A stretch of DNA of 64,000 nt. Origin: Vicinamibacterales bacterium. GTDB taxonomy: Bacteria > Acidobacteriota > Vicinamibacteria > Vicinamibacterales > UBA8438. How positions within the stretch are numbered: the stretch's first letter is position 1; the number at the start of each line of letters is the position of its first letter. Under the pieces are notes generated by a model. That model was not told the DNA's origin. It saw only the letters and a program-made list of their open reading frames with translations, and made no database searches. The stretch spans positions 2,336,157-2,400,156 of the forward strand of contig OZ244130.1 of assembly GCA_965215895.1 (NCBI GenBank), written 5' to 3'. Of this stretch, positions 1 through 64,000 are shown one piece after another. A program made the position numbers and the translations under genes.

Positions 1-145
1 GATCGGGACCGAGGCCAGACAGGACCTCGAACGGTTCTTCGGCACCCCCGTCTATCTGGATCTGCACGTGAAGGTACGGGCCGACTGGCGCGACAACGAC
101 CGGATCCTGGATCAGGCGGGCGTGGCGCCGACCCAGCAGGGATGA
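1..145 (+). CDS. era: GTPase Era, C-terminal end (5' part outside the window)
   Basis: Frame 2 reads IGTEARQDLERFFGTPVYLDLHVKVRADWRDNDRILDQAGVAPTQQG* (stop 143-145). This matches the conserved Era KH-domain C-terminus. recO lies nearby, as is common. Confidence 0.75.
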   Translation, partial: IGTEARQDLERFFGTPVYLDLHVKVRADWRDNDRILDQAGVAPTQQG

Positions 146-291
146 GGGACCACACACGGCGCCTTCGCGGACACCACGTCAGCGCCGCAGCGGCCGGCGC
201 GACCCACCGGAGCCGTATCGGGAGCCGATTCCCCGCCAGCCCGCCGTGGGACTCGACGCGGGCCGCATGCCGGCCGTCGCGGCGGGGGCAA

Positions 292-729
292 CTAACGCGC
301 CAACCGCTCGGCGAAATTGCGCAGGAAGTTGACGACGTGCCAGATCTCCTCGTCGGTGATGCGGCCCTCCCAGGCGTCCATGTCGTAGTTCGGAGGGACG
401 CCGTTGCGAATCACCAGGTAGATGTCGCCGTCACGGTCGCCGTGCGCCCACTCGTCGTCGATCAGGTTCGCCGGCCTCGAACCCGGCGGCGCGGTCATGC
501 CCTGGCCGTCGGCCTGTATGCCGTGGCACGAACGGCAGAAGCGGCCGTAGACCCGCAGGCCGGCCCTCACCGATTCCTGGGTCGCCTCGATCGGGTTCTC
601 CGGGGCCTCGGCGGCAGCCTCCTGCTCGGGTCCGGCGGCGATCAGCGGGGCTGAATCGGCGGCCGTGAACAGGGCGAAGGCGAAAGCGGCCAGGACGGGC
701 ACGACTCGGGCAAGACTGGATAGGGTCAC
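292..729 (-). CDS. Secreted monoheme c-type cytochrome
   Basis: These are the last 146 codons of ORF 292..1374(-), starting at GTG 729. There is a signal-like segment (VTLSSLARVVPVLAAFAFALFTAA) and a single CxxCH (CRSCH). The upstream part of the long ORF looks like out-of-frame junk. Confidence 0.7.
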   Translation of the reverse strand: MTLSSLARVVPVLAAFAFALFTAADSAPLIAAGPEQEAAAEAPENPIEATQESVRAGLRVYGRFCRSCHGIQADGQGMTAPPGSRPANLIDDEWAHGDRDGDIYLVIRNGVPPNYDMDAWEGRITDEEIWHVVNFLRNFAERLAR

Positions 730-882
730 GCATCCTCCTCGATGTGGAAGTCTCACCAAGAGTCTATACCGCGCCGCCGCGGGTCGGTCCGGCCCGGCGA
801 CCCTTCGCGGTTGACCCGTTCGCCGGCGACGGGATACACTGCCGGTCCTGACTTGGGCACACCCAATCGGAGAGATGAGCGA

Positions 883-1440
883 ATGCGTAGATTGAGCGTC
901 TTCTTCATGGCGATCTTGCTGACCGCGGGCACGGCCGGGGCCCAGCAGGCGGAGCCGCAGCCCTACGGCGATCTGGCCGAGGTGATGCGCGGCATTCTCT
1001 TCCCCAACTCGAACCTGATCTTCGACGCGCAGACGAACAACCCCGACGATCCGGTCGAGGCGGCCGAGGGCGATTCCACCAGCGCGCGCTTCGCGAGCAT
1101 CTACACCGGGTGGGAGGCTCTTGAGAACGCGGCCGTCGCGCTCGTGGAGGCCGCCAACCTGATCGAGCTTCCGCGCGTGTGCGAGAACCTCGAGGACGAC
1201 CCCGCGCGCAACGGCGTGCCGGTCCCGATCGAACGCGACGACTGGAAGCAGTATGTCGCCGGGCTGCGGGCGGCGGGTCGGACCGCCTACGAGTGGGCGC
1301 AAGCCCGCGTCTACGACGATTTCGACGTCATCATCATGACCGGCGAGATCGCCGAGGCCTGCTCGAACTGCCACGGCGTCTACCGGGACAGCTACACCGA
1401 TCCGCCGACCCCGCGTTGCACGCCCCCCGGCGCGAACTGA
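883..1440 (+). CDS. Secreted cytochrome c, class II-like (C-terminal heme site)
   Basis: ATG at 883 inside ORF 742..1440. It has a signal peptide (MRRLSVFFMAILLTAGTAGAQQ), a helical body and one CxxCH near the C-terminus (EACSNCHGVYR), as in cytochrome c'/c556-type proteins. Confidence 0.6.
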   Translation: MRRLSVFFMAILLTAGTAGAQQAEPQPYGDLAEVMRGILFPNSNLIFDAQTNNPDDPVEAAEGDSTSARFASIYTGWEALENAAVALVEAANLIELPRVCENLEDDPARNGVPVPIERDDWKQYVAGLRAAGRTAYEWAQARVYDDFDVIIMTGEIAEACSNCHGVYRDSYTDPPTPRCTPPGAN

Positions 1441-1538
1441 GCGCGCCCGGTTGCACGCCGGCGGTGAAGCGCCGTTGCACGGAGGGAGCGCCTCCCGGCG
1501 CGGCGGAAGGCCCTGCCGGCGGAGACCCCGCCTGACCG

Positions 1539-1694
1539 TCAGTAAGCAGGCTGTGCCTGCTGCCGATCGTCGACGGGTATCGCCGGCAGCGCGAACTTCG
1601 GGGCCATCGTGCCGGTGTCGGCGGCGACCCGTGACGGGGTCGAATCCCCGAGCGCGAGCTCGTGGAGCGGCTTCCCGCCGGTGAGCCGCTCCAT
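1539..1694 (-). CDS. Possible small ORF or gene remnant (51 aa from ATG)
   Basis: Not in the ORF track because it is under 60 aa. The frame reads MERLTGGKPLHELALGDSTPSRVAADTGTMAPKFALPAIPVDDRQQAQPAY*. G/C at third codon positions is high and continues about 25 codons upstream of the ATG without a start codon. No family recognised. Confidence 0.2.
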   Translation of the reverse strand: MERLTGGKPLHELALGDSTPSRVAADTGTMAPKFALPAIPVDDRQQAQPAY

Positions 1695-1954
1695 CCCGGC
1701 GGCTTCCTCACCGATCAGTCGGAGCGCCTGCCCGCGGCCGAGGGCGTGCGCGAGAAGCTGCCAAGTCAGTCACCCGCATGCTGAATTGCCGTTCGTGACC
1801 GCCGTGGTCGTCGACCGTCTCGACGGGATGAGCGGACGGAGAGGCCCCGATCGCTGTGCTACACTGAAAAGTTGCTGGTACTGATTGTGGATTATCCAGA
1901 CGAACCCGACTTGTCGCGGCGTTCGGTCGTGACCGCCCCCCGGACGACGGGACC

Positions 1955-3328
1955 ATGCCCTTCCATCGCCGAATCGACGTGGTGCTCGACTCGGTCAAGC
2001 GACTGCAGAGGATTGGTGCGTCCGCCAATCTCCTGAATCTCCTCCAGAAACAGCGTCCCGCCGACCTCGCCGAGGTCCTGAACCAGCTCTCGGACAAGGA
2101 CCGCCACGGCGCGTTCGACCTGCTCCTCGACCACAACAGCCGCCTCGCGATGGAGGCGCTGATGGAGTACGGCCCCGAGCCCGGCGCCCGGCTGCTGGCG
2201 GACCAGCCGCCGGAGCGCATAGCCCTGTGGCTGCTGGACCTGCCGTCGGACGACGCCGCGGCGCTGATCGACGAGCTGCCCGAGGACCTGTCGGCGGCCG
2301 TGCTCGAGCGGATGCGCCCCCACGAGTCGGGCGAGGTCGAGAACCTGCTCGAGTATCGCGAGCAGACCGCCGGCCGCATCATGAACCCGACGGTGTTCGC
2401 GCTGTCGGAGGACCTGACGGCGGGCGAGGCGATCCAGGCCCTGCAGGGGTCGCGCGAGGTGGAGATGGTCTTCTACCTCTACGTGGTCGACGAGCGCCGG
2501 CATCTGGTGGGCGTGGTGTCGTTGCGACGGCTGCTGCTCGTGGCCCCCGAGACCCCCCTGCAGCGGATCATGACCACCGACCTGATCAGCGCGCGGGTCG
2601 AGACGGACCAGGAAGAGGTGGCGCAGCACGTCGCGAACTACAACCTGCTGGCGATCCCGGTGGTCGACGAGGAGAACAAGCTCGTCGGCATCATCACCGT
2701 CGACGACGTCATCGACATCATCAAGGACGAGGCGACGGAGGACCTCTACCGGCTGGCCGGGGTCAGCGGCGACGAGCACGTGTTCACGCCCGCCCTCGAG
2801 TCGGCGCGGAAGCGGCTGCCGTGGCTGGCGATGAACCTGGTCACCGCCGCGCTCGCCGCGTTCGTGGTGCGGGTGTTTCAGGCGACCATCGATCAGGTCG
2901 TGATGCTGGCGGTCCTCATGACCATCGTCGCCAGCATGGGGGGCAACGCCGCGACCCAGACCCTCACGGTGATCGTGCGGGCCATCGCGCTGGGAGAGCT
3001 CACCTGGGGCAACTCCCGCAGGGCGGTGCTGAAGGAGGCGCTGGTCGGGCTGGGCAACGGACTGGTCCTCGGCTCGGTGGGGGCCCTGGTGGCCTGGCTG
3101 CTGTCCGGGAACGTCTACCTGGGGGCGATCCTGGCCCTGGCGATGGTGATCAACCTGCTGGTCGCGGCGGTGGCCGCGACCCTGATTCCGATCGCCCTGC
3201 GGGCGCTCAAGGTGGATCCGGCGCTGGCGTCGGCGGTCTTCATCACGACGTTGACGGACGTCTTCGGGTTCTTTGCCTTTCTCGGCCTGGCCACCCTCTT
3301 CCTGCCTTATCTGGAGCAGTTGGCGTGA
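1955..3328 (+). CDS. mgtE: Magnesium transporter MgtE
   Basis: 457-aa ORF with an MgtE N-domain, a CBS pair (HLVGVVSLRRLL, LLAIPVVDEENKLVGIITVDDVIDII) and a C-terminal membrane domain (MGGNAATQTLTVIVRAIALGE). Confidence 0.9.
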   Translation: MPFHRRIDVVLDSVKRLQRIGASANLLNLLQKQRPADLAEVLNQLSDKDRHGAFDLLLDHNSRLAMEALMEYGPEPGARLLADQPPERIALWLLDLPSDDAAALIDELPEDLSAAVLERMRPHESGEVENLLEYREQTAGRIMNPTVFALSEDLTAGEAIQALQGSREVEMVFYLYVVDERRHLVGVVSLRRLLLVAPETPLQRIMTTDLISARVETDQEEVAQHVANYNLLAIPVVDEENKLVGIITVDDVIDIIKDEATEDLYRLAGVSGDEHVFTPALESARKRLPWLAMNLVTAALAAFVVRVFQATIDQVVMLAVLMTIVASMGGNAATQTLTVIVRAIALGELTWGNSRRAVLKEALVGLGNGLVLGSVGALVAWLLSGNVYLGAILALAMVINLLVAAVAATLIPIALRALKVDPALASAVFITTLTDVFGFFAFLGLATLFLPYLEQLA

Positions 3329-3428
3329 TCGCCCCGGTGGTCGGTCATCGTCTGGGCGGCGGGGGGACGCTACAATGGGGGCCAGCCGGTGTCCCGGGGG
3401 GGGACGCGCGGCGCACTTCGCGCTCGCG

Positions 3429-4196
3429 ATGCCAGTCCTGACGACCGACGCGCTGATCCTGCGCACCTACCATCTTGGTGAAGCGGACCGCATCGTCGTG
3501 TTCCTGACGCCCGAGCGGGGAAAGAAGCGCGGCGTCGCCAACGGCGCGCGCAGCCCGCGCTCGCGGCGGTTCGCGGGCGGGCTCGAGCCGCTGACCGCGG
3601 TGCGGCTCGCCTACTACGAGCGGGAGCACCGCGACCTGGTCCGGCTGAGCTACGTCGAGCCGGTGCGGTCTCCGATGTCCGCGCGGGACGGCGAACGGCT
3701 CGGCTACGTCGAGTACTTCGCGGAGATCCTCGACGAGTGTGCGCAGGAAGCGGAGCCGAACGCGCCGCTGTTTCGTCTCGGGTCGGCGGTGGGGGCGTTG
3801 CTGGCCGGGGAGATCCCGATCGCCCGGCTGGCGCGCTACTTCGAGTACTGGGTGCTGCGGCTGCAGGGGGTCTATCCCTCGCTGAACGTCTGCGGGCGTT
3901 GCGGCCGCCGCCCCGATCGCGGCGGCCGTATCGACGCGGCGGGCGGCGGCTTCCGGTGCGACGCGTGCGCCGGCGACCGGGGCCTCCCGTTGTCGGCCGA
4001 GGCGGTGCGGTTTCTCCGCGACGCCGCCGCGACCCCGCCGGACGCGCTGGCGCAGGTCGGGTTGCCGCCGCGCGCGGACCAGGAGCTCGACCGGGCCCAC
4101 GAGCGCCTGCTGGCGATGCATCTCGAGAAGGAGCTGCGGGCCGCCAAGGTGTTGCGGGCGATGGCCCGGACGAGCTCCGGAGCGACGCCATCATGA
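3429..4196 (+). CDS. recO: DNA repair protein RecO
   Basis: ATG 3429 within ORF 3273..4196. The N-terminus (MPVLTTDALILRTYHLGEADRIVVFLTPERGKKRGVANGARSPRSRF) is typical RecO, and there is a Cys-rich zinc motif (CGRCGR...FRCDACAG). Confidence 0.85.
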   Translation: MPVLTTDALILRTYHLGEADRIVVFLTPERGKKRGVANGARSPRSRRFAGGLEPLTAVRLAYYEREHRDLVRLSYVEPVRSPMSARDGERLGYVEYFAEILDECAQEAEPNAPLFRLGSAVGALLAGEIPIARLARYFEYWVLRLQGVYPSLNVCGRCGRRPDRGGRIDAAGGGFRCDACAGDRGLPLSAEAVRFLRDAAATPPDALAQVGLPPRADQELDRAHERLLAMHLEKELRAAKVLRAMARTSSGATPS

Positions 4197-4302
4197 TGAA
4201 GACACGTGACCGCAGGATTCGCACCCCGGCCGCCGCCGCGGGTCGCCGTCGCGCGACGATTCCGGCCGCGCCGCCGGGAGGCTCGTACCGGGTGGTGACG
4301 CC

Positions 4303-5181
4303 GTGACCTTCCAGGATCTGATAGCGTCGTTGTCGCGCTTCTGGTCGTCGCGGGGATGCCTGATTCACCAGCCCCTCGACACCGAGGTGGGGGCCGGCAC
4401 GATGCACCCGGAGACGTTTCTGCGGGTGCTCGGGCCCCGGCCCTGGCGGGTCGCCTACGTGCAGCCGTCCCGGCGCCCCGCCGACGGGCGGTTCGGCGAG
4501 AACCCGAACCGGTTGTTCAAGCATCATCAGTTCCAGGTCATCCTGAAGCCCTCGCCCGACGCCGCCCAGGATCTCTATCTCGACAGCCTGCGGGTGTGCG
4601 GCATCGACCCGTCGCGTCACGACGTGCGCTTCGAGGAGGACAACTGGGAGTCTCCGACCCTCGGGGCGTGGGGCATCGGGTGGCAGGTGCTGCTCGACGG
4701 GATGGAGATCACCCAGTTTACCTATTTTCAGCAGGCCGGCGGCATCGAGCTGTGCCCGGTGTCGGTCGAGCTGACCTACGGGCTCGAACGCATCGCGATG
4801 CACCTGCAGGGGGTGGACGACGTCTACGACCTCGAGTGGGCGCCGGGCGTGACCTATCGCACGGTGCGGCACCAGGACGAGGTGGAGCAGACGAAGTATG
4901 CCTTCGGCATGATCGACATGCCGGAGTCGGAGTTCGCCGCCTGTCATCGCGACCTGTTCGAGCAGCATCACCGCATGGCCCGGACCCTGGTGCGGTCGGG
5001 GCTGGTGCTGCCGGCCCTCGATGCCTGTCTCAAGTGCTCGCATACGTTCAACATCCTGGACGCCAGCGGCGGGATCGGGGTGACCGAGCGGGCCGCGTAC
5101 ATCCTGCGGGTGCGCGAGCTGGCGGTGGCGGTGGCCAGGGCGCACGCGGGCGTCGGCGACGCCGCCGCCCCCAAGGCGTAG
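4303..5181 (+). CDS. glyQ: Glycine--tRNA ligase alpha subunit
   Basis: [45 protein letters not shown]... is highly conserved GlyQ sequence. Confidence 0.95.
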
Positions 5182-5258
5182 CCCGCGGGCGGACTCCTCG
5201 ACGGGTTGGTCGGGCAGGGAGCGGAGCCGCGTGGCGGCGATTTGCGGGCCAGGACATC

Positions 5259-7505
5259 ATGTATCGAGAGTTGCTGATCGAGATCGGGTGCGAGGAGCTG
5301 CCGGCGAGCTGGTTGCCGCCGCTCGTGCAACAACTCGGCGCCTGCGTCGGCGCCCGGCTCGAGGCGGCGCGGCTCGCGTGTCCGACCCCCCCGGAGTCGT
5401 TCGCGACGCCGCGCCGCCTCGCGGTCCGCGCGGCCCGGGTGGCGGAACGGCAACCGGACATCGAGGAGACCCTCACCGGACCACCGCTGCGGGCGGCGCT
5501 CACCGCCGGGGGAGACCCGACCCCCGCCGCCCTCGGGTTCGCCCGAAAGCACGGCGTCGCCGTGAACCGGCTCATCCGGATTGAAACGCCCAAGGGGACC
5601 TATCTGGCCCACCGGCGCCGGCAGCGGGGGAAGGCGGCCCGGACGGTGCTCGGCGGCGTGCTGGCCGCCACTCTGCGCGATCTCGCCTTTCCGAAGCAGA
5701 TGCACTGGGATGCCCGGCTCGATGACGGTCGGGGCGACCTTCTCTTCGGGCGTCCCATCCGCTGGCTGGTTTTTCTGTTCGGGGGGCGGGTCGTGCCCTT
5801 CGTCATCGGGCGAACGCCGGAGGCGGCGGCGCGGGGCGTGGCGCCGATTCGCGCCGGCTCGACGACCCGCGGGCACCGGTTCTTCGCCCGGGAGGCCCGG
5901 CCGGGGCGTCCGGTGCGGGTGGGCTCGTTCGCCGAGTACCGCAAGACCCTGAAGCGGCACTACGTGCTGCTGTCCCGCGAGGATCGCCGCGCGCGTATCG
6001 CGAAGAAGCTCGAGAGCAACGCGAAGCGGGTGGGGGGCGTGGTCGGCGGCGCCGGCGGGGCGACGTCGCTGCTCGACGAGGTGCCCGATCTGGTCGAGTA
6101 CCCGTCGGTGGTCACCGGCCGCTTTCCCGAGGAGTTTCTCGCGCTGCCCGACGAAGTGCTGAAGACGACGATGATCCACCACCAGCACTACTTCCCGGTG
6201 GCGACGAGCGACGGCCGCCTCACCGAGCACTTCCTCGCGGTGACCAACGTCCCGCAGGACAACGTGCCGGCGATCGCCCGCAACTCCGAGCGGGTGCTGG
6301 TGGCGCGGCTGCGGGACGCCCGGTTCTTCTGGGAGGCGGACCGGCGCGCGCCGCTGGCCTCGCGCCTCGATCGTCTCGACACGCTCCGGTTTCACGCGAA
6401 GCTCGGCAGCTATCTGGCCAAGGCCCGGCGGATCGAGGGGTTGGCCGGCGTCCTGGCCGGCGAGGCGTTCGGCGCGCCCGCGCAGGTCGACCACGCGGCC
6501 CGCGCCGCCCGCCTCGCCAAGGCCGATCTCACCACCGACATGGTCGGCGAGTTTCCCGAGCTGCAAGGGGTGATGGGGGGGATCTATGCCCGCGAGGACG
6601 GCGAGCCGGAAGAGGTCTGGCGCGCCATCTACCATCACTACCTGCCGATCGGGGTCACCGCCGATGCCCCGCCGCGGCCGGGCGACCTGGGCCGGGCCGG
6701 CATCAGTTGGGCCGCGACCGCGCTCGCCGACAAGCTCGACACGCTGGTCGGGCTGTTCCAGGCCGGCGAACGGCCGCGGGGGGCGCGCGACCCGTTCGGG
6801 CTGCGGCGGCAGGCCCACGGCGTCTTCGGGATTCTCGTGGATCTGCCGGAGCTGACCGGGTTGACGGCTCGTCCCGACCTTGGGCGTCTCGTGGCGGCGG
6901 CGGAGGCGGCGCACGGAGGGGGGCACGAATCGGCCACCGCGCCCGAGGTGACGGAGCGGCTGCAGCAGTTCCTGCTGGAGCGGCTGCGGTTCGTGCTGGA
7001 GCAGCGCGGCCACGACGTGCGGAACGTGCGGGCGGTGACCCAGCCGTGGCCGTCCTGGCGCGCGGTCACCCCCCTCGATGCGCGGCGGAAGCTGGAGGCG
7101 CTGCCCGGGTTCACCGGGTCGACGGAGTTCCAGCAGCTCGCGGCGCTGTTCAAGCGGGTTCGCAACATCGCCCGGGAGCTGTCCGACGCCGAGCTCGGCG
7201 ACGTGGAGGCGGGACGGGCGGCGGTGTCCGACGATGCCCCCGAGCCCGCGGAGGCGGCGCTGGCGGCCGAGCTCGAGCGGCGCCGCCCGGCCATCGCCGC
7301 GGCGGTGGCCGCCGGGACCGACTACCACGCGGCCTTCGCCGAGGCGGCCGCGTTCGGTCCCGCCGTCGATCGCTTCTTCACCGACGTGCTCGTGATGGCC
7401 GGCAATCCGGATCTGCGGCGCCGGCGTCTGGCGCTGTTGAAGCAGCTCGAGCGCCTCATTCTCCAGCTCGCGGACGTGTCGGCTCTGGTCAAGGAGGCGG
7501 ATTAG
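5259..7505 (+). CDS. glyS: Glycine--tRNA ligase beta subunit
   Basis: ATG 5259 inside ORF 4356..7505 (MYRELLIEIGCEELPASW...), immediately after glyQ. Length is about 748 aa. The upstream part of the ORF overlaps glyQ out of frame. Confidence 0.9.
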   Translation: MYRELLIEIGCEELPASWLPPLVQQLGACVGARLEAARLACPTPPESFATPRRLAVRAARVAERQPDIEETLTGPPLRAALTAGGDPTPAALGFARKHGVAVNRLIRIETPKGTYLAHRRRQRGKAARTVLGGVLAATLRDLAFPKQMHWDARLDDGRGDLLFGRPIRWLVFLFGGRVVPFVIGRTPEAAARGVAPIRAGSTTRGHRFFAREARPGRPVRVGSFAEYRKTLKRHYVLLSREDRRARIAKKLESNAKRVGGVVGGAGGATSLLDEVPDLVEYPSVVTGRFPEEFLALPDEVLKTTMIHHQHYFPVATSDGRLTEHFLAVTNVPQDNVPAIARNSERVLVARLRDARFFWEADRRAPLASRLDRLDTLRFHAKLGSYLAKARRIEGLAGVLAGEAFGAPAQVDHAARAARLAKADLTTDMVGEFPELQGVMGGIYAREDGEPEEVWRAIYHHYLPIGVTADAPPRPGDLGRAGISWAATALADKLDTLVGLFQAGERPRGARDPFGLRRQAHGVFGILVDLPELTGLTARPDLGRLVAAAEAAHGGGHESATAPEVTERLQQFLLERLRFVLEQRGHDVRNVRAVTQPWPSWRAVTPLDARRKLEALPGFTGSTEFQQLAALFKRVRNIARELSDAELGDVEAGRAAVSDDAPEPAEAALAAELERRRPAIAAAVAAGTDYHAAFAEAAAFGPAVDRFFTDVLVMAGNPDLRRRRLALLKQLERLILQLADVSALVKEAD

Positions 7506-7515
7506 GCGCCCGCCG

Positions 7516-9396
7516 GTGCGCTCGCCCATGACCGGCCACGCGCCCTCGGAAGACCGCCCGCCGCGCATCGTGCGGCTGCCGGCCGAGCTGGCGAATCAGA
7601 TTGCCGCCGGCGAGGTCGTCGAGCGTCCCGCGTCGGTGGTCAAGGAGCTGGTCGAGAACGCTCTCGATGCCGGGGCGTTGCGGGTCGCGGTGGCCGTCGA
7701 GCTGGGCGGGAAGCGCCTCGTGCGGGTGGAGGACGACGGCGCGGGGATGACCGCCGGCGAGGCGCTGCTCGCCCTGGAGAGGCATGCCACCAGCAAGATC
7801 CGGCGGGTCGAGGATCTCGCCGCCATCACCTCGCTGGGGTTCCGCGGGGAAGCGCTGCCGAGCATCGCCTCGGTGTCGCATCTGCGGCTGCGCACCCGGG
7901 CCCGCGGCGCCTCCCGCGGGGTCGAGGTGCGCGTGTCCGGCGGGGCGATCGATTCCAACCGCGAGATCGGCGCCGCGGAAGGCACGATCATCGAGGTGAC
8001 CGACCTGTTCTACAACGTGCCGGCGCGCCGGAAGTTCCTGAAATCGGACAGCGCGGAGACGGCGCAGATCTCGCGACTGGTCGCCCAACTGGCCCTGGGG
8101 CGGCACCGGGTCGGCTTCACGTTGACCAGCGGGACGCGCCGGCTGGCGCAATGGCCGCCGGTCGAGAGCCTGGCGGATCGGCTGTTCCAGCTCTACAAGG
8201 ACCGCCAGGACCTCGTCGAGGTGCGAAAGCACGCGGCCGGGGTCACGGTGACGGGGTTCGTGGCGGGGCTCACCGGCGGGAAGGAAGGGGCCCGGCGCGG
8301 GGCGCAGAACCTCTTCGTCAACGGCCGCGCCGTGAAGGACCGCACCATCGCCCACGCGATCACCCACGCCTACGACGTCGCCACCATCAAGGAACGCCGT
8401 CCCGAGGTGCATCTGTTCATCGAGCTGCCCCCCGACCGGGTCGACGTCAACGTGCATCCGACGAAGGCCGAGGTTCGTTTTCTCGAGCCGTCCCTCGTCC
8501 ACGAGGTGCTGCGCCGCGCCCTCGCGGAAGCGCTGGGGGACACCGCCGCGCCGGCTGTGACCTTGCGGGATGCGACCCCCGCCCCCCCGGCGTCGCCGGC
8601 CTCCGGGGAGGCGCCGGCGTCCGCGGCGGAAGCCTCCGGCGATTGGCGGCCCGTCTCGCACGCGGTCCCGGAGGGCGCCGCGGCGGGACCGGACGGCGCG
8701 ACATCGGACGGCCGCGATCCGGGAGCGCCGGGCGTCTCCGGCGGACCGACGCTGGCCGACGCCGTCCGCGAGCTGCGCCCGGCCGCGCCCCCGGTGCCGC
8801 CCGCGGCGGGGGTCGTGGACCGGCCCATGCAGCCGCTCGGGCAGTTCCGCGATACGTTCATCATCGCCATCGACGACGAGGGCATCGCCATCATCGACCA
8901 GCATGTCGCCCACGAACGGGTGCTGTTCGAACAGGTGATGGAACGGCTCACCGCCGGGGCGCTCGAGAGTCAGCGGCTGCTGCAGCCGATCGTGCTCGAC
9001 CTGCCCCCGGCCGAGCGGCATGCGCTGGCCGCCCACGAGACCGCCCTGCAGCGGCTGGGGTTCGAGGTGGAGGCGTTCGGCGGCGAGAGCGTCCGGATCG
9101 CCGCGGTGCCCGCGCTCGTGCCCCTCGCCGCGTGCGAGGCCGCGGTGCGCGGGTTGGCCCAGGACCTCGATGGTCTCGACCAGGGCGCCGCCATCGACGA
9201 GGCGCTGCGGCGCAGCGCCGCCACCACCGCGTGCCACGCCGCCGTCAAGGCGCACGACCGGTTGACGCCCGAGAAGATGATCTGGATTCTCGACGCGCTG
9301 CGCCGCACCGCCCACTCCTCGGTCTGCCCGCACGGCCGCCCCGTCGTCCTGCGCCTCTCGCGCCGCGAGATCGAGAAGCGGTTCGAGCGCATCTAG
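7516..9396 (+). CDS. mutL: DNA mismatch repair protein MutL
   Basis: GHKL ATPase N-terminus (LANQIAAGEVVERPASVVKELVENALDAG, DDGAGM) and a C-terminal endonuclease-type region ending ...SVCPHGRPVVLRLSRREIEKRFERI. Confidence 0.9.
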   Translation: MRSPMTGHAPSEDRPPRIVRLPAELANQIAAGEVVERPASVVKELVENALDAGALRVAVAVELGGKRLVRVEDDGAGMTAGEALLALERHATSKIRRVEDLAAITSLGFRGEALPSIASVSHLRLRTRARGASRGVEVRVSGGAIDSNREIGAAEGTIIEVTDLFYNVPARRKFLKSDSAETAQISRLVAQLALGRHRVGFTLTSGTRRLAQWPPVESLADRLFQLYKDRQDLVEVRKHAAGVTVTGFVAGLTGGKEGARRGAQNLFVNGRAVKDRTIAHAITHAYDVATIKERRPEVHLFIELPPDRVDVNVHPTKAEVRFLEPSLVHEVLRRALAEALGDTAAPAVTLRDATPAPPASPASGEAPASAAEASGDWRPVSHAVPEGAAAGPDGATSDGRDPGAPGVSGGPTLADAVRELRPAAPPVPPAAGVVDRPMQPLGQFRDTFIIAIDDEGIAIIDQHVAHERVLFEQVMERLTAGALESQRLLQPIVLDLPPAERHALAAHETALQRLGFEVEAFGGESVRIAAVPALVPLAACEAAVRGLAQDLDGLDQGAAIDEALRRSAATTACHAAVKAHDRLTPEKMIWILDALRRTAHSSVCPHGRPVVLRLSRREIEKRFERI

Positions 9397-9419
9397 CCGG
9401 TGGCCGGGTTGACGAGCGC

Positions 9420-10199
9420 ATGAGCACTCCCTCCGAAGGCTGGCGCGGGTGGGATGCCTACGCGCGGTTCTACGACTGGGAGAACGCCCAGACCGTCGGC
9501 CGCCGCGACGTCCGGTTCTGGGCCGACCTCGCCGCCCGCGCGGACGGGACGGTCCTCGAGCTCGGTTGCGGCACCGGGCGGCTGTCGGTACCCGTCGCGC
9601 GGAAGGCCCGCCGCTTCGTCGGCATCGACCGGTCGGCGGCCATGTTGCGGCGGTTGCGCGCGCGGCTGCGGCGCGCCCGCCTGACCGGCCGCGCCGCGAT
9701 CGTGCGCGGCGACATCCGCGCGCTGCCCTTCCGCCCGGACTGGCGCTGCCGGTTGGTCATGGCGCCCTACGGCATGCTGCAGTCGCTGCTCTCCGACGAC
9801 GATGTGGCCGCGACCCTCGACGCCGTCGCCGGCGTGCTGGCGCCCGGCGGCACGCTCGGCGTCGACCTGGCCCCCGGCCTGCCGCGGTGGGGCGAGTACG
9901 CCCGGCGGGTCAGCCTGCGCGGGCCGATGAGCGGCGGCCGCCGGGTGACCCTCATCGAATCGGTCCGCCAGGTGCCGCGCCACGGACTGACCATCTTCAA
10001 TCAGGAGTTCGTCGAGACGCGCGGGGGACGGCGGACGAGCTACCCCGTCTCGATCGCTTTCCGCACCCTGACCGTCCCGCAGGTGGTCGAGCGCGTCGAG
10101 CGGGCGGGGTTTGCCGTCGACGCGGTCCTCGGCGGCTATCGGGAAGAAGCCTGGTCGCCCGACGCCGAGATCTGGGTCATCATCGCGCGGCGACGCTGA
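9420..10199 (+). CDS. Class I SAM-dependent methyltransferase
   Basis: ATG 9420 in ORF 8151..10199, with SAM motif I (VLELGCGTGRLS). Substrate unknown. Confidence 0.7.
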   Translation: MSTPSEGWRGWDAYARFYDWENAQTVGRRDVRFWADLAARADGTVLELGCGTGRLSVPVARKARRFVGIDRSAAMLRRLRARLRRARLTGRAAIVRGDIRALPFRPDWRCRLVMAPYGMLQSLLSDDDVAATLDAVAGVLAPGGTLGVDLAPGLPRWGEYARRVSLRGPMSGGRRVTLIESVRQVPRHGLTIFNQEFVETRGGRRTSYPVSIAFRTLTVPQVVERVERAGFAVDAVLGGYREEAWSPDAEIWVIIARRR

Positions 10200-10371
10200 C
10201 CGCCCGAAGGGGGACGACTACCGGCTGCTCGCGACCGACCGGACCTCGACCCGGCAGGAAGAGTCGAACAACGCGGGCGGGGAAGGGTTCGCGCTCGCCG
10301 GCGCGGCCGTGGGCCGGACGGCTGTCGGTGGCGGCCCGGGGGCGGCGATTGCCCGCCGGGTCGTTCCGCAG

Positions 10372-10548
10372 TCAACCGCCGCCCGTGGTGCGCTTCACCA
10401 TGAAGTGGCCCACCAGGAAGGCCGCGACGCCGAACCCGAAGATGCGGGGGCTGGGGCCGAGGGGGCCGGCGATGAGAATCGCTTCGAGGAGCGCCGCCAT
10501 CCCCAGAAGCTGGAGTCCGCGGCCGAGGTAGTAGAGTGCGCCAGGCAT
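10372..10548 (-). CDS. Small hydrophobic protein (58 aa), hypothetical
   Basis: Not in the ORF track. It reads MPGALYYLGRGLQLLGMAALLEAILIAGPLGPSPRIFGFGVAAFLVGHFMVKRTTGGG* and predicts two TM helices. It starts 4 nt after the rarA stop. Confidence 0.35.
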   Translation of the reverse strand: MPGALYYLGRGLQLLGMAALLEAILIAGPLGPSPRIFGFGVAAFLVGHFMVKRTTGGG

Positions 10549-10551
10549 GGT

Positions 10552-11976
10552 TCAATCGTCTTCCGCCTCGGAGGGCGGGGAAGGGGCGCCCCTCCGGCCG
10601 GCCGCGGCTTCCGCGGCGGCCCGGCGCTCGGCCTTGATGCGCCGCCACGCGGCCAGCCGGCGGCCGATTTCCTTCTCGAAGCCGCGCGTCGTCGGCGTGT
10701 AGTACAGGCGCCCGTCGAGCGAAGGCGGCAGGCAGCTCATCGCGGCCACCGCCTCCGGTTCGTCGTGCGCGTAGCGGTATCCCTTGCCGTACTCGAGGTC
10801 CTTCATGAGGCGCGTCGGCGCATTGCGCAGATGCAGCGGCACCGGGTCGGCGGCCTCGCGGTGCGCGTCGGCCGCGGCCTGTGCATAGGCCCGATAGACG
10901 GCGTTGCTCTTGGGGGCGGTCGCCAGGTAGACGGCGGCCTGGGCGAGGGCGGTGTTGCCTTCCGGCATGCCGATGAAGTGTACCGCGTCCTTGGCCGCCA
11001 TCGCCACGCCGAGGGCCTGCGGATCGGCGTTGCCGACGTCTTCCGAAGCGAACCGGACGATTCGGCGGGCGATGTACAGGGGGTCCTCGCCCGCCTCGAC
11101 CATGCGGGCGAGCCAGTAGACCGCCGCGTCCGGATCGCTGTTGCGCATGGACTTGTGGAGCGCGGAGATCAGATTGAAGTGCTCTTCGCCGGTCTTGTCG
11201 TACAGCAGGGCGCGGCGTTGCATCGCGTCCGAGGCGATTTCCAGGGTGAGCCGCGCGGCGCCGGTCGTCCCCGTCTCGGCCGCGCGGGCCAGGGCCGCGG
11301 CGGCGCCGAGCTCGAGCAGGTTCAGGGCGACCCGGGCGTCCCCGTTGGCATGCCGCGCGATCGCGGCCAGGGCGTCGGGGTCGGCTTCCAGCGCATCCCT
11401 GCCCAGGCCGCGCCCGGTATCGGCGAGGGCCCGTGCGAGCAGGGTGGCGATGGCCTCGCGGGGCAGCGGCTTCAGCACGTAGACCTGCGAGCGCGAGAGC
11501 AGCGCCGCGTTCACCTCGAACGAGGGGTTCTCCGTGGTGGCCCCGATCAGGACGATGTCGCCCGCTTCGACCCGGGGGAGAAAAGCGTCCTGCTGGGCCT
11601 TGTTGAAGCGGTGGATCTCGTCGACGAACAGAATCGTCCGCCGGCCCCCGTGCCCCCGCGCCGCTTCCGCCGCCGCCGCCACCGCCCGGATCTCCTTGAT
11701 GCCCGAGAGGACCGCGCTGAACGCGACGAACTTCGAGGTCGTCACGTCGGCCATGAGGCGGGCGAGGGTGGTCTTCCCGCTGCCGGGAGGGCCCCACAGA
11801 ATGATCGACCGCAGCGTGTCGCGTTCGATGGCCTGCCGCAACGGGCGGCCCCGGCCGATGAGATCGTCCTGGCCGACCAGCTCGTCGAAGCTCCGCGGGC
11901 GCATCCGCTCGGCCAGCGGGGTATCCTCCGCGCCGGCATCGCCGGGAGGCTCGTCGAAGAGGGATCGGGAAGTCAT
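10552..11976 (-). CDS. rarA: Replication-associated recombination protein A (MgsA/RarA AAA+ ATPase)
   Basis: LAERMRPRSFDELVGQDDLIG..., Walker A (ILWGPPGSGKTTLARLMA), ILFVDEIHRFNKAQQDAFLP, and the C-terminal MgsA domain (YDKTGEEHFNLISALHKSMRNSDPDAAVYWLARM). Confidence 0.9.
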   Translation of the reverse strand: MTSRSLFDEPPGDAGAEDTPLAERMRPRSFDELVGQDDLIGRGRPLRQAIERDTLRSIILWGPPGSGKTTLARLMADVTTSKFVAFSAVLSGIKEIRAVAAAAEAARGHGGRRTILFVDEIHRFNKAQQDAFLPRVEAGDIVLIGATTENPSFEVNAALLSRSQVYVLKPLPREAIATLLARALADTGRGLGRDALEADPDALAAIARHANGDARVALNLLELGAAAALARAAETGTTGAARLTLEIASDAMQRRALLYDKTGEEHFNLISALHKSMRNSDPDAAVYWLARMVEAGEDPLYIARRIVRFASEDVGNADPQALGVAMAAKDAVHFIGMPEGNTALAQAAVYLATAPKSNAVYRAYAQAAADAHREAADPVPLHLRNAPTRLMKDLEYGKGYRYAHDEPEAVAAMSCLPPSLDGRLYYTPTTRGFEKEIGRRLAAWRRIKAERRAAAEAAAGRRGAPSPPSEAEDD

Positions 11977-12773
11977 GCCGGTCGCGGTCCGCTCCGCTGT
12001 CTGGCCGCTTCATAGATGATGAGGGCGGCTGCCACCGCGATGTTGAGGGATTCGACGGGACGGTGCATGGGAATCGACACGATGTCGTCGGCGGTCGCGA
12101 TTGCGTCCCCGTCGAGGCCGGACCCTTCGGCGCCCAGCCAGACCAGGCAGGGGGCCGTCAGGTTGGCCTCGGTCAGCGTGGTTCCGGCGTGCGGCACCGC
12201 GGCAATCACCCGCAGGCCGTGAACCGACGCCTGCCGACGGACCGCGGCCGGGTCGTCGCCGCGGGCGATCGGCAATCGGAACGCACTGCCCATCGCCCCC
12301 CGGAGCGACTTCCACCCGAGCGGATCGGCCCCGCCGACGGTGACGACGCCCGAGGCTCCCCCGGCTTCGACGGCGCGGATCACCGCCCCGGTGTTGCCGG
12401 GATCCTGGACCCCGCTCAACCCGACGACCAGCGGCCGCGGGACCTGCATGGTGTCCTCCACCCGGGCGGGGCGGAGGGTGGCCAGGGCCACCAGGCCGCT
12501 CGGCGTCGAGACCGGGCTCAACGCATCCATCACCGCCGCGGTCACCCGGACGACCCGTGCCACCGGTTCGAGCCGCCGGGCCACCGCCGCGGCCCGGCGG
12601 CCGGCGGAGGCGGTGCAGACCGCCGCGATGTCCACCGGCACGCCCGCCGCCAGGGCGTCCTCCACCAGTCTGGGACCCTCCAGGAGCACCGTCGAGTCGA
12701 CCCCCGCGTTGTGACGCGCGGCGCGCCGGAACCGGGCCACGAGCGGGTTGCGCCGGCTGGTGAGCGGTTCCAC
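11973..12773 (-). CDS. TrmH/SpoU-family RNA 2'-O-methyltransferase
   Basis: SpoU motifs (GVQDPGNTGAVIRAVEAGGASGV, LGAEGSGL, IPMHRPVESLNIAVAAALIIYEA). Overlaps the rarA start by 4 nt. Confidence 0.8.
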   Translation of the reverse strand: MEPLTSRRNPLVARFRRAARHNAGVDSTVLLEGPRLVEDALAAGVPVDIAAVCTASAGRRAAAVARRLEPVARVVRVTAAVMDALSPVSTPSGLVALATLRPARVEDTMQVPRPLVVGLSGVQDPGNTGAVIRAVEAGGASGVVTVGGADPLGWKSLRGAMGSAFRLPIARGDDPAAVRRQASVHGLRVIAAVPHAGTTLTEANLTAPCLVWLGAEGSGLDGDAIATADDIVSIPMHRPVESLNIAVAAALIIYEAARQRSGPRPA

Positions 12774-13060
12774 TAGGGCCCCGTGGTGAAACCGCGCGCA
12801 GCCCCGGGACCGGTGAGGCGCCCGCGGGGCGCGCGGCGAGGGGTCGCGGTGTTCGGCGGCATGTTCTCGTGCGGCGCCGCACGAGACGGCGGCGCCGGGG
12901 CGAGCATAGCAGATGTGCTATCGTTAGCCGTTGGTGGATACGCCACTGGCGGCGGCAGGCAGCCGTCGGCGATGGAGGTCCCTCGTCGGCGGTCGGATGG
13001 CGCGATGGCTCTCCTTGCCGGTCGGCCGGGCGGCTGCGGTGCGGTGGAGGCGACGCCGAC

Positions 13061-13525
13061 ATGAAGGCGGAACTGATCAAGCGATTCGAAGTCGATATCC
13101 GGGGGCTTGAGCGGGAGCTCAACAGCGAGTTGCCCCAGGAGATCAAGCGGGCTCGCGAACTCGGCGATTTGCGTGAGAATGCGGAGTATCAGGCCGCGAA
13201 AGAGCGGCAGGTCTTCGTGCAGGCCCGTCTGGCCATGCTGCGCAAGCGAGTGGCCGAGCTGTCGCTGCTGAACCTCGACCGGATTCCCGCCGATCGCGCC
13301 GGCTTCGGTTCAACCGTGCATCTGCACGAGGTGGGCGGCGACGCCGTTGTCTACCGGCTGGTCATGCCCGAGGACGCCGATCCGCGGAAGGGATGGATCT
13401 CCACCGCCTCACCCATCGGACGCGCGCTGATGGGGAAGGAAGAGGGGGACGAGGTCGCGGTGCCGACCCCGAGCGGGATTCGCGAGTTCGAAGTGCTCAA
13501 GCTCGTCACGATTCATGGCGAGTAG
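13061..13525 (+). CDS. greA: Transcription elongation factor GreA
   Basis: ATG 13061 in ORF 12869..13525. ELGDLRENAEYQAAKERQVFVQARLAMLRKRVAEL is the GreA coiled-coil signature. Length is 154 aa. Confidence 0.85.
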   Translation: MKAELIKRFEVDIRGLERELNSELPQEIKRARELGDLRENAEYQAAKERQVFVQARLAMLRKRVAELSLLNLDRIPADRAGFGSTVHLHEVGGDAVVYRLVMPEDADPRKGWISTASPIGRALMGKEEGDEVAVPTPSGIREFEVLKLVTIHGE

Positions 13526-13545
13526 ACCGCCCGCCCGGGGATTCC

Positions 13546-15021
13546 ATGACCCCGTCGAGTAGTGCGGCGGCTCCGCCGCCATCCGGTTCCCGGGAGCGAT
13601 ACTCTCCGTACCGGCGCACCGCCGTGGTGTTGACGGGTACCGGCACCGCCGGCGCCTACCATGCTGGGGTGCTGCGGGCGTTGCACGAGGCCGGCGTCAA
13701 GGTCGATCTGATGGCCGGGCGCGGCGTCGGTACGGTGGGCGCCTTGTTCGGAGCGGTGGACGGCGCCGACCAGCTCTGGGAACGGACGGGGTTGTGGGCG
13801 GCGCCGGGGGCGACCCGGCTGTATCGCTGGCGTCCGGCCCTGGTCGCCGCGACCGCCATTCTCGGAGTGGCGCTCGCTACGTTGCTGCTTCCGCTGGGCG
13901 TGGTCGTTCTCGCCACCTTGGTCTACGCGATAGCCTACTTCGTCCAGATAGTCGGCCTGAACGGGGGCTGGCTCACGAGCGGGTTCGGACGGCTCGTCGA
14001 GTGGGTCTTCGCCCCGGACATGCTGCCGGTGTGGCTGCCGAGAGTCACCGTGGTCGCCCTGGCCCTGCTGCTGGGCGCGCTGGTCTGCTCGGCGGTGCTG
14101 ACGTGGTACCGGACGCGCCCCGGGCGGCGCGGGCGCGGGGCGTTCTGGTGGCTGCTGGCGGGGGCGCCGCTCGACGCCGACTACGGCCAGCGCTGGTTCG
14201 GCAACGGACTGTGGAAGTCGGTGCGGGGCGCGTCGGCGATGGCGCGTCCGAGCCCCGAGCAGCTCGGACTGCGATACACCCGTCTGCTCTCGGACAGCCT
14301 CGGGCAGCCTGGATTCCGCGAGCTCCTGGTGGCCGTGCACGATCTGGACGGATCCCGGGATCTGGTCCTGGCGATGCTGACGAAGAAGTTCAGGGGGCCG
14401 TTCTTTCGGCGCCGGGGCACGGGCGGCGACCGGCCTCTCGAGGCCCTCGACCTGAGCGGATGGGCCGCGCGGCACGGATTCGACGCTCTCGCCGCCTCCC
14501 TCGGCTTGCCGGTGGTGACGGAACCGTGGTTCGTTCAGTTCCCCGCCACGAGCGGTTGGCGGGGTGAAACGCATCGACTGTGCGACCGGCCGGACGCCCT
14601 CGGGCGGCTGCTCGACGAGGTGGCCCTCGCCGGGGTCCAGCAGGTCATCCTCGTGTCCGCGCAGCCCCCGCCGTCCGGTCCGCACGCGCTGGGGGGACAA
14701 CGGCGCGACGGCCGCGGCCGGATGGGAGAGTCGCTCCAGTCTGTCGAGACGGCGGCGGCGCGTGACGCGGTCGGCAACCGGGCTCGGCTGTTTCAGGCTT
14801 TCTTCGAGATACGTCCCCTCCACAATCCCCTGGGGCCGTTCGATTTTGCCGGTTCGTACGACGAACGCTCCGATCGGCGGTGGACCCTCACCGATCTCAT
14901 GGACCGAGGCTTCGACGACGGGTACCGACAGTTCGTCAATCCGGTGGTGGCGCCCAGCGGCGAAGAGATGCCGCCGACGCCTCGACCCCGTCCGCCGACA
15001 CCGGTGTCACCGGTGTCGTAA
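13546..15021 (+). CDS. Patatin-like membrane protein with a degenerate nucleophile motif
   Basis: ATG 13546 in ORF 13393..15021. It has an oxyanion-type motif (VLTGTGTAGAYHAGVLRAL), but GRGVG sits where patatins carry GxSxG. Two or three hydrophobic helices follow. Confidence 0.6.
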   Translation: MTPSSSAAAPPPSGSRERYSPYRRTAVVLTGTGTAGAYHAGVLRALHEAGVKVDLMAGRGVGTVGALFGAVDGADQLWERTGLWAAPGATRLYRWRPALVAATAILGVALATLLLPLGVVVLATLVYAIAYFVQIVGLNGGWLTSGFGRLVEWVFAPDMLPVWLPRVTVVALALLLGALVCSAVLTWYRTRPGRRGRGAFWWLLAGAPLDADYGQRWFGNGLWKSVRGASAMARPSPEQLGLRYTRLLSDSLGQPGFRELLVAVHDLDGSRDLVLAMLTKKFRGPFFRRRGTGGDRPLEALDLSGWAARHGFDALAASLGLPVVTEPWFVQFPATSGWRGETHRLCDRPDALGRLLDEVALAGVQQVILVSAQPPPSGPHALGGQRRDGRGRMGESLQSVETAAARDAVGNRARLFQAFFEIRPLHNPLGPFDFAGSYDERSDRRWTLTDLMDRGFDDGYRQFVNPVVAPSGEEMPPTPRPRPPTPVSPVS

Positions 15022-15047
15022 CCGGGCAGCGCCCGGGACTCCTCCGC

Positions 15048-16493
15048 TCACACCGGTCGTTCGATGCCCGTGCCGCGGCGCCGCTCGGAGGCCGGCGGCG
15101 TCTGCAGAAACTCGTCGGCCAGCGCATGGGTGACGGCGAGAACGCGCTCCGGCTCGACCGATCCGAACTTCTGGGCGAACCGGTCGACGGGGGCCACCGC
15201 CTTGGCCATGACGCGATGGCCGCCGGCGCTGCCGATGTCGTCGAACGACCGCTTCACGAACTTGCCGGCATCGCCCGAATCGCCGAGATTGCGGGCGGAA
15301 ATCACCACGTTCCGCTGCACGATGCCCGACACCACCGACCAGGAGACCTCTTCCACCTGGAGGAGGAAGTCGGCGACGAACGTGATCAGGTCTTCGCGCG
15401 CGACCTCGCCCAAGTGCGACGTATACAGCGACCCGCTGATCTTGCTGCATTGCATCGCCCTGGTCAGGCAAGCCAGGCGTTCGAGATTGGTTTCCGACCC
15501 TTCCATCTTGCGGACGAGCGCCGCGTTCGCCAGGGGATACAGGAAACGGAACGCATCGAGGTCCGATTCGTCGGTGTGGCGCGACAGGAACAGGGTGTCG
15601 GACTTGATCGCGTAGAGCATCGCGGTGGCGGTGCGCTCCGAGATGTTGGCGTCGACGGCGCGAAGATGCTCGGTGAGAATGGTGCAGGTGGAGCCGTAGT
15701 CGGGCCTGATGTCCTTGAAAGCCGCGCTGTACCCGGCGCGCGCGGGGTGATGGTCGATGACGAGGTCGACGCGGTTGATCAGCCCGCCGAAGTAGTGCGG
15801 CTGCACGTCGACGGTGGCGATGCGGGGGAACTCGGTCACCGATCGGCGGTTGAGCAGCTCGATCTGGATGTCGAGCAGGTTGGCCATCCGGATGTTCTCG
15901 GGTCGGGTCACCCCCTGGAACGTTCCGATGATGGCGGTCGCCCTGGTGCGGCGGAGCAGGGTGCGGAGGGCGAGGCCGCTGGCCATCGCGTCGGGGTCCG
16001 GGTCGTTGTGCAACAGAATCAGGATACGGTCGGCGTCTGCGAGAAACCGCTGGTACTGTTCGACCCGCGCGCGGGTGATGGACCGTTCCAGCGCCGCCCC
16101 CAGGGCGCCCCGGAGCAGGTCGGCGAGGGCCAGCCGGGTCACCCCGGACGGGGTGAGTTGCCGTTGCCGCTCCCGCTGCTTCGGGCTTCGGGGCTGCTCG
16201 GCATCGAGCAGGTACACGAGCGTGGCGCCCGCGTCCTGGATCGTCTCGATCGTCCGTCCCGGATTCCGGCGGGGGGAGTCCTCGACGATGACGCAGGTGG
16301 CGGGACCGATGTCCGCCTTGACGTAGGTGTCGAGCCGGCGCGGATTGCCGAGGTGGACGGCAATGCCGGCATCGTCCAGCCGCCGCCCCAGGAGCCGGTC
16401 TTCGACGACGAACTCAACGTCCAGGCGCGGCCTGAGCGTCCGGGCCAGGAGTCGAATGAGCAGTTCGTCCTGGCAGACGGCGAGGCATTTCAT
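15048..16493 (-). CDS. DHH/DHHA1-family phosphoesterase with N-terminal KTN/TrkA-like domain
   Basis: Start MKCLAVCQDELL at 16493 within ORF 15048..16838. Motifs seen: DPDPDAMAS, VIDHHP, GSTCTIL and a DHHA1-type GSAGGH. Confidence 0.75.
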   Translation of the reverse strand: MKCLAVCQDELLIRLLARTLRPRLDVEFVVEDRLLGRRLDDAGIAVHLGNPRRLDTYVKADIGPATCVIVEDSPRRNPGRTIETIQDAGATLVYLLDAEQPRSPKQRERQRQLTPSGVTRLALADLLRGALGAALERSITRARVEQYQRFLADADRILILLHNDPDPDAMASGLALRTLLRRTRATAIIGTFQGVTRPENIRMANLLDIQIELLNRRSVTEFPRIATVDVQPHYFGGLINRVDLVIDHHPARAGYSAAFKDIRPDYGSTCTILTEHLRAVDANISERTATAMLYAIKSDTLFLSRHTDESDLDAFRFLYPLANAALVRKMEGSETNLERLACLTRAMQCSKISGSLYTSHLGEVAREDLITFVADFLLQVEEVSWSVVSGIVQRNVVISARNLGDSGDAGKFVKRSFDDIGSAGGHRVMAKAVAPVDRFAQKFGSVEPERVLAVTHALADEFLQTPPASERRRGTGIERPV

Positions 16494-16647
16494 GCTGCTG
16501 ACCGTTCGAGCCGCGTCCAATCGGGCCAAGCTTTCCATTATAGTCGGCGCGGCTCGCGCGCGGCCGGTCTGCCGGAGCGGGAATCGGATAAGATGCCGGA
16601 CGGTGGACGCGAAGCGGCGGATTCCGGGGTGGAAGCAGGAGAGTGCG

Positions 16648-17583
16648 ATGCGCCGATATGTGACGTCGGTCGTCATGGTCTTCGCGGGGGTGGTTGCGGC
16701 CTCCGGGCAGCCGGTGTTTCGAAGCGGCGTGGATCTGGTTCGGTTCGGGGTCACCGTCCTCGACGAGGACGGCGAGCTGGTCTCCGGGTTGACGGCCGAC
16801 GACTTCCGGGTGGTGGAGGAAGGACGCGAGCAGCGCATCGCCTATTTCTCGCGCGGACTCGAGCTCGACCTCGATCGGATGCCGCTGCATCTCGGGGTGC
16901 TGTTCGACGTCAGCGGCAGCATGACGGTCGATGCGGCGTTCGCCAAGACGGCGGCAATCCGGTTCCTGCGGGGGTTGGACTTCGCGGTCGACATGACGCT
17001 GGTCGAGTTCGATACCCAGGTGCGGGTGAGCCGGTTCACCCAGGCGGACTTTCCCCGGCTCGTGGAACGGTTGCGCGGTCAGGAGGCCGAGGGGATGACC
17101 GCGCTCTACGATGCGCTCGGGGTCTATCTCGACGGCGCCTTCGCCCAGGACGGTCGAAAGCTGCTGCTGCTCTATACCGACGGCGCCGACACGCGGAGCC
17201 GGCTGCGGTACAACGAGCTGCGCGATCTCCTGCGCGCCTCCGACGTGACCGTCTATGCGGTCGGGTTCCAGGCCCAGCGCCGGAACATGGCGCAGATGCG
17301 CCAACGCGTGCGGCTCCAGCAGATCGCCGGGCTGACGGGAGGGCGCGCCTATTTCCCGACCTCGCAGGACGATCTGGACGAGATATACCAGCAGATTCGC
17401 GAGGAGCTGGAGGCGCGGTACTCGCTCGGTTACGTGTCGACCGATCGGGCCACCGACGGCGCCTGGCGCGAGGTGACGGTGAGTCTGCGAGGGGAACGGC
17501 CGGAGCTCGAGAACGCCAGCATCCGCGCGCGTGAAGGCTACTTCGCGCCCTATATCGAAGAAACCGAGTCGCGGGACCGCTAG
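16648..17583 (+). CDS. VWA-domain protein (VWFA-related acidobacterial-type)
   Basis: ATG 16648 in ORF 16327..17583. It has a signal sequence, an N-terminal [36 protein letters not shown], and a MIDAS-like LFDVSGSM. Confidence 0.75.
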
Positions 17584-17745
17584 CGCGACCTTGCGGTCGC
17601 GTGGGAAGTTTCGCTGGCGGGAAACTTCTACGGCGCAAGCCCCTAGCGCGACCTTGCGGTCGCGCCGTCGGCTCCGCGGCCGGCCCACCCCGGGAGTCCG
17701 GGCCGTTCCACGGCGCAGGTCCCGGCGCCGCAGAACGGCGCCGAG
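17581..17745. repeat. Cluster of palindromic (REP-like) repeat units
   Basis: The hairpin CGCGACC-TTGC-GGTCGCG occurs at 17584-17601 and again at 17647-17664. A GAAGTTTC/GAAACTTC hairpin lies between them. A longer imperfect hairpin with a TTCCA loop lies at about 17690-17725. The same family occurs at 20515-20745 and 63340-63590. Confidence 0.7.
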
Positions 17746-17842
17746 CGGGTCATGGGCCACGGGTTCCCGGCCTCTGCGCGCGCCCCTCGGTCCGACTGTG
17801 GTCGCGGGCGCCGTGGCGGGCCGCGTCCATCGGGAGTTCCTC

Positions 17843-19846
<2,004 letters not shown>

Positions 19847-19997
19847 CGGGCGCGTTTCCCGGCTGCGAGTGTGTAGAATGGGGCCAGGGAGCCTGTGGCG
19901 GAAGCCCGTGCGGTTCACCAGGGGCTCCTGGTGTCGCGGGCACCGGAGCCGACGGAGGAGGACGAGGAGAGCTGTTCACTGCATAGGAGGGGGCACC

Positions 19998-20510
19998 ATG
20001 TCGAGATGCGTTCGGTGTGTAGCGAGACCCGCGGTGGTTGCGGCGGTCACGGTGCTCATCGTGGGCGCCGCGTCCGGGGCGCAAGGTCCGGAGTCGGCGT
20101 CGCTGGCAGGGCAGTTGGCGGCCGCCCTCGAAAGCGCGCAGCTCGACAGCATAGCGGCCCGGGACCCGGAGGGTCCGGAAGGCGCCGACCGGTTCGTGGC
20201 CGCCCTCCGCTTTCCGGGACAGTTGATGGTCGTGTCCGCCCGCATGGACCCCCCGATCTACGTCGAGCAGAAGCTGGCCGCCGGCAGCTATCGGGACGTC
20301 TACATGGACCTCAACATGGCGTCGATAGCGGCCAGCAAGGTCCTGGTGACCGACGTCGGCGCCGACGGCCTGGTGGCGGGGGCCCCGGGCGACAGCGCGA
20401 ACGTCGCCGGGAGCGTGGTGCGGTTCACCGACCAGGCGACGGCGGATCACACGGAGGCCGACGCGGGCTACGCCCGCATGCTGCGGGCCCTGCTGGACGC
20501 CGTGCCCTGA
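19998..20510 (+). CDS. Hypothetical secreted protein
   Basis: ATG 19998 is preceded by GGAGGGGG. It has a signal-like N-terminus (MSRCVRCVARPAVVAAVTVLIVGAASGAQG). No family recognised. Confidence 0.5.
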   Translation: MSRCVRCVARPAVVAAVTVLIVGAASGAQGPESASLAGQLAAALESAQLDSIAARDPEGPEGADRFVAALRFPGQLMVVSARMDPPIYVEQKLAAGSYRDVYMDLNMASIAASKVLVTDVGADGLVAGAPGDSANVAGSVVRFTDQATADHTEADAGYARMLRALLDAVP

Positions 20511-20514
20511 TTCG

Positions 20515-20745
20515 ACCGGCGCCGGGAGTCTGCGCCGGAGAGACGGTGCAGACTTCCGGGTTGGTCGGGGCAAGCGGAGCCGTCGGCGACGATTGCCGGG
20601 GCAGGAGTCTGCGTCGGTGGAACGGCGCCGACTCCTGTAGGGTTGGTTGGGCGGCAAGCGGAGCCGCAGGAGACGATTGCCGGGCCAGGGGCTTGCGCCG
20701 TAGCGAAACTTCCAACGCGACCGCAAGGTCGCGCTGGTGCCGGTC
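20515..20745. repeat. Tandem ~82-bp repeat units plus palindromic hairpins (same family as 17.6 kb and 63.4 kb)
   Basis: GGGTTGGTCGGGGCAAGCGGAGCCGTCGGCGACGATTGCCGGGGCAGG (about 20558-20605) recurs as GGGTTGGTTGGGCGGCAAGCGGAGCCGCAGGAGACGATTGCCGGGCCAGG (about 20640-20689). Hairpins lie at 20522-20560 and 20602-20637 (TGGAA loop). CGCGACC-GCAA-GGTCGCG at 20716-20733 is the inverted copy of the 17584 hairpin. Confidence 0.7.
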
Positions 20746-20782
20746 GCCGGCGTGAGGTACAATGAGCGGCCGACCTCGGAGT

Positions 20783-20857
20783 GGGCGCTTGGCTCAGTGG
20801 TAGAGCATCGCCTTCACACGGCGGGGGTCAGTGGTTCGAATCCACTAGCGCCCACCA
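20783..20857 (+). tRNA. tRNA-Val (anticodon CAC), CCA encoded
   Basis: The cloverleaf folds by hand: acceptor GGGCGCT/AGCGCCC, D arm GCTC-AGTGGTA-GAGC, anticodon stem TCGCC/GGCGG with loop TTCACAC, T arm AGTGG-TTCGAAT-CCACT, discriminator A, then CCA. Confidence 0.9.
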
Positions 20858-20931
20858 CTTCCTCGACGCTCGGGTCGACCGGCCGTTCCAGCGATCGGTA
20901 CGTGCCTCCGCCTCTGCAACCCGCTTGACGC

Positions 20932-21513
20932 ATGGTCCAGGGATCGGCTCCGGCAGTCCTGTTCACGCCCGAGCGGATCCAGGAGCGGGTTCGGCAGCTC
21001 GGGGCGGAGATCTGCGCCGGCTACGCGGACGGGTGCGAAGTGCATCTGGTGTCGGTCCTGAAGGGCGGGGTGGTCTTCCTCGCGGACCTGATGCGGGCGT
21101 TCGCGCGGCCGGTCACCGTCGACTTCGCCAGACTGGCGAGCTACGGGTCCGGAACGCGCCCGTCCGCTCTGCCGCGGCTGGTGAAGGACCTCGACGACGA
21201 CGTCGCGGACCGCGACGTGCTGATCGTCGAGGACATCGTCGACACGGGGCGGACCCTGGCGCTGCTGATCGACACCGTGCGCGCCCGGCGCCCCCGCTCG
21301 CTCCGCACCGTCACCCTGCTGGACAAGCCTTCGCGCCGCCGGGTCGAGGTCGGCATCGAGCACGTCGGGTTCACCATCGCCGACCGGTTCGTGGTCGGCT
21401 ACGGCCTCGACCATGCCGAGCGGTACCGGCACCTTCCCTACATCGGGGTGCTCGACCCCGCGAGCGCCGCGTCGCCGGTCGCGGCGGCGCCGGGGCGCGT
21501 CGAGCAAACGTGA
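20932..21513 (+). CDS. hpt: Hypoxanthine phosphoribosyltransferase
   Basis: [21 protein letters not shown] motif ([14 protein letters not shown]), [35 protein letters not shown]. Confidence 0.9.
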
Positions 21514-21565
21514 TAGCATGCCGCGTCCATTCCGGAAACGTCGTTACTCGGAGGAGCAGGAGACA

Positions 21566-22099
21566 ATGAGAATGCTCGTCGCACTCTGCGTCATGGTCGT
21601 GGTGGCCGTGGCCGCGGTGGGCGTCGGGGGAGCGGCCGCCCAGCCCCTGAAGGTCGGCGACATGGCGCCGGCGTTCGGTCTGCCGGGCACGGACGGCAAG
21701 ACCCACCGCCTGTCAGACTATGCGGGCACGCCGGTGGTGCTGGCCTGGTTCCCCAAGGCGTTCACCGGTGGTTGAACGGCCCAGTGCAGGTCGCTGCGTG
21801 AATCCAGCGACGCGTTGAAAGCCATCGACATGGCGTACTTCATGATCAGCACCGATGATCCGCAGACGAACCGCGAGTTCGCGGAGTCACTCGATTCCGG
21901 TTTTCCGCTGTTGAGCAATCCCACCGGAGAGGTCGCCGAGGCCTACGGGGTCGTGCCCGCCGGCGGGCGCGGGTGGCCGTCCCGCTGGACCTTCATCATC
22001 GGCGGCGACGGCAGAATCCTGCGGATCGACAAGCGGGTCAACCCGTCGACGGCGGGGCGGGACTTGGTGGCGCACATGCGGGATCTCGGGCTCGACTAG
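21566..22099 (+). CDS. Secreted peroxiredoxin (AhpC/TSA-BCP type), candidate selenoprotein with in-frame UGA at 21773-21775
   Basis: ORFs 21413..21775 and 21815..22099 share one frame. ATG 21566 follows GGAGGAGCAGGAG. The sequence across the TGA reads WFPKAFTGG[TGA]TAQCRS, which is the Prx PxxxTxxC motif with TGA at the Cys position. The downstream half ([16 protein letters not shown]...GVVPAGG...[12 protein letters not shown]) continues the thioredoxin fold. Confidence 0.6.
21790..21811 (+). promoter_or_regulatory. Candidate bacterial SECIS hairpin
   Basis: GTCGCTG-CGTGAATC-CAGCGAC has a perfect 7-bp stem and an 8-nt loop containing GU. The stem begins 14 nt after the UGA. Confidence 0.4.
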
Positions 22100-22149
22100 C
22101 CGTCGAGCCCAGGCAACTGCCGGTTCCCGGTGGGCCTGGAGAGGTTCGA

Positions 22150-22182
22150 GGGCCGGCGTGCCTCGCAAGGGTACGCCGGCCC
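22150..22182. terminator. Hairpin between convergent peroxiredoxin and tatA genes
   Basis: GGGCCGGCGT...ACGCCGGCCC forms a 10-bp stem with a 13-nt loop. It is followed by TTCTCGTGT on the + strand. Confidence 0.4.
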
Positions 22183-22224
22183 TTCTCGTGTACGTAACGT
22201 CTCGACGGCGCGACAGCGGGCGGG

Positions 22225-22434
22225 TCAGGCGTCGCGCGGCGGCTCGGCTTCAGCCGGCTTTTCCTTCGAGCTCGATCCCATCTCATCCTTGAAGCCGCGG
22301 ATGGCTTGGCCCATGCCTTTACCGAGCCCGGACAGACGGTTGGCGCCGAAGATGAGCATCAGGATCAGAAAAATGATGATCAACTCGGGAACACCGAGCG
22401 TGCCGATGAGCGCGAACACCGTATGATCCATCAC
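22225..22434 (-). CDS. tatA: Twin-arginine translocase subunit TatA/E
   Basis: FALIGTLGVPELIIIFLILMLIFGANRLSGLGKGMGQAIRGFKDEM is the TatA TM helix plus amphipathic helix signature. Confidence 0.9.
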   Translation of the reverse strand: MMDHTVFALIGTLGVPELIIIFLILMLIFGANRLSGLGKGMGQAIRGFKDEMGSSSKEKPAEAEPPRDA

Positions 22435-22611
22435 AGGGCACCTTCCTCAGTCGAAACCGGAATTGTCCACCAAGGATATCACGTCCGCGCCACGGCCCCC
22501 AGATCGGCGATCGCGCGGGCCGCTCCGATGCGGTACCGCGGCGCCGCGCCCGGAAGCGGGGCTTCGGAACGGCTTTGACGCGGCTCTGAAGTGTGATAGA
22601 CAGACCAGCCT

Positions 22612-24120
22612 ATGACATCAGAGCCCCTGTCGTCGCCCGCCAAGACCGCCGCGGAAACCCATTTCGACGAGAAACGGCGGAAGATCGGGCTGGTGGTCGG
22701 ACCCCTGCTCTTCCTGCTGGTCCTGGCGTGGCCGTTCGAGTCCCTGACTCCCGAGGGGCACCGGCTCGCGGCGGTCATGGCGCTGGTCATCGTGTTCTGG
22801 ATTACGGAGGCGTTGCCGCTGGCCGTCACCGCTCTCCTGGGGCCGGCGCTGGCCATCTCCCTGCAGGTGGCGCCGGCCGCCCAGACCTTCAGGCCGTTCG
22901 CCAGCACCACCATCTTCCTGTTCATCGGCAGCTTCATCCTGGCCCAGGCCCTCTTCGTCCACCGGGTGAACGAACGGGTGGCGTTCGGGGTGCTCTCGCT
23001 GAAGATCATCGGGGCCCGGCCCACGCGCATCCTGTTCGCCTACGGCCTGCTCGCCGCCGGCCTGTCGGCGTGGATGAGCAATACCGCGACGGCGGCGATG
23101 CTCGTCCCCCTCGGGGTGTCGCTGATTCGGTTCATGGAGTCGACGTCGGACGTCCCGAAGAAGTACGGGACCGCGCTGATGCTGATGACGACGTACTGCT
23201 GCTCGCGCGGGGGAATGGCCACGCCGGTCGGCACGCCGCCGAACCTGATCGCGGTCGGCATGCTCAGCGAGCAGTTGGACTTCCGGATCACGTTCGTGCA
23301 GTGGATGCTGTTCTCGGTGCCCATCGTGTGCGTGCTGATGGCGATCGTCTTCGTCTACCTCAACTGGATCGGACAGACCGGCATGAAGGAGATTCCGGGC
23401 ACGGACCGGATCATCGCCGAGCGCAAGGCCGCCCTCGGGCCGTGGCGCCGCGGGGAGATCAACGCCGTGATCGCGTTCGGCGTCACCGTCTGCCTGTGGG
23501 TGGGGCCGGGCCTGCTGGCCCTCGTGCTGGGCACCGATCATCCGGTGGCGGCCTCGGTGCTGGCCAGCGTGCCGGAGGCGGTGGCGGCGCTCGCCGGGGT
23601 GGTGCTGCTGTTCCTGCTGCCGATCAGCGCGACCGAGCCCACCACCATCACGTGGAAGCAGGCGGCCCAGATCGACTGGGGGACCATCCTGCTGTTCGGC
23701 GGCGGGCTCGCCATGGGCGGGCTGGCCGCGTCGACGGGCCTCGCGCAGGTCGTGGGCGAAGGCATCACCGGCCTCGTGCCGACCGGCGAGCTGGCCACGC
23801 TGACGTTCGCGGCCGCCCTGTTCACGGTCGTGCTGTCCGAGACGATGTCGAACACCGCGGCGACCAACATCGCGGTGCCGATTGTCATCTCGATCGCGGC
23901 GGCGGCCGGGGTCAACCCGGTCATCCCGTGCGTCGCGGCGGCGCTGTCCGCCTCGGTTGCCGACGCCCTGCCGGTGTCGACCCCGCCCAACGCCATCGTC
24001 TACGCCTCGGGCCGGGTCCGCATCACCGACATGATCCGCTACGGCGTGTTGATGGACCTCATCGCCGTCACCGTCGTCCCGGCCCTGGTCCTGCTGATCG
24101 CCCCGCGCTTCCTCGGGTGA
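22612..24120 (+). CDS. DASS/SLC13-family anion:sodium symporter
   Basis: 502-aa polytopic protein with VIVFWITEALPLAVTALLGP and a C-terminal repeat (SETMSNTAATNIAVPI, LPVSTPPNAIVY). Confidence 0.8.
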   Translation: MTSEPLSSPAKTAAETHFDEKRRKIGLVVGPLLFLLVLAWPFESLTPEGHRLAAVMALVIVFWITEALPLAVTALLGPALAISLQVAPAAQTFRPFASTTIFLFIGSFILAQALFVHRVNERVAFGVLSLKIIGARPTRILFAYGLLAAGLSAWMSNTATAAMLVPLGVSLIRFMESTSDVPKKYGTALMLMTTYCCSRGGMATPVGTPPNLIAVGMLSEQLDFRITFVQWMLFSVPIVCVLMAIVFVYLNWIGQTGMKEIPGTDRIIAERKAALGPWRRGEINAVIAFGVTVCLWVGPGLLALVLGTDHPVAASVLASVPEAVAALAGVVLLFLLPISATEPTTITWKQAAQIDWGTILLFGGGLAMGGLAASTGLAQVVGEGITGLVPTGELATLTFAAALFTVVLSETMSNTAATNIAVPIVISIAAAAGVNPVIPCVAAALSASVADALPVSTPPNAIVYASGRVRITDMIRYGVLMDLIAVTVVPALVLLIAPRFLG

Positions 24121-24240
24121 CCGCGGCATACTTCGATTCGGGCGCGGCGACAGGGTGCACGACAAGAAAGTGAGGACTTGCCGCCCTGGGGTATTGAGCG
24201 AGCGCTGATCGGCCGAGTACTCGGGTGGGGGGGTCCGACC

Positions 24241-24700
24241 ATGCCCGAGGCGCAGTTGACTGAACCGCTCGATCACGCGGCCGAAAAAAGGGGCTTCAAG
24301 GAGGAGATGTTCGCAGCGTTGGAGGCGGCGGTCGAGGCCGATGTCGACGCGTTCCTCAGACGAGGAAACGTGAATGCGCAGGACTTCGAGACCCTCTTGC
24401 AGACAGTTCACCGTCGAGCCCTCGCCACGGCGAGCCAAGCCGTCAAGGTGATTGGAGCGCAGCGTTCGTAGCCGCGTTTGCGGCTGAAATCGATGCGTTC
24501 ATCGGCCCGCGGAGAGCCGCCGCGCAGGACTTCGAGGCCATCGAGCAGGCACTCCGTCGTCGAGCCCTCGGCCTCGCCGCACAGGCGATGGCCCAGTACT
24601 TCAACGCGGACGATGCCGACCAGTCGAGCTCCCGCCTGCGCTACGCCGTCGACGAGACGCCGTCGGAATGGCAACGTGAGGGTTCGATGAGCTTGAAGGT
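24241..24700 (+). pseudogene. Two tandem N-terminal fragments of a transposase (ISKra4-like, tentative)
   Basis: ...DVDAFLRRGNVNAQDFETLLQTVHRRALATASQAVKV* is followed by ...EIDAFIGPRRAAAQDFEAIEQALRRRALGLAAQAMAQYFNADDADQ. The roughly 105-nt segments are clearly related at the DNA level. No catalytic domain follows. Confidence 0.3.
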
Positions 24701-24783
24701 GTGTTCGTCCGGAGAATATGCCACAATGAGGTCAGGCGAGGCGTACCATCGGATATGGGTCCGTCGACGTTGGGCCGACTTCC

Positions 24784-25701
24784 GTGACCACACTGTTTCC
24801 AATAACATCCGGTGCTGCGTCCGGTGTTGAACACGGCGCCGGTAGACCCGATTACATCCGACTCGATGCGGCGGACGACCGCTCGCTCTCGTCCGTGGCA
24901 GAACCGGTGTTGATCCTGGGGCGTGCTGCGGACGGTCTCGGTCTTCTGCCGGCCGCCAGCGTCCAGACGGTGGTCACGTCCCCTCCATACTGGTCGCTGC
25001 GCGACTACGAGGTCAGGGACCGGTTCGGGCGCGACGATGCCCTGGGCGGCTACATCGAGAGTCTCGTGGCCGACTTTGACAAGCTACGCCGCGTACTCAC
25101 ACCGGACGGCACGGTCTGGCTCAACATCGGTGACGCCTATACGTCTGGAAATCGTCGCTACCGCGCGCCTGACAGAAAGAACCGGGCACGCGCGATGTCG
25201 ATCCGGCCGCCGACGCCGGCGGGACTGAAGTCGAAGGATCTAATCGGCTTGCCGTGGCGTGTGGCCTTCGCGTTGCAAGACGCGGGCTGGTGGGTCCGGT
25301 CCGAAGTGATCTGGAACAAGCCGAACGCGCATCCGGAGTCCGTGGAGGACCGGCCGACCAAGGCTCACGAGACGGTCTTTCTGCTTTCGAAGGCGCAGAA
25401 CTACTACTACGACGTCCGCGCCGTTCGCGAGGTCAACGACAGGCGCCTGAGAACGGTGTGGGACATTCCAACCCGGCCGCGCCATCGCCACGGTCCTGAC
25501 GACGATCATCCCGCGCCGATGCCGATGACCTTGGCGGAAAGGTGTATTGCGCTCACGAGCAAGCCGACCGACGTCGTGCTCGATCCGTATGCCGGCTCCG
25601 GAACCACCCTGATCGCCGCGGCACGGTTGCGTCGACACTGGGTCGGTATCGAGCTGAAGCCCGAGTTCGTGGCTCTGATCGAACGGCGGATGGCCGGATG
25701 A
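24784..25701 (+). CDS. Beta-class DNA methyltransferase (N4-C or N6-A), type II R-M
   Basis: Motif IV (VVTSPPYWSLRDY) lies N-terminal and motif I (VLDPYAGSGTTLIAA) C-terminal. Also WLNIGDAY and EVIWNKPNAHPES. Confidence 0.85.
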   Translation: MTTLFPITSGAASGVEHGAGRPDYIRLDAADDRSLSSVAEPVLILGRAADGLGLLPAASVQTVVTSPPYWSLRDYEVRDRFGRDDALGGYIESLVADFDKLRRVLTPDGTVWLNIGDAYTSGNRRYRAPDRKNRARAMSIRPPTPAGLKSKDLIGLPWRVAFALQDAGWWVRSEVIWNKPNAHPESVEDRPTKAHETVFLLSKAQNYYYDVRAVREVNDRRLRTVWDIPTRPRHRHGPDDDHPAPMPMTLAERCIALTSKPTDVVLDPYAGSGTTLIAAARLRRHWVGIELKPEFVALIERRMAG

Positions 25702-26324
25702 ACGATCGGCAGCAGCTCAAGGCGCGAATCGACCGTCTGTCCCCGATGGCGGTGCGATTCGTCGCACGGATCGTCGATTCGCTGGCCAAATCACCGGCTG
25801 CGGAGATGCGCTCCCCAACCTGGCTGACCAGACATCCGCAGTGGATCGAGTATTTCGGTCTCGCGATCTCGGCGCACCATGGCACAACGTTCGAACCGCT
25901 GGGTCTGGGCAGCTTCGAAATCGCCTTCTGCAACGCGTGCGAGGCCCTTGAATGGCCGATAGAAAGGTCTCCGTCGGCTACGCAACGGTTTGTCGACCTC
26001 ACAGTTACGCCGAGCGATGGTGTGACGCGAAAGCTGTCACTGAAATCGACATCGGCCAAAAAACTGTCGGAGCACACAGCTCACATTTCCAAGTTGACAG
26101 AAGCTGCTTGGATTCAGGACGTGCGGTCGGCTCGCACGCGCCGACGATACACGCTTGAGCTGTTTCGAGAGTATCGTGCGGCGGTTGACGCCATCGTCTT
26201 GCTGCGGGCTTTTCGCACGCCGAACGCGATTCCGAATCGTTATCAGCTTCTCGAAATCCCCAGCGCGGTTTTCGCATCGCTGGAAGAGGCGCCGGAGTCG
26301 GTGTATCTGTTCTTGTTTTCGTAA
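25698..26324 (+). CDS. Probable cognate type II restriction endonuclease (208 aa)
   Basis: The ATG overlaps the methylase stop (ATGA at 25698-25701). There is no recognisable family, but FVDLTVTPSDGVTRKLSLKSTSAKK could be a PD...(D/E/S)xK core. G+C is visibly lower than in the backbone. Confidence 0.45.
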   Translation: MNDRQQLKARIDRLSPMAVRFVARIVDSLAKSPAAEMRSPTWLTRHPQWIEYFGLAISAHHGTTFEPLGLGSFEIAFCNACEALEWPIERSPSATQRFVDLTVTPSDGVTRKLSLKSTSAKKLSEHTAHISKLTEAAWIQDVRSARTRRRYTLELFREYRAAVDAIVLLRAFRTPNAIPNRYQLLEIPSAVFASLEEAPESVYLFLFS

Positions 26325-26328
26325 GCCT

Positions 26329-26880
26329 TTATGGCTCAACAACTTGCGGGAGCCGGTCTCCCGCCAGCCTACGATTCGTCCTACGTTGGCTACTTCTCAA
26401 CATGGGAACATTCGGGAACATTGCCGACAATCGTCGTTGTTGACGTGCACCATTCTGGCTGCTGTTGGTTTGCGGTTGCGTCCCGCAGCCGTCGGCTCTC
26501 GATCCCCGCTGGCCCGGGGCCTGACGCACGCGCGCGAGGCGTCGGCCCCAGAGACCGTGGACAGTCACGTCACCGAGGATCAGGATGGTGTCCGCGGGAG
26601 CGACCACCTGCTCCCAGTTCCGGAAGATCGTGTCGTTCATCTCGTCAGCCGTCCCGAAGGGTCGGCGGAAGGCTTCGATGGTTTTGGTGTGACCCAGGTG
26701 GAGGTCCGACCAGACCCATGTCCGGGCATGGTCGTGCCCGTACAGCCCCCCGGGAGTCATCCCCCGCGAGACACGCAGCATGCAGGACATCTCGCGTCGG
26801 TTGAAGTCCGGTGTTGGCGGGCACTTCAGCTCTTCCCGGAGCTGGGATTCGTAGAGTTCCTTGAGGGTCAGTGCATCCAT
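26329..26880 (-). pseudogene. Metallophosphoesterase, C-terminal half degenerate
   Basis: WVWSDLHLGHTKTIEAFRRPFGTADEMNDTIFRNWEQVVAPADTILILGDV matches the N-terminal motifs of small calcineurin-like phosphoesterases. No GNHD or later His motifs follow. The tail is R/Q/S-rich junk in every frame. Confidence 0.5.
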
Positions 26881-27067
26881 CGGCGATGACTGTCCATCGG
26901 GTGCCCCGGAGGGCCCCAAGCGGTGCCGTTGTTGAACGTGCATGCCCTTGCGGGCGCTCTCTTGGTGCAACCGCCGCTGCTGACGGTGCCGATCGAGGCC
27001 AGATCCAGCCGCCGCTTGCTGCGAGGCGCCGTGCCTCTCGCGCCACGGATCGGTGCGGCACTCGGCC

Positions 27068-27667
27068 TCAAGACGAGAAGACGTCGTCCAGGCGGAGTTC
27101 AAGGCCGGCGAGGAGCGGCGAGCGTAGCGTCTGTCCCCGGCTGAAGGTGTCGGTGGCTGCCAGTACGCCCCCGCGTTGGCGATGGATCGAGACGGTTTCG
27201 GCGATCGGGTCGACCAACCAGTACTCCGCCACCCCGTGTCTGTCGTAGAGTTCGCGCTTGGAGCCCCGGTCCTTGTCGGCGGTCGATGGAGACAAGATTT
27301 CGATCACGAGATCGGGCGCACCCCGCACCTTCTCGCCGTCGCTCAGCAGATGCTCGCGCTCCCGGGAGACGAACAGGAGGTCCGGCTGGACGACGTTGCT
27401 GTCGGACAGGAGCACGTCGCAGGGGGCTGTCAACAGCGTTCCCAAGGCCCGGCCCTCGATGAACAAGCCCAGTCGCGTTGTCAGCTTCACTTGCACCGTC
27501 TGGTGCTTGATGTTCGGGGCAGGGACCATGATAAGTTCGCCGCCCAGGAGTTCGTAGCGGTTGTCCGCCGGCGCGGCGCAGTAGTCCTCGTAGGTGAGCT
27601 TGACAGCGGGTTGCGCGGTAGCCACGTGGGTGCTCTCTTCCCTTGCCCGGATGGTCGCGGGGATCAT
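27068..27667 (-). CDS. Uma2-family (DUF820) endonuclease
   Basis: YELLGGELIMVPAPNIKHQ..., VVQPDLLFVS, GAPDLVIEILSPSTADKDRGSKRELYDRHGVAEYWLVDP is the PD-(D/E)xK Uma2 signature. Start at ATG 27667, or GTG 27625. Confidence 0.8.
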   Translation of the reverse strand: MIPATIRAREESTHVATAQPAVKLTYEDYCAAPADNRYELLGGELIMVPAPNIKHQTVQVKLTTRLGLFIEGRALGTLLTAPCDVLLSDSNVVQPDLLFVSREREHLLSDGEKVRGAPDLVIEILSPSTADKDRGSKRELYDRHGVAEYWLVDPIAETVSIHRQRGGVLAATDTFSRGQTLRSPLLAGLELRLDDVFSS

Positions 27668-27717
27668 GATAGCGCGTCTCGGCGCCGCTGTGGTCGTCCG
27701 TCGGGGTCGCTGGTGGG

Positions 27718-28369
27718 TCACCAGCGGAGCCGTTCGATCCACGTGTCGCCGTTCTCCGCGACGCGAACCTCGAAGCGGTTGATCCCGCACCTGAGCGAGC
27801 GGTACGCCGCGAGCCAGACGTGGAGCGCGTCCCGCAGGCGGCGGCCGCGGGCCTCGGGGGTCGCGTCGGGCATCCGGCGGATCGCGCCCTCGACCTGGTC
27901 GGTGGATGCGCCGACCCACAGGGCGTCGGCCATGAACGCGAGCGCGAAGCCGCCGGTCCGTCTCGACCCAACGAGGTCGCCCCGCGTCCCGACCGCGGTC
28001 ATCGCCATGGACATGTCGGTCTCAAGGGCCATGGCGCTGCCCGGCGTCAGGCTCAGCGCGCCGGTGCCGTAGCCGGTGACTCCCCAAACGGACACGCGGT
28101 CGTTGATGTGGTAGCCCGCCCAGGGGGTAGAAGCCGGTCATCGACGTTGTCATCTGCCCGGCGCTCGGGCCGCTGTAGCCACCGAGCCCCATGGTGCGGC
28201 CGACCGAGAGGCCGACGGTGAGCGGGCCTCGCCGGTAGTCGGCTCCGAGCATCGTCGTGCGCACGTCGCCGTTGAGCGACAGCGCGTTCTCGGTGTCGTC
28301 AGGGGTCAGTTTTGAGTGTCGCTTGACGCCGCGGGAGCGAGGCGGGAAAATAATGCATGACTGGAGCAC
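27718..28369 (-). pseudogene. Autotransporter beta-barrel domain remnant (frameshifted, truncated)
   Basis: Two overlapping ORFs in different frames read ...ALSLNGDVRTTMLGADYRRGPLTVGLSVG...GGYSGPSAG... and ...VWGVTGYGTGALSLTPGSAMALETDMSMAMTAVGTRGDLV...GFALAFMADALWV. No passenger domain is present. Confidence 0.45.
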
Positions 28370-29238
28370 GTATGCATAAGGACACAGAAACGTTTAAGAT
28401 TTCATCTCTTCAAGATGCAGAGGCTTTTGCGGCATACATCAGCCGCTACGGAGAGGCGACCTCCTCCTCTGGGCATGACATGCGCGGCCCCATTCTCAAC
28501 ATCTACAAATACTCGCGTGTCCATTCCAAAGATGATCGAATCAATGGCAAGCTATTGAATGCATATATCGATCTTGAATTGACTTGCTTGTTCATTATGA
28601 AGGACTCGCTATTGGCGGGAGGCATGCATAATCGACTGCACGATAAAGGCAAAACCACGTTGGGGTCAGTGCTAGATGACTTCGAACTATTCTCTGGGAA
28701 AGTGGATATTCTATATGTCTTGTCGGCTTGCTCTTTCAGAATGCGCGCTTTTTGGGATAAGTACATGGGAGTACTGTTTCTGCTTTATGAACACAAAAAT
28801 TATGATAAATACGTCGACGGACGACGCAGAAAGAACTTCTTTATGGGACGTGCCCGAGAGTGGCCGGGAATTTCGGTGCATCTCCGAAAGTGCCTAACGA
28901 ATATTGTAAGGACATCGCTCATACATTCGGGACAACGGGAAGCCGTGAGAGATATTGACAATCAGAACCTCTGTGTTCCGTTTCCGTATCCCTTTTTGAA
29001 AATACTAGACACAATAATCGCGATGGTGGACGCCGTCAGGACACACGAAGCACACGGCGCCGGGTTTTTGAGAAAGTGGACACTAGCTAACTTTCCGATA
29101 GACAAATCAAAAGATTTTGCCCTCATAAACCACTGGAATATAGGCAGCGCATTTATGCACGCGTTGCGGACGGAAATGGCCGCCCGACTCCGAGGGAGCA
29201 ACGGGGCTAGTCTTTCCAATGCCGACAATGAGTCCTGA
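28357..29238 (+). CDS. AT-rich orphan protein with C-terminal R-x4-H (HEPN-like) motif
   Basis: The 293-aa ORF fills an abrupt AT-rich block of about 0.9 kb. It looks helical. It has CSFRMRAFWDKYMGVLFLLY and MVDAVRTHEAHGAGF (R-x4-H followed by G). Confidence 0.6.
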   Translation: MTGARMHKDTETFKISSLQDAEAFAAYISRYGEATSSSGHDMRGPILNIYKYSRVHSKDDRINGKLLNAYIDLELTCLFIMKDSLLAGGMHNRLHDKGKTTLGSVLDDFELFSGKVDILYVLSACSFRMRAFWDKYMGVLFLLYEHKNYDKYVDGRRRKNFFMGRAREWPGISVHLRKCLTNIVRTSLIHSGQREAVRDIDNQNLCVPFPYPFLKILDTIIAMVDAVRTHEAHGAGFLRKWTLANFPIDKSKDFALINHWNIGSAFMHALRTEMAARLRGSNGASLSNADNES

Positions 29239-29406
29239 ACCTGGTCGGCCGCACTTGGCAGGCCTCTATCCGGTGCGAAACCGCCGGCCCCGCTGGCCAC
29301 GGCGGGACACTGTGAGGGGACCGGCCCGCGCGCCGTCGCCGGAACCGCGGCGGGCGGCGGCGCAGAGAGTCTCCGCGGGCTCCATGTTGCGATCCACTGA
29401 CGCTCC

Positions 29407-30133
29407 TCATGTCCGGTTCTTGTTTAGCGCGAGCAAGTGGCGGAGCGCGTTGTCATCTGTGATGTCCGTTGGCCACCCGTAGGCCGCGGCCACCGCAGCA
29501 TCGAGTGTTGCGTGTGCGTCGGCGAGCCACTGCGGGCGGGCGTTGTAGAGGTTCGTCAGCGTGCGCTTCCTGAGCGCCTTCGTGGCGTCCTCGTCACGGG
29601 GAACCGGCCGTCGCGGGTATCCCTGAACCGGCTCCTCCACCCACTCGACCCATTCTGGCGGGTTGAGCCACCGATCCCGCAGGTCGACGAGCCGTTGGGC
29701 GGCCTCGGCCACGGCGATCGCCCGGGGGTCGTCAGCGTACTCGGCGGCTCGCACGTTCGGCGTCAGACCGGGCGGGAACGGGAACGTCTCGAAGGTCGTG
29801 CTCGGCGTGTACCGCGGGTCGTTGCCCTTGCCGAGCCACGTGCCACGCCGGAGAGACCAGATCTCGTGAAACCTGCTGTGGAGGATGCCGAAGGTCGTGT
29901 CGTCGTCGCGCGCGATCGCGATCAGTTGATGATCGGGGCAGATGCGGGCGTCGCACCAGACGAACAGTCGGTGCTTGGCGACGGTTGGCGTTGCGATGAA
30001 GCGTGACAAGGTGTCGAGCGCCTGACGCATCTCGGGATATGGCCGAGAATGTCGCCACCAGTGCTTGCGACGGGGTTTGCTTCGATGGCCGCGAGGCGTA
30101 TCCATGAAGACTTGGTAGACGCGTTCCCGCACC
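29407..30133 (-). pseudogene. MmeI-like class I SAM-dependent DNA methyltransferase, 3' fragment (target-recognition region)
   Basis: ...HWWRHSRPYPEMRQALDTLSRFIATPTVAKHRLFVWCDARICPDHQLIAIARDDDTTFGILHSRFHEIWSLRRGTWLGKGNDPRYTPSTTFETFPFP...LTNLYNARPQWLADAHATLDAAVAAAYGW. It continues the 31407-32865 reading frame across the IS. Confidence 0.75.
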
Positions 30134-31406
30134 ACTAGTGTCCCACATTTTCAGGACCACGCCAGCGACAATTGGGAGCCAGAGGGGGCCGGTAGCGACG
30201 GCGTCGTGAACAGGTCCTGGAGTGGCCGACGTTCAAACATGTTGAGCTGGAGCACCTGCAGCATCTGGTGAAGGCTCCAGCGCAACCGCATGACGAACTT
30301 CAGGTACGCCAACAGCAGGTACATGCACATCGCCACCCACAGCTGCGTCATGACGGCGTTCTTCGACCGGCCCACGAAGCGCTTCACTTTCAGATGCTGC
30401 TTGATCCACTTGAAAAACAGCTCGATCTGCCACCGCGATTTGTATATATCCGCAATCGTCTGGGCCACCCACGTTGTGTTGTTGGTCACGAACACATAAC
30501 GGTTCTTCGTCACCGGATCCTGGTAGGCCACTCGCCGCAGCGGCGCGGCATACGCCTTCCGGCTGCGAGCGCTGGTCAGCTCGATCGTCTGATCGCTGAG
30601 GACGCCGGTTCCGGGTCGGATGTCATGCTCGCGCGTGACCCGATATCGCACGCCCCGCTTCAGGCGCGTCACGAAGGTCACGCCCCGCGCCTGCAACTGA
30701 TGGAACCACTTGAAGTCAAGATACGCGCGGTCCGCCACGACCACGCTGCCGGCTGGAAACGTCCAGGTGCGGGCGGCCTTGACGTCGCCGGTCTTGCCCT
30801 CGGTCACACTGACGAAGCTCGGCAGATGGCCCGCCTGATCCAGCCCGATGTGCAGCTTGATCGCGGCCTTCGTGCGTCGAAAAGACGCCCACGGGAAGAC
30901 CGCCAGACACAAATCGATGGTCGTCGCATCGACCGCGTACAACTTGTTCTTGAACCGAAAGCCGTGCCTCGGCGCGCACTGCTGACAGCGGCTCAGCAGG
31001 CGTCCGAACAGCGTCTCGTAGAGAGTGTACGGCTGCTCGGCATTGACGCGCGCCAGCGACGAGCGACTGACCGTCGTCCCTACGCCCAAGTGATAGAGCT
31101 TGCGCCCTTGGGTGCTCAGGTTGCTCACGATGTCACGCAAGCTCTGTCGGCCCGTCAGTTGCGCCAAGCCAAGGGCCACGAACTGCGCCCAGCGGCTCAT
31201 GACGCGCAACCCCTGACCTCGCTGGTGTTGGCGGGCCTCGGCTTCGAATTCATGTCTCGGAAGGAACCTGAGAAGCTGCACGAAGACTGTGTTATGATGA
31301 GCCACGGCTTGGATCTCCTGTCTTTTGAATGATTTGCGCCACAGATCATTCTACCAGACATGGAAGGTTCAAGCCGCCTTCATTTGAAGGTCTGTGGGAC
31401 AGCAGT
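30134..31406 (-). mobile_element. IS4-family insertion sequence (1273 bp) with 11-bp target-site duplication
   Basis: Terminal inverted repeats are ACTAGTGTCCCACA (30134-) and ACTGCTGTCCCACA (reverse complement of -31406). The direct repeat GTTCCCGCACC lies at 30123-30133 and 31407-31417. Confidence 0.85.
30151..31305 (-). CDS. IS4-family DDE transposase
   Basis: 384 aa with a DUF4372-type N-terminus (MAHHNTVFVQLLRFLPRHEFEAEARQH...SRWAQFVALGLAQLTGRQSLRDIV) and a DDE region (VVADRAYLDFKWFHQL, YKSRWQIELFFKWIKQHL). Confidence 0.9.
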   Translation of the reverse strand: MAHHNTVFVQLLRFLPRHEFEAEARQHQRGQGLRVMSRWAQFVALGLAQLTGRQSLRDIVSNLSTQGRKLYHLGVGTTVSRSSLARVNAEQPYTLYETLFGRLLSRCQQCAPRHGFRFKNKLYAVDATTIDLCLAVFPWASFRRTKAAIKLHIGLDQAGHLPSFVSVTEGKTGDVKAARTWTFPAGSVVVADRAYLDFKWFHQLQARGVTFVTRLKRGVRYRVTREHDIRPGTGVLSDQTIELTSARSRKAYAAPLRRVAYQDPVTKNRYVFVTNNTTWVAQTIADIYKSRWQIELFFKWIKQHLKVKRFVGRSKNAVMTQLWVAMCMYLLLAYLKFVMRLRWSLHQMLQVLQLNMFERRPLQDLFTTPSLPAPSGSQLSLAWS

Positions 31407-32865
31407 GTTCCCGCACCCACCGGAACGGCTCTTCGTACAGCGCGGCGGCGTTCTCTGACATCGTCCACCCGAAGTCGACGATCCACTTCCCAGCTGGTCG
31501 CCGGGTCATGTCCATCCCGTTCACCCAAGGCTTCAACACGTCGGCGTTGGTTCGACTGTTCGGATTCGCCGGCAGGCGGAGCCACTCTCGCGCCTGGTCG
31601 CCCGCAACGTCGAACGGTCCGCCCTTCTCGTCGCCTCTGAAGGCGACGTCGACGTTCTCCTGGAGACGTTGGACCCCAGTGAGGTCGACACCGACGTCGC
31701 CGCGACGCGCCGTCAGGTCCGTGTGGATCTCGTCGGCGGGCTGGCCATCGAGTCGGACTTCAGACACCCAGGCGTCGTCGGCTCGTCCGAAGCAGATCAG
31801 TGAGACCCTGACGGCCGCGCCGTCGATCACCCAGGGCTCGTCGCTCCACGGCTCGAAGATCGGCTGGCCGTTGACCGCAGCCTGCAGAGCGCGCCGGTTC
31901 GCGCCGCCCCGAATCGAATTCGTGGTGACCAGCCCAGCTCGCAGGGCCTGGCCCAAAGCGAGCTGCCGCCCCGCCTTTTCAAACCAGTAGCAGACGAGAT
32001 CGGCTGCTCCCGATACGCGCCCGGCGTAGACGGAGCACATCCGTGACACGTAGTCCTCGCCGAGAGTGGCGATCAGACGGTTACCGCCAACAAACGGCGG
32101 GTTGCCGATCACGACGTCGGCCGCCGGCCACTCCGGCTCGAGGTCGTCCGGCGTCAGGATTGCGTCCCGGTACTCGATGGTGTCGAGGGGCTTCAGGATC
32201 GGGTCTCGCGCTTCCCCGAAGCCGTTGCGCCGCATCCACTGGATCTCGCCGATCCAGACCGACACGCGCGCGAGCTCCGCGGCGTAGGGGTTGATCTCGA
32301 TGCCCTTGACGTTGGCCGGGCCGATCTCCGGGAATGCCCGCTGGAAGCCCCCCAACGCCTCGGCCTCGAGCTGAACGCGATGCTCGAGGTCTTTGAATGC
32401 CTGCAGGGCCAGGTACAGGAAGTTGCCCGAGCCGCACGCCGGGTCGAGCACCGAGAACCCCCGTAGACGGTTGAGGAACGCCCGGTACCGCCGTTCGGCC
32501 TCGTTCAGCCGCTTCGTGCGGGCGGGGCGGGACCTGGCGGCTTCGGCTCGTTCCAGCTCGGCGGTGATCTCGGTCTTCTCGGCGTCCCATTCGGCGAGCA
32601 GCGGCCTGACGACCACGGGCTCAACGAGCAGCATGATCTTGTCCCGGTCGGTGTAGTGCGCGCCGAGCTGGGCGCGCTTGTTCGGATCGAGGCCCCGCTC
32701 GAACAGCGTGCCGAGGATCGACGGGTCGATGTCGGACCAGTCGAGGTCCGACGCCGCCAGCACCGTCTCGATGTCGGTCCTCTCCAACGGCAATGTGGTG
32801 GCGTCGGCGCTCGGGCTGAGGCTTGGCTCTCTTGAGCCTGGGATCTGGTTTTCTGGTGTTAACAA
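31407..32865 (-). pseudogene. MmeI-like DNA methyltransferase, 5' fragment (N6-adenine methylase core), itself N-terminally truncated
   Basis: ILGTLFERGLDPNKRAQLGAHYTDRDKIMLLVEP, motif I (VLDPACGSGNFLY), IEINPYAAELARVSVWIGEIQW, motif IV (VIGNPPFVGG). The usual N-terminal nuclease/helical region of about 200 aa is absent. Confidence 0.75.
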
Positions 32866-32879
32866 CTTGGCTAAACGGT

Positions 32880-33073
32880 TTTCTTGCTTCCATCTGCGAT
32901 GAACCTCGTGCGGGAAAACACGAACTTGTGTTCCCAGCGGCTCTCTTGTAGATGACCTCGACGGCGTCCGTTTCGAACCACTGTACGGTCAGCAGGGTGA
33001 CGCACTCGCCGGGTGCGACTCGCTCGATGGTTCGGCTTGGCTTGAGGTCTTCGAGCCGGGTTGCCGTCGTCAT
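32880..33073 (-). pseudogene. N-terminal stump of a helicase-like gene (tentative)
   Basis: MTTATRLEDLKPSRTIERVAPGECVTLLTVQWFETDAVEVIYKRAAG... then the frame is lost. The pattern resembles N-termini of large restriction/defence-associated helicases as I remember them. Confidence 0.25.
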
Positions 33074-33189
33074 GGGGCGGTATTGTCCCACGTCTGCCGT
33101 CCGATGGTGGGGTCGGTGCCCGGCTTGTTGGCGGGCTGGTCTCAGCGCCTCGGCTGTGCCGTTCGCTGTCTCGATCCTTTCTTGGCCGG

Positions 33190-33450
33190 TCAATCAGCAT
33201 TCCCGGTGCCAGGCGGGGCCGGTTCCTCGGTCCCGATCGTCATCGAGATTCCCAGAGCCTTGCATAGCTCGTCGGCGCGGTCGATGGTCGGCCTGTATCC
33301 TCTCCGCAGTGCGCGGAAGGCGTCTGCGGGCAGCCGGGCCTCTCTTGCGATCTCTTGGCCGTTGACGCCCCGTTTCGTTAGCTCGCTTTCGATGATCTTG
33401 ATCAGGCGGTCGGTCGCGGATCTGTGGAGCTTCCTGCTTTTTGCGGTCAA
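33190..33450 (-). CDS. XRE/Cro-type helix-turn-helix regulator
   Basis: 86 aa with GVNGQEIAREARLPADAFRALRRGYRPTIDRADELCKALGISM. Confidence 0.6.
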   Translation of the reverse strand: MTAKSRKLHRSATDRLIKIIESELTKRGVNGQEIAREARLPADAFRALRRGYRPTIDRADELCKALGISMTIGTEEPAPPGTGNAD

Positions 33451-33629
33451 TTCGGTTTCCTCCCCTCTGTTGCGTCCCTTGGTGCTCGGCAGCGTGAGGC
33501 TGCTGCTCTGTGCTGGTCTCCGCAGGGGTCCCGGCGGTTCTGTTTAGGCGGGCTCGTCCCCGGTCGAGTTCGCCCCTCTCTGTCTGTGCTTCTTCTGTAC
33601 CTACGTGTGCCACGCTTGCCGACTGAACC

Positions 33630-33658
33630 TTGCACCTTTCAGTGCTATGTGGTAGATT
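33630..33658 (+). promoter_or_regulatory. Sigma-70-like promoter for the 33711 gene
   Basis: TTGCAC (33630-33635), a 17-nt spacer, then TGG-TAGATT (extended -10, 33653-33658), about 50 nt upstream of ATG 33711. Confidence 0.4.
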
Positions 33659-33710
33659 CACCGGGTGCGAACGCCCGGTAACAGTTCCAGGCTTTTGGGA
33701 GGGTGCCGGA

Positions 33711-34511
33711 ATGGGGGATCTTGGAGCCGTAATCTCGTCGGTTCGCGATCGGCTTGCAGTCGTGGCGCGTCGCCGCGAGGAGCTTGAGCGACAGTGTGCG
33801 GATGTTGAGCGTGAGTACGCTCGTCTGGCTGCGGCGGTCTCCGTCTTCGAGGAGCACGCCGAGCAGCCTGTTCAGCCTTCGTTTTCGGACGCGGTTGCGG
33901 ACCCGCCGCCTCTCACTGCGCGCGTCTTCGATGCGTTGCTGGGTTCTTCGGTGAACAGCCGTTCTGATCTGCTCAGACTGTTCCGCCCGGTCGGCGTCAA
34001 TGAGAATTCCCTTGATTCGGCGATCCAGCGCCTGAAGCAGCGTGGCACCATCCAGCAGCGAGGGAAGTACCTTGTTCCCGGGATCCAGACGCCGCTCTCG
34101 GCTTCATCTCCTCCGTCTCCTGACGATCCCGGTGGGTCGGATGTTGATCGGCGTTCTTCCGATCCTCATCCTGTCGGTGTTGAGGCTGGTCCTGACCAAG
34201 GTCCTCTTCCGGGGTCTGTGTCGCTTTCCGAGGACGTGCGTGGCGCCGGAGCTCCGCCGCGACGCTTGTCTCCTCGCCGCATTCCACTTACGGTTCGCGT
34301 TCAGGAAGCGGTGGCTACTTCGGTCGCCTGTACCCGCGCCGCCCTGGTCAAGCATTTTGCTCTCCAGGGGATTAAAGAAGCTGCGGTTGATACAGCGTTG
34401 TCCGGTCTCAGGAAGCGCGGCAAGCTTGAGAGACGGGACGGCCGTGTGCTAGCTGTGCCTGGTTCCGACGTTCCGTCTGCTGCGGCGGGCGCGGCGCTTC
34501 AGGACTCGTGA
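33711..34511 (+). CDS. Hypothetical protein with N-terminal coiled coil and two related winged-helix-like segments
   Basis: ATG 33711 in ORF 33630..34511. There is an internal repeat: ...LDSAIQRLKQRGTIQQRGKYLVP versus ...VDTALSGLRKRGKLERRDGRVLAVP. Codon usage is rich in T-ending codons, unlike the backbone. Confidence 0.55.
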   Translation: MGDLGAVISSVRDRLAVVARRREELERQCADVEREYARLAAAVSVFEEHAEQPVQPSFSDAVADPPPLTARVFDALLGSSVNSRSDLLRLFRPVGVNENSLDSAIQRLKQRGTIQQRGKYLVPGIQTPLSASSPPSPDDPGGSDVDRRSSDPHPVGVEAGPDQGPLPGSVSLSEDVRGAGAPPRRLSPRRIPLTVRVQEAVATSVACTRAALVKHFALQGIKEAAVDTALSGLRKRGKLERRDGRVLAVPGSDVPSAAAGAALQDS

Positions 34512-34514
34512 GAG

Positions 34515-35177
34515 CTACCGGTGGTCGCTTTTGGTTTTCCGCGTCGACTCCGTGTTGTCCAAACCTCTGATCAGGGCGCCGACGGCCACGCCCTCGATCA
34601 CCAGGATGTGTTTCGCCAGGTCGATTTTCATGACCGCGTGCGTGGTGTTGTGGCTCTCGGGCCGCAACTCGACGTGTCGATCGTCGATCCGGGCGAACCG
34701 TTTCAGCGTTACGTCGTCGCCGAACCGGGCGACCACGATCTGACCGGTCTTGGCCTCGGGTGTTTTTTGGACGGCTACGATGTCTCCGTCTTGTACGACG
34801 CGTTCCATGCTGTCGCCGCGCACGGTCAGCAGGTAGTCCGGTCGCGGTCGGAACTGCTCGGCGATCGCCCTGGGCACCCGCTCGATGGTGTGGGCGTCGC
34901 ACACGATTGGCGTTCCCGCGGCGACTTCCGCCAGAGCGCTGATCAGTGGAATGTCGTCCTCGAGGATCAGGATGCCCCGGTTTTTCTTCGGCAGGATCTT
35001 GATCCTGCCGTGTCTGGCGAGGGCCTTCAGATGTCCGATGACAGACGAGGCGTCGGAGAGCCCGAGTCCGTGGGCGATCTCGGTTCGCGTCGGCGGGACG
35101 CCGCAGCGTCGGATGTGGTTCTTGATCCAGTCCAGAACCTCCTCTTGTCGATCCGTGGGGTGTTGCATGGGGCTCAC
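34515..35177 (-). CDS. LexA/CI-type S24 repressor (mobile-element copy)
   Basis: wHTH (RQEEVLDWIKNHIRRCGVPPTRTEIAHGLGLSDASSVIGHLKALARHGRI), Ala-Gly cleavage site (EVAAGTP), catalytic Ser (VRGDSM) and Lys (VTLKRF). Confidence 0.85.
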   Translation of the reverse strand: MSPMQHPTDRQEEVLDWIKNHIRRCGVPPTRTEIAHGLGLSDASSVIGHLKALARHGRIKILPKKNRGILILEDDIPLISALAEVAAGTPIVCDAHTIERVPRAIAEQFRPRPDYLLTVRGDSMERVVQDGDIVAVQKTPEAKTGQIVVARFGDDVTLKRFARIDDRHVELRPESHNTTHAVMKIDLAKHILVIEGVAVGALIRGLDNTESTRKTKSDHR

Positions 35178-35428
35178 TCCTCTCGTTGCTCGTCGCTCGA
35201 GCTGCGAGATTCACGCGAAACACCTGCGCCTGTCAGCGTTCCTGTGTGTGCTCTGGGTTGTTCCGATTACCGTCTATAAAAAGGCGAAGAAAAAGTGTAA
35301 CAGGCACCCATAGTTGAAGTATAGTCACCGGGTTGGCGACTGGGTTCCCGAGAGGTTCTAGGTTCGTTGCGGGTCTGACGGCGGTGGTTGACGTGCCTCG
35401 GGAGTGCGTCGCTTGGTCGTCGGAAGGG

Positions 35429-35463
35429 AGCACCGGGAGCGGCACAGTGCCGCTCCCGGTGCT
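35429..35463. repeat. Perfect 17-bp inverted repeat (palindrome)
   Basis: AGCACCGGGAGCGGCAC-A-GTGCCGCTCCCGGTGCT lies in the divergent region between the LexA-like gene and the integrase remnant. No T-tract follows. Confidence 0.8.
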
Positions 35464-35626
35464 GGTACAACCAGAGCTCGGCGGTTGTGGTGAACCGTAC
35501 CGAGCAGAGAGCGCTGCCGGGAGACCCAACTCACGCTATCCAGACGAGATTCTGCCGTTTTTGCCGGGTTCCGTCAAGGTTTCGTGAGCTTGGGCTCTCC
35601 CGCCGCGGTGCGTGGAGGGTCGGGCC

Positions 35627-36868
35627 ATGTCCCCTTGGAGTGAATCGACTGAAAATCAATCCCGTCAAGTTCGCCGCCGTCGGCGGTATCTCCTGACCGA
35701 CCGTCAGTGTCAGACGCTTGGGCCTGGTCGGTATTCTGATGGCGGCTGTCTGCTGCTCTACGTTCGTCCATCCGGCTCCCGGAGTTGGTTTGTCCGGACC
35801 TTCGTTCATGGAACGCGCAGCGATATTGGGCTAAGGTCCGTACCCGCTCATTTCGTTGGCGGCAGCGCGTGGCTTCGCGGACTCGATCCGACTGACTGCT
35901 CGCCAGGGCGGTGATCCTCGTAAATCTGCGTCGACTCCGGTCTCGTTGGCACCGACCGTTCGGGAGGCTGTTGACTTCGTCCTTGAGGACCAGGGCAAGA
36001 ACTGGACGGCTGCAGACGCGGAGGTTCGGTACCGCGCTAGTCTCGACGCATACGTTCTTCCAGTGCTTGATCCCAAGCGAGTGGACGAGCTCACAGTCGA
36101 CGATTGCTTCAACGTCGTTTCCCCTCACTGGTCGGGGCGCGGGTCTGTCGGTCATCGGGTGCGGCATCAACTGGTTCACATTCTGCGCTGGGCGATCCGC
36201 AATAATCACCGCAATGACAATCCTGCCCAGCAGGTTGTCGACCGGCTTCCGAGGGTGAGGTCCCGGCCGGAGAACCAGCCTAGCTTGCCGTACAGCCAGA
36301 TTCGGGCGGCGCTCGCGGCGCTTGAGGCTGCGTCCGTGCCGCATGTGTTCAAGTTGGCGATCCCCTTCCTCGTGCTCACAGCGGTTCGCCTTCGTGAGGC
36401 TACGGAGGCACGGTGGTCGGAGGTCGATCTTCAGGCCAAGCTCTGGACCATTCCCAAGCATCGTATGAAGAAAAGGAAAGAGCATCGCGTGCCATTGTCG
36501 CGCCAAGTCTTGAGCATTCTTGCGGATGCTCGTGACGCCTGATCCGTCGGGTTCTCTGGTGTTCGGGTACCGCGTCGGCCGACAACGACCTCGCGCTCTG
36601 CAATCGCCTGACGTATCGGCGGTCTTGCATGGTCTCAAGTTCACGGATTCTGCCGGTCGTCCCATCGTGGCGCATGGGTTCCGAAGCACGTTTGCGGAAT
36701 GGGTAGGCGACCACTACGACGAAAAAACCGCTGCAATCGAAGCTGCTTTGGCGCACCGGCCGGGGCACGTCCACAGCCAGATCGTACCGACGCAACGACC
36801 TGCTCAAAGCTAGGCGTCCGCTCATGCAGCACTGGGCGGACTACGTTTTCCCGGGGGATTGGTCCTGA
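35627..36868 (+). pseudogene. P4-type tyrosine integrase, at least three frameshifts
   Basis: DUF4102-like N-terminus (LTDRQCQTLGPGRYSDGGCLLLYVRPSGSRSWFVRTFVHG) is in frame 2. The core (VLTAVRLREATEARWSEVDL...HRVPLS) is in frame 3. VAHGFRSTFAEWV is in frame 1. The C-terminal ...YRRNDLLKARRPLMQHWADYVF is in frame 2 again. Confidence 0.8.
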
Positions 36869-36941
36869 TGTTCGTAGTTGTAGCTTGGTCCTACGTTTGG
36901 TCCTACCGATTGGTTCGGAAGTAGGTCCCACTATTTGTCCT
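36859..36941 (+). repeat. Iteron-like direct repeats TTGGTCCT(A/G)
   Basis: TTGGTCCTGATG at 36859, TTGGTCCTACG at 36885, TTGGTCCTACC at 36897, a weak TTGGTTCG at 36910, TAGGTCCCACT at 36922, and TTTGTCCTGATA at 36934. The last five are about 12-13 nt apart. Confidence 0.7.
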
Positions 36942-37509
36942 GATACTCGTGTTTCCCAAGGGGTTCCAGGTTTCACGTCCGATTTTTTAAGTCCTTTTGT
37001 TTCAGTGGTTTAAGCTCGCGGCCTTGGCCGCGCTTGCTCTAGCTGTGCCCGTTGCCGCTCGGAATGGAATCGGTGTTCGCCGCCGATGGCCCGGTCGTGG
37101 ACTGCGGCTACAGCGGCATTCCCTCAGTGGCGCAGGTCGCGATCGATCGCTCGGACGCCAAGATCACCATCAGGAGAATCCAAGTGTCCGCGTGCACGGT
37201 CCATGCCGAATGGCGCCTCGTTGAGCCGGTAGCTACAACCTGACTCCCCGGGGTGAGCAGCTACGCTCCTCCCATCGGATGACGGTGAAATCGAGATCCG
37301 CCGCCACTTGTACGTAAGTGGCATTGCTTACACCGCCCGCCAATTCTCCGATCGGGACTGACGGAGCGCGGCCCAAATAGATGGATACACTCTACTGAAG
37401 CCACCCTTGTACTACTTGCCAAAGATCAATATTACTCCTGCGCCGATAGGTGAGGTCTGGGCGCGCGTTGCTTGTCTGCATCCACCACAAGAAGGGGTCT
37501 GCATCGGGA

Positions 37510-38709
37510 TTAACTCTCTTGTGTTCTCGCCACAACCCTCAACACTTCTCGTTTGAACTCGGCCTTGAGCATAATTTTGGTTCTCTTCCTCTCTCTGTCT
37601 CTCGTTACCCATTGGTCAATATGAACCAGCCTGTCTTCCAATGCTGCCATGTCTGTTGCGATCACCAGAAAGGCTTGGAGTACCTTCACGAGCCTACGCT
37701 TAGCTTTGGTAAATCGTCGCTCAACGTTGGGCATTTGACGGAGCACTGTTATAAAACCTGAGACTCCGTCTCTCGCCGACTCTCCCCCCTGCGAGAGTTG
37801 GTGCACGTCGTCCAGTGCTGTTCTCCGTGCGGCCTTGTCCACATCCGGGTGAAAAAAGTACGTTCGCATGGCGTTGGAGGACGTGTCCCAAACGGCACGG
37901 AACCGTACGACTAAGCCGTCGATGATACCGCCCTTTTCGTCGAGGAACGCACCGAATCGCTGAAGAAGAGCCGTCAGCCCGCGTACGTCCTTCCGCTTCG
38001 CGAACACCTCGACCTGTGGGGTGAGAGAATTTGCCTTTTCTCCTAGAGCAACTATTTCAGTGCTAATGGCCTCGAGTATTTTCTTGCCATCCTCGGAACT
38101 ATCTGTTATCTGGACTGCCAGGTCAAGTGTGCCTGGTCCATCTTCATCGGAATTTCGCTCGGAGCCTTCCGTCGGCTCTGGTTCTCTTAATGGTTCCCGT
38201 CCCTCTGCTTCATCGTCGCTGTTTCCATCGTCATCTTCTTCACCGCGGTCATCGGATCTCCTGCTATCGGTACGACCATTCGGCTCGGGTTGCGGCCAAA
38301 AGTCAGAAACGGGACTGCCGAAGGCTATTGTTCCATCGGTATCGGTTGCTATCTCTACAAGACGTCTCTTGGCGTAGTCAAAGTTGCTACCCCTGGGCTC
38401 GTATCCGATTATGTTGTAAGATCGCAAGTTGAACGGGGCATTTGCCAAGTCTTGCGACAGCAAGACGACATCCTTGCCCTTTGCATGAGCGATCCCCAAC
38501 TCGTAGAAGACGTTGGCATTCAGGCCGGAGAGATCAGCGACAATGAGGTCAGCATCATGTATACCAACGACAATGCTCTTTATGATGTTCTGTTGACTGG
38601 TAATATCATCTGCACGCACAATGTCGTACCCGGCATCTTCAAACGGGGGCCTGATCATGTCATCGTATACCCAATCGAATGCCTTCTCGAAAGGCATCAC
38701 AACGAACAC
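37510..38709 (-). CDS. AT-rich orphan protein: nucleoside 2-deoxyribosyltransferase/TIR-like N-domain + acidic linker + unknown helical C-domain
   Basis: 399-aa ORF (GTG 38709; the likely real start is the MPF four codons in). N-terminus: MPFEKAFDWVYDDMIRPPFEDAGYDIVRADDI...GIHDADLIVADLSGLNANVFYELGIAHAKGKDVVLL. Linker: DDRGEEDDDGNSDDEAEGREPLREPEPTEGSERNSDEDG. Confidence 0.65.
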   Translation of the reverse strand: MFVVMPFEKAFDWVYDDMIRPPFEDAGYDIVRADDITSQQNIIKSIVVGIHDADLIVADLSGLNANVFYELGIAHAKGKDVVLLSQDLANAPFNLRSYNIIGYEPRGSNFDYAKRRLVEIATDTDGTIAFGSPVSDFWPQPEPNGRTDSRRSDDRGEEDDDGNSDDEAEGREPLREPEPTEGSERNSDEDGPGTLDLAVQITDSSEDGKKILEAISTEIVALGEKANSLTPQVEVFAKRKDVRGLTALLQRFGAFLDEKGGIIDGLVVRFRAVWDTSSNAMRTYFFHPDVDKAARRTALDDVHQLSQGGESARDGVSGFITVLRQMPNVERRFTKAKRRLVKVLQAFLVIATDMAALEDRLVHIDQWVTRDRERKRTKIMLKAEFKREVLRVVARTQES

Positions 38710-39110
38710 TTTTTTTGGTGTTTGCCATGGAAGGTTCCTTGGGTCCTTTATTGCTACCTCTTAGAGGCGCCTTGTCGAAGAACGACCACTTCAATTTGAA
38801 GGGAGCCAGCGGGAACCTCGGGTTGCTCCTTCGTCACTTGTCGCTTTGGCTGGCAGGGCGCGTTGGGATCGTCGCAGCGAACAGGGTGGCGACTGGCAGG
38901 AGCAAGTAGAGGCCCGAGCGGGGCATAGTCACTGGGGTTCCCGCGTAGTTTGGGGCCGGCCACACGGACAAGCAAGGTAAGCGGCATGGGTACTGTGGAA
39001 GCGGGAACCCTTCATCGCAGGGCGAAGATAACACGAATAGGCGGGATCGTCAAGGGCGGGGGAGGAAGGGGCGATGGCGGATGAAGCGGCTGGGGACTGG
39101 TGGTTGTCGA

Positions 39111-39793
39111 TCACGGCGCGGCTTTCAGTAAGCGGTTGCAGAGATCGGCGACGTACGCGAGGTTGGTCGCCACCCGTTCGGCATCCGACTCGTCGAAGAT
39201 GTCCGGGGGGCCGAGGTCTGGTGCTCGTCGCCGTAGAACGGGATGCCGCGGTCGCCCGCCATCTCGGTCGAGATGGTGGCCAAGCGACTGGGGAAGGCGC
39301 GCGGCCTCGTGGCGGAGCAGTTCGGCGACGTCGTCGTCTGGGTTGGCTCGGGGGCGACGAGGCGCGGCGCACCCTTGAGGAACAGCGCGACGCAATCCTG
39401 CGCCTCGCGGAGGACGGTGACCGACAGCCTACGCTCGACGGCGAGGCGAACCAGCTCCACCCGGCTCGCGGCTTCCCTCGATGTAGAGCCGTCCCATGCG
39501 CGAACTGGTCATATCGTGACCACCTCGGCGAACCGGAAGTCCGGCTTCAGGTGCCAGTACCGGCTTCCGTCGTCGAGGAACACCCGGCGGCCTTTAAGCT
39601 CCCGGATGGGGGCGCGCATGGCAGCGAGCGCCGTCTTGAAGAACTTCCCGTGGTCGACGAACAGGATTGTCCTCCTCGACGATGTCGAGGTAGAGCGGGC
39701 TGTGGAACCGCGCCTCCTGACCGCGTTCGTGCCCAAGCTTCCGGCGCTGCGACAGGTCGTGCGCGACCCGGTGGCCGGCAGGTACATCTTCAT
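39111..39793 (-). pseudogene. Degraded two-gene cassette of unknown function (TA-like organisation)
   Basis: Gene 1 ends ...ILFVDHGKFFKTALAAMRAPIRELKGRRVFLDDGSRYWHLKPDFRFAEVVTI* (39509), and its frame is lost upstream near 39665. Gene 2 starts at GTG 39460 (VELVRLAVERRLSVTVLREAQDCVALFLKG...). It shifts frame at a G6/C6 run (39205-39210) to end ...PDIFDESDAERVATNLAYVADLCNRLLKAAP* (39111). Third-position G/C is very high in these frames. Confidence 0.35.
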
Positions 39794-39850
39794 GTTCCTC
39801 GTCCTCCTCCTCCGTCAGGGCGTGCGCATGGTGACCACGGGCGAGTTCGG

Positions 39851-40294
39851 CTACGATGAAAGGGGCTTATCGTCTGCATCCCGTTCTGGGTAGGGCTCGG
39901 GTTCCAGAACGGCGTTATCTTTCCCGATCGCCTGCCGGCGTGCTGCCGGGGCGTGCTCGACACCGGCACGGCCGGCGGGGGGGTGGTGCCAATGGTCCTG
40001 ACCCTGCTGGTGTCCCTTCGGCGGCGGTTCGATGCTGCTGACGTCCGCTGAGGCACGTGCCAGATCGAGGTCGTACATCCGCTGCAGGTTCAACCAGAAC
40101 TCGGGTGTCGTTCCAAGGGCCCGCCCGACTCGCAACGCCGTGTGCGCCGTGACGGATCGGCGGCCGTGCACGATCTCGTTGATGCGCCGCGGAGGTACGC
40201 CGATGGCCCGAGCCAGACGGTACTGGCTGATTCCGAGCTCGGTCAGCATCTCGGCGAGGTGTTCACCGGGATGGATGGGAGTGATGTGGGTCAT
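39851..40294 (-). CDS. higA: HigA-family antitoxin (XRE HTH)
   Basis: MTHITPIHPGEHLAEMLTELGISQYRLARAIGVPPRRINEIVHGRRSVTAHTALRVGRALGTTPEFWLNLQRMYDLDLA is canonical HigA. The C-terminal tail of about 60 aa is unusual and may not be native. Confidence 0.8.
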   Translation of the reverse strand: MTHITPIHPGEHLAEMLTELGISQYRLARAIGVPPRRINEIVHGRRSVTAHTALRVGRALGTTPEFWLNLQRMYDLDLARASADVSSIEPPPKGHQQGQDHWHHPPAGRAGVEHAPAARRQAIGKDNAVLEPEPYPERDADDKPLSS

Positions 40295-40305
40295 GGTGTT
40301 CGCTC

Positions 40306-40383
40306 TCAGTGATAGTCGGTGATCTCGATCTCCTTGGCACCGTGATCCGTCCAGCGAAAGCAGATACCCAGCCGGGCTATCGC
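40306..40383 (-). pseudogene. higB: HigB toxin remnant (last ~25 codons only)
   Basis: ...AIARLGICFRWTDHGAKEIEITDYH* ends 11 nt upstream of higA. It matches the RICFRW..G....V.DYH C-terminus of HigB/RelE-type killers. No start codon or N-terminal part is present. Confidence 0.55.
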
Positions 40384-40491
40384 AGACCGAAGGAGGGCCC
40401 CGAGCGTCACGGGCACGTTCCGCGTGCTCGGTTCGGCACCGGGAAGCGGTTGCGCTGGCCGCCGTTCCGGTGGGGCCCCGGACGCCGTCGA

Positions 40492-42471
40492 TCAGGCTAC
40501 CGCCGGCGCGGCGAATTGCGCGTCGTAGAGCGCCACGTACGCCCCGCCGGCCCGCAGCAACTCCTCGTGCGTGCCCCGTTCCACGATGCGCCCCGCGTCC
40601 ATCACCAGAATCAGATCCGCGTCGCGAATCGTGGACAGCCGGTGCGCGATGACGAAGCTGGTCCGGTCGGTGCGCAGCGCCGCCATCGCGTGCTGCAGCA
40701 GCAGCTCGGTGCGCGTGTCGACCGAGCTCGTCGCTTCGTCGAGGATCAGCAACGCGGGATCGGCGAGGAACGCGCGGGCGATCGTGATCAGTTGGCGCTC
40801 GCCGGCGCTGAGGTTGCCGCCCGCCTCGTCGACCACGGTGTCGTACCCGTCGGGCAGACTGCGGACGAACCGGTGCACGAACGTGGCCCGCGCCGCCTCT
40901 AGAATCTCCGCGTCGGACGCCCCCGGCCGGCCGTACGCGATGTTGTCGCGAATCGTCCCCTCGAAGAGCCAGGTGTCCTGCAGCACCATGCTCACCTGCC
41001 GGCGCAGGTCGGCGCGCGGCATCTGCGCGATATCCACGCCGTCGAGGGTGATCCGGCCCGCGCCGATGTCATAGAACCGCATCACCAGATTGACCAGGGT
41101 CGTCTTGCCGGCGCCGGTGGGGCCGACGATGGCCACGGTGTGACCCGGGTCGGCCAGCAGCGACAGATCCGTGATGAGCGGCGTGTCCCGATCGTAACGG
41201 AACGACACGCCCTCGAACTCGACACGACCGCGTCGCGCACACGGGGGTGCCGGTGCGGCGCTGTCGGCGGGCTCCTCCCCGGCGTCGAGCAGCTCGAACA
41301 CCCGCTCCGCCGAGGCCACCCCCGACTGCAGCAGATTGACCATCGACGCCACCTGGGTCAGCGGATGCGTGAACTGCCGCGAGTACTGGATGAACGCCTG
41401 GACGGCGCCCAGGCTCATCGCGCCGGTCGCCACCTGCAACCCGCCGACGACCGCGATCGCCACGTAGTTCAGGTTGCCGATGAACATCATCATCGGCATG
41501 ATCAGACCCGAGATGAACTGCGCCCCGAAGCTGGCCTCGAACAACGCTTCGTTCTCGGCCGCGAACCGCGCCTCGACGTCGCGCCGGCGGCCGAACACCT
41601 TGGTCAGCTCGTGCCCGGTGAACGCCTCCTCGACCTGCGCGTTGAGCGTGCCGGTCCGCCGCCACTGCGACACGAACAGCGCCTGCGAGCGTTTCATGAC
41701 GAGACCCGCCAGCGCCATGCTCACCGGGATCGTGACCAGGGCGATCAGCGCGAGGGTCGGCGAGAGGTAGAGCATCATCCCGACCACGCCGATCACCGTG
41801 AGCAGCGAGCTGAGGAGCTGACTCAGGGTCTGGGCCAGGCTCTGCGAGACGTTGTCGATGTCGTTGGTGACCCGGCTGAGCAGTTCGCCCCGGGGCTGCC
41901 GGTCGAAGTACCCGAGGGGCAGCCGGTTGATCTTGTCTTCGACCTCGGCCCGCATCCGGTACACCGTGCCCTGGACCACGTCGTTGACGAGGTAACCCTG
42001 CAACCAGCTCAGCAGCGACCCCGCCACGTAGAGGGCGAGCACGAGCAGCAGCACCCGGCCCACCGCCTCGAAGTCGACACCCTGCCCCGGCACGATGTCG
42101 TCCATCGCCGCCAGCATGTCCGCCAGCCGCGCGTCGCCGGACGCCCGGACCGTGTCGACCGCCTGCGCCCGGGTCACCCCGGGCGGCAACTGCCGGCCGA
42201 ACAGACCGGCGAAGATCAGATCCGTGGCGCCGCCGAGAATCCGGGGACCGACCGCGAACAGAGCCACGCTGACCACCGCCAGCGCCACGACGGCCGCGAC
42301 CTTCGCGCGCTCGGGACGCATGCGCGCCAGCATCCGTTTGGCCGAGGGCCCGAAGCGCATCGCCTTCTGGGCGACCATGCCGCCGCTCAGCGGCCCGCCG
42401 CCCGGTCCGCCCGGCCGGACGCGCTCGGTCTGCTTCAGCGTGCGGGGCGGGGGCGTACCCGCGGCGCTCAT
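40492..42471 (-). CDS. ABC exporter, fused permease/ATPase (half-transporter B)
   Basis: Start MSAAGTPP at 42471 (ATGA overlap with the upstream gene). Six-TM domain, Walker A (GPTGAGKTT), signature (LSAGERQ), Walker B (LILDEATS). Confidence 0.85.
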
Positions 42472-44201
42472 GCCCGCTCCTCCGCGCCGAGCTGCGACTC
42501 GACGATCTCCAGATAGGTCGCACAGCCGGCCAGCAACTCCTCGTGCCGGCCGAGTCCGACGACCACCCCGCCTTCGAGCACGATGATCTGGTCGGCGTCG
42601 AGAATCGTCGACACCCGTTGTGCGACGACGACGACGGCGGCCTCCCGGGTGACCGGCCTCAAAGCCTGCCGCAGCCGCCGGTCGGTGGCGAGATCGAGGG
42701 CGGAGAACGAGTCGTCGAAGAGATAGATCTCGGGGGCGCCGATCAGCGCCCGCGCGATCGCCACGCGCTGCCGCTGCCCCCCGGACAGGTTCGTCCCGCC
42801 CTGCGCGATCGGCGCCTCGAGACCGTCGGGCATCTCCATGACGAATTCGCGGGCCTGGGCGGTCTCGAGCGCCGCCCACATCTCCCCCACGGTTGCGTCC
42901 GGTCTGCCGTAGCGCAGGTTCGAGGCGAGGGTGCCCGAGAACAGATACCCCTCCTGCGGCACCAGCCCGATCCGGCTCCACAACAGCTCGGGGTCGAGCC
43001 GGCGCACGTCCACCCCGCCGACGCTGACCTCGCCGCCGGTGACGTCGAAGAGCCGCGGCACCAGACGCAGCAGCGTGCTCTTGCCGGCGCCGGTCGATCC
43101 GATGATCGCGGTGGTCTGCCCCGGCTCCGCCGCGAAGCTGATCCCCCGCAGCACCGGCTCGCTCGCACCGGGGTAGCTGAACTCCACGCCGGAGAGCCGC
43201 AACGCCGCCCGCCCGCGAAGCTCGGTCACCGGCGCCGGCGGCGGGACCACGGAGGACTCGGTGTCGAGCACCTCGCCGATGCGGTCGGCGCAGACCGCGG
43301 CCCGCGGCACGAGCACCACCATGAAGGTCGCCATCATGACCGCGATCAGGATCTGGATCAGATAGGCGAGAAAGGCGGTCAGCGAGCCCACCTGCATCGC
43401 GCCCGCGTCCACCCGTTGCCCGCCGAACCAGAGCACGGCGACGCTGGATACGTTGAGAATCAGGAGCACCAGCGGAAACGTCGTCGCCATCCAGCGGCCC
43501 ACCCGCAGGGCGACCTCGGTGACCTCGAGATTGGCCGTTTCGAACCGGCGGGTCTCGAACGGCTCCCGCACGAACGCCCGGACCACCCGGATACCCGTGA
43601 TCTGCTCGCGCAGGATCTTGTTGACCGCGTCGATGCGCACCTGCATGAGCCGGAAACTCGGGATCGTCCTGTAAATCACCACGCCGAGACCGGCAAGGAG
43701 GGCGGGGACGCTGACGCCGAGCAGCCAGGACAGCCCGATATCCTCTCGCAGCGCCATGATCACGCCGCCGGCCATCATGATCGGCGCACTGACCATCAGC
43801 GTGCAGCTCAGCAGAACGAGCATCTGCACCTGCTGCACGTCGTTGGTGTTCCGCGTGATCAGGGACGGGGCGCCGAACCGGGCGACCTCGCGGCTCGAGA
43901 ACGACCCGATCCGGTGGAACACCGCCGCCCGCACGTCCCGGCCGAGTCCCATGGCGGTCCGCGCCCCGCAATAGACGGCGGCCACGGTGGCGGCGATCTG
44001 CACCAGGGCCACCGCCAGCATGACGAGCCCGGTGCGAGCGATGTAGCCGGTGTCGCCGCGCGCGACGCCGTTGTCGATGATGTCGGCGTTCAGGCTCGGC
44101 AGAAACAGCGCCGCGATCGTGGCGACGAACTGCAGGCCGGCCACGCCGAGCAACCACGTACGGTACGGCCGGAGGAAGGTCCGGAGCAGTCGAAGCAGCA
44201 T
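42468..44201 (-). CDS. ABC exporter, fused permease/ATPase (half-transporter A)
   Basis: 577 aa with Walker A (GSTGAGKST), [15 protein letters not shown], and [12 protein letters not shown]. Likely forms a heterodimer with the downstream gene. Confidence 0.85.
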
Positions 44202-44372
44202 GCACGTGTACTCGGGTCGCTATGACAGAAAACGCGCGGCCGCGAGCACCAGGCATCGCTGGCGGCGACGATGGACGTGCGGAGCGGTTCCGGCACGGAC
44301 GCCGGCAGGTTCCCGGCCGAGGGAGCGATCGTACTCACGGGCCGGATTCTAGCAGCCGTGCCCCGGGCGGGC

Positions 44373-45461
44373 TCAGTTCGGGACGAGGAACAGGTTGGTC
44401 ATGTCGCCGTCGAGGCTGATGGTGCGCAGATAGCGGTAGGTGGACGCCTCGTAAAGGTCGATGGTAGCGCCCGCCTGGTGGACGTAGAGGAGCTGGCCGT
44501 TGGTGCTCACGGCCAACGACATGCGGGGGCGTCCCTCGATGACCTCGCGCCGCTCGACGCCCCGCCCCGCGAGGTCGAAGGTCCAGAACTCGTAGTGGCC
44601 GATTTGCCTCAGAATCGCGTAGGCCTTGCTCCTTCCCGGCGCGAGAGAGAACGAGGACAGCGGCTGGTCCGGTCCGAGGGTGTAGAAGTCGACGTTGCGC
44701 TCCGCGAGGTTGATGCGGGCCACCCCCATCAGGCGCCGGTTCTGCACCGGGTCCTGTACCCGGAAGAGGCTCGTGAAGTAGCCCGGCTCCTCGTTCGGGT
44801 CGACGCGGAAGCCGAAGCTGAACCGCTCCAGGTCCGGCGCCTCGATCCGCGAGAGCTCCCACCGATCGACCTCCTCGAACGACTCGGTGTCGAGGGCGAT
44901 GATCTCCCCGCCGAACAGATAGAGCAGGCCGCCGTCGGGCGAGAACAGCATGTTCACCCCGGTCTGTTCCTCGCCGTCCGGCCACGGGATCTCGCGCATG
45001 ATCTCGTGCGACGTCAGATCCACCTGCAGCAGCCGCCGCGGCGCGATCTCGAACCGGTCGATCTGCTTGGTCGCGGTGTCGGCGAGCAGTATCGCGTAGC
45101 GGTCGTCCGGCGACACCACCATGCTGCGGATGCGCACCTTCGTCGCGCCGTCGCTCAGGGTGAAGGTGTCGACGGTGCTTCGGGTCTCGAGGTCGATCAC
45201 TTCGATCTGCTCGAACGTCCGGTCGCGCATGTACATGCGGGAGCCGTCGGCCGACATCCGCATGTCGTTCGGCGGTCCCCCGAGGGTCATCTCGATCGTG
45301 TCGACGACCTGCTCGGTCGCCTCGTCGATGACGTAGATGCGGTTGGGGAACGCGCCGACGTAGAAGGTGCCGTCGCCGCCGGTGAGCTCGGCCGCGGGCT
45401 GGGCGAGCGCGCTGCCGGACAGGAGGACGAGAATCGCGAAGGTGTGGACCAGCTCGCGCAT
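44373..45461 (-). CDS. qhpB: Quinohemoprotein amine dehydrogenase beta subunit (beta-propeller)
   Basis: 362 aa with a signal peptide and repetitive propeller-like strands (YVIDEATEQVVDTIEM, IEVIDLETRSTVDTF, IIALDTESFEEVDRW, IDLYEASTYRYLRTISL). Its position after qhpC also fits. Confidence 0.7.
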   Translation of the reverse strand: MRELVHTFAILVLLSGSALAQPAAELTGGDGTFYVGAFPNRIYVIDEATEQVVDTIEMTLGGPPNDMRMSADGSRMYMRDRTFEQIEVIDLETRSTVDTFTLSDGATKVRIRSMVVSPDDRYAILLADTATKQIDRFEIAPRRLLQVDLTSHEIMREIPWPDGEEQTGVNMLFSPDGGLLYLFGGEIIALDTESFEEVDRWELSRIEAPDLERFSFGFRVDPNEEPGYFTSLFRVQDPVQNRRLMGVARINLAERNVDFYTLGPDQPLSSFSLAPGRSKAYAILRQIGHYEFWTFDLAGRGVERREVIEGRPRMSLAVSTNGQLLYVHQAGATIDLYEASTYRYLRTISLDGDMTNLFLVPN

Positions 45462-45564
45462 GGGTCGAGGTCTCCCGAAAGAGGGACGGGCTCAGGGAGT
45501 CGGCCCCGCCGGTGGGAGGCGGTTGCCTCCGGCCGGCGGGGCCGCCGTTCCGCGGCGCAGACTC

Positions 45565-45933
45565 CTACGGAAAGATCAGGTCGATGTTGCGCCAGTCCTT
45601 CTGGGCGGCGGCGCACTTGCCGGTCCAGTCGGGGGTGTGGTTGAGCTGGTCGGGGACGTGCGCGGGCCAGAAGCAGCCGCGATGGCAGTCGAACAGATCC
45701 CGCTCGACCGGCTGGCACAGCCCGGCGGTGCCGCCGTTGCGATCCGCCTCCCAGCCCGGCGAGAAGACCAGCGAGCAGCCCAGCGGGATGTGCGGCCCCT
45801 CCGGTTGCTGGGGAGGACCCGATCCCTGCTGCAGCGCGACGACGTCCCCGGCCGGGGACGCGTCCGGCGCGGGCGTGGCGACCGTCCGCTCGACGCGGGC
45901 GGCCTTCTGGTTGATCGCTCTCAGGTGTCTCAT
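45565..45933 (-). CDS. qhpC: Quinohemoprotein amine dehydrogenase gamma subunit precursor (CTQ/thioether peptide)
   Basis: The core GCSLVFSPGWEADRNGGTAGLCQPVERDLFDCHRGCFWPAHVPD...DWRNIDLIFP has Cys/Glu/Asp/Trp spacing that matches the QhpC crosslink pattern as I recall it (C+9 E, C+6 D, C-x3-C-x-W, C+8 D). Confidence 0.8.
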   Translation of the reverse strand: MRHLRAINQKAARVERTVATPAPDASPAGDVVALQQGSGPPQQPEGPHIPLGCSLVFSPGWEADRNGGTAGLCQPVERDLFDCHRGCFWPAHVPDQLNHTPDWTGKCAAAQKDWRNIDLIFP

Positions 45934-45948
45934 GGTCTCACCGCCCGC

Positions 45949-47373
45949 TCACTCGAACCGGCGCAGGTACTGGGGGTTCCGTTCGGCCAGCTCGCCGTAG
46001 ACCCGCAGGCAGACGTCGGTCCAGCCGCGAATCCACTCGCAATAGTGCAGATTCGGTTGGGCGCTCGTACCGTATCGAGTGTGCGCCTCGTGATAGCACC
46101 CGCCGGAGCACAGCGGGCGCGCCCAGCAGGTGTGGCAGTCGGTCTTGTTCGCCAGGTGATGACGTTCGAGAAACGCATTCTGGGCGCCCCGGTCTATGCC
46201 GTCGGTGACGGTGCCCAGCTTGTGCTCGTCCGAGCCCGCGAACCGATGGCACAGGGCGATGTCGCCGCCGGTGGCGACCCCCACCAGCCCCAGCCCCGCC
46301 CCGCAGGGGTAGGCCTTGCTGGCGCCCTTGTGGATCTCTTCGAGCGTCTCGCTCACGTTGGAGAACCCGTGGTGCCGCCCGGCCAGCGCCGCCTCGAGAA
46401 ACTCGTCGGCCAGCACCGTGAACTGCTCCACCATCTGGTCGAACCCCGACCCGTCGAGCGCGTAGTCGCGGCCGGGGGAGGTCGTCACCGGGGCGAACCC
46501 CACCTCCTGGAATCCGATCTCCTCGGTCAGGTGCCGGTAGATGCTCGCGACGTCGCTGACCTGCGAGGTCAGGGTCACCCGGGCCCCGATGGGCCGGCTC
46601 GTGTGGCGCCGCAGCAGCTCGCGCACCCGCGGGAGCAGCACCTCGTAGCTGCCGCCGCCGTCGTGAAACACGCGGAAGCGGTTCTGCATCTCGGGGGGAC
46701 CGTCGATCGACACCGTCACCGAGATGTCGTTGTCGGCCAGGAACCCGATCATCTCGCCCGTCAGCAGCGTGGCGTTCGTTGTCAGGTTGAACTCGACGTG
46801 CTTGCCCCGGGCCTGCGCCTGCTCGCGGGCGTAGGGCACGACGCGGCTCAGGACCCGGTAGTTCATCAGCGTCTCGCCGCCGAAGAAGCTCACGTGCACC
46901 ACCCGGTTGTCGCCCGACTCCTTCATCAGCAGGTCGACGCTCTGGCGGGCGGTCTCCTCGCTCATGAACTTCGGCTGCGCCCCGTTGGTGGTGTCGACGA
47001 TCTTGTCCTCGCTGTACTCGTAGCAGTACGTGCAGCTGAGGTTGCACTGATTGGTGACGTTGAGGACCGCGGTCGTCAGCGGGAACGGCGTCAACGGGAT
47101 GAACGCCGGCGCCGGGGGCGGCGGCGCGGCGACGGCGCGCACCGCGTGGACCTGCTCGAGCTCGGTCAGGGTCTGCTCGAGGTCGGCGTCGGGAAACCGC
47201 GATCCGACGTCGGCGAGGAGATCCTGACGCGGCACCTGCCGCTCGGCGAGGCCGTCGATGAGGGCCGCCGCCGGCTCGTCGAGCGCGAACACCGCCGCGC
47301 TCGGCACCAGATAGAGGAACCGCCGGCCGGCGGCGGCGAACGGATGAAACTCTCCCTGTGCCAGTAGGCTCAT
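45949..47373 (-). CDS. qhpD: Radical SAM/SPASM peptide maturase QhpD
   Basis: Start MSLLAQGEF at 47373 in ORF 45949..47637. CxxxCxxC (NQCNLSCTYCY) and a C-terminal SPASM Cys cluster (CGAG...CHRF...CHTCWARPLCSGGCYHE). Confidence 0.85.
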   Translation of the reverse strand: MSLLAQGEFHPFAAAGRRFLYLVPSAAVFALDEPAAALIDGLAERQVPRQDLLADVGSRFPDADLEQTLTELEQVHAVRAVAAPPPPAPAFIPLTPFPLTTAVLNVTNQCNLSCTYCYEYSEDKIVDTTNGAQPKFMSEETARQSVDLLMKESGDNRVVHVSFFGGETLMNYRVLSRVVPYAREQAQARGKHVEFNLTTNATLLTGEMIGFLADNDISVTVSIDGPPEMQNRFRVFHDGGGSYEVLLPRVRELLRRHTSRPIGARVTLTSQVSDVASIYRHLTEEIGFQEVGFAPVTTSPGRDYALDGSGFDQMVEQFTVLADEFLEAALAGRHHGFSNVSETLEEIHKGASKAYPCGAGLGLVGVATGGDIALCHRFAGSDEHKLGTVTDGIDRGAQNAFLERHHLANKTDCHTCWARPLCSGGCYHEAHTRYGTSAQPNLHYCEWIRGWTDVCLRVYGELAERNPQYLRRFE

Positions 47374-49031
47374 GGCTGCTCCACGGCCGCGGGGTCCCAG
47401 CGCAGGTAGAGAGGCACGGTGACGAGGAGATGGGCGCGGCCCCGCAGCCCGCCGCCCTCGCTCGCATCCGGCGGCCAGGTCGCCACGACCCAGACGTCGC
47501 CGACGTTGTTCCGGCTGCCGCTGCGCTCGACGTTCGGCCCGTCGACGGCTGGAATGAACAGCCCGCCGGGCTCGATGGCCCCCACGTAGCGGATGTCGTC
47601 GTCCCCGATGGTCACGGCGTACTCCTCGATCGACCACCGGGCGTCGACCATCCCCAGGTCCAGGTCGTCGTCGGTCGCCGGCTCGCCGTCCGGCCCGTTG
47701 TGCAAGGCCCGCGCCTCGAACTGCCGGAACTGCTTGGGGAAGCGGATCCCGCCGACCCGGGCCATGCCCGCTCTCGGGGTCACCTCGATGCGGTGCACCT
47801 CGTCATAGACGGTGACGGCGCCGGTCGCCGCGGTCTGATCGAGGACCAGATCGCGGCCGCCGGTGGCCGCGTCCGCGTCGACCCGCACCTGCACGTCCAG
47901 CCAGTCGCCGGTCGTCCCCGTCACCTCCAGCACCGAGACGCCGGGGCCGAGGTCGATGGAGTCGGCCGACGCGGCGAGGTTCCGGCCATGGACCCGGATC
48001 GTCGCGGTGGCGCCGGCCGCGAGCGACGGGGGATGCGCCCCGGCCACCGCCGGGGCCCCGGCGAGGCGCTCCAGGGTGACGTCGATCCCGGTCTCGTCGT
48101 AGCCGCCGGCGAACCACCGGCCCCGTATCGTGCGCCAGCCGCGCTCGACGAACATCACCTCGCGGAACTCGTCTTCGCTCGGGTCGCCGGGAATGGACCG
48201 GCCCCGCCACTGGAAGCCGGTATAGATGATGGCGCGGCCGGTGCGCTCGACCTGCCGGCCGGTGTGCGCGTAGGTGTACGTCGCCTCGGTCGTGAACTCG
48301 TCCTCGGAGCCGGCCACGGGGGTGATCGTCACGCTTCCGTAGACCGCGCCGCGGCCCTGCGCGTGTCCGCGCAGCAGCCACGTGCCGCCGACGCGGGGGG
48401 GCCGCATGGTCGCCGACCACGCCGACCACGCCGTGGTGTCGAACGGAAACCGCTCCGAGAGGTGGGCCACCGCCCGGTCGACCGCCTGCGGCTCGCCGTC
48501 GCCGGGGTTGCCGCGTCTGAAGGACTGGAAGTCGGTGAACGGGTAGTAGCCGCGATGCATCGCCATCAGCAGCGACCATTCCTCCTCGGTCCGTCGCTGG
48601 CTGATCACGCGCCCCATCGAGTGGCACTGCGTGCAGGTCTCTTCGATGTCCGCATCGTCGTAGGGCTGGTCGTCGCTGCGGCGCTCCGCCTCCCAGGCGG
48701 CGGCGTGCGCCTCGGCCGGGGCGAGGCCCAGGGTGTTCGCGAGAGTGCGCACGACGTCGCGGGCCGTCTCCGGGGTCAGGGGCACGTCGTTCAGGGTGAC
48801 CATGCGGCGGATGGTCTGCTGCCACCCCTCGGGCGTCGTGCGCCGGAACGAGATGCGCGACAGACGGCCCGCGTCGTCGGGGCGGTGGCACGAGCCGCAG
48901 GCCTCCAGCACCGTCTCGTCGTCGATGGGGATGCCCGGGCCGCCGGACTCGGCCGGCTGGGCGCTGGCGCCGGCCGTCACGAGCAGTGCGACGAGCGACG
49001 CGACGAGGAGCTTCGGACGGGGCAGTGGCAT
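47370..49031 (-). CDS. qhpA: Quinohemoprotein amine dehydrogenase alpha subunit (diheme)
   Basis: Signal peptide (MPLPRPKLLVASLVALLVTAGASA), two CxxCH sites (CGSCH, CTQCH), then about 400 aa of beta-rich domains. ATGA overlap with qhpD. Confidence 0.8.
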   Translation of the reverse strand: MPLPRPKLLVASLVALLVTAGASAQPAESGGPGIPIDDETVLEACGSCHRPDDAGRLSRISFRRTTPEGWQQTIRRMVTLNDVPLTPETARDVVRTLANTLGLAPAEAHAAAWEAERRSDDQPYDDADIEETCTQCHSMGRVISQRRTEEEWSLLMAMHRGYYPFTDFQSFRRGNPGDGEPQAVDRAVAHLSERFPFDTTAWSAWSATMRPPRVGGTWLLRGHAQGRGAVYGSVTITPVAGSEDEFTTEATYTYAHTGRQVERTGRAIIYTGFQWRGRSIPGDPSEDEFREVMFVERGWRTIRGRWFAGGYDETGIDVTLERLAGAPAVAGAHPPSLAAGATATIRVHGRNLAASADSIDLGPGVSVLEVTGTTGDWLDVQVRVDADAATGGRDLVLDQTAATGAVTVYDEVHRIEVTPRAGMARVGGIRFPKQFRQFEARALHNGPDGEPATDDDLDLGMVDARWSIEEYAVTIGDDDIRYVGAIEPGGLFIPAVDGPNVERSGSRNNVGDVWVVATWPPDASEGGGLRGRAHLLVTVPLYLRWDPAAVEQP

Positions 49032-49323
49032 CGGTCGACTCCGTTGAACGGCCCTTTGTAGCACATACCGCAGCGTCTGTCAGCTTCGCCGTGAGCGTCG
49101 TGCTGCCGCAAACGCACGTGACCCATCTGCTCGGCAAGTGTGCGGCGTCGGCTTCGGCGAGGGTGAAGCCAGTGGCGGAAGACCCGAGACGTGACCCCTC
49201 ACCCGCACCGTGGTGTCGAGCCGGCCCGCTGCGCGGCGGTGCGGTCCGGCCCGCTTCCCGCACTCGCGGGTGGTCAGCTCCCCGCCGGCACCCTGATGTA
49301 CGCTCTATGGTGGGAGCCGAATC

Positions 49324-49680
49324 GTGCTGACAACGGATCAGTTGCGCGCGTTGATCACCGATCGGGAGTCCGACCGCGTCGAGCTCACGATCTCGACGAC
49401 GAATACGGACAAGTTCGGCGAGGCGATCTGCGCCTTCGCCAACGACTTTCCCAATCACCGGCAGCCGGGGCACCTCATCGTCGGAGTCGGTGACGACGGA
49501 ACCGTCAGCGGTCTCACCGTCAACGACCAATTGCTGCGGAGACTTGGGGAGTTGCGCTCGAACGTCAACATCGAACCGCTTCCGGTCATGACCGTTCAGA
49601 GGTACGCCTTGCCCGAGGGCGAGGTGGCGGTGATCGAAGTCCTGCCATCGGAAACGGTAATCCGGAGGCGACATTCACGT
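49324..49680 (+). pseudogene. AlbA_2/Schlafen-type DNA-binding domain protein, N-terminal fragment
   Basis: LTTDQLRALITDRESDRVELTISTTNTDKFGEAICAFANDFPNHRQPGHLIVGVGDDGTVSGL...AVIEVLPSE. After this the frame degenerates and runs into the next gene. Confidence 0.5.
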
Positions 49681-49720
49681 TCGAGCCCTCCCATGTGCTG
49701 GCGACCATTCGGAGGGTGCC

Positions 49721-50730
49721 ATGAAGACGATCGCCTTCTTCAACAACAAGGGAGGAGTCGGCAAGACTACGCTGGTGTACCACTTGGCCTGGATGTACGC
49801 GGAGCTCGGATGTTCGGTGGTTGCCGCGGACCTCGACCCGCAGGCGAAGCTGAGCGCCGTGTTCCTCGATGAGGAACGGCTCGAACGATTGTGGCCTGAC
49901 GGCACGCATCACGACAGCATTCTCGGTGCGGTATCACCTATCCTGCGTGGTCTCGGGGACATCAGGGCGCCACATGTCGAGCAGATCGCCGACAACCTGG
50001 GCCTGGTCGTCGGCGATCTCGGATTGTCCAGCTTTGAGGCAAAGCTGTCCTCGGCGTGGCCGGACTGCCTGGGACGCGACGAGTCGGCGTTTCGCACCGA
50101 GTCCGCATTCCATCGGACCATTCTGAGAGCTGCAGAGGAGCAGAAGGCCGACTTGGCGTTGATCGACGTCGGTCCCAATCTCGGCGCCATCAACCGAGCG
50201 GCAATTATTGCGGCGAATTTCGTCGTCTTTCCGCTAGCCCCGGATCTGTTCTCCCTCCAGGCCCTCCGGAACGTCGGCCCGACCCTCCGCGAGTGGCGCA
50301 ACGAATGGCGGGATCGCCTGGAGCGCCGTCCGGAGGTTGAGCAGCTTGAGCTGCCGTTGGCCGATATCGTGCCGGGCGGCTATATCGTGATGCAGCACGC
50401 GGTGCGCGCGGGTCGTCCAGTTCAGGCGTACCAAAAGTGGATCGAGCGGATTCCGGACGTGTATCGCAGACAGGTAGTGCCTGACAAGCCGCCTGATGTG
50501 CATGGTGGCACAGGTTGCTCAACTGAAGACGACGAGGAGTGCCTTGCTACACTCAAGCACTACCGCAGCCTCTCATGGCCATGGCGCATGAGGCCCGCAA
50601 GCCGATGTTCCATCTGAAGGCAGCCGACGGCGCGCTTGGCGGTCACATCTACGCCGTGCAAGATTGCTACAGGGATTTCGAAAGGCTTGCGAAGGCAATA
50701 GCTGAGAAGTGTGGCGTGTGCATCAGCTGA
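49721..50730 (+). pseudogene. ParA/MinD-like ATPase with a frameshift near 50573-50575
   Basis: Deviant Walker A (FFNNKGGVGKTTLVYHLA). ORF 49721..50617 ends ...LATLKHYRSL, then junk. ORF 50539..50730 continues MAMAHEARKPMFHLKAADGALGGHIYAVQDCYRDFERLAKAIAEKCG in the adjacent frame. This is consistent with a 1-nt indel, or with a sequencing error. Confidence 0.6.
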
Positions 50731-50775
50731 AGGGATCCGTCTGGAAGAGTCTCACCCCGTCGATCTGGTTCAGGT

Positions 50776-52323
50776 TCACTCCCGCGGCTCGTCGCCGGCC
50801 ATCTGCAGCGCACCCTTCGCGACGAGCACCGACAGCGCGCCCAGGAAGTCCGGCAGCGGCGCCGGGGGGCAGACGCGGTTGTAGGCCTCGTAGAGGTCCG
50901 GGACCTGCCGGTGGAGCGGCGCCAGCTCGACCACCCGGACGAGGTCGATGTCGCGGAGGAAACGGAGGCCCCGGGCGGCGTCGGCGTCCGGCCAGCCGGG
51001 GACGACTAGCCGGTCCTCCAGGACGATCCGCCGGGCGGTGATGGCGGGGCGGCGGACGACCGCGAGCCGCTCGCCGCGCTGGAGACGCAGGGCCGGGGCC
51101 CGCCGGAGGGCCTCGAAGGCGGCGAGGACGGCGGGGTCCCGGCGGAGGGCGTCGACGGCCGGCTCGGGGGGTGCGAGGGGCGCCGCCTCCGGCATGTCGG
51201 CCTCGGCGCGGTCGGTCCAGAACGGATGCTCGTGCCGGCCCGCCGCCTCCGCGAAGAACTCGGCCGACTGCCGCTCGAGGGCGGCGTGCATCTCCCGCTC
51301 CCGCTCGTCGAACAGGTCGAGCGCGACCCCCGCCAGTCCGGCGTCGGTCAGCGCGGTGTGGGCCACGACGGCGGCCAGCCACCCCGACGCCAGGGCCTTC
51401 TTGACGCCGTAGGAAGACAGCGGGTCGATGAACGAGCCGGCGTCGCCGACCAGCAGCATGCCGGGGGCCCCGTAGGCATGCGCGTGGTAGACGGAGGCGT
51501 CGCATCCCCAAGGCTCGACGTCGAGGGCGGCCCCGGCGGTCAGCCGGCCGAGAACCGCGGTCTTGGCGAGCTCCGCGTCGTAGCAGGGGGCGAGAGGCCC
51601 GCCGCGCTCCAGGCGGGTGACCCGGGGGTCCACCATCAGGGTGAAGTAGCGCTGCTCCGCCGTCACCGGGACCGACCACGCCCACCCGTCCCCGTAGCTC
51701 TCGACCAGGGTGTGGGACTCGTCGTCGAGGCCCCAGCCGCCCGGCCGCGACCACACCGCGGTGAGGGCCAGCGTCGTGCGCTCGGCTGCGTGCCGGCGAA
51801 ATCCGCGCCGCGCGACGATCCCGGCCCGGCCCGAGCAGTCCAGCACGAACCGCGCCCGAAGCGACCGGGCGGCGCCGCCGGCGAGGTAGCGGGTCGAGGA
51901 CTCCGCGGCTCCGGCCGGGGCGGACGGGGGCGCCAGGTCGACCTGGCGCACGACGGCGTCGGCCTCGACGGCGGCTCCGGCCTGCGCCGCGAGGCGCAGC
52001 AGCAGGCGGTCGAGCTCGCTGCGCCGCACCTGCCACCCGATTCCGCCCCCCGCGAACCGCACCGCCCGCGGACCCTGTCCGCCCCACCACACCGTGTTCC
52101 CGGTGCTGCGCAGGAAGCCTGCCGCCTCGACGTCCCCGGTCACACCAATCAGGTCGAACAGCTTGCGGCAGCTCGGCGGCAGGGACTCGCCCAGGGTGCG
52201 GGCGTCGTCCGCCGGCTTCGCCAGCACCTGCACCGAGTGGCCCCAGGCGGCGAGCAGGCGGGCCGCGGCCGAGCCGGCGGGGCCGCCCCCGATGACGACG
52301 ACGTCGAGGGGCGACGGACTCAT
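50776..52323 (-). CDS. qhpG: FAD-dependent monooxygenase (QhpG-like / halogenase-like fold)
   Basis: ATG 52323 in ORF 50776..52518. It has a dinucleotide motif (VVVIGGGPAGSAAARLLA) and GDAGSFIDPLSSYGV. Assignment to qhpG rests on context. Confidence 0.6.
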   Translation of the reverse strand: MSPSPLDVVVIGGGPAGSAAARLLAAWGHSVQVLAKPADDARTLGESLPPSCRKLFDLIGVTGDVEAAGFLRSTGNTVWWGGQGPRAVRFAGGGIGWQVRRSELDRLLLRLAAQAGAAVEADAVVRQVDLAPPSAPAGAAESSTRYLAGGAARSLRARFVLDCSGRAGIVARRGFRRHAAERTTLALTAVWSRPGGWGLDDESHTLVESYGDGWAWSVPVTAEQRYFTLMVDPRVTRLERGGPLAPCYDAELAKTAVLGRLTAGAALDVEPWGCDASVYHAHAYGAPGMLLVGDAGSFIDPLSSYGVKKALASGWLAAVVAHTALTDAGLAGVALDLFDEREREMHAALERQSAEFFAEAAGRHEHPFWTDRAEADMPEAAPLAPPEPAVDALRRDPAVLAAFEALRRAPALRLQRGERLAVVRRPAITARRIVLEDRLVVPGWPDADAARGLRFLRDIDLVRVVELAPLHRQVPDLYEAYNRVCPPAPLPDFLGALSVLVAKGALQMAGDEPRE

Positions 52324-52696
52324 CGCGCCATTGTGGCCGAATCCAGCGGAGCGGTGGTAGAACCCGCGTCGTTGTAGAGCCCCGCGAGGACGCCCGCGGG
52401 CGGAAGGCGCCCGGTCATCAGGCGGCGACGGAGCCGTCGGGCGCGGTGACCGGGGGAATGATCCGGTCAGGGGGAATGACGATGCGCCGCGGGTCGGAAT
52501 CGTCCGGGCTTCTCCCACGGCGAGCGGGCCTGGCCGTCCGCGTGATCGTGGCCGCCGGTTCTCCCGCCGCCCCGGCCGCGGCGCCCCCCCTCCGGCGGCG
52601 CGTCTTCACTTCCCGACCGATGCTCCAGGGTCCGACGTCGCCGAAAGGGTGCAGATCCCTTAGTCGGAGACGCCGGTTCGGCATATTCTTTCACCC

Positions 52697-54490
52697 GTGC
52701 TCGACCCGCACTTTCGGCGCGCGCTGTCCTATCTGAGGCCCTACCGGCGGCAATTGCTCCTGGTGGTGGTGCTCAGCCTCGTCTCCACCGCCTTCTCGCT
52801 GCTGGTGCCGCTGCTGTCCCGCACGCTGGTCGACGGCGCGATTCTCGCCGGTGACGCCGGCGCCCTGCGCCTGGTGGTGCTGCTGTTCGTCGCGGTCACC
52901 GCGGCCGGGTTCGGGCTGAACGTCTGGAGCGGGCTGCGCTACACCCGGGTGTCGGCCGACATCCTCTTCGACATGCGCCTGGCCCTCTACCGCCATCTGC
53001 AGCGGTTGTCGCCGCGGTTCCACGCGCGGACCCGGTTCGGCGACATCATGTCGCGGTTGAACAACGACATCGGCGAGATTCAGCGGGTGGCGTCCGAGGT
53101 GGTGCTGGCATGGGTGGGGAACGTGCTGTTCCTCGTCGGGGCGGTCGTCATGCTGGCCTACCTGGACCTGCGGCTGCTGCTGCTCGGCACCGCGGCGCTC
53201 CCCGTCAGCATCTGGGCCCTCGTGCACTACCGGCGCCGCCTCGAGACGCGGGTCGCGGTGCTGCGCGAGCGGAGCGCCGACATCGGCAGCTTCCTCATCG
53301 AGACCCTGCAGGGGGTCCGGCTGGTCGTCGCCGCCAACGCGCAGGAACGCGAGGTGCGGCGTTTTCGCGGCCGGAACGACCGGTTCATCGACGCCCTGAT
53401 GGCGATGCAGTGGACGACCTATCTGTCGGGCGGCCTGCCCGGGCTGGTGCTGTCGGGCAGCACCGCGCTGGTGTTTCTCTACGGCGGCCAGCGGGTCATC
53501 GACGGGACGCTGACGCTGGGCACGCTCGTGGCGTTCATGGCCTATCAACTGCGGCTGTTCGGGCCCGTGCAGGCGTTGATGGGGCTGTACGCGAGCCTCG
53601 CGACGGTGCGCGTGTCGCTGGGCCGGGTGCACGAGATCCTGGACGTGGAGCCGGAGGTGGTCGAGCTCCCGTCGGCGACGGCGCTGCCCGCGGTGCGCGG
53701 CGAGCTGGAGCTGGACGACGTCACCTTGTCGTTCGATCGCGGCTCGCCGGTGCTCGAGCACGTCACGCTGAAGGCGCCGGCGGGCGCCTGCCTCGCCATC
53801 GTCGGCCCGAGCGGCGGCGGGAAGAGCACCATCGCCGACCTCGTGCTGCGGTTCCTCGACCCCGACGCGGGGACCGTGCGCCTCGACGGGCAGGACCTGC
53901 GGGCGCTCAGGCTGCGCGATCTGCGGGCGCAGGTCGCGCTCGTCGAGCAGGAGCCGGCGGTGTTCCACGCCTCGATCGCCGACAACATCCGGTATGCGCG
54001 TCCGGATGCGACCGACGAGGAGGTCCGGGCCGCGGCCGGCGCGGCGGGGTTGGCGGGGCTGCTGGCGTCGTTGCCGGACGGCTACGCGACTCTGGTGGGA
54101 GAGCGCGGGGCGGCGCTGTCGGCGGGCGAGCGGCAGCGGCTGGCGGTGGCGCGGGCGTTGCTGACGGCTCCGGCGGTGCTGGTTCTCGACGAGCCCACGG
54201 CGGCCCTCGATCCCGAATCGGAGCAGCAGGTGGCCGAGGGGTTCGAGACGGTCATGCGGGGGCGCACCACCGTTCTCATCACCCATCGGGCGGCTCTCGC
54301 GCGGCGCGCGGATCGGGTCGCGGTCCTCGACGGCGCGCGCGTCGTCGAGGACGGCGCCCCCGACGAGCTGATGGCGCGGGGCGGCCGGTTCGCGCAGTTG
54401 TTCGCGGCCGGCCGCGAGTCGCGCGGCGCGGGCGCGCCGGCGCCGGGGGATGGCGCAGGCCGACGTGACGGGACGGATGCACCAGGGTAG
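52697..54490 (+). CDS. qhpF: ABC exporter, fused permease/ATPase (QhpF-like)
   Basis: 597 aa with Walker A (GPSGGGKST), LSAGERQRLAVARAL, and VLVLDEPTAALD. It is adjacent to the small subtilase. Confidence 0.7.
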   Translation: MLDPHFRRALSYLRPYRRQLLLVVVLSLVSTAFSLLVPLLSRTLVDGAILAGDAGALRLVVLLFVAVTAAGFGLNVWSGLRYTRVSADILFDMRLALYRHLQRLSPRFHARTRFGDIMSRLNNDIGEIQRVASEVVLAWVGNVLFLVGAVVMLAYLDLRLLLLGTAALPVSIWALVHYRRRLETRVAVLRERSADIGSFLIETLQGVRLVVAANAQEREVRRFRGRNDRFIDALMAMQWTTYLSGGLPGLVLSGSTALVFLYGGQRVIDGTLTLGTLVAFMAYQLRLFGPVQALMGLYASLATVRVSLGRVHEILDVEPEVVELPSATALPAVRGELELDDVTLSFDRGSPVLEHVTLKAPAGACLAIVGPSGGGKSTIADLVLRFLDPDAGTVRLDGQDLRALRLRDLRAQVALVEQEPAVFHASIADNIRYARPDATDEEVRAAAGAAGLAGLLASLPDGYATLVGERGAALSAGERQRLAVARALLTAPAVLVLDEPTAALDPESEQQVAEGFETVMRGRTTVLITHRAALARRADRVAVLDGARVVEDGAPDELMARGGRFAQLFAAGRESRGAGAPAPGDGAGRRDGTDAPG

Positions 54491-54550
54491 TGCCGCGGCG
54501 GGGCGGTCGAATCGAGAATCGGTCAGGGCGCGGGAGCGGGGGAGACGGGC

Positions 54551-55246
54551 TTGGGCGGGACGCGGCCGGTACGGGTGGCGGTGGTGGACAGCGGCGTCAA
54601 TCCGTCGCATCCGCACATCGGATGCGTCGCGGGCGGCCTGACCGTCGTGCCCGGCGCGGCGAACGGCGGCGACTTCCTCGATCGGGTCGGTCACGGGACG
54701 GCGGTGACCGCGGCCATCCAGGAACGCGCGCCGGGGGCCGACCTGTTCATCGTGAAGGTCTTCGACCGGGCGCTGTCCGCGTCCATCGACACCCTGGTGG
54801 CAGGTATCGACGCCGCGTGGCGGCACGGCGCCGATCTCATCAATCTCAGCCTGGGCACCCCGAACCGCGCGCATGCCGCGGCGCTGCGCGCCGCCGCGGA
54901 CCGGGCCGCGGAGGCGGGGGCGCTGATCGTCACCGCGGGACGTCACGAAGAGGCGGCGTATCTGCCGGGAATCCTGGACGGCGTCGTGGCGGTCGAGCTC
55001 GATTGGGCCTGCCCGCGGCTGTCCGTCGAGGTGGGAACGGACGCGGACCACCGGCCCGTCTGCCGGGCGTCCGGCTATCCCCGGCCGGCGCCGGGCATCC
55101 CGCCGGAACGGAATCTCAAGGGCCTGAGCTTCGCGGTGGCCAACGTCACCGGCGTTCTGGCCCGGACGTTGACGGGCGGTTGCCGCCCCACCGCGGACAC
55201 CGCGCTGGCCGCGCTGCGCGGCGCGGCCGACCGCCCGCGCCATTGA
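54551..55246 (+). CDS. qhpE: Small subtilisin-like S8 serine peptidase (QhpE-like leader peptidase)
   Basis: 231 aa with the Asp (VAVVDSGV), His (GHGTAVTAAI) and Ser (KGLSFAVANVTG) triad motifs in subtilase order. Confidence 0.7.
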   Translation: MGGTRPVRVAVVDSGVNPSHPHIGCVAGGLTVVPGAANGGDFLDRVGHGTAVTAAIQERAPGADLFIVKVFDRALSASIDTLVAGIDAAWRHGADLINLSLGTPNRAHAAALRAAADRAAEAGALIVTAGRHEEAAYLPGILDGVVAVELDWACPRLSVEVGTDADHRPVCRASGYPRPAPGIPPERNLKGLSFAVANVTGVLARTLTGGCRPTADTALAALRGAADRPRH

Positions 55247-55356
55247 CCGGGCCGCACCGTCCGGGGGTCTTGGTCGGCTCTTTCCGCGCCGGGGGTCGGA
55301 GACCGAGGACGCGGCGGAAGCGTCCGGGGGGAATCGCGGCCGCGGTCGACACGCCA

Positions 55357-56742
55357 ATGGGGGACGGACGGCTGGCCGGATCGTCATGCGGGAACCCGAA
55401 CGCCGCCCCGCGGCGCTGGCGGGCGTTGCCACGGTGGACGAAGCGGTGCGTTCGCCTCTCGTTTCTTTCCCGGCAGGCCGGTTTCGTCGTTCTTGCGGTC
55501 GTCGTCGGCATGCTGACCGGCTGGGGTGCGGCCGGCTTCATTCTGCTGCTCGACGGAATCGCCGGTTTCGCCCGCGGCCCGGTCGCTGCGTCCCTCGGGT
55601 GGCTCGGTTCCGCCCATCTCGTGCTGCTTCCGGTGCTCGGCGGCCTGCTCGCCGGCCCGTTGATCCACCGTGTCGCCCAGGAGGCGCGCGGGCACGCGGT
55701 GCCGTTGGTGATGATGGCGCTGGCGCGGCGCGGCGGGAGGATTGTCAAACGGGTGGCGTCGGTCGATGTCATCGCGGCGTTGCTGACCATCGGTTTCGGG
55801 GGCGCCGCCGGCCGCGCGGGTCCGATCGTGCAGATCGGTTCCGCCATCGGCTCCGGGTTCGGGCAGCTCGCGAAGCTGCCGTCTCCGCGGGTTCGGACTC
55901 TGGTGGCCTGCGGCGCCGCGGCGGGCGTGGCCGCGACGTTCAACGCCCCGCTGGCCGGCGCGGCCTTCTCCCTGGAGATCGTCGTCGGACGCGTGCGGAC
56001 CGACGTACTGCTCGTCCTGCTGTCCTCGCTGATCTCCAGCCTGGTGGCGCGGCAGCTCCTGGGGAACGCCCCGGCGTTCAGCGTGCCCGCCCACGATCCG
56101 GTCAGCGTGGCCGAGCTGCCGCTCCATGCCCTGATGGGCGCGCTGATCGGTTGGGCCGCGGTGCTCCACGTGCGCGCCCTGTATCGGACCGAGGATCTGT
56201 TCGGTGCATGGCGTTTCCCCGGCGACCTGAAGCCCGCCGCCGGCGGCGGGCTCGCCGGCGTGGTGCTGTGGTGCTTTCCCGACGTCTACGGCGCGGGGTT
56301 TCCCGCCGTCGAGTCGGCGCTGGAGGCGGAGTTTTCCGGGAAGCTGCTGGCCGGGCTGTTCGCGGCGGCGTTTCTGGCGAACTGCGCGACCCTCGGGTCC
56401 GGCGGTTCGGGCGGCGTCTTCGGGCCGGGCCTCTATATGGGTGCCATGCTCGGGGGCGCGTGCGGCTCGCTGGCGCATACCCTGTTTCCGGCGTGGACGG
56501 CCGGCCCGGGCGCCTATGCAACGGTCGGGATGGCCGCGTTCTTCGCCGCGTCGGCGAAGGCCCCGGCCCCGGCCATCCTCCTTCTGTTCGAGATGACGCG
56601 CGACTACCGGATCCTGGCCCCGCTGCTGGCGGCTACCGCCGGCAGCGTCTACGTATCCCACCTCCTGTCGCGGTTCAGCATCTACACGCTGAAGCTGCAT
56701 CGCGGGGGCGTCGGCGAACGGGGTCGCCGATCGAAGGTGTGA
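55357..56742 (+). CDS. ClC-family voltage-gated chloride channel/antiporter
   Basis: ATG 55357 in ORF 54490..56742. Motifs: GFGGAAGRAGPIVQIGSAIG, GVAATFNAPLAGAAFSLE, GGSGGVFGPGLYMGA. Confidence 0.85.
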   Translation: MGDGRLAGSSCGNPNAAPRRWRALPRWTKRCVRLSFLSRQAGFVVLAVVVGMLTGWGAAGFILLLDGIAGFARGPVAASLGWLGSAHLVLLPVLGGLLAGPLIHRVAQEARGHAVPLVMMALARRGGRIVKRVASVDVIAALLTIGFGGAAGRAGPIVQIGSAIGSGFGQLAKLPSPRVRTLVACGAAAGVAATFNAPLAGAAFSLEIVVGRVRTDVLLVLLSSLISSLVARQLLGNAPAFSVPAHDPVSVAELPLHALMGALIGWAAVLHVRALYRTEDLFGAWRFPGDLKPAAGGGLAGVVLWCFPDVYGAGFPAVESALEAEFSGKLLAGLFAAAFLANCATLGSGGSGGVFGPGLYMGAMLGGACGSLAHTLFPAWTAGPGAYATVGMAAFFAASAKAPAPAILLLFEMTRDYRILAPLLAATAGSVYVSHLLSRFSIYTLKLHRGGVGERGRRSKV

Positions 56743-56868
56743 GGCTGTTCAGGATCGAGTACCCGGACTGGTTCTGAACATGCCGCGTTGAGTACCGGTT
56801 TCCCGCGGTTGAGCTCGCGGATTGGTCGACAATCCCGATCCATGGCCGTGCTCGAGGTGCCCGTCAGA

Positions 56869-56892
56869 CCTTCTTGACCCCGGTCAAGAAGG
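56869..56892 (+). terminator. Strong hairpin downstream of the ClC gene
   Basis: CCTTCTTGAC-CCCG-GTCAAGAAGG has a perfect 10-bp stem. No U-tract follows, so terminator function is uncertain. Confidence 0.3.
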
Positions 56893-56982
56893 CTGGGCCT
56901 CCTGCCGGGCCTCGGGACCGTAAAGGTTGACACTCTACCTGAACGGTGGCTCAATGGTAGCCACTCTACTGGAGGTGCCCCG

Positions 56983-57345
56983 GTGACGCCGCGACGCGAC
57001 GATCAGCTCGACTTGCTGCAGGGGACGTTGGACATGCTGATTCTGCGGACGCTGGGGAGCGGCCCCGCGCACGGGCATCAGATCGCGACGGTCATCGAGC
57101 GCGGCTCCGACGACGTCCTCCGGGTGGACCACGGCTCGCTCTACCCGGCCCTGAACCGGCTGATGCGCCGGGGATTCATCACCGCGGCCTGGGGCACGTC
57201 GTCGAACAACCGGCGGGCGAAGTTCTACACCCTGACCGCGGCCGGCCGCCGGCAGCTCCTGCGGGAAGCGACGAAATGGGAGCGGATGGTCGAGGCGGTG
57301 GGCCGCATCATGCTTCCGGCCGGCGTCCGCGAGTCCGGCTCGTAG
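56983..57345 (+). CDS. PadR-family transcriptional regulator
   Basis: [82 protein letters not shown]. Confidence 0.9.
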
Positions 57346-57416
57346 AACGGCGCGACTCCGATTGCCGGGCTGGGAGCTGTTGTCGAGCTCGGTGTTGCAC
57401 CCGGAAGGAGTGACCG

Positions 57417-59447
57417 ATGTTGTGGCCCGCCTGGCTTTGCCGCATCGTTCCCTACCTTGGCCGCCGGCGGGCCGAGAAGGACATAGAGGACGAGATGCGC
57501 CTGCATCTCGAGCTCGAGCGCGACCGGCAGATCGACGCCGGCCTCACCCCCGCGGCGGCGGCCCGCGCCGCCCGCCGCAGGCTCGGGAACCCGGCGCTGA
57601 TTCGCGAGGACACGCGCGCCGTCTGGGGGTGGCGCTGGCTCGACGGCCTCGGCCGCGACGTGCGTCACGTGGCGCGCGGGCTGCGCCGGAGCCCGGGATT
57701 CACCGCCACCGTGGTTGCGGTGCTCGCGCTGGGCATCGGGGTGACGACGGCGGTCTTCTCGCTCGTCCACGGCGTGCTGCTGGCGCCGCTGCCGTTCCGC
57801 GATCCCGCGCAGCTCGTGACGGTGCAGATCCACGTCCGCGAGATGGAGGACCGGTTCCCCGCGTTCCCCGCCAGCCTCCGGGCGCTCGAGGCGTGGACCC
57901 GGTGCCGGGACGTCTGCTCCGGCGTCGCGGCGGTCCGCCCTGCGCGGTCGACCCTGGTGAACGCAGGCGAGCCCCGGAGCCTGCAGGGCGCGCAGGTGAC
58001 GGCGAACTTCTTCGATCTGCTCGGGGTGGCTCCGGCCATCGGCCGGACATTCCAGGCTGCCGACGCGGCCGTCGGCGGTCCCGGTGTCGCGATTCTCACG
58101 CACGGTCTGTGGCAGGGGGCGTTCGGCGGCGATTCCCGTATCGTCGGGCGCGTGCTCGCGCTGGAGGACGAGCGGGTCGAGGTGATCGGCGTGCTGCCCG
58201 AGTCGTTCTGGCTGCCCGACCTGGAGCGGCTCATGCCGCTGTCGTCCGGCGGGACCGGCGCCGCGGAGATCTTCCGGCCGCTCCGCTACCCGCCGGAGCG
58301 GGCGCGCCGGTTCGGGGAGTTCGACTATCCCGCGCTCGTGCGTCTGGCTCCGGGCGCCACGGCGGAGCAGGCCCTTCCGGAGCTCACGGCGCTGACGCGC
58401 GAGGCCTTTCGCGAGTTCCCGTTCACGATCACCCCCATCGTCAAGCCCCTCGACCTGCAGATCGTCGGCGACGTGCGGGCCGCGCTGTGGTGGTTGCTGG
58501 CCGCGGTCGGGGCAGTGTTCCTCGTCGCGTGCGTCAACGTGGCGAGCCTGCTGTCGGCGCGCGGCCTGCGCCGGCGGCACGAGCTCGCGGTCCGGAGCGC
58601 GGTGGGCGGCGGCACCGCCGATCTGGTGCGTCATACCCTCGCCGAGAGCGCCCTGTTGGCGGGGCTCGGCGGGGTCTCGGGCGTGGGCGTTGCGCACGCC
58701 GGTCTGCGTCTTGCGGTCGCCCTCGCGCCGTTGGACGTCCCGCGCCTCGGCGAGGCCGCGGTCGGCGGTCTCGCGCTGGCGATGGCCGCGGGAGCGGCCG
58801 CGGTTTGCGCGATCGGCTGCGGCATTCCGCCGGCGTGGCGCGCGAGCCGCACCGCCCCCGCCGCCGTGCTCAGGGCCGACGCGCGCGCCGGCAGCGACCG
58901 CTCATGGCGCCGGCTCGGCGACCTCCTGGTGGGCGCGCAGGTGGCGCTGACCGTCGTGCTGCTGGTGGCGGGCGGCCTGCTGCTGGCCAGCTTCGTGCGG
59001 TTGATGCAGGTCGATCGGGGGTTCGACCCGGCCTCGGTCGTCGCCATCGATCTGAATCTGCCGGGCTCCCGCTACGACCCCGGCCGCCGCACGCAGTTCC
59101 ATGACGATCTCCTGGCCCGACTGGCGGGCGCGGCGGGCATCGCGTCGGCCGGGATCACCCAGCGTCTCCCCCTGGAGGGAGAGGCGTTCGTCGAGGCGCT
59201 CGTGCCGGCGGGTGAGACGCCCTCGGACCCGGCCGCGCTGGCCGCCCTCGTGGGCAACTACCGTTTCGTCAGCCCGGCCGACTTCGGGACCCTCGGGATG
59301 GTCCTGACGCGCGGCCGCCTCTTCACCGAGCAGGATCGCACCCGCCCGGTTGCCGTCGTCACCGAGCAGACCGCGTCGCGGCTCTGGCCCGGCCAGGATC
59401 CCATAGGCCGGCGCTTTCTCCGGGTGGGGGGATACGGCGGGACGTGA
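57417..59447 (+). CDS. ADOP-type duplicated FtsX/MacB-like permease, apparently 3'-truncated
   Basis: The N-terminus (...GRRRAEKDIEDEMRLHLELERDRQIDAGLTPAAAARAARRRLGNPALIRED...) is typical of PadR-linked ADOP permeases. The first FtsX module and the start of the second periplasmic domain are present. The ORF stops at 676 aa, before a second FtsX module. Confidence 0.7.
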   Translation: MLWPAWLCRIVPYLGRRRAEKDIEDEMRLHLELERDRQIDAGLTPAAAARAARRRLGNPALIREDTRAVWGWRWLDGLGRDVRHVARGLRRSPGFTATVVAVLALGIGVTTAVFSLVHGVLLAPLPFRDPAQLVTVQIHVREMEDRFPAFPASLRALEAWTRCRDVCSGVAAVRPARSTLVNAGEPRSLQGAQVTANFFDLLGVAPAIGRTFQAADAAVGGPGVAILTHGLWQGAFGGDSRIVGRVLALEDERVEVIGVLPESFWLPDLERLMPLSSGGTGAAEIFRPLRYPPERARRFGEFDYPALVRLAPGATAEQALPELTALTREAFREFPFTITPIVKPLDLQIVGDVRAALWWLLAAVGAVFLVACVNVASLLSARGLRRRHELAVRSAVGGGTADLVRHTLAESALLAGLGGVSGVGVAHAGLRLAVALAPLDVPRLGEAAVGGLALAMAAGAAAVCAIGCGIPPAWRASRTAPAAVLRADARAGSDRSWRRLGDLLVGAQVALTVVLLVAGGLLLASFVRLMQVDRGFDPASVVAIDLNLPGSRYDPGRRTQFHDDLLARLAGAAGIASAGITQRLPLEGEAFVEALVPAGETPSDPAALAALVGNYRFVSPADFGTLGMVLTRGRLFTEQDRTRPVAVVTEQTASRLWPGQDPIGRRFLRVGGYGGT

Positions 59448-59562
59448 GGCGGCGGGAATCCCGAACCTCCACCCTGGCGACGAACGCCGTTGCGGCTGTC
59501 GCAGGTCGGGCGAGGTGGGTGTCGCCGGGGCCGGGTCGCCGGCCCCGACGGAGCGAGCGGGT

Positions 59563-60024
59563 CTACTGCGCCTCGGTGATCATGATGGCTTCGAGATCGT
59601 CGGTGTCGCTCGGAAGCTCCATGGCGCCGGCCGGCACGTTGTTCTTCATGAGCAGGTAGGCGGAGATATCCGCGTAGCCCGACGGACTCAGGCTGGCCGG
59701 AGCGCCCTGCGGCATGGTGGTGCGGATGGCGGTGTACATGTCGCTGATCGACAGATCGCTCCACCGGAAGAAGAAGGACGAGCCGACCAGCGACGGCGCG
59801 ATGCCGTCACCCATCAGATCGTCGAGGTGGCACGCCGCGCACTCCTGCTCGTAGGTGCGCTGGCCGCGGGAGGCCTGCTCCTCGGTATATACGCCGTCCC
59901 AGATGGTCTGGTCCTGGGCGGCAAGGTTCGTCGTGAACGATGCCGCAAGGCAGAGTGCTGCAAGCAGGAACACCGCGGGGAAGCGGCGACCGGGGTTGAT
60001 GGACGGATTCCGCATTTCTCTCAT
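59563..60024 (-). CDS. Secreted monoheme cytochrome c
   Basis: Signal peptide, CAACH heme site, and a distal Met candidate (IRTTMPQG). Confidence 0.7.
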   Translation of the reverse strand: MREMRNPSINPGRRFPAVFLLAALCLAASFTTNLAAQDQTIWDGVYTEEQASRGQRTYEQECAACHLDDLMGDGIAPSLVGSSFFFRWSDLSISDMYTAIRTTMPQGAPASLSPSGYADISAYLLMKNNVPAGAMELPSDTDDLEAIMITEAQ

Positions 60025-60287
60025 ACCTCGTCTGTCTCGCGGCGATCAGAGGCGGCATCGCCGCCCGGTTGACGCCGGTTGCCGAAGGGTGTACGCCGGC
60101 AGACACCGCCGTATGCGCTCGTACGGGGTCTCGCGCGCCCCGGGGCGGCTCGAAGTGACGTAAGCACCTGACCGCGGGCGGCGCGACGAGACCGAACCGG
60201 GACGAACTATATCATCCTCATTGCGATTCACGGCAGGGGGCCGTTCGGCCTTTCGGCGTCGGTTGCGCGCCCCCCGCGGGCGGCCGG

Positions 60288-61307
60288 CTACTTCCCGTCG
60301 ATCAGGTTGCCGAGACCGAACGCGTGGTCCAGCACCGAGCCTTCACCCTGGCGGCGACCGCCGGTCTGCGGCGCCGCCTTGTAGATCCGGTCGGCGAGGC
60401 GGCTCAGGGGCAGCGACTGCAACCACACCTGGCCCGGACCGGTGAGATGGGCGAGGAACAGCCCTTCGCCCCCGAACAGCGCAGTCTTGACGCCCCCCGC
60501 CAGTTGAATGTCGTAGGTCACGCTGGGCTGCAGCGCCACGAGGCAGCCGGTATCGACCCGCAGCGTTTCTCCCGGCTCCAGGTCCATCTGGTGCACGCTG
60601 CCCCCGGCATGCAGAAACGAGAGGCCGTCGCCCTCCAGGCGCTGCATGATGAACCCTTCGCCGCCGAAGAGCCCCACGCCGATCTTCTTCTGGAAGGCGA
60701 TGCCGATCGAGACGCCCTTGGCCGCGCAGAGAAAGGCGTCCTTCTGGCAGATGAGCTCGCCGCCCAACTGGCTCAGGTCCATCGGGAGGATCTTGCCGGC
60801 GTACGGCGCGGCGAAGGCCACCCGTTCCTTCCCGCGGGCGTTGTTGGTGAACACCGTCATGAACAGGCTCTCGCCGGTGAGCAGGCGTTTCCCGGCGCCG
60901 AGCAGCTTGTTCATGAACCCGCTCTGCGGGGCCTCGCTGCCGTCCCCGAACACCGTCTCCATGGCGATGCCGCTGTGCATGTACATCATCCCTCCCGCTT
61001 CCGCGACCGCGCTCTCGCCGGGGTCGAGCTCGATCTCGACGTACTGCATCTCGACGCCCTCGATGCGGTAGTCGATCTCGTGGGCGACGCGGCCCGCCGG
61101 CACCGGCAGCACGGAGCGGACTTCCGCCGGAAGGTGCGCGCGAAGCCGCGGGACATCCCCGAGGGCGGTCCAGTTGGCCATGCCGGCGGTATAGACCAGG
61201 GTCGATTCGTCGGCGTCGCCGTTCCGGATGTCCTCGGCCAGATCCGCCTCCGACAGCGGGCCGATCTGTTGCCCGTCCAGGGCCTTGTACCACTGTTGGT
61301 CCGACAT
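60288..61307 (-). CDS. GYF_2 domain + TIGR00266/AIM24-family protein
   Basis: ATG 61307 in ORF 60288..61700. N-terminus [25 protein letters not shown]...[17 protein letters not shown], then the DUF124-type body ([27 protein letters not shown]...[25 protein letters not shown]). Confidence 0.8.
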
Positions 61308-61506
61308 CGATTCTCTCCTCGTCGTCCCGCCGCCGGCGCCGCGCGGCGGGATTGGGGTTCCGCGGGCACGTGCTATTCTGACAGGCCTCGCAGCCATCAG
61401 GGCCGCCCCGACCGGCGCCCCCGCCCGTCGGTACAGTCTGGGGATACGCGAAGGGCGGCGTCGCGGTTCCCGCCGGTCGCGGACGGAACGGGAGACAGTG
61501 ACCCGC

Positions 61507-62394
61507 GTGGAGAGCGTTGGCGGCGTGGTTCCCGGCGGCCCGACGTCCGGGACGTGCGCGGTCAGCAGCCGGTTCTTCGCCGACGTGGCGTCGTTCGCCC
61601 GCCTCCGGGCCGTCAAGCTGTATCGGCTGCAGGTCGATGTCGCCGCCGCGGTTCCCCGCCTGCCCTGTCTCGACCACGAGGCGGTGCTCCACGAGGGCAT
61701 CGCGCCCCACGCGGCCGCCTACATCGAGGACCCCGAGACCGGCGAGCTGCAGGAGCTGGTGCTGATCCCGTCCCGGCGCCGCATCGAGGTGGACCCCGCC
61801 TCGACGCTGCACGAGCACACGGAGGCGGGACGGGATCGGCTGATCGCCCGGCTGCGCACCCGGTTTCCGGACTTCACGGTGGTGGTCGAGGGGGTGTCCT
61901 GGCTCCGCGGCGACCGGCGGGTGGCGCGGGCGTGCCGGGCCCAGGTTACCCTGCGCGACGTCCTGCTCGGGGCCGACTTCGACGGCATCGCCCGCGGCCT
62001 GGAGCGGCTGCGGACCGTGGCGGCGTTGATGGAGAAGCAGTCGCGGGTGGCGTCCTGGAGCGTCCGCACCGTCACCGGACCGTTCCTGGCCGCGGTGGGG
62101 TTCGTCGTCTACCAGGGCCTCGGACGCCTCGCGCCGGAGCTGGGCGAAGCGGCCGTGAACGCGCTGCAGGCGCTGGTGCTGGGTATCGCCGGCGCCGTGT
62201 TTCTCTACTACGGCCTGCGCGCGGTCCACCTGACGGAAATGGCCAACCGGGTGTGGAAGCGGGCGGCGGAGTACGGCCTCATCGTCGCCGAGCGCCGGCG
62301 GCTGGCCGATAACGGAGGGAGCCCGGATCGCCTCGATTCACCGGCCGACCGCACGGGACCGCCGCTGGAGCGCTCCCCGCGCCCCGACGCCTGA
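61507..62394 (+). CDS. Hypothetical protein with C-terminal membrane helices
   Basis: Very high third-position G/C across ORF 61228..62394. The start is uncertain (GTG 61507 chosen). TM-like segments: [15 protein letters not shown] and [19 protein letters not shown]. Confidence 0.45.
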
Positions 62395-62468
62395 TCGGCC
62401 GGCAGACCCGCAGGGAGCGCCGCCGCCGCGGCGCCCCCCGAACCAGTGCAGATGAGTGTCGTGCGGCG

Positions 62469-63239
62469 TCAGGGCTGGTCCGACAGCGGCAGCAGCAACT
62501 GACTCCCCGGCGGCCGCTGCACGTCGAACGCCTTGAGGGTGTAGTTCACCAGCGTGTAGTGGCCGACCAGGCCCACCAGGTCCACTATCCCCTGGTTTCC
62601 GAACAGTCGCTGGGCGGCTTCGAAGGTCTCGGCGCTGAGCTTCGGTTCGCGGATCAGCTCGCGGGTGGCCTCGATGATCGTGCGCTCCACCTCGCCCAGT
62701 CCCGGCAGCCCCTCCCCGTCCTCCACCGGCCGGTCGTAGCGGAGCAGGTCGATGATCGCCTCCTCGAGCCCGGCCCTGCGCCCGAGCCCTTCGTGGGCCG
62801 ACCACTCGTACTGGCTGTCCAGGGAACGCGCGGCGGTCAGAATGGCCAGCTCGGCCAGGCGCTGGTCCCGCGCGCCGTCCGCGCCGAAGCGCAGATAGGA
62901 GCTGGCCGGAAACAGATGCTCGGCCATCGGCGGGCTGTACAGCCACATCCCGATGGGGCCGCGCGGCCCGCTCGCGTAGCGGCTGTCCGGATTCACGATG
63001 ATGTCGAAGACGCGCCGGCCCTCCGCGTCGAGCGTCTCGCGCTGGATGGTGGGCAGCCGCGCCCAGGAGTCTTCATGGATGTCCGGCGGAATGTCGGCCG
63101 GGGTGACCTCGTGGGGCGTGAACGGCTCCTGCCCGGCCGGTTCGCCCGCCGCGCGGGCCGCGGGGGTCTCCAGGGTGACATACAGGCCGCCCACCGCGAG
63201 CAGGGCGGCGGAGCTCAGGATGACGAGCATACGCAACAT
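62469..63239 (-). CDS. Carboxymuconolactone decarboxylase (CMD/AhpD-like) family protein, secreted
   Basis: Signal peptide, plus LAELAILTAARSLDSQYEWSAHEGLGRRAGL and IVDLVGLVGHYTLVNYTL, which are typical of the CMD family. Confidence 0.65.
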   Translation of the reverse strand: MLRMLVILSSAALLAVGGLYVTLETPAARAAGEPAGQEPFTPHEVTPADIPPDIHEDSWARLPTIQRETLDAEGRRVFDIIVNPDSRYASGPRGPIGMWLYSPPMAEHLFPASSYLRFGADGARDQRLAELAILTAARSLDSQYEWSAHEGLGRRAGLEEAIIDLLRYDRPVEDGEGLPGLGEVERTIIEATRELIREPKLSAETFEAAQRLFGNQGIVDLVGLVGHYTLVNYTLKAFDVQRPPGSQLLLPLSDQP

Positions 63240-63380
63240 CAGAGGACCTCCATCGAAGGCGCCGCGGCCCCGCGGCGCGGTCTGGGACCCTGGGGAGCGC
63301 GGTACGCGCGGTCAGCCGAACCGCCTGCACCGCCGGGGCTCCCGCGAGTCCGGTCGTATGCTCTCCCGGTACGGTCCCCC

Positions 63381-63493
63381 CTGGCAAGCACCGGACGCGG
63401 CAGCCCGCCGCCGCGGGGGCGGGCACACGTCGGACACGGAGAGCCGCCAGAAGGCACTGGCAAGCACCGGACGCGGCAGCCCGCCGCCGCGGG
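63381..63493. repeat. Perfect 37-nt direct repeat, two copies 76 bp apart
   Basis: CTGGCAAGCACCGGACGCGGCAGCCCGCCGCCGCGGG lies at 63381-63417 and 63457-63493. Downstream, GGTCGGGCGGCAAGAGGAGCTGCCGGCGACG (about 63508-63538) resembles the 20.5-kb repeat unit. Confidence 0.8.
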
Positions 63494-63717
63494 CCTGGCA
63501 GGGGCCGGTCGGGCGGCAAGAGGAGCTGCCGGCGACGCCGTCCGGGCTGGGAGCCCGTGGCAGGCTCCGCGGTTTCAGCACGGGCCTGCGGTCGCCGGCG
63601 GAAGTTGCCGTCTGCGTCCGGTGCAGCGCCGGGCTCTCTTGCCCGGCCACGGTCGCCGCCGCGTACCCGGGTGCAACCTCGAGCCGTTCGCCGCGAGCGG
63701 CCGGACCCCGGTGCGAT

Positions 63718-64000
63718 TCACAGCCTCCAGCTCGCGAGCCGGTCCCGGCAGGTGCAGAAACGGCCGAGCCGGCAGAGGGCGGTTTCTACGACCGGAAAGT
63801 GGAACGGCGCCGTCGTTATCGGCCGGGGTCCGATGCCGATGGTCACGTGCGGATCGTAGCGGGCGTAGCTCGAGTGCTCGCGGAACCCCGTGACCCAGGC
63901 GGCGTCGGCGGGCCGGGCCGGCGCCGCGTCCGACTGGAACGCGGCCACGCCGCCCGCGACCTCGTGGTGCCGCAGTGCGTCCATCAACTGCTCGTGAAGC
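63718..64000 (-). CDS. 2H phosphoesterase (2'-5' RNA ligase-like) family protein, 5' end outside the window
   Basis: The frame is open to the window edge (...LHEQLMDALRHHEV...). The second H-x-T-x motif is present in YDPHVTIGIG. Confidence 0.5.
   Translation of the reverse strand, partial: LHEQLMDALRHHEVAGGVAAFQSDAAPARPADAAWVTGFREHSSYARYDPHVTIGIGPRPITTAPFHFPVVETALCRLGRFCTCRDRLASWRL

Follow-up and report, generated by a model that had tools for sequence, protein, structure and literature searches.

Results

A foreign open reading frame beside a decayed integrase

The 64-kb stretch of DNA analysed here (the window) carries, on the minus strand at 37510..38709, an open reading frame (ORF) that starts with GTG and encodes 399 aa. 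The initial annotation had described this ORF and quoted from it the motifs MPF, IVADLSG and NANVFYELGIAHAKGK, all of which are found in it; it is, however, the longest unbroken piece of a gene and not, as had been implied, an intact gene (see below). Gene callers start at ATG 38697, which gives 395 aa, and the 395-aa database protein is a truncated reading of the frameshifted gene. We found 550 homologues, and the dN/dS against the nearest relative is 0.055 in the N-terminal head, indicative of strong purifying selection, and 0.20 in the C-terminal tail domain. On this comparative evidence the ORF is a true coding sequence. Nor is it the orphan that it had been taken for, as the homologues and the 3,490 clusters matched by a profile of its tail place it in a large family.

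Its foreign composition was borne out. The ORF has a GC content of 0.52 and a GC3 of 0.56, compared with a GC3 of 0.91-0.92 in host genes, and the surrounding block (37066-38760) has a GC content of 0.537 against 0.685 across the window. The gene was acquired horizontally and recently. On one side lies the dead integrase noted before, its remains spread over three frames across 35612-36813. The "degraded TA-like cassettes" proposed nearby came down to one lone HigA-like HTH_3 gene (39851-40294), which leaves no space for a toxin gene. Repeats and promoter-like or terminator-like sites around the gene did not rise above chance, and no flanking inverted or direct repeats mark a cassette around it. 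An Rfam scan of the 64 kb returned tRNA-Val only, with no retron or other RNA near the gene.

We compared the locus with sister assemblies. The integrase element, a 10.76-kb insertion (26305-37065), is absent from sister assembly L001, which aligns with window positions 46568-37066 and then continues straight into 26304-22160 with an overlap of 11 nt. This overlap corresponds to an 11-nt direct repeat, GGA(A/G)TCGGTGT, at the right junction of the insertion (37066..37076), the other copy of which lies at 26294-26304. The left edge of the AT-rich block coincides with the insertion junction, 37065/37066; thus, the gene does not belong to the cargo of that element. In L001 the gene is convergent with a type II methyltransferase bearing a weak restriction-enzyme match, and ancestrally the gene neighboured a type II restriction-modification system. 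In a third assembly, L090, an insertion sequence (IS) lies inside the gene.

Two single-base insertions interrupt a 444-codon gene

We inferred two +1 frameshifts by comparison with the nearest relatives, which are 444 aa long. Dropping one A (38710) and one G (37536) yields a 1335-nt ORF, and the ancestral gene so reconstructed spans 37392..38728 on the minus strand (444 codons plus the stop). The repaired ORF aligns with the 444-aa relative P0003 collinearly and without gaps, at 76.6% identity. Frameshift 1 lies in an A7 homopolymer (38710..38716, minus strand) and splits the native start, MANTKK, from the gene body; the site reads ACCAAAAAAAGTG in the window, L001 and L090, and ACC-AAGAAAGTG in L091. 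Frameshift 2 lies in a GGG run (37536..37538, minus strand) that is alike in the window, L001 and L090, the corresponding sequence in L091 being TGA-GGTTG. The native ATG (38726-38728) follows 6 nt downstream of a Shine-Dalgarno-like AAGGAA (38735..38740, minus strand; read from the sequence), and L091 keeps a similar AAAGGAAG together with an ATG GCA AAC ACC start. At the other end, an out-of-frame remnant of a 47-aa C-terminal tail, LWREHKRVNPDADPFLWWMQTSNARPDLTYRRRSNIDLWQVVQGWLQ (37392..37535, minus strand), has homologues in the tails of P0003 and P0004, contains no stop codon and has a dN/dS of 0.09 against L091.

The two frameshifts cut off the native ATG, the Shine-Dalgarno site and the conserved 47-aa tail. 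Given this loss, the window copy is probably switched off or decaying. In this lineage the A7 tract, which closely follows the start codon, might also turn a costly gene on and off reversibly (phase switching).

We considered whether the frameshifts are homopolymer errors of assembly, such that the genome really has an intact 444-aa gene. In favour of this, each change adds one base to a run (A7 or G3), the contigs of the three assemblies are named in long-read style and the assemblies apparently come from one project, and the out-of-frame tail is free of stop codons and has a dN/dS of 0.09. However, both insertions are shared by three separate assemblies that derive from different samples, one of them with 52x coverage; a 3-base G run is atypical for errors of this kind; and the independent IS disruption in the third assembly implies that decay of the gene is real in the population. 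Assembly error is an unlikely account of the frameshifts.

The head is related to nucleoside 2-deoxyribosyltransferases and TIR domains

The head (about 139 aa; 38293..38709, minus strand) had been assigned to the nucleoside 2-deoxyribosyltransferase (NDT)/TIR superfamily of Rossmannoid domains, and profile and structural comparisons agree. The Pfam model PF05014 (Nuc_deoxyrib_tr) matches it at E 9.4e-6 and 26.2 bits, narrowly under the gathering threshold of 28.8, and matches all 74 family members at E<=0.01 (best 1.5e-8). The top match in the defence library is PADLOC PDLC00733, the CBASS "TIR effector" model, with an E-value of 1.8e-8 for the window protein and matches to 74/74 members (best E 1e-14). 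An AF2 model has beta-alpha topology, and Foldseek matched it to 8pqq, 4jen, 8os9 and 6o0u (NDT, BcmB, DNPH1 and SARM1 TIR). For the NDT/DNPH1 fold (8pqq, 4jen, 7o62, 8os9 and 4fyk) the Foldseek probabilities were 0.98-1.0 and the target TM-scores 0.44-0.63, and the SARM1 TIR domain (6o0u; probability 0.99, target TM-score 0.52) ranked under the NDT and DNPH1 matches; the E-values of the head were weak (1e-2 to 0.6) though the probabilities were close to 1. The modelled head adopts the NDT/DNPH1/TIR fold, within which its likeness to a catalytic TIR domain is tentative.

A Glu residue had been placed at the position of the NDT nucleophile, and this too is upheld by alignment. The motif N-A-N-V-F-Y-E-L-G (38494..38520, minus strand) includes the predicted catalytic Glu, encoded by GAG at 38500-38502. 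This residue, E66 of YELG in the 395-aa numbering and E70 in the 399-aa ORF, aligns with the nucleophile Glu of GVGYELG in DNPH1/Rcl, and N62, V63, Y65, E66 and G68 are invariant among 74 sequences.

Several other searches delimit the head. TIR_2 (PF13676) gave no match for the window protein at E<=10 and weakly matched just 8/74 members (best E 0.0027). DUF4062 did not match the window protein at E<=10 and was absent from the top family list of the 74 members, and the Pfam scans of the window protein and the 74 members revealed no sensor domain, whether SAVED, STING or any other. An NCBIfam search with the protein returned no match, and the whole protein found only weak DNPH1 matches among PDB sequences (E ~1).

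An acidic linker joins the head to a four-helix bundle

The head is followed by the Asp/Glu-rich linker that had been described (about 53-56 aa; 38134..38292, minus strand), which is 38% Asp/Glu over 55 residues and modelled as disordered, with pLDDT <50 at residues 139-184. Family members have linkers of 21 to 56 aa, and the dN/dS of the linker is 0.31.

The C-terminal domain (37539..38133, minus strand), the hallmark of the family, is all-helical, as had been predicted: four long antiparallel helices of roughly 200 aa in total are modelled at pLDDT >90, and the domain modelled alone (AF2) reached a pLDDT of 94.5 and a pTM of 0.83. A conserved GxLD motif stands at its start and a second conserved motif, PxxERxxNRA, at the turn between helices 3 and 4. 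The statement that the tail fits no family also stood, since neither a profile search of PDB sequences nor Foldseek returned a specific relative. The profile search retrieved designed coiled coils, viral spike heptad repeats and chemoreceptors, which reflect generic heptad similarity, and the Foldseek matches to ClyA-like proteins, CorA, Sec6 and 14-3-3 (PDB and BFVD) all had TM-scores of about 0.45 or less and were non-specific.

Could the tail be a membrane-active (ClyA-like) effector that the head merely regulates? Foldseek weakly matched it to the alpha-pore-forming toxins NheA, HBL-B, AhlB and SmhB, and in a few relatives a hydrophobic N-terminal helix stands where the enzyme head would be. 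Yet the TM-scores of these matches were just 0.2-0.34 with rmsd >17 Å, no hydrophobic segment occurs in the highly charged tail, and in the head the catalytic Glu is invariant and purifying selection is strong (dN/dS 0.055). We regard a pore-forming role as extremely improbable.

The tail is widespread and occurs with different heads

The 582 genomic relatives are distributed patchily over Acidobacteriota, Chloroflexota, Proteobacteria, Firmicutes and other phyla, and of the clusters matched by the tail profile, 1,928 score at E<1e-10. Three relatives (P0164, P0231 and P0243) have in place of the window-type head a TIR_2 domain that exceeds the Pfam cut-off (46, 45 and 37 bits vs 28), with tails that match the family tail at E ~1e-33 to 1e-40. 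The TIR-headed relatives also match the ThsB_TIR model. In an hhalign comparison, the window-type head and the TIR heads on the same tail had their Glu residues in register, at a non-significant E-value of 0.07. In another relative, P0216, an HTH_3 domain is fused ahead of the head.

Among sequenced phages and plasmids there was no full-length homologue; the head domain alone was present, including in temperate phages of Staphylococcus and Streptococcus, in which its role may lie in nucleotide metabolism or counter-defence. IMG/VR contained 81 relatives of the head domain, of which one (L123) was near full length. No PADLOC 2023 model covers the whole protein, and our literature search found no paper on this head-linker-bundle architecture. 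The labels that the family currently bears, "nucleoside 2-deoxyribosyltransferase" or "hypothetical", are probably misleading.

No partner gene recurs at homologous loci

The gene had been proposed to stand alone. In 26 homologous loci, BLASTP clustering of the neighbours, either at E 1e-5 with a coverage filter or at E 1e-3 unfiltered, revealed no conserved partner gene, and no neighbour cluster was present in more than 4 of the loci. PADLOC "mad2" matched 12 neighbours, most likely through a generic methyltransferase domain, and we rejected these as a partner given the four-locus maximum. As had been noted, mobile elements and restriction-modification genes abound around the gene, at the window locus and at the loci of homologues alike. 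DNA methyltransferase and restriction families top the neighbour lists in raw counts, and MmeI-type type IIG restriction-modification enzymes immediately adjoin the gene in 4/26 loci. P0006 adjoins HsdR, AAA_15/21 and transposases, and the neighbours of the Paucibacter homologue WP_271009039.1, an intact family member, comprise ThsB_TIR, TPR-S/trypsin and a 1023-aa TIR protein. Some homologues lie among ordinary metabolic genes with no defence neighbour. The scanned neighbours included no reverse-transcriptase domain and no CD-NTase.

We weighed three alternative functions. One is a housekeeping enzyme of nucleoside or nucleotide salvage, either a genuine NDT or one like DNPH1 or LOG, that oligomerises through a coiled-coil domain. 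The top sequence and fold matches are indeed NDT, the CMP N-glycosidase BcmB and DNPH1, NCBI names one homologue "nucleoside 2-deoxyribosyltransferase", and certain loci lie amid metabolic genes. Against this, no salvage genes are linked in the 26 loci, where restriction-modification genes and mobile elements often adjoin; the gene has a GC3 of 0.56 in a genome of about 0.91; it is present, absent or disrupted across near-identical strains; its spread over phyla is patchy; and TIR heads substitute on the same tail. A salvage function is improbable.

Alternatively, the protein might resemble ThsB in sensing infection and then producing a nucleotide signal that acts on an effector whose gene lies at another site in the genome. 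The ThsB_TIR matches of the TIR-headed relatives and the other TIR genes at the Paucibacter locus are in line with this, and TIR and DrHyd enzymes can produce cyclic ADPR-type signals (PMC9503650). However, neither a ThsA-like nor any other effector recurs beside the gene in the 26 loci, and the window has none; moreover, a systematic survey of TIR signalling purposely left out stand-alone TIR proteins as likely NAD+ depleters (bioRxiv 10.64898/2025.12.03.692087). We would give signal generation about as little credence as salvage.

Finally, the gene might encode a toxin of another conflict, such as mobile-element addiction or inter-bacterial competition, and not of phage defence. It is foreign and lies in a hotspot full of mobile DNA, the solitary antitoxin-like HTH_3 gene is 1.1 kb upstream, and P0216 has its HTH_3 fused before the head. 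That nearest HTH_3 gene, however, is host-like in GC and is not conserved at other loci, and in the 26 loci neither an antitoxin nor an immunity gene was conserved and no secretion gene recurred. A toxin of this sort appears very unlikely.

Discussion

Taken together, we somewhat favour the reading that the window ORF is a decaying piece of a single-protein sensor-effector whose effector is an NAD+/nucleotide N-glycosidase, belonging to a one-protein conflict family of the abortive-infection type. In such a protein, the bundle of helices, attached through the flexible acidic linker, would sense a trigger and/or hold the head inactive, and would drive oligomerisation upon activation. The activated head would then break the N-glycosidic bond in NAD+ or a different nucleotide, and the resulting depletion would stop phage replication.

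A TIR-DrHyd-SLOG clade provides a precedent for NDT- and TIR-like immune effector heads (PMC9503650). The protein falls outside Thoeris, retrons, CBASS, Swarozyc (DUF4062) and toxin-antitoxin modules as well as the TIR_2 profile and the PF05014 gathering threshold; what it has is the predicted NDT/DNPH1 fold and the catalytic Glu in a (Y/F)E(L/I)G motif. Type II retrons (Ec86/Eco1 and Sen2) share with it an NDT-like N-glycosidase head with a catalytic Glu, E106 in Ec86, that acts as an antiphage effector depleting nucleotides or adenine derivatives (bioRxiv 10.1101/2023.08.16.553469). Here, however, there is neither a reverse transcriptase nor a retron ncRNA, tRNA-Val being the only Rfam match, and the second domain is a four-helix bundle instead of the DNA-binding lobe of the retron effector. 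Swarozyc, a single-gene TIR-like NADase, likewise combines in one protein a TIR-like head bearing a catalytic Glu with a helical part, and its C-terminal module senses a phage protein, leading to NAD+ depletion (bioRxiv 10.64898/2026.05.01.722283); it differs in its DUF4062 domain, which the window protein does not match at E<=10, and in having helical stalks and a winged-helix AUX domain where the present family has its bundle. The TIR effectors of CBASS/Pycsar (Cap12-type) resemble the head, as the PDLC00733 match (E 1.8e-8) indicates, but here no CD-NTase or cyclase is a neighbour and no SAVED/STING sensor domain is present. DSR1/DSR2 follow the logic proposed here, an NAD+-consuming head and a sensor for a phage protein in one polypeptide (PMC10973363, PMC11850899), although their head belongs to another superfamily (SIR2) and their sensor is much bigger and differs in kind. 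Thoeris is touched through the ThsB_TIR matches of the TIR-headed relatives, but ThsA or another linked effector is missing. The metabolic enzymes NDT, DNPH1 (Rcl) and BcmB/MilB share the fold, and their nucleophile Glu occupies the equivalent place in (Y/F)E(L/I)G, yet they are single-domain proteins of ~120-160 aa in salvage or antibiotic pathways, whereas the present protein has an additional linker and a 200-aa bundle, a foreign composition and a defence-island context.

The locus is a clear case of defence-gene turnover, in which one site in one population is seen in four states: with the type II restriction-modification system alongside, with the 10.8-kb element beside the gene, with an IS within the gene, and with the two shared frameshifts.

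Should the family prove to be an immune system, the defences that deplete NAD+ or nucleotides would gain a single-protein design that is compact and very widespread. Its sensor would be small and purely helical, and the natural swaps between NDT-like and TIR heads would offer a direct test of the functional equivalence of the two clades. It is conceivable, although we put this forward tentatively, that the tail is a new and widespread infection-sensing and regulatory module licensing interchangeable NDT-like or TIR heads, that the family is a single-protein antiviral family of more than 3,000 clusters absent from PADLOC 2023, and that the A7 tract also phase-switches its expression.

Results

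Coding status and domain architecture

The ORF at 37510..38709 on the minus strand was present as initially annotated, with a GTG start and 399 codons, and every motif that the initial annotation had quoted was found in its translation. Its foreign composition was equally evident, as the ORF has a GC of 0.52 and a GC3 of 0.56, compared with a GC3 of 0.91-0.92 for host genes of the same window, and the block at 37066-38760 has a GC of 0.537 versus 0.685 for the whole window. Because 550 proteins match the product at E<=1e-3, and because dN/dS against the nearest intact relative is 0.055 in the N-terminal head, 0.31 in the linker and 0.20 in the tail domain, we conclude, at the level of sequence, that the ORF is a genuine coding sequence and that a chance ORF is excluded.

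With 74 homologues as input, AlphaFold2 gave a confident model (mean pLDDT 85.6, pTM 0.70). In the 395-residue numbering from the ATG used by gene callers, it predicts a beta-alpha Rossmannoid head (residues ~1-120), a disordered stretch (139-184) and four long helices (190-234, 238-282, 288-321 and 327-394). The head had been described as resembling nucleoside 2-deoxyribosyltransferases (NDT) and TIR domains. It matches the PADLOC CBASS 'TIR effector' model (E 1.8e-8) and Pfam Nuc_deoxyrib_tr (E 9.4e-6), each model being matched by all 74 aligned relatives. Foldseek against the PDB returned a cyanobacterial NDT, the CMP N-glycosidase BcmB, human DNPH1, rat Rcl and the SARM1 TIR domain, with probability ~1 and a target TM-score of 0.44-0.63 at weak E-values (1e-2 to 0.6). 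The Glu of NVFYELG aligns with that of GVGYELG in DNPH1/Rcl, and this YELG Glu is invariant in the family, together with N62, V63, Y65, G68, P88 and F89. Thus, the fold and the active-site motif bear out the NDT/TIR-like reading of the head; strict Pfam membership does not hold, the score of 26.2 bits lying narrowly under the 28.8-bit cut-off.

The acidic linker comprises 55 residues, 38% of them Asp/Glu; linkers range from 21 to 56 residues across the family, the longest being that of the copy in the window. Modelled alone, the tail reached a pLDDT of 94.5 and a pTM of 0.83, and it is indeed an all-helical domain that falls into no assignable family: its profile retrieved only designed coiled coils, spike heptad repeats and chemoreceptors from PDB sequences, and Foldseek against the PDB and BFVD found nothing beyond generic helical bundles, all of which stayed under a TM-score of ~0.45. 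Family-wide tail motifs are GxLD at the tail start and PxxERxxNRA at the turn between helices 3 and 4. The structural part of the initial annotation was largely right.

A large family with exchangeable heads

The gene had been supposed to be an orphan; it is not, and belongs to a large uncharacterised family, whose whole architecture occurs in Acidobacteriota, Chloroflexota (many Dehalococcoidia), Proteobacteria, Chlorobiota, Nitrospirota, Clostridia and others. When the tail profile alone was searched exhaustively, it matched 3,490 representative clusters at E<=1e-3, of which 1,928 reached E<=1e-10; most of the matched proteins are 340-390 aa long and carry the tail near residues 170-360. Among the top 150 matches, 135 proteins were newly returned; 94 carry the N-x-x-Y-E-x-G head motif, and the remainder are mostly fragments. 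Three relatives (P0164, P0231 and P0243) have the same tail, but a true TIR_2 head above the Pfam cut-off with similarity to ThsB_TIR. Other variants include P0216, a distant relative of 512 aa with an HTH_3 domain fused ahead of the NDT-like head; P0124, a tail-profile match of 579 aa in which two zinc ribbons precede two tandem copies of the four-helix bundle, with no enzymatic head; and a few relatives with a hydrophobic N-terminal helix. Since hhalign of NDT-like against TIR heads gave no significant match (E 0.07), even though their catalytic Glu residues are in register, we interpret the two head types on a common tail as an exchange of one clade of the TIR-DrHyd-SLOG class (PMC9503650) for another.

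The copy in this genome carries two frameshifts and is probably disabled

The nearest relatives, P0003 and P0004, are 75% identical proteins of 444 aa that start with MANTKKVFVMM and end in a 47-aa tail extension (...LWRQHKESSPDADAFSWW...DLWQVVQGWLQ). The native ATG lies in the window at 38726-38728, preceded by AAGGAA. It is followed by an A7 run at 38710-38716, where the relative has AAGAAA; because of the extra A, the native start no longer reads into the body of the gene, and the reported ORF begins instead at a GTG directly past the run. At the 3′ end, GGG replaces GG at 37536-37538, so that the ORF ends in VVARTQES* and the conserved tail runs on out of frame to 37392. Removal of one A and one G restores an ORF of 444 codons whose alignment to P0003 is gapless. 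The dN/dS of the displaced tail is 0.09, and selection therefore acted on it until recently. Homopolymer errors of long-read assemblies could produce such insertions; this is unlikely, however, as both occur in the window and in two near-identical assemblies of the same population, L001 and L090, and we think that both frameshifts are real. The gene body could be translated from the GTG or ATG without the native ribosome-binding site, and one may speculate that the A7 tract reverts by slippage. The copy in this genome is probably a recently disabled family member.

The gene lies at an insertion hotspot, outside the adjacent mobile element

L001 (99.9% identical) has the identical gene yet lacks window positions 26305-37065; the sequences on either side abut there and overlap by 11 nt, GGA(A/G)TCGGTGT, which flanks the 10.76-kb element in the window as a direct repeat. 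Therefore, the integrase belongs to the inserted element, and the gene, which had been placed in the integrase neighbourhood, is not part of it but lies 445 bp beyond its right end. The integrase had correctly been called dead: it is of the P4 type and broken into three frames across 35612-36813. Further cargo comprises a LexA-like S24 repressor (34515-35177), a winged-helix protein and an MmeI-type type IIG restriction-modification gene in two pieces (29407-30135 and 31369-32865; PADLOC PDLC03627, E 6e-145 and 6e-70), split by an IS4-family transposase with DDE_Tnp_1 and DUF4372 (30151-31305). A 293-aa ORF at 28357-29238, in the lowest-GC kilobase of the element (GC 0.537), had no Pfam or PADLOC match and is, judged by sequence, another compositionally foreign cargo gene.

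A type II N6/N4 DNA methyltransferase lies at 24784-25701 (PADLOC E 1e-94). In L001 (positions 9326-10901), it is convergent with the gene, and two small ORFs, 114 and 116 aa long, come after it. The second of these has a weak match to a type II restriction enzyme (E 2e-5) and contains the insertion point of the 10.76-kb element. Methyltransferase and ORFs together look like the degraded remains of a type II restriction-modification system. In L090 (99.96% identical), an ISAZ013-family transposase (L090 11000-12292) interrupts the gene itself at about window 37699-37703, yielding P0002, a 371-aa database protein with an unrelated C-terminus. From these insertions and broken genes we conclude that the site is a hotspot, in which each defence-type gene is damaged. 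GC is lowered over ~24-39 kb of the window (0.53-0.65 versus 0.68-0.75), which suggests an older, larger island around the hotspot.

The 'TA-like cassettes' reported nearby reduce to one solitary HigA-like HTH_3 gene of 147 aa (39851-40294), without a toxin, on the same strand 1.1 kb upstream of the gene and of host-like GC; together with the HTH_3 fusion in P0216, it hints at a possible regulatory link. Elsewhere, the sole tRNA gene of the window, tRNA-Val(CAC), lies at 20783-20857, and a second GC dip (0.64) at 49000-51000 surrounds a ParA-like ATPase gene (49721-50617). An ORF pair at 56983-59447 looks, judged solely by its translations, like a PadR regulator and a duplicated FtsX-type permease, a pairing typical of Acidobacteriota.

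Neighbours of homologues

Neighbour clustering over 26 full-length genomic loci agreed with a stand-alone gene, in that no cluster spans more than 4 loci. Only one neighbour recurs: an MmeI-type type IIG restriction-modification enzyme (~950-1030 aa) adjoins the family gene at 114-640 nt in 4 of the 26 loci (L011, L013, L030 and L036). Across 141 neighbouring ORFs, the commonest Pfam families were MmeI_Mtase (4), N6_Mtase and MethyltransfD12 (3 each), and N6_N4_Mtase, ResIII and HSDR_N (2 each), and PADLOC detected components of type I, II, IIG and III restriction-modification and PD-Lambda-5_B. As raw counts, these point to an enrichment that is suggestive only. One homologue adjoins HsdR, an AAA_15/21 ATPase, transposases and an integrase; a Paucibacter homologue lies among ThsB_TIR, a TPR-S/trypsin protein and a 1023-aa TIR protein; and two loci are surrounded by ordinary metabolic genes. 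The head domain alone is present in temperate Staphylococcus and Streptococcus phages, including phage SA13, where its gene lies on the reverse strand within the replication module, and plasmid heads are fused to TPR or 'TRAFs-binding' regions. IMG/VR holds 81 relatives of the head, one of them near full length.

Discussion

A constant tail with exchangeable nucleotide-cleaving heads is the pattern expected for a sensor-effector protein. Established here are the fold, the invariant Glu, the modular tail, head swapping, the lack of a partner gene, foreign origin, the hotspot and decay. The tail would sense a trigger, hold the head in check via the flexible acidic tether, or both; upon activation, probably with oligomerisation, the head would hydrolyse the N-glycosidic bond of NAD+ or another nucleotide, and the resulting growth arrest would block phage replication. 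There are precedents for such a scheme. The effector of retron Ec86 is NDT-like (10.1101/2023.08.16.553469), as is the head described here, which we liken to it from sequence and predicted structure. Swarozyc, a TIR-like NADase encoded by a single gene, has helical stalks and a module that senses the portal (10.64898/2026.05.01.722283); single-gene SIR2 NADases are a further precedent (PMC10973363). We consider the family a good candidate variant of the single-protein defences already known to act by nucleotide depletion.
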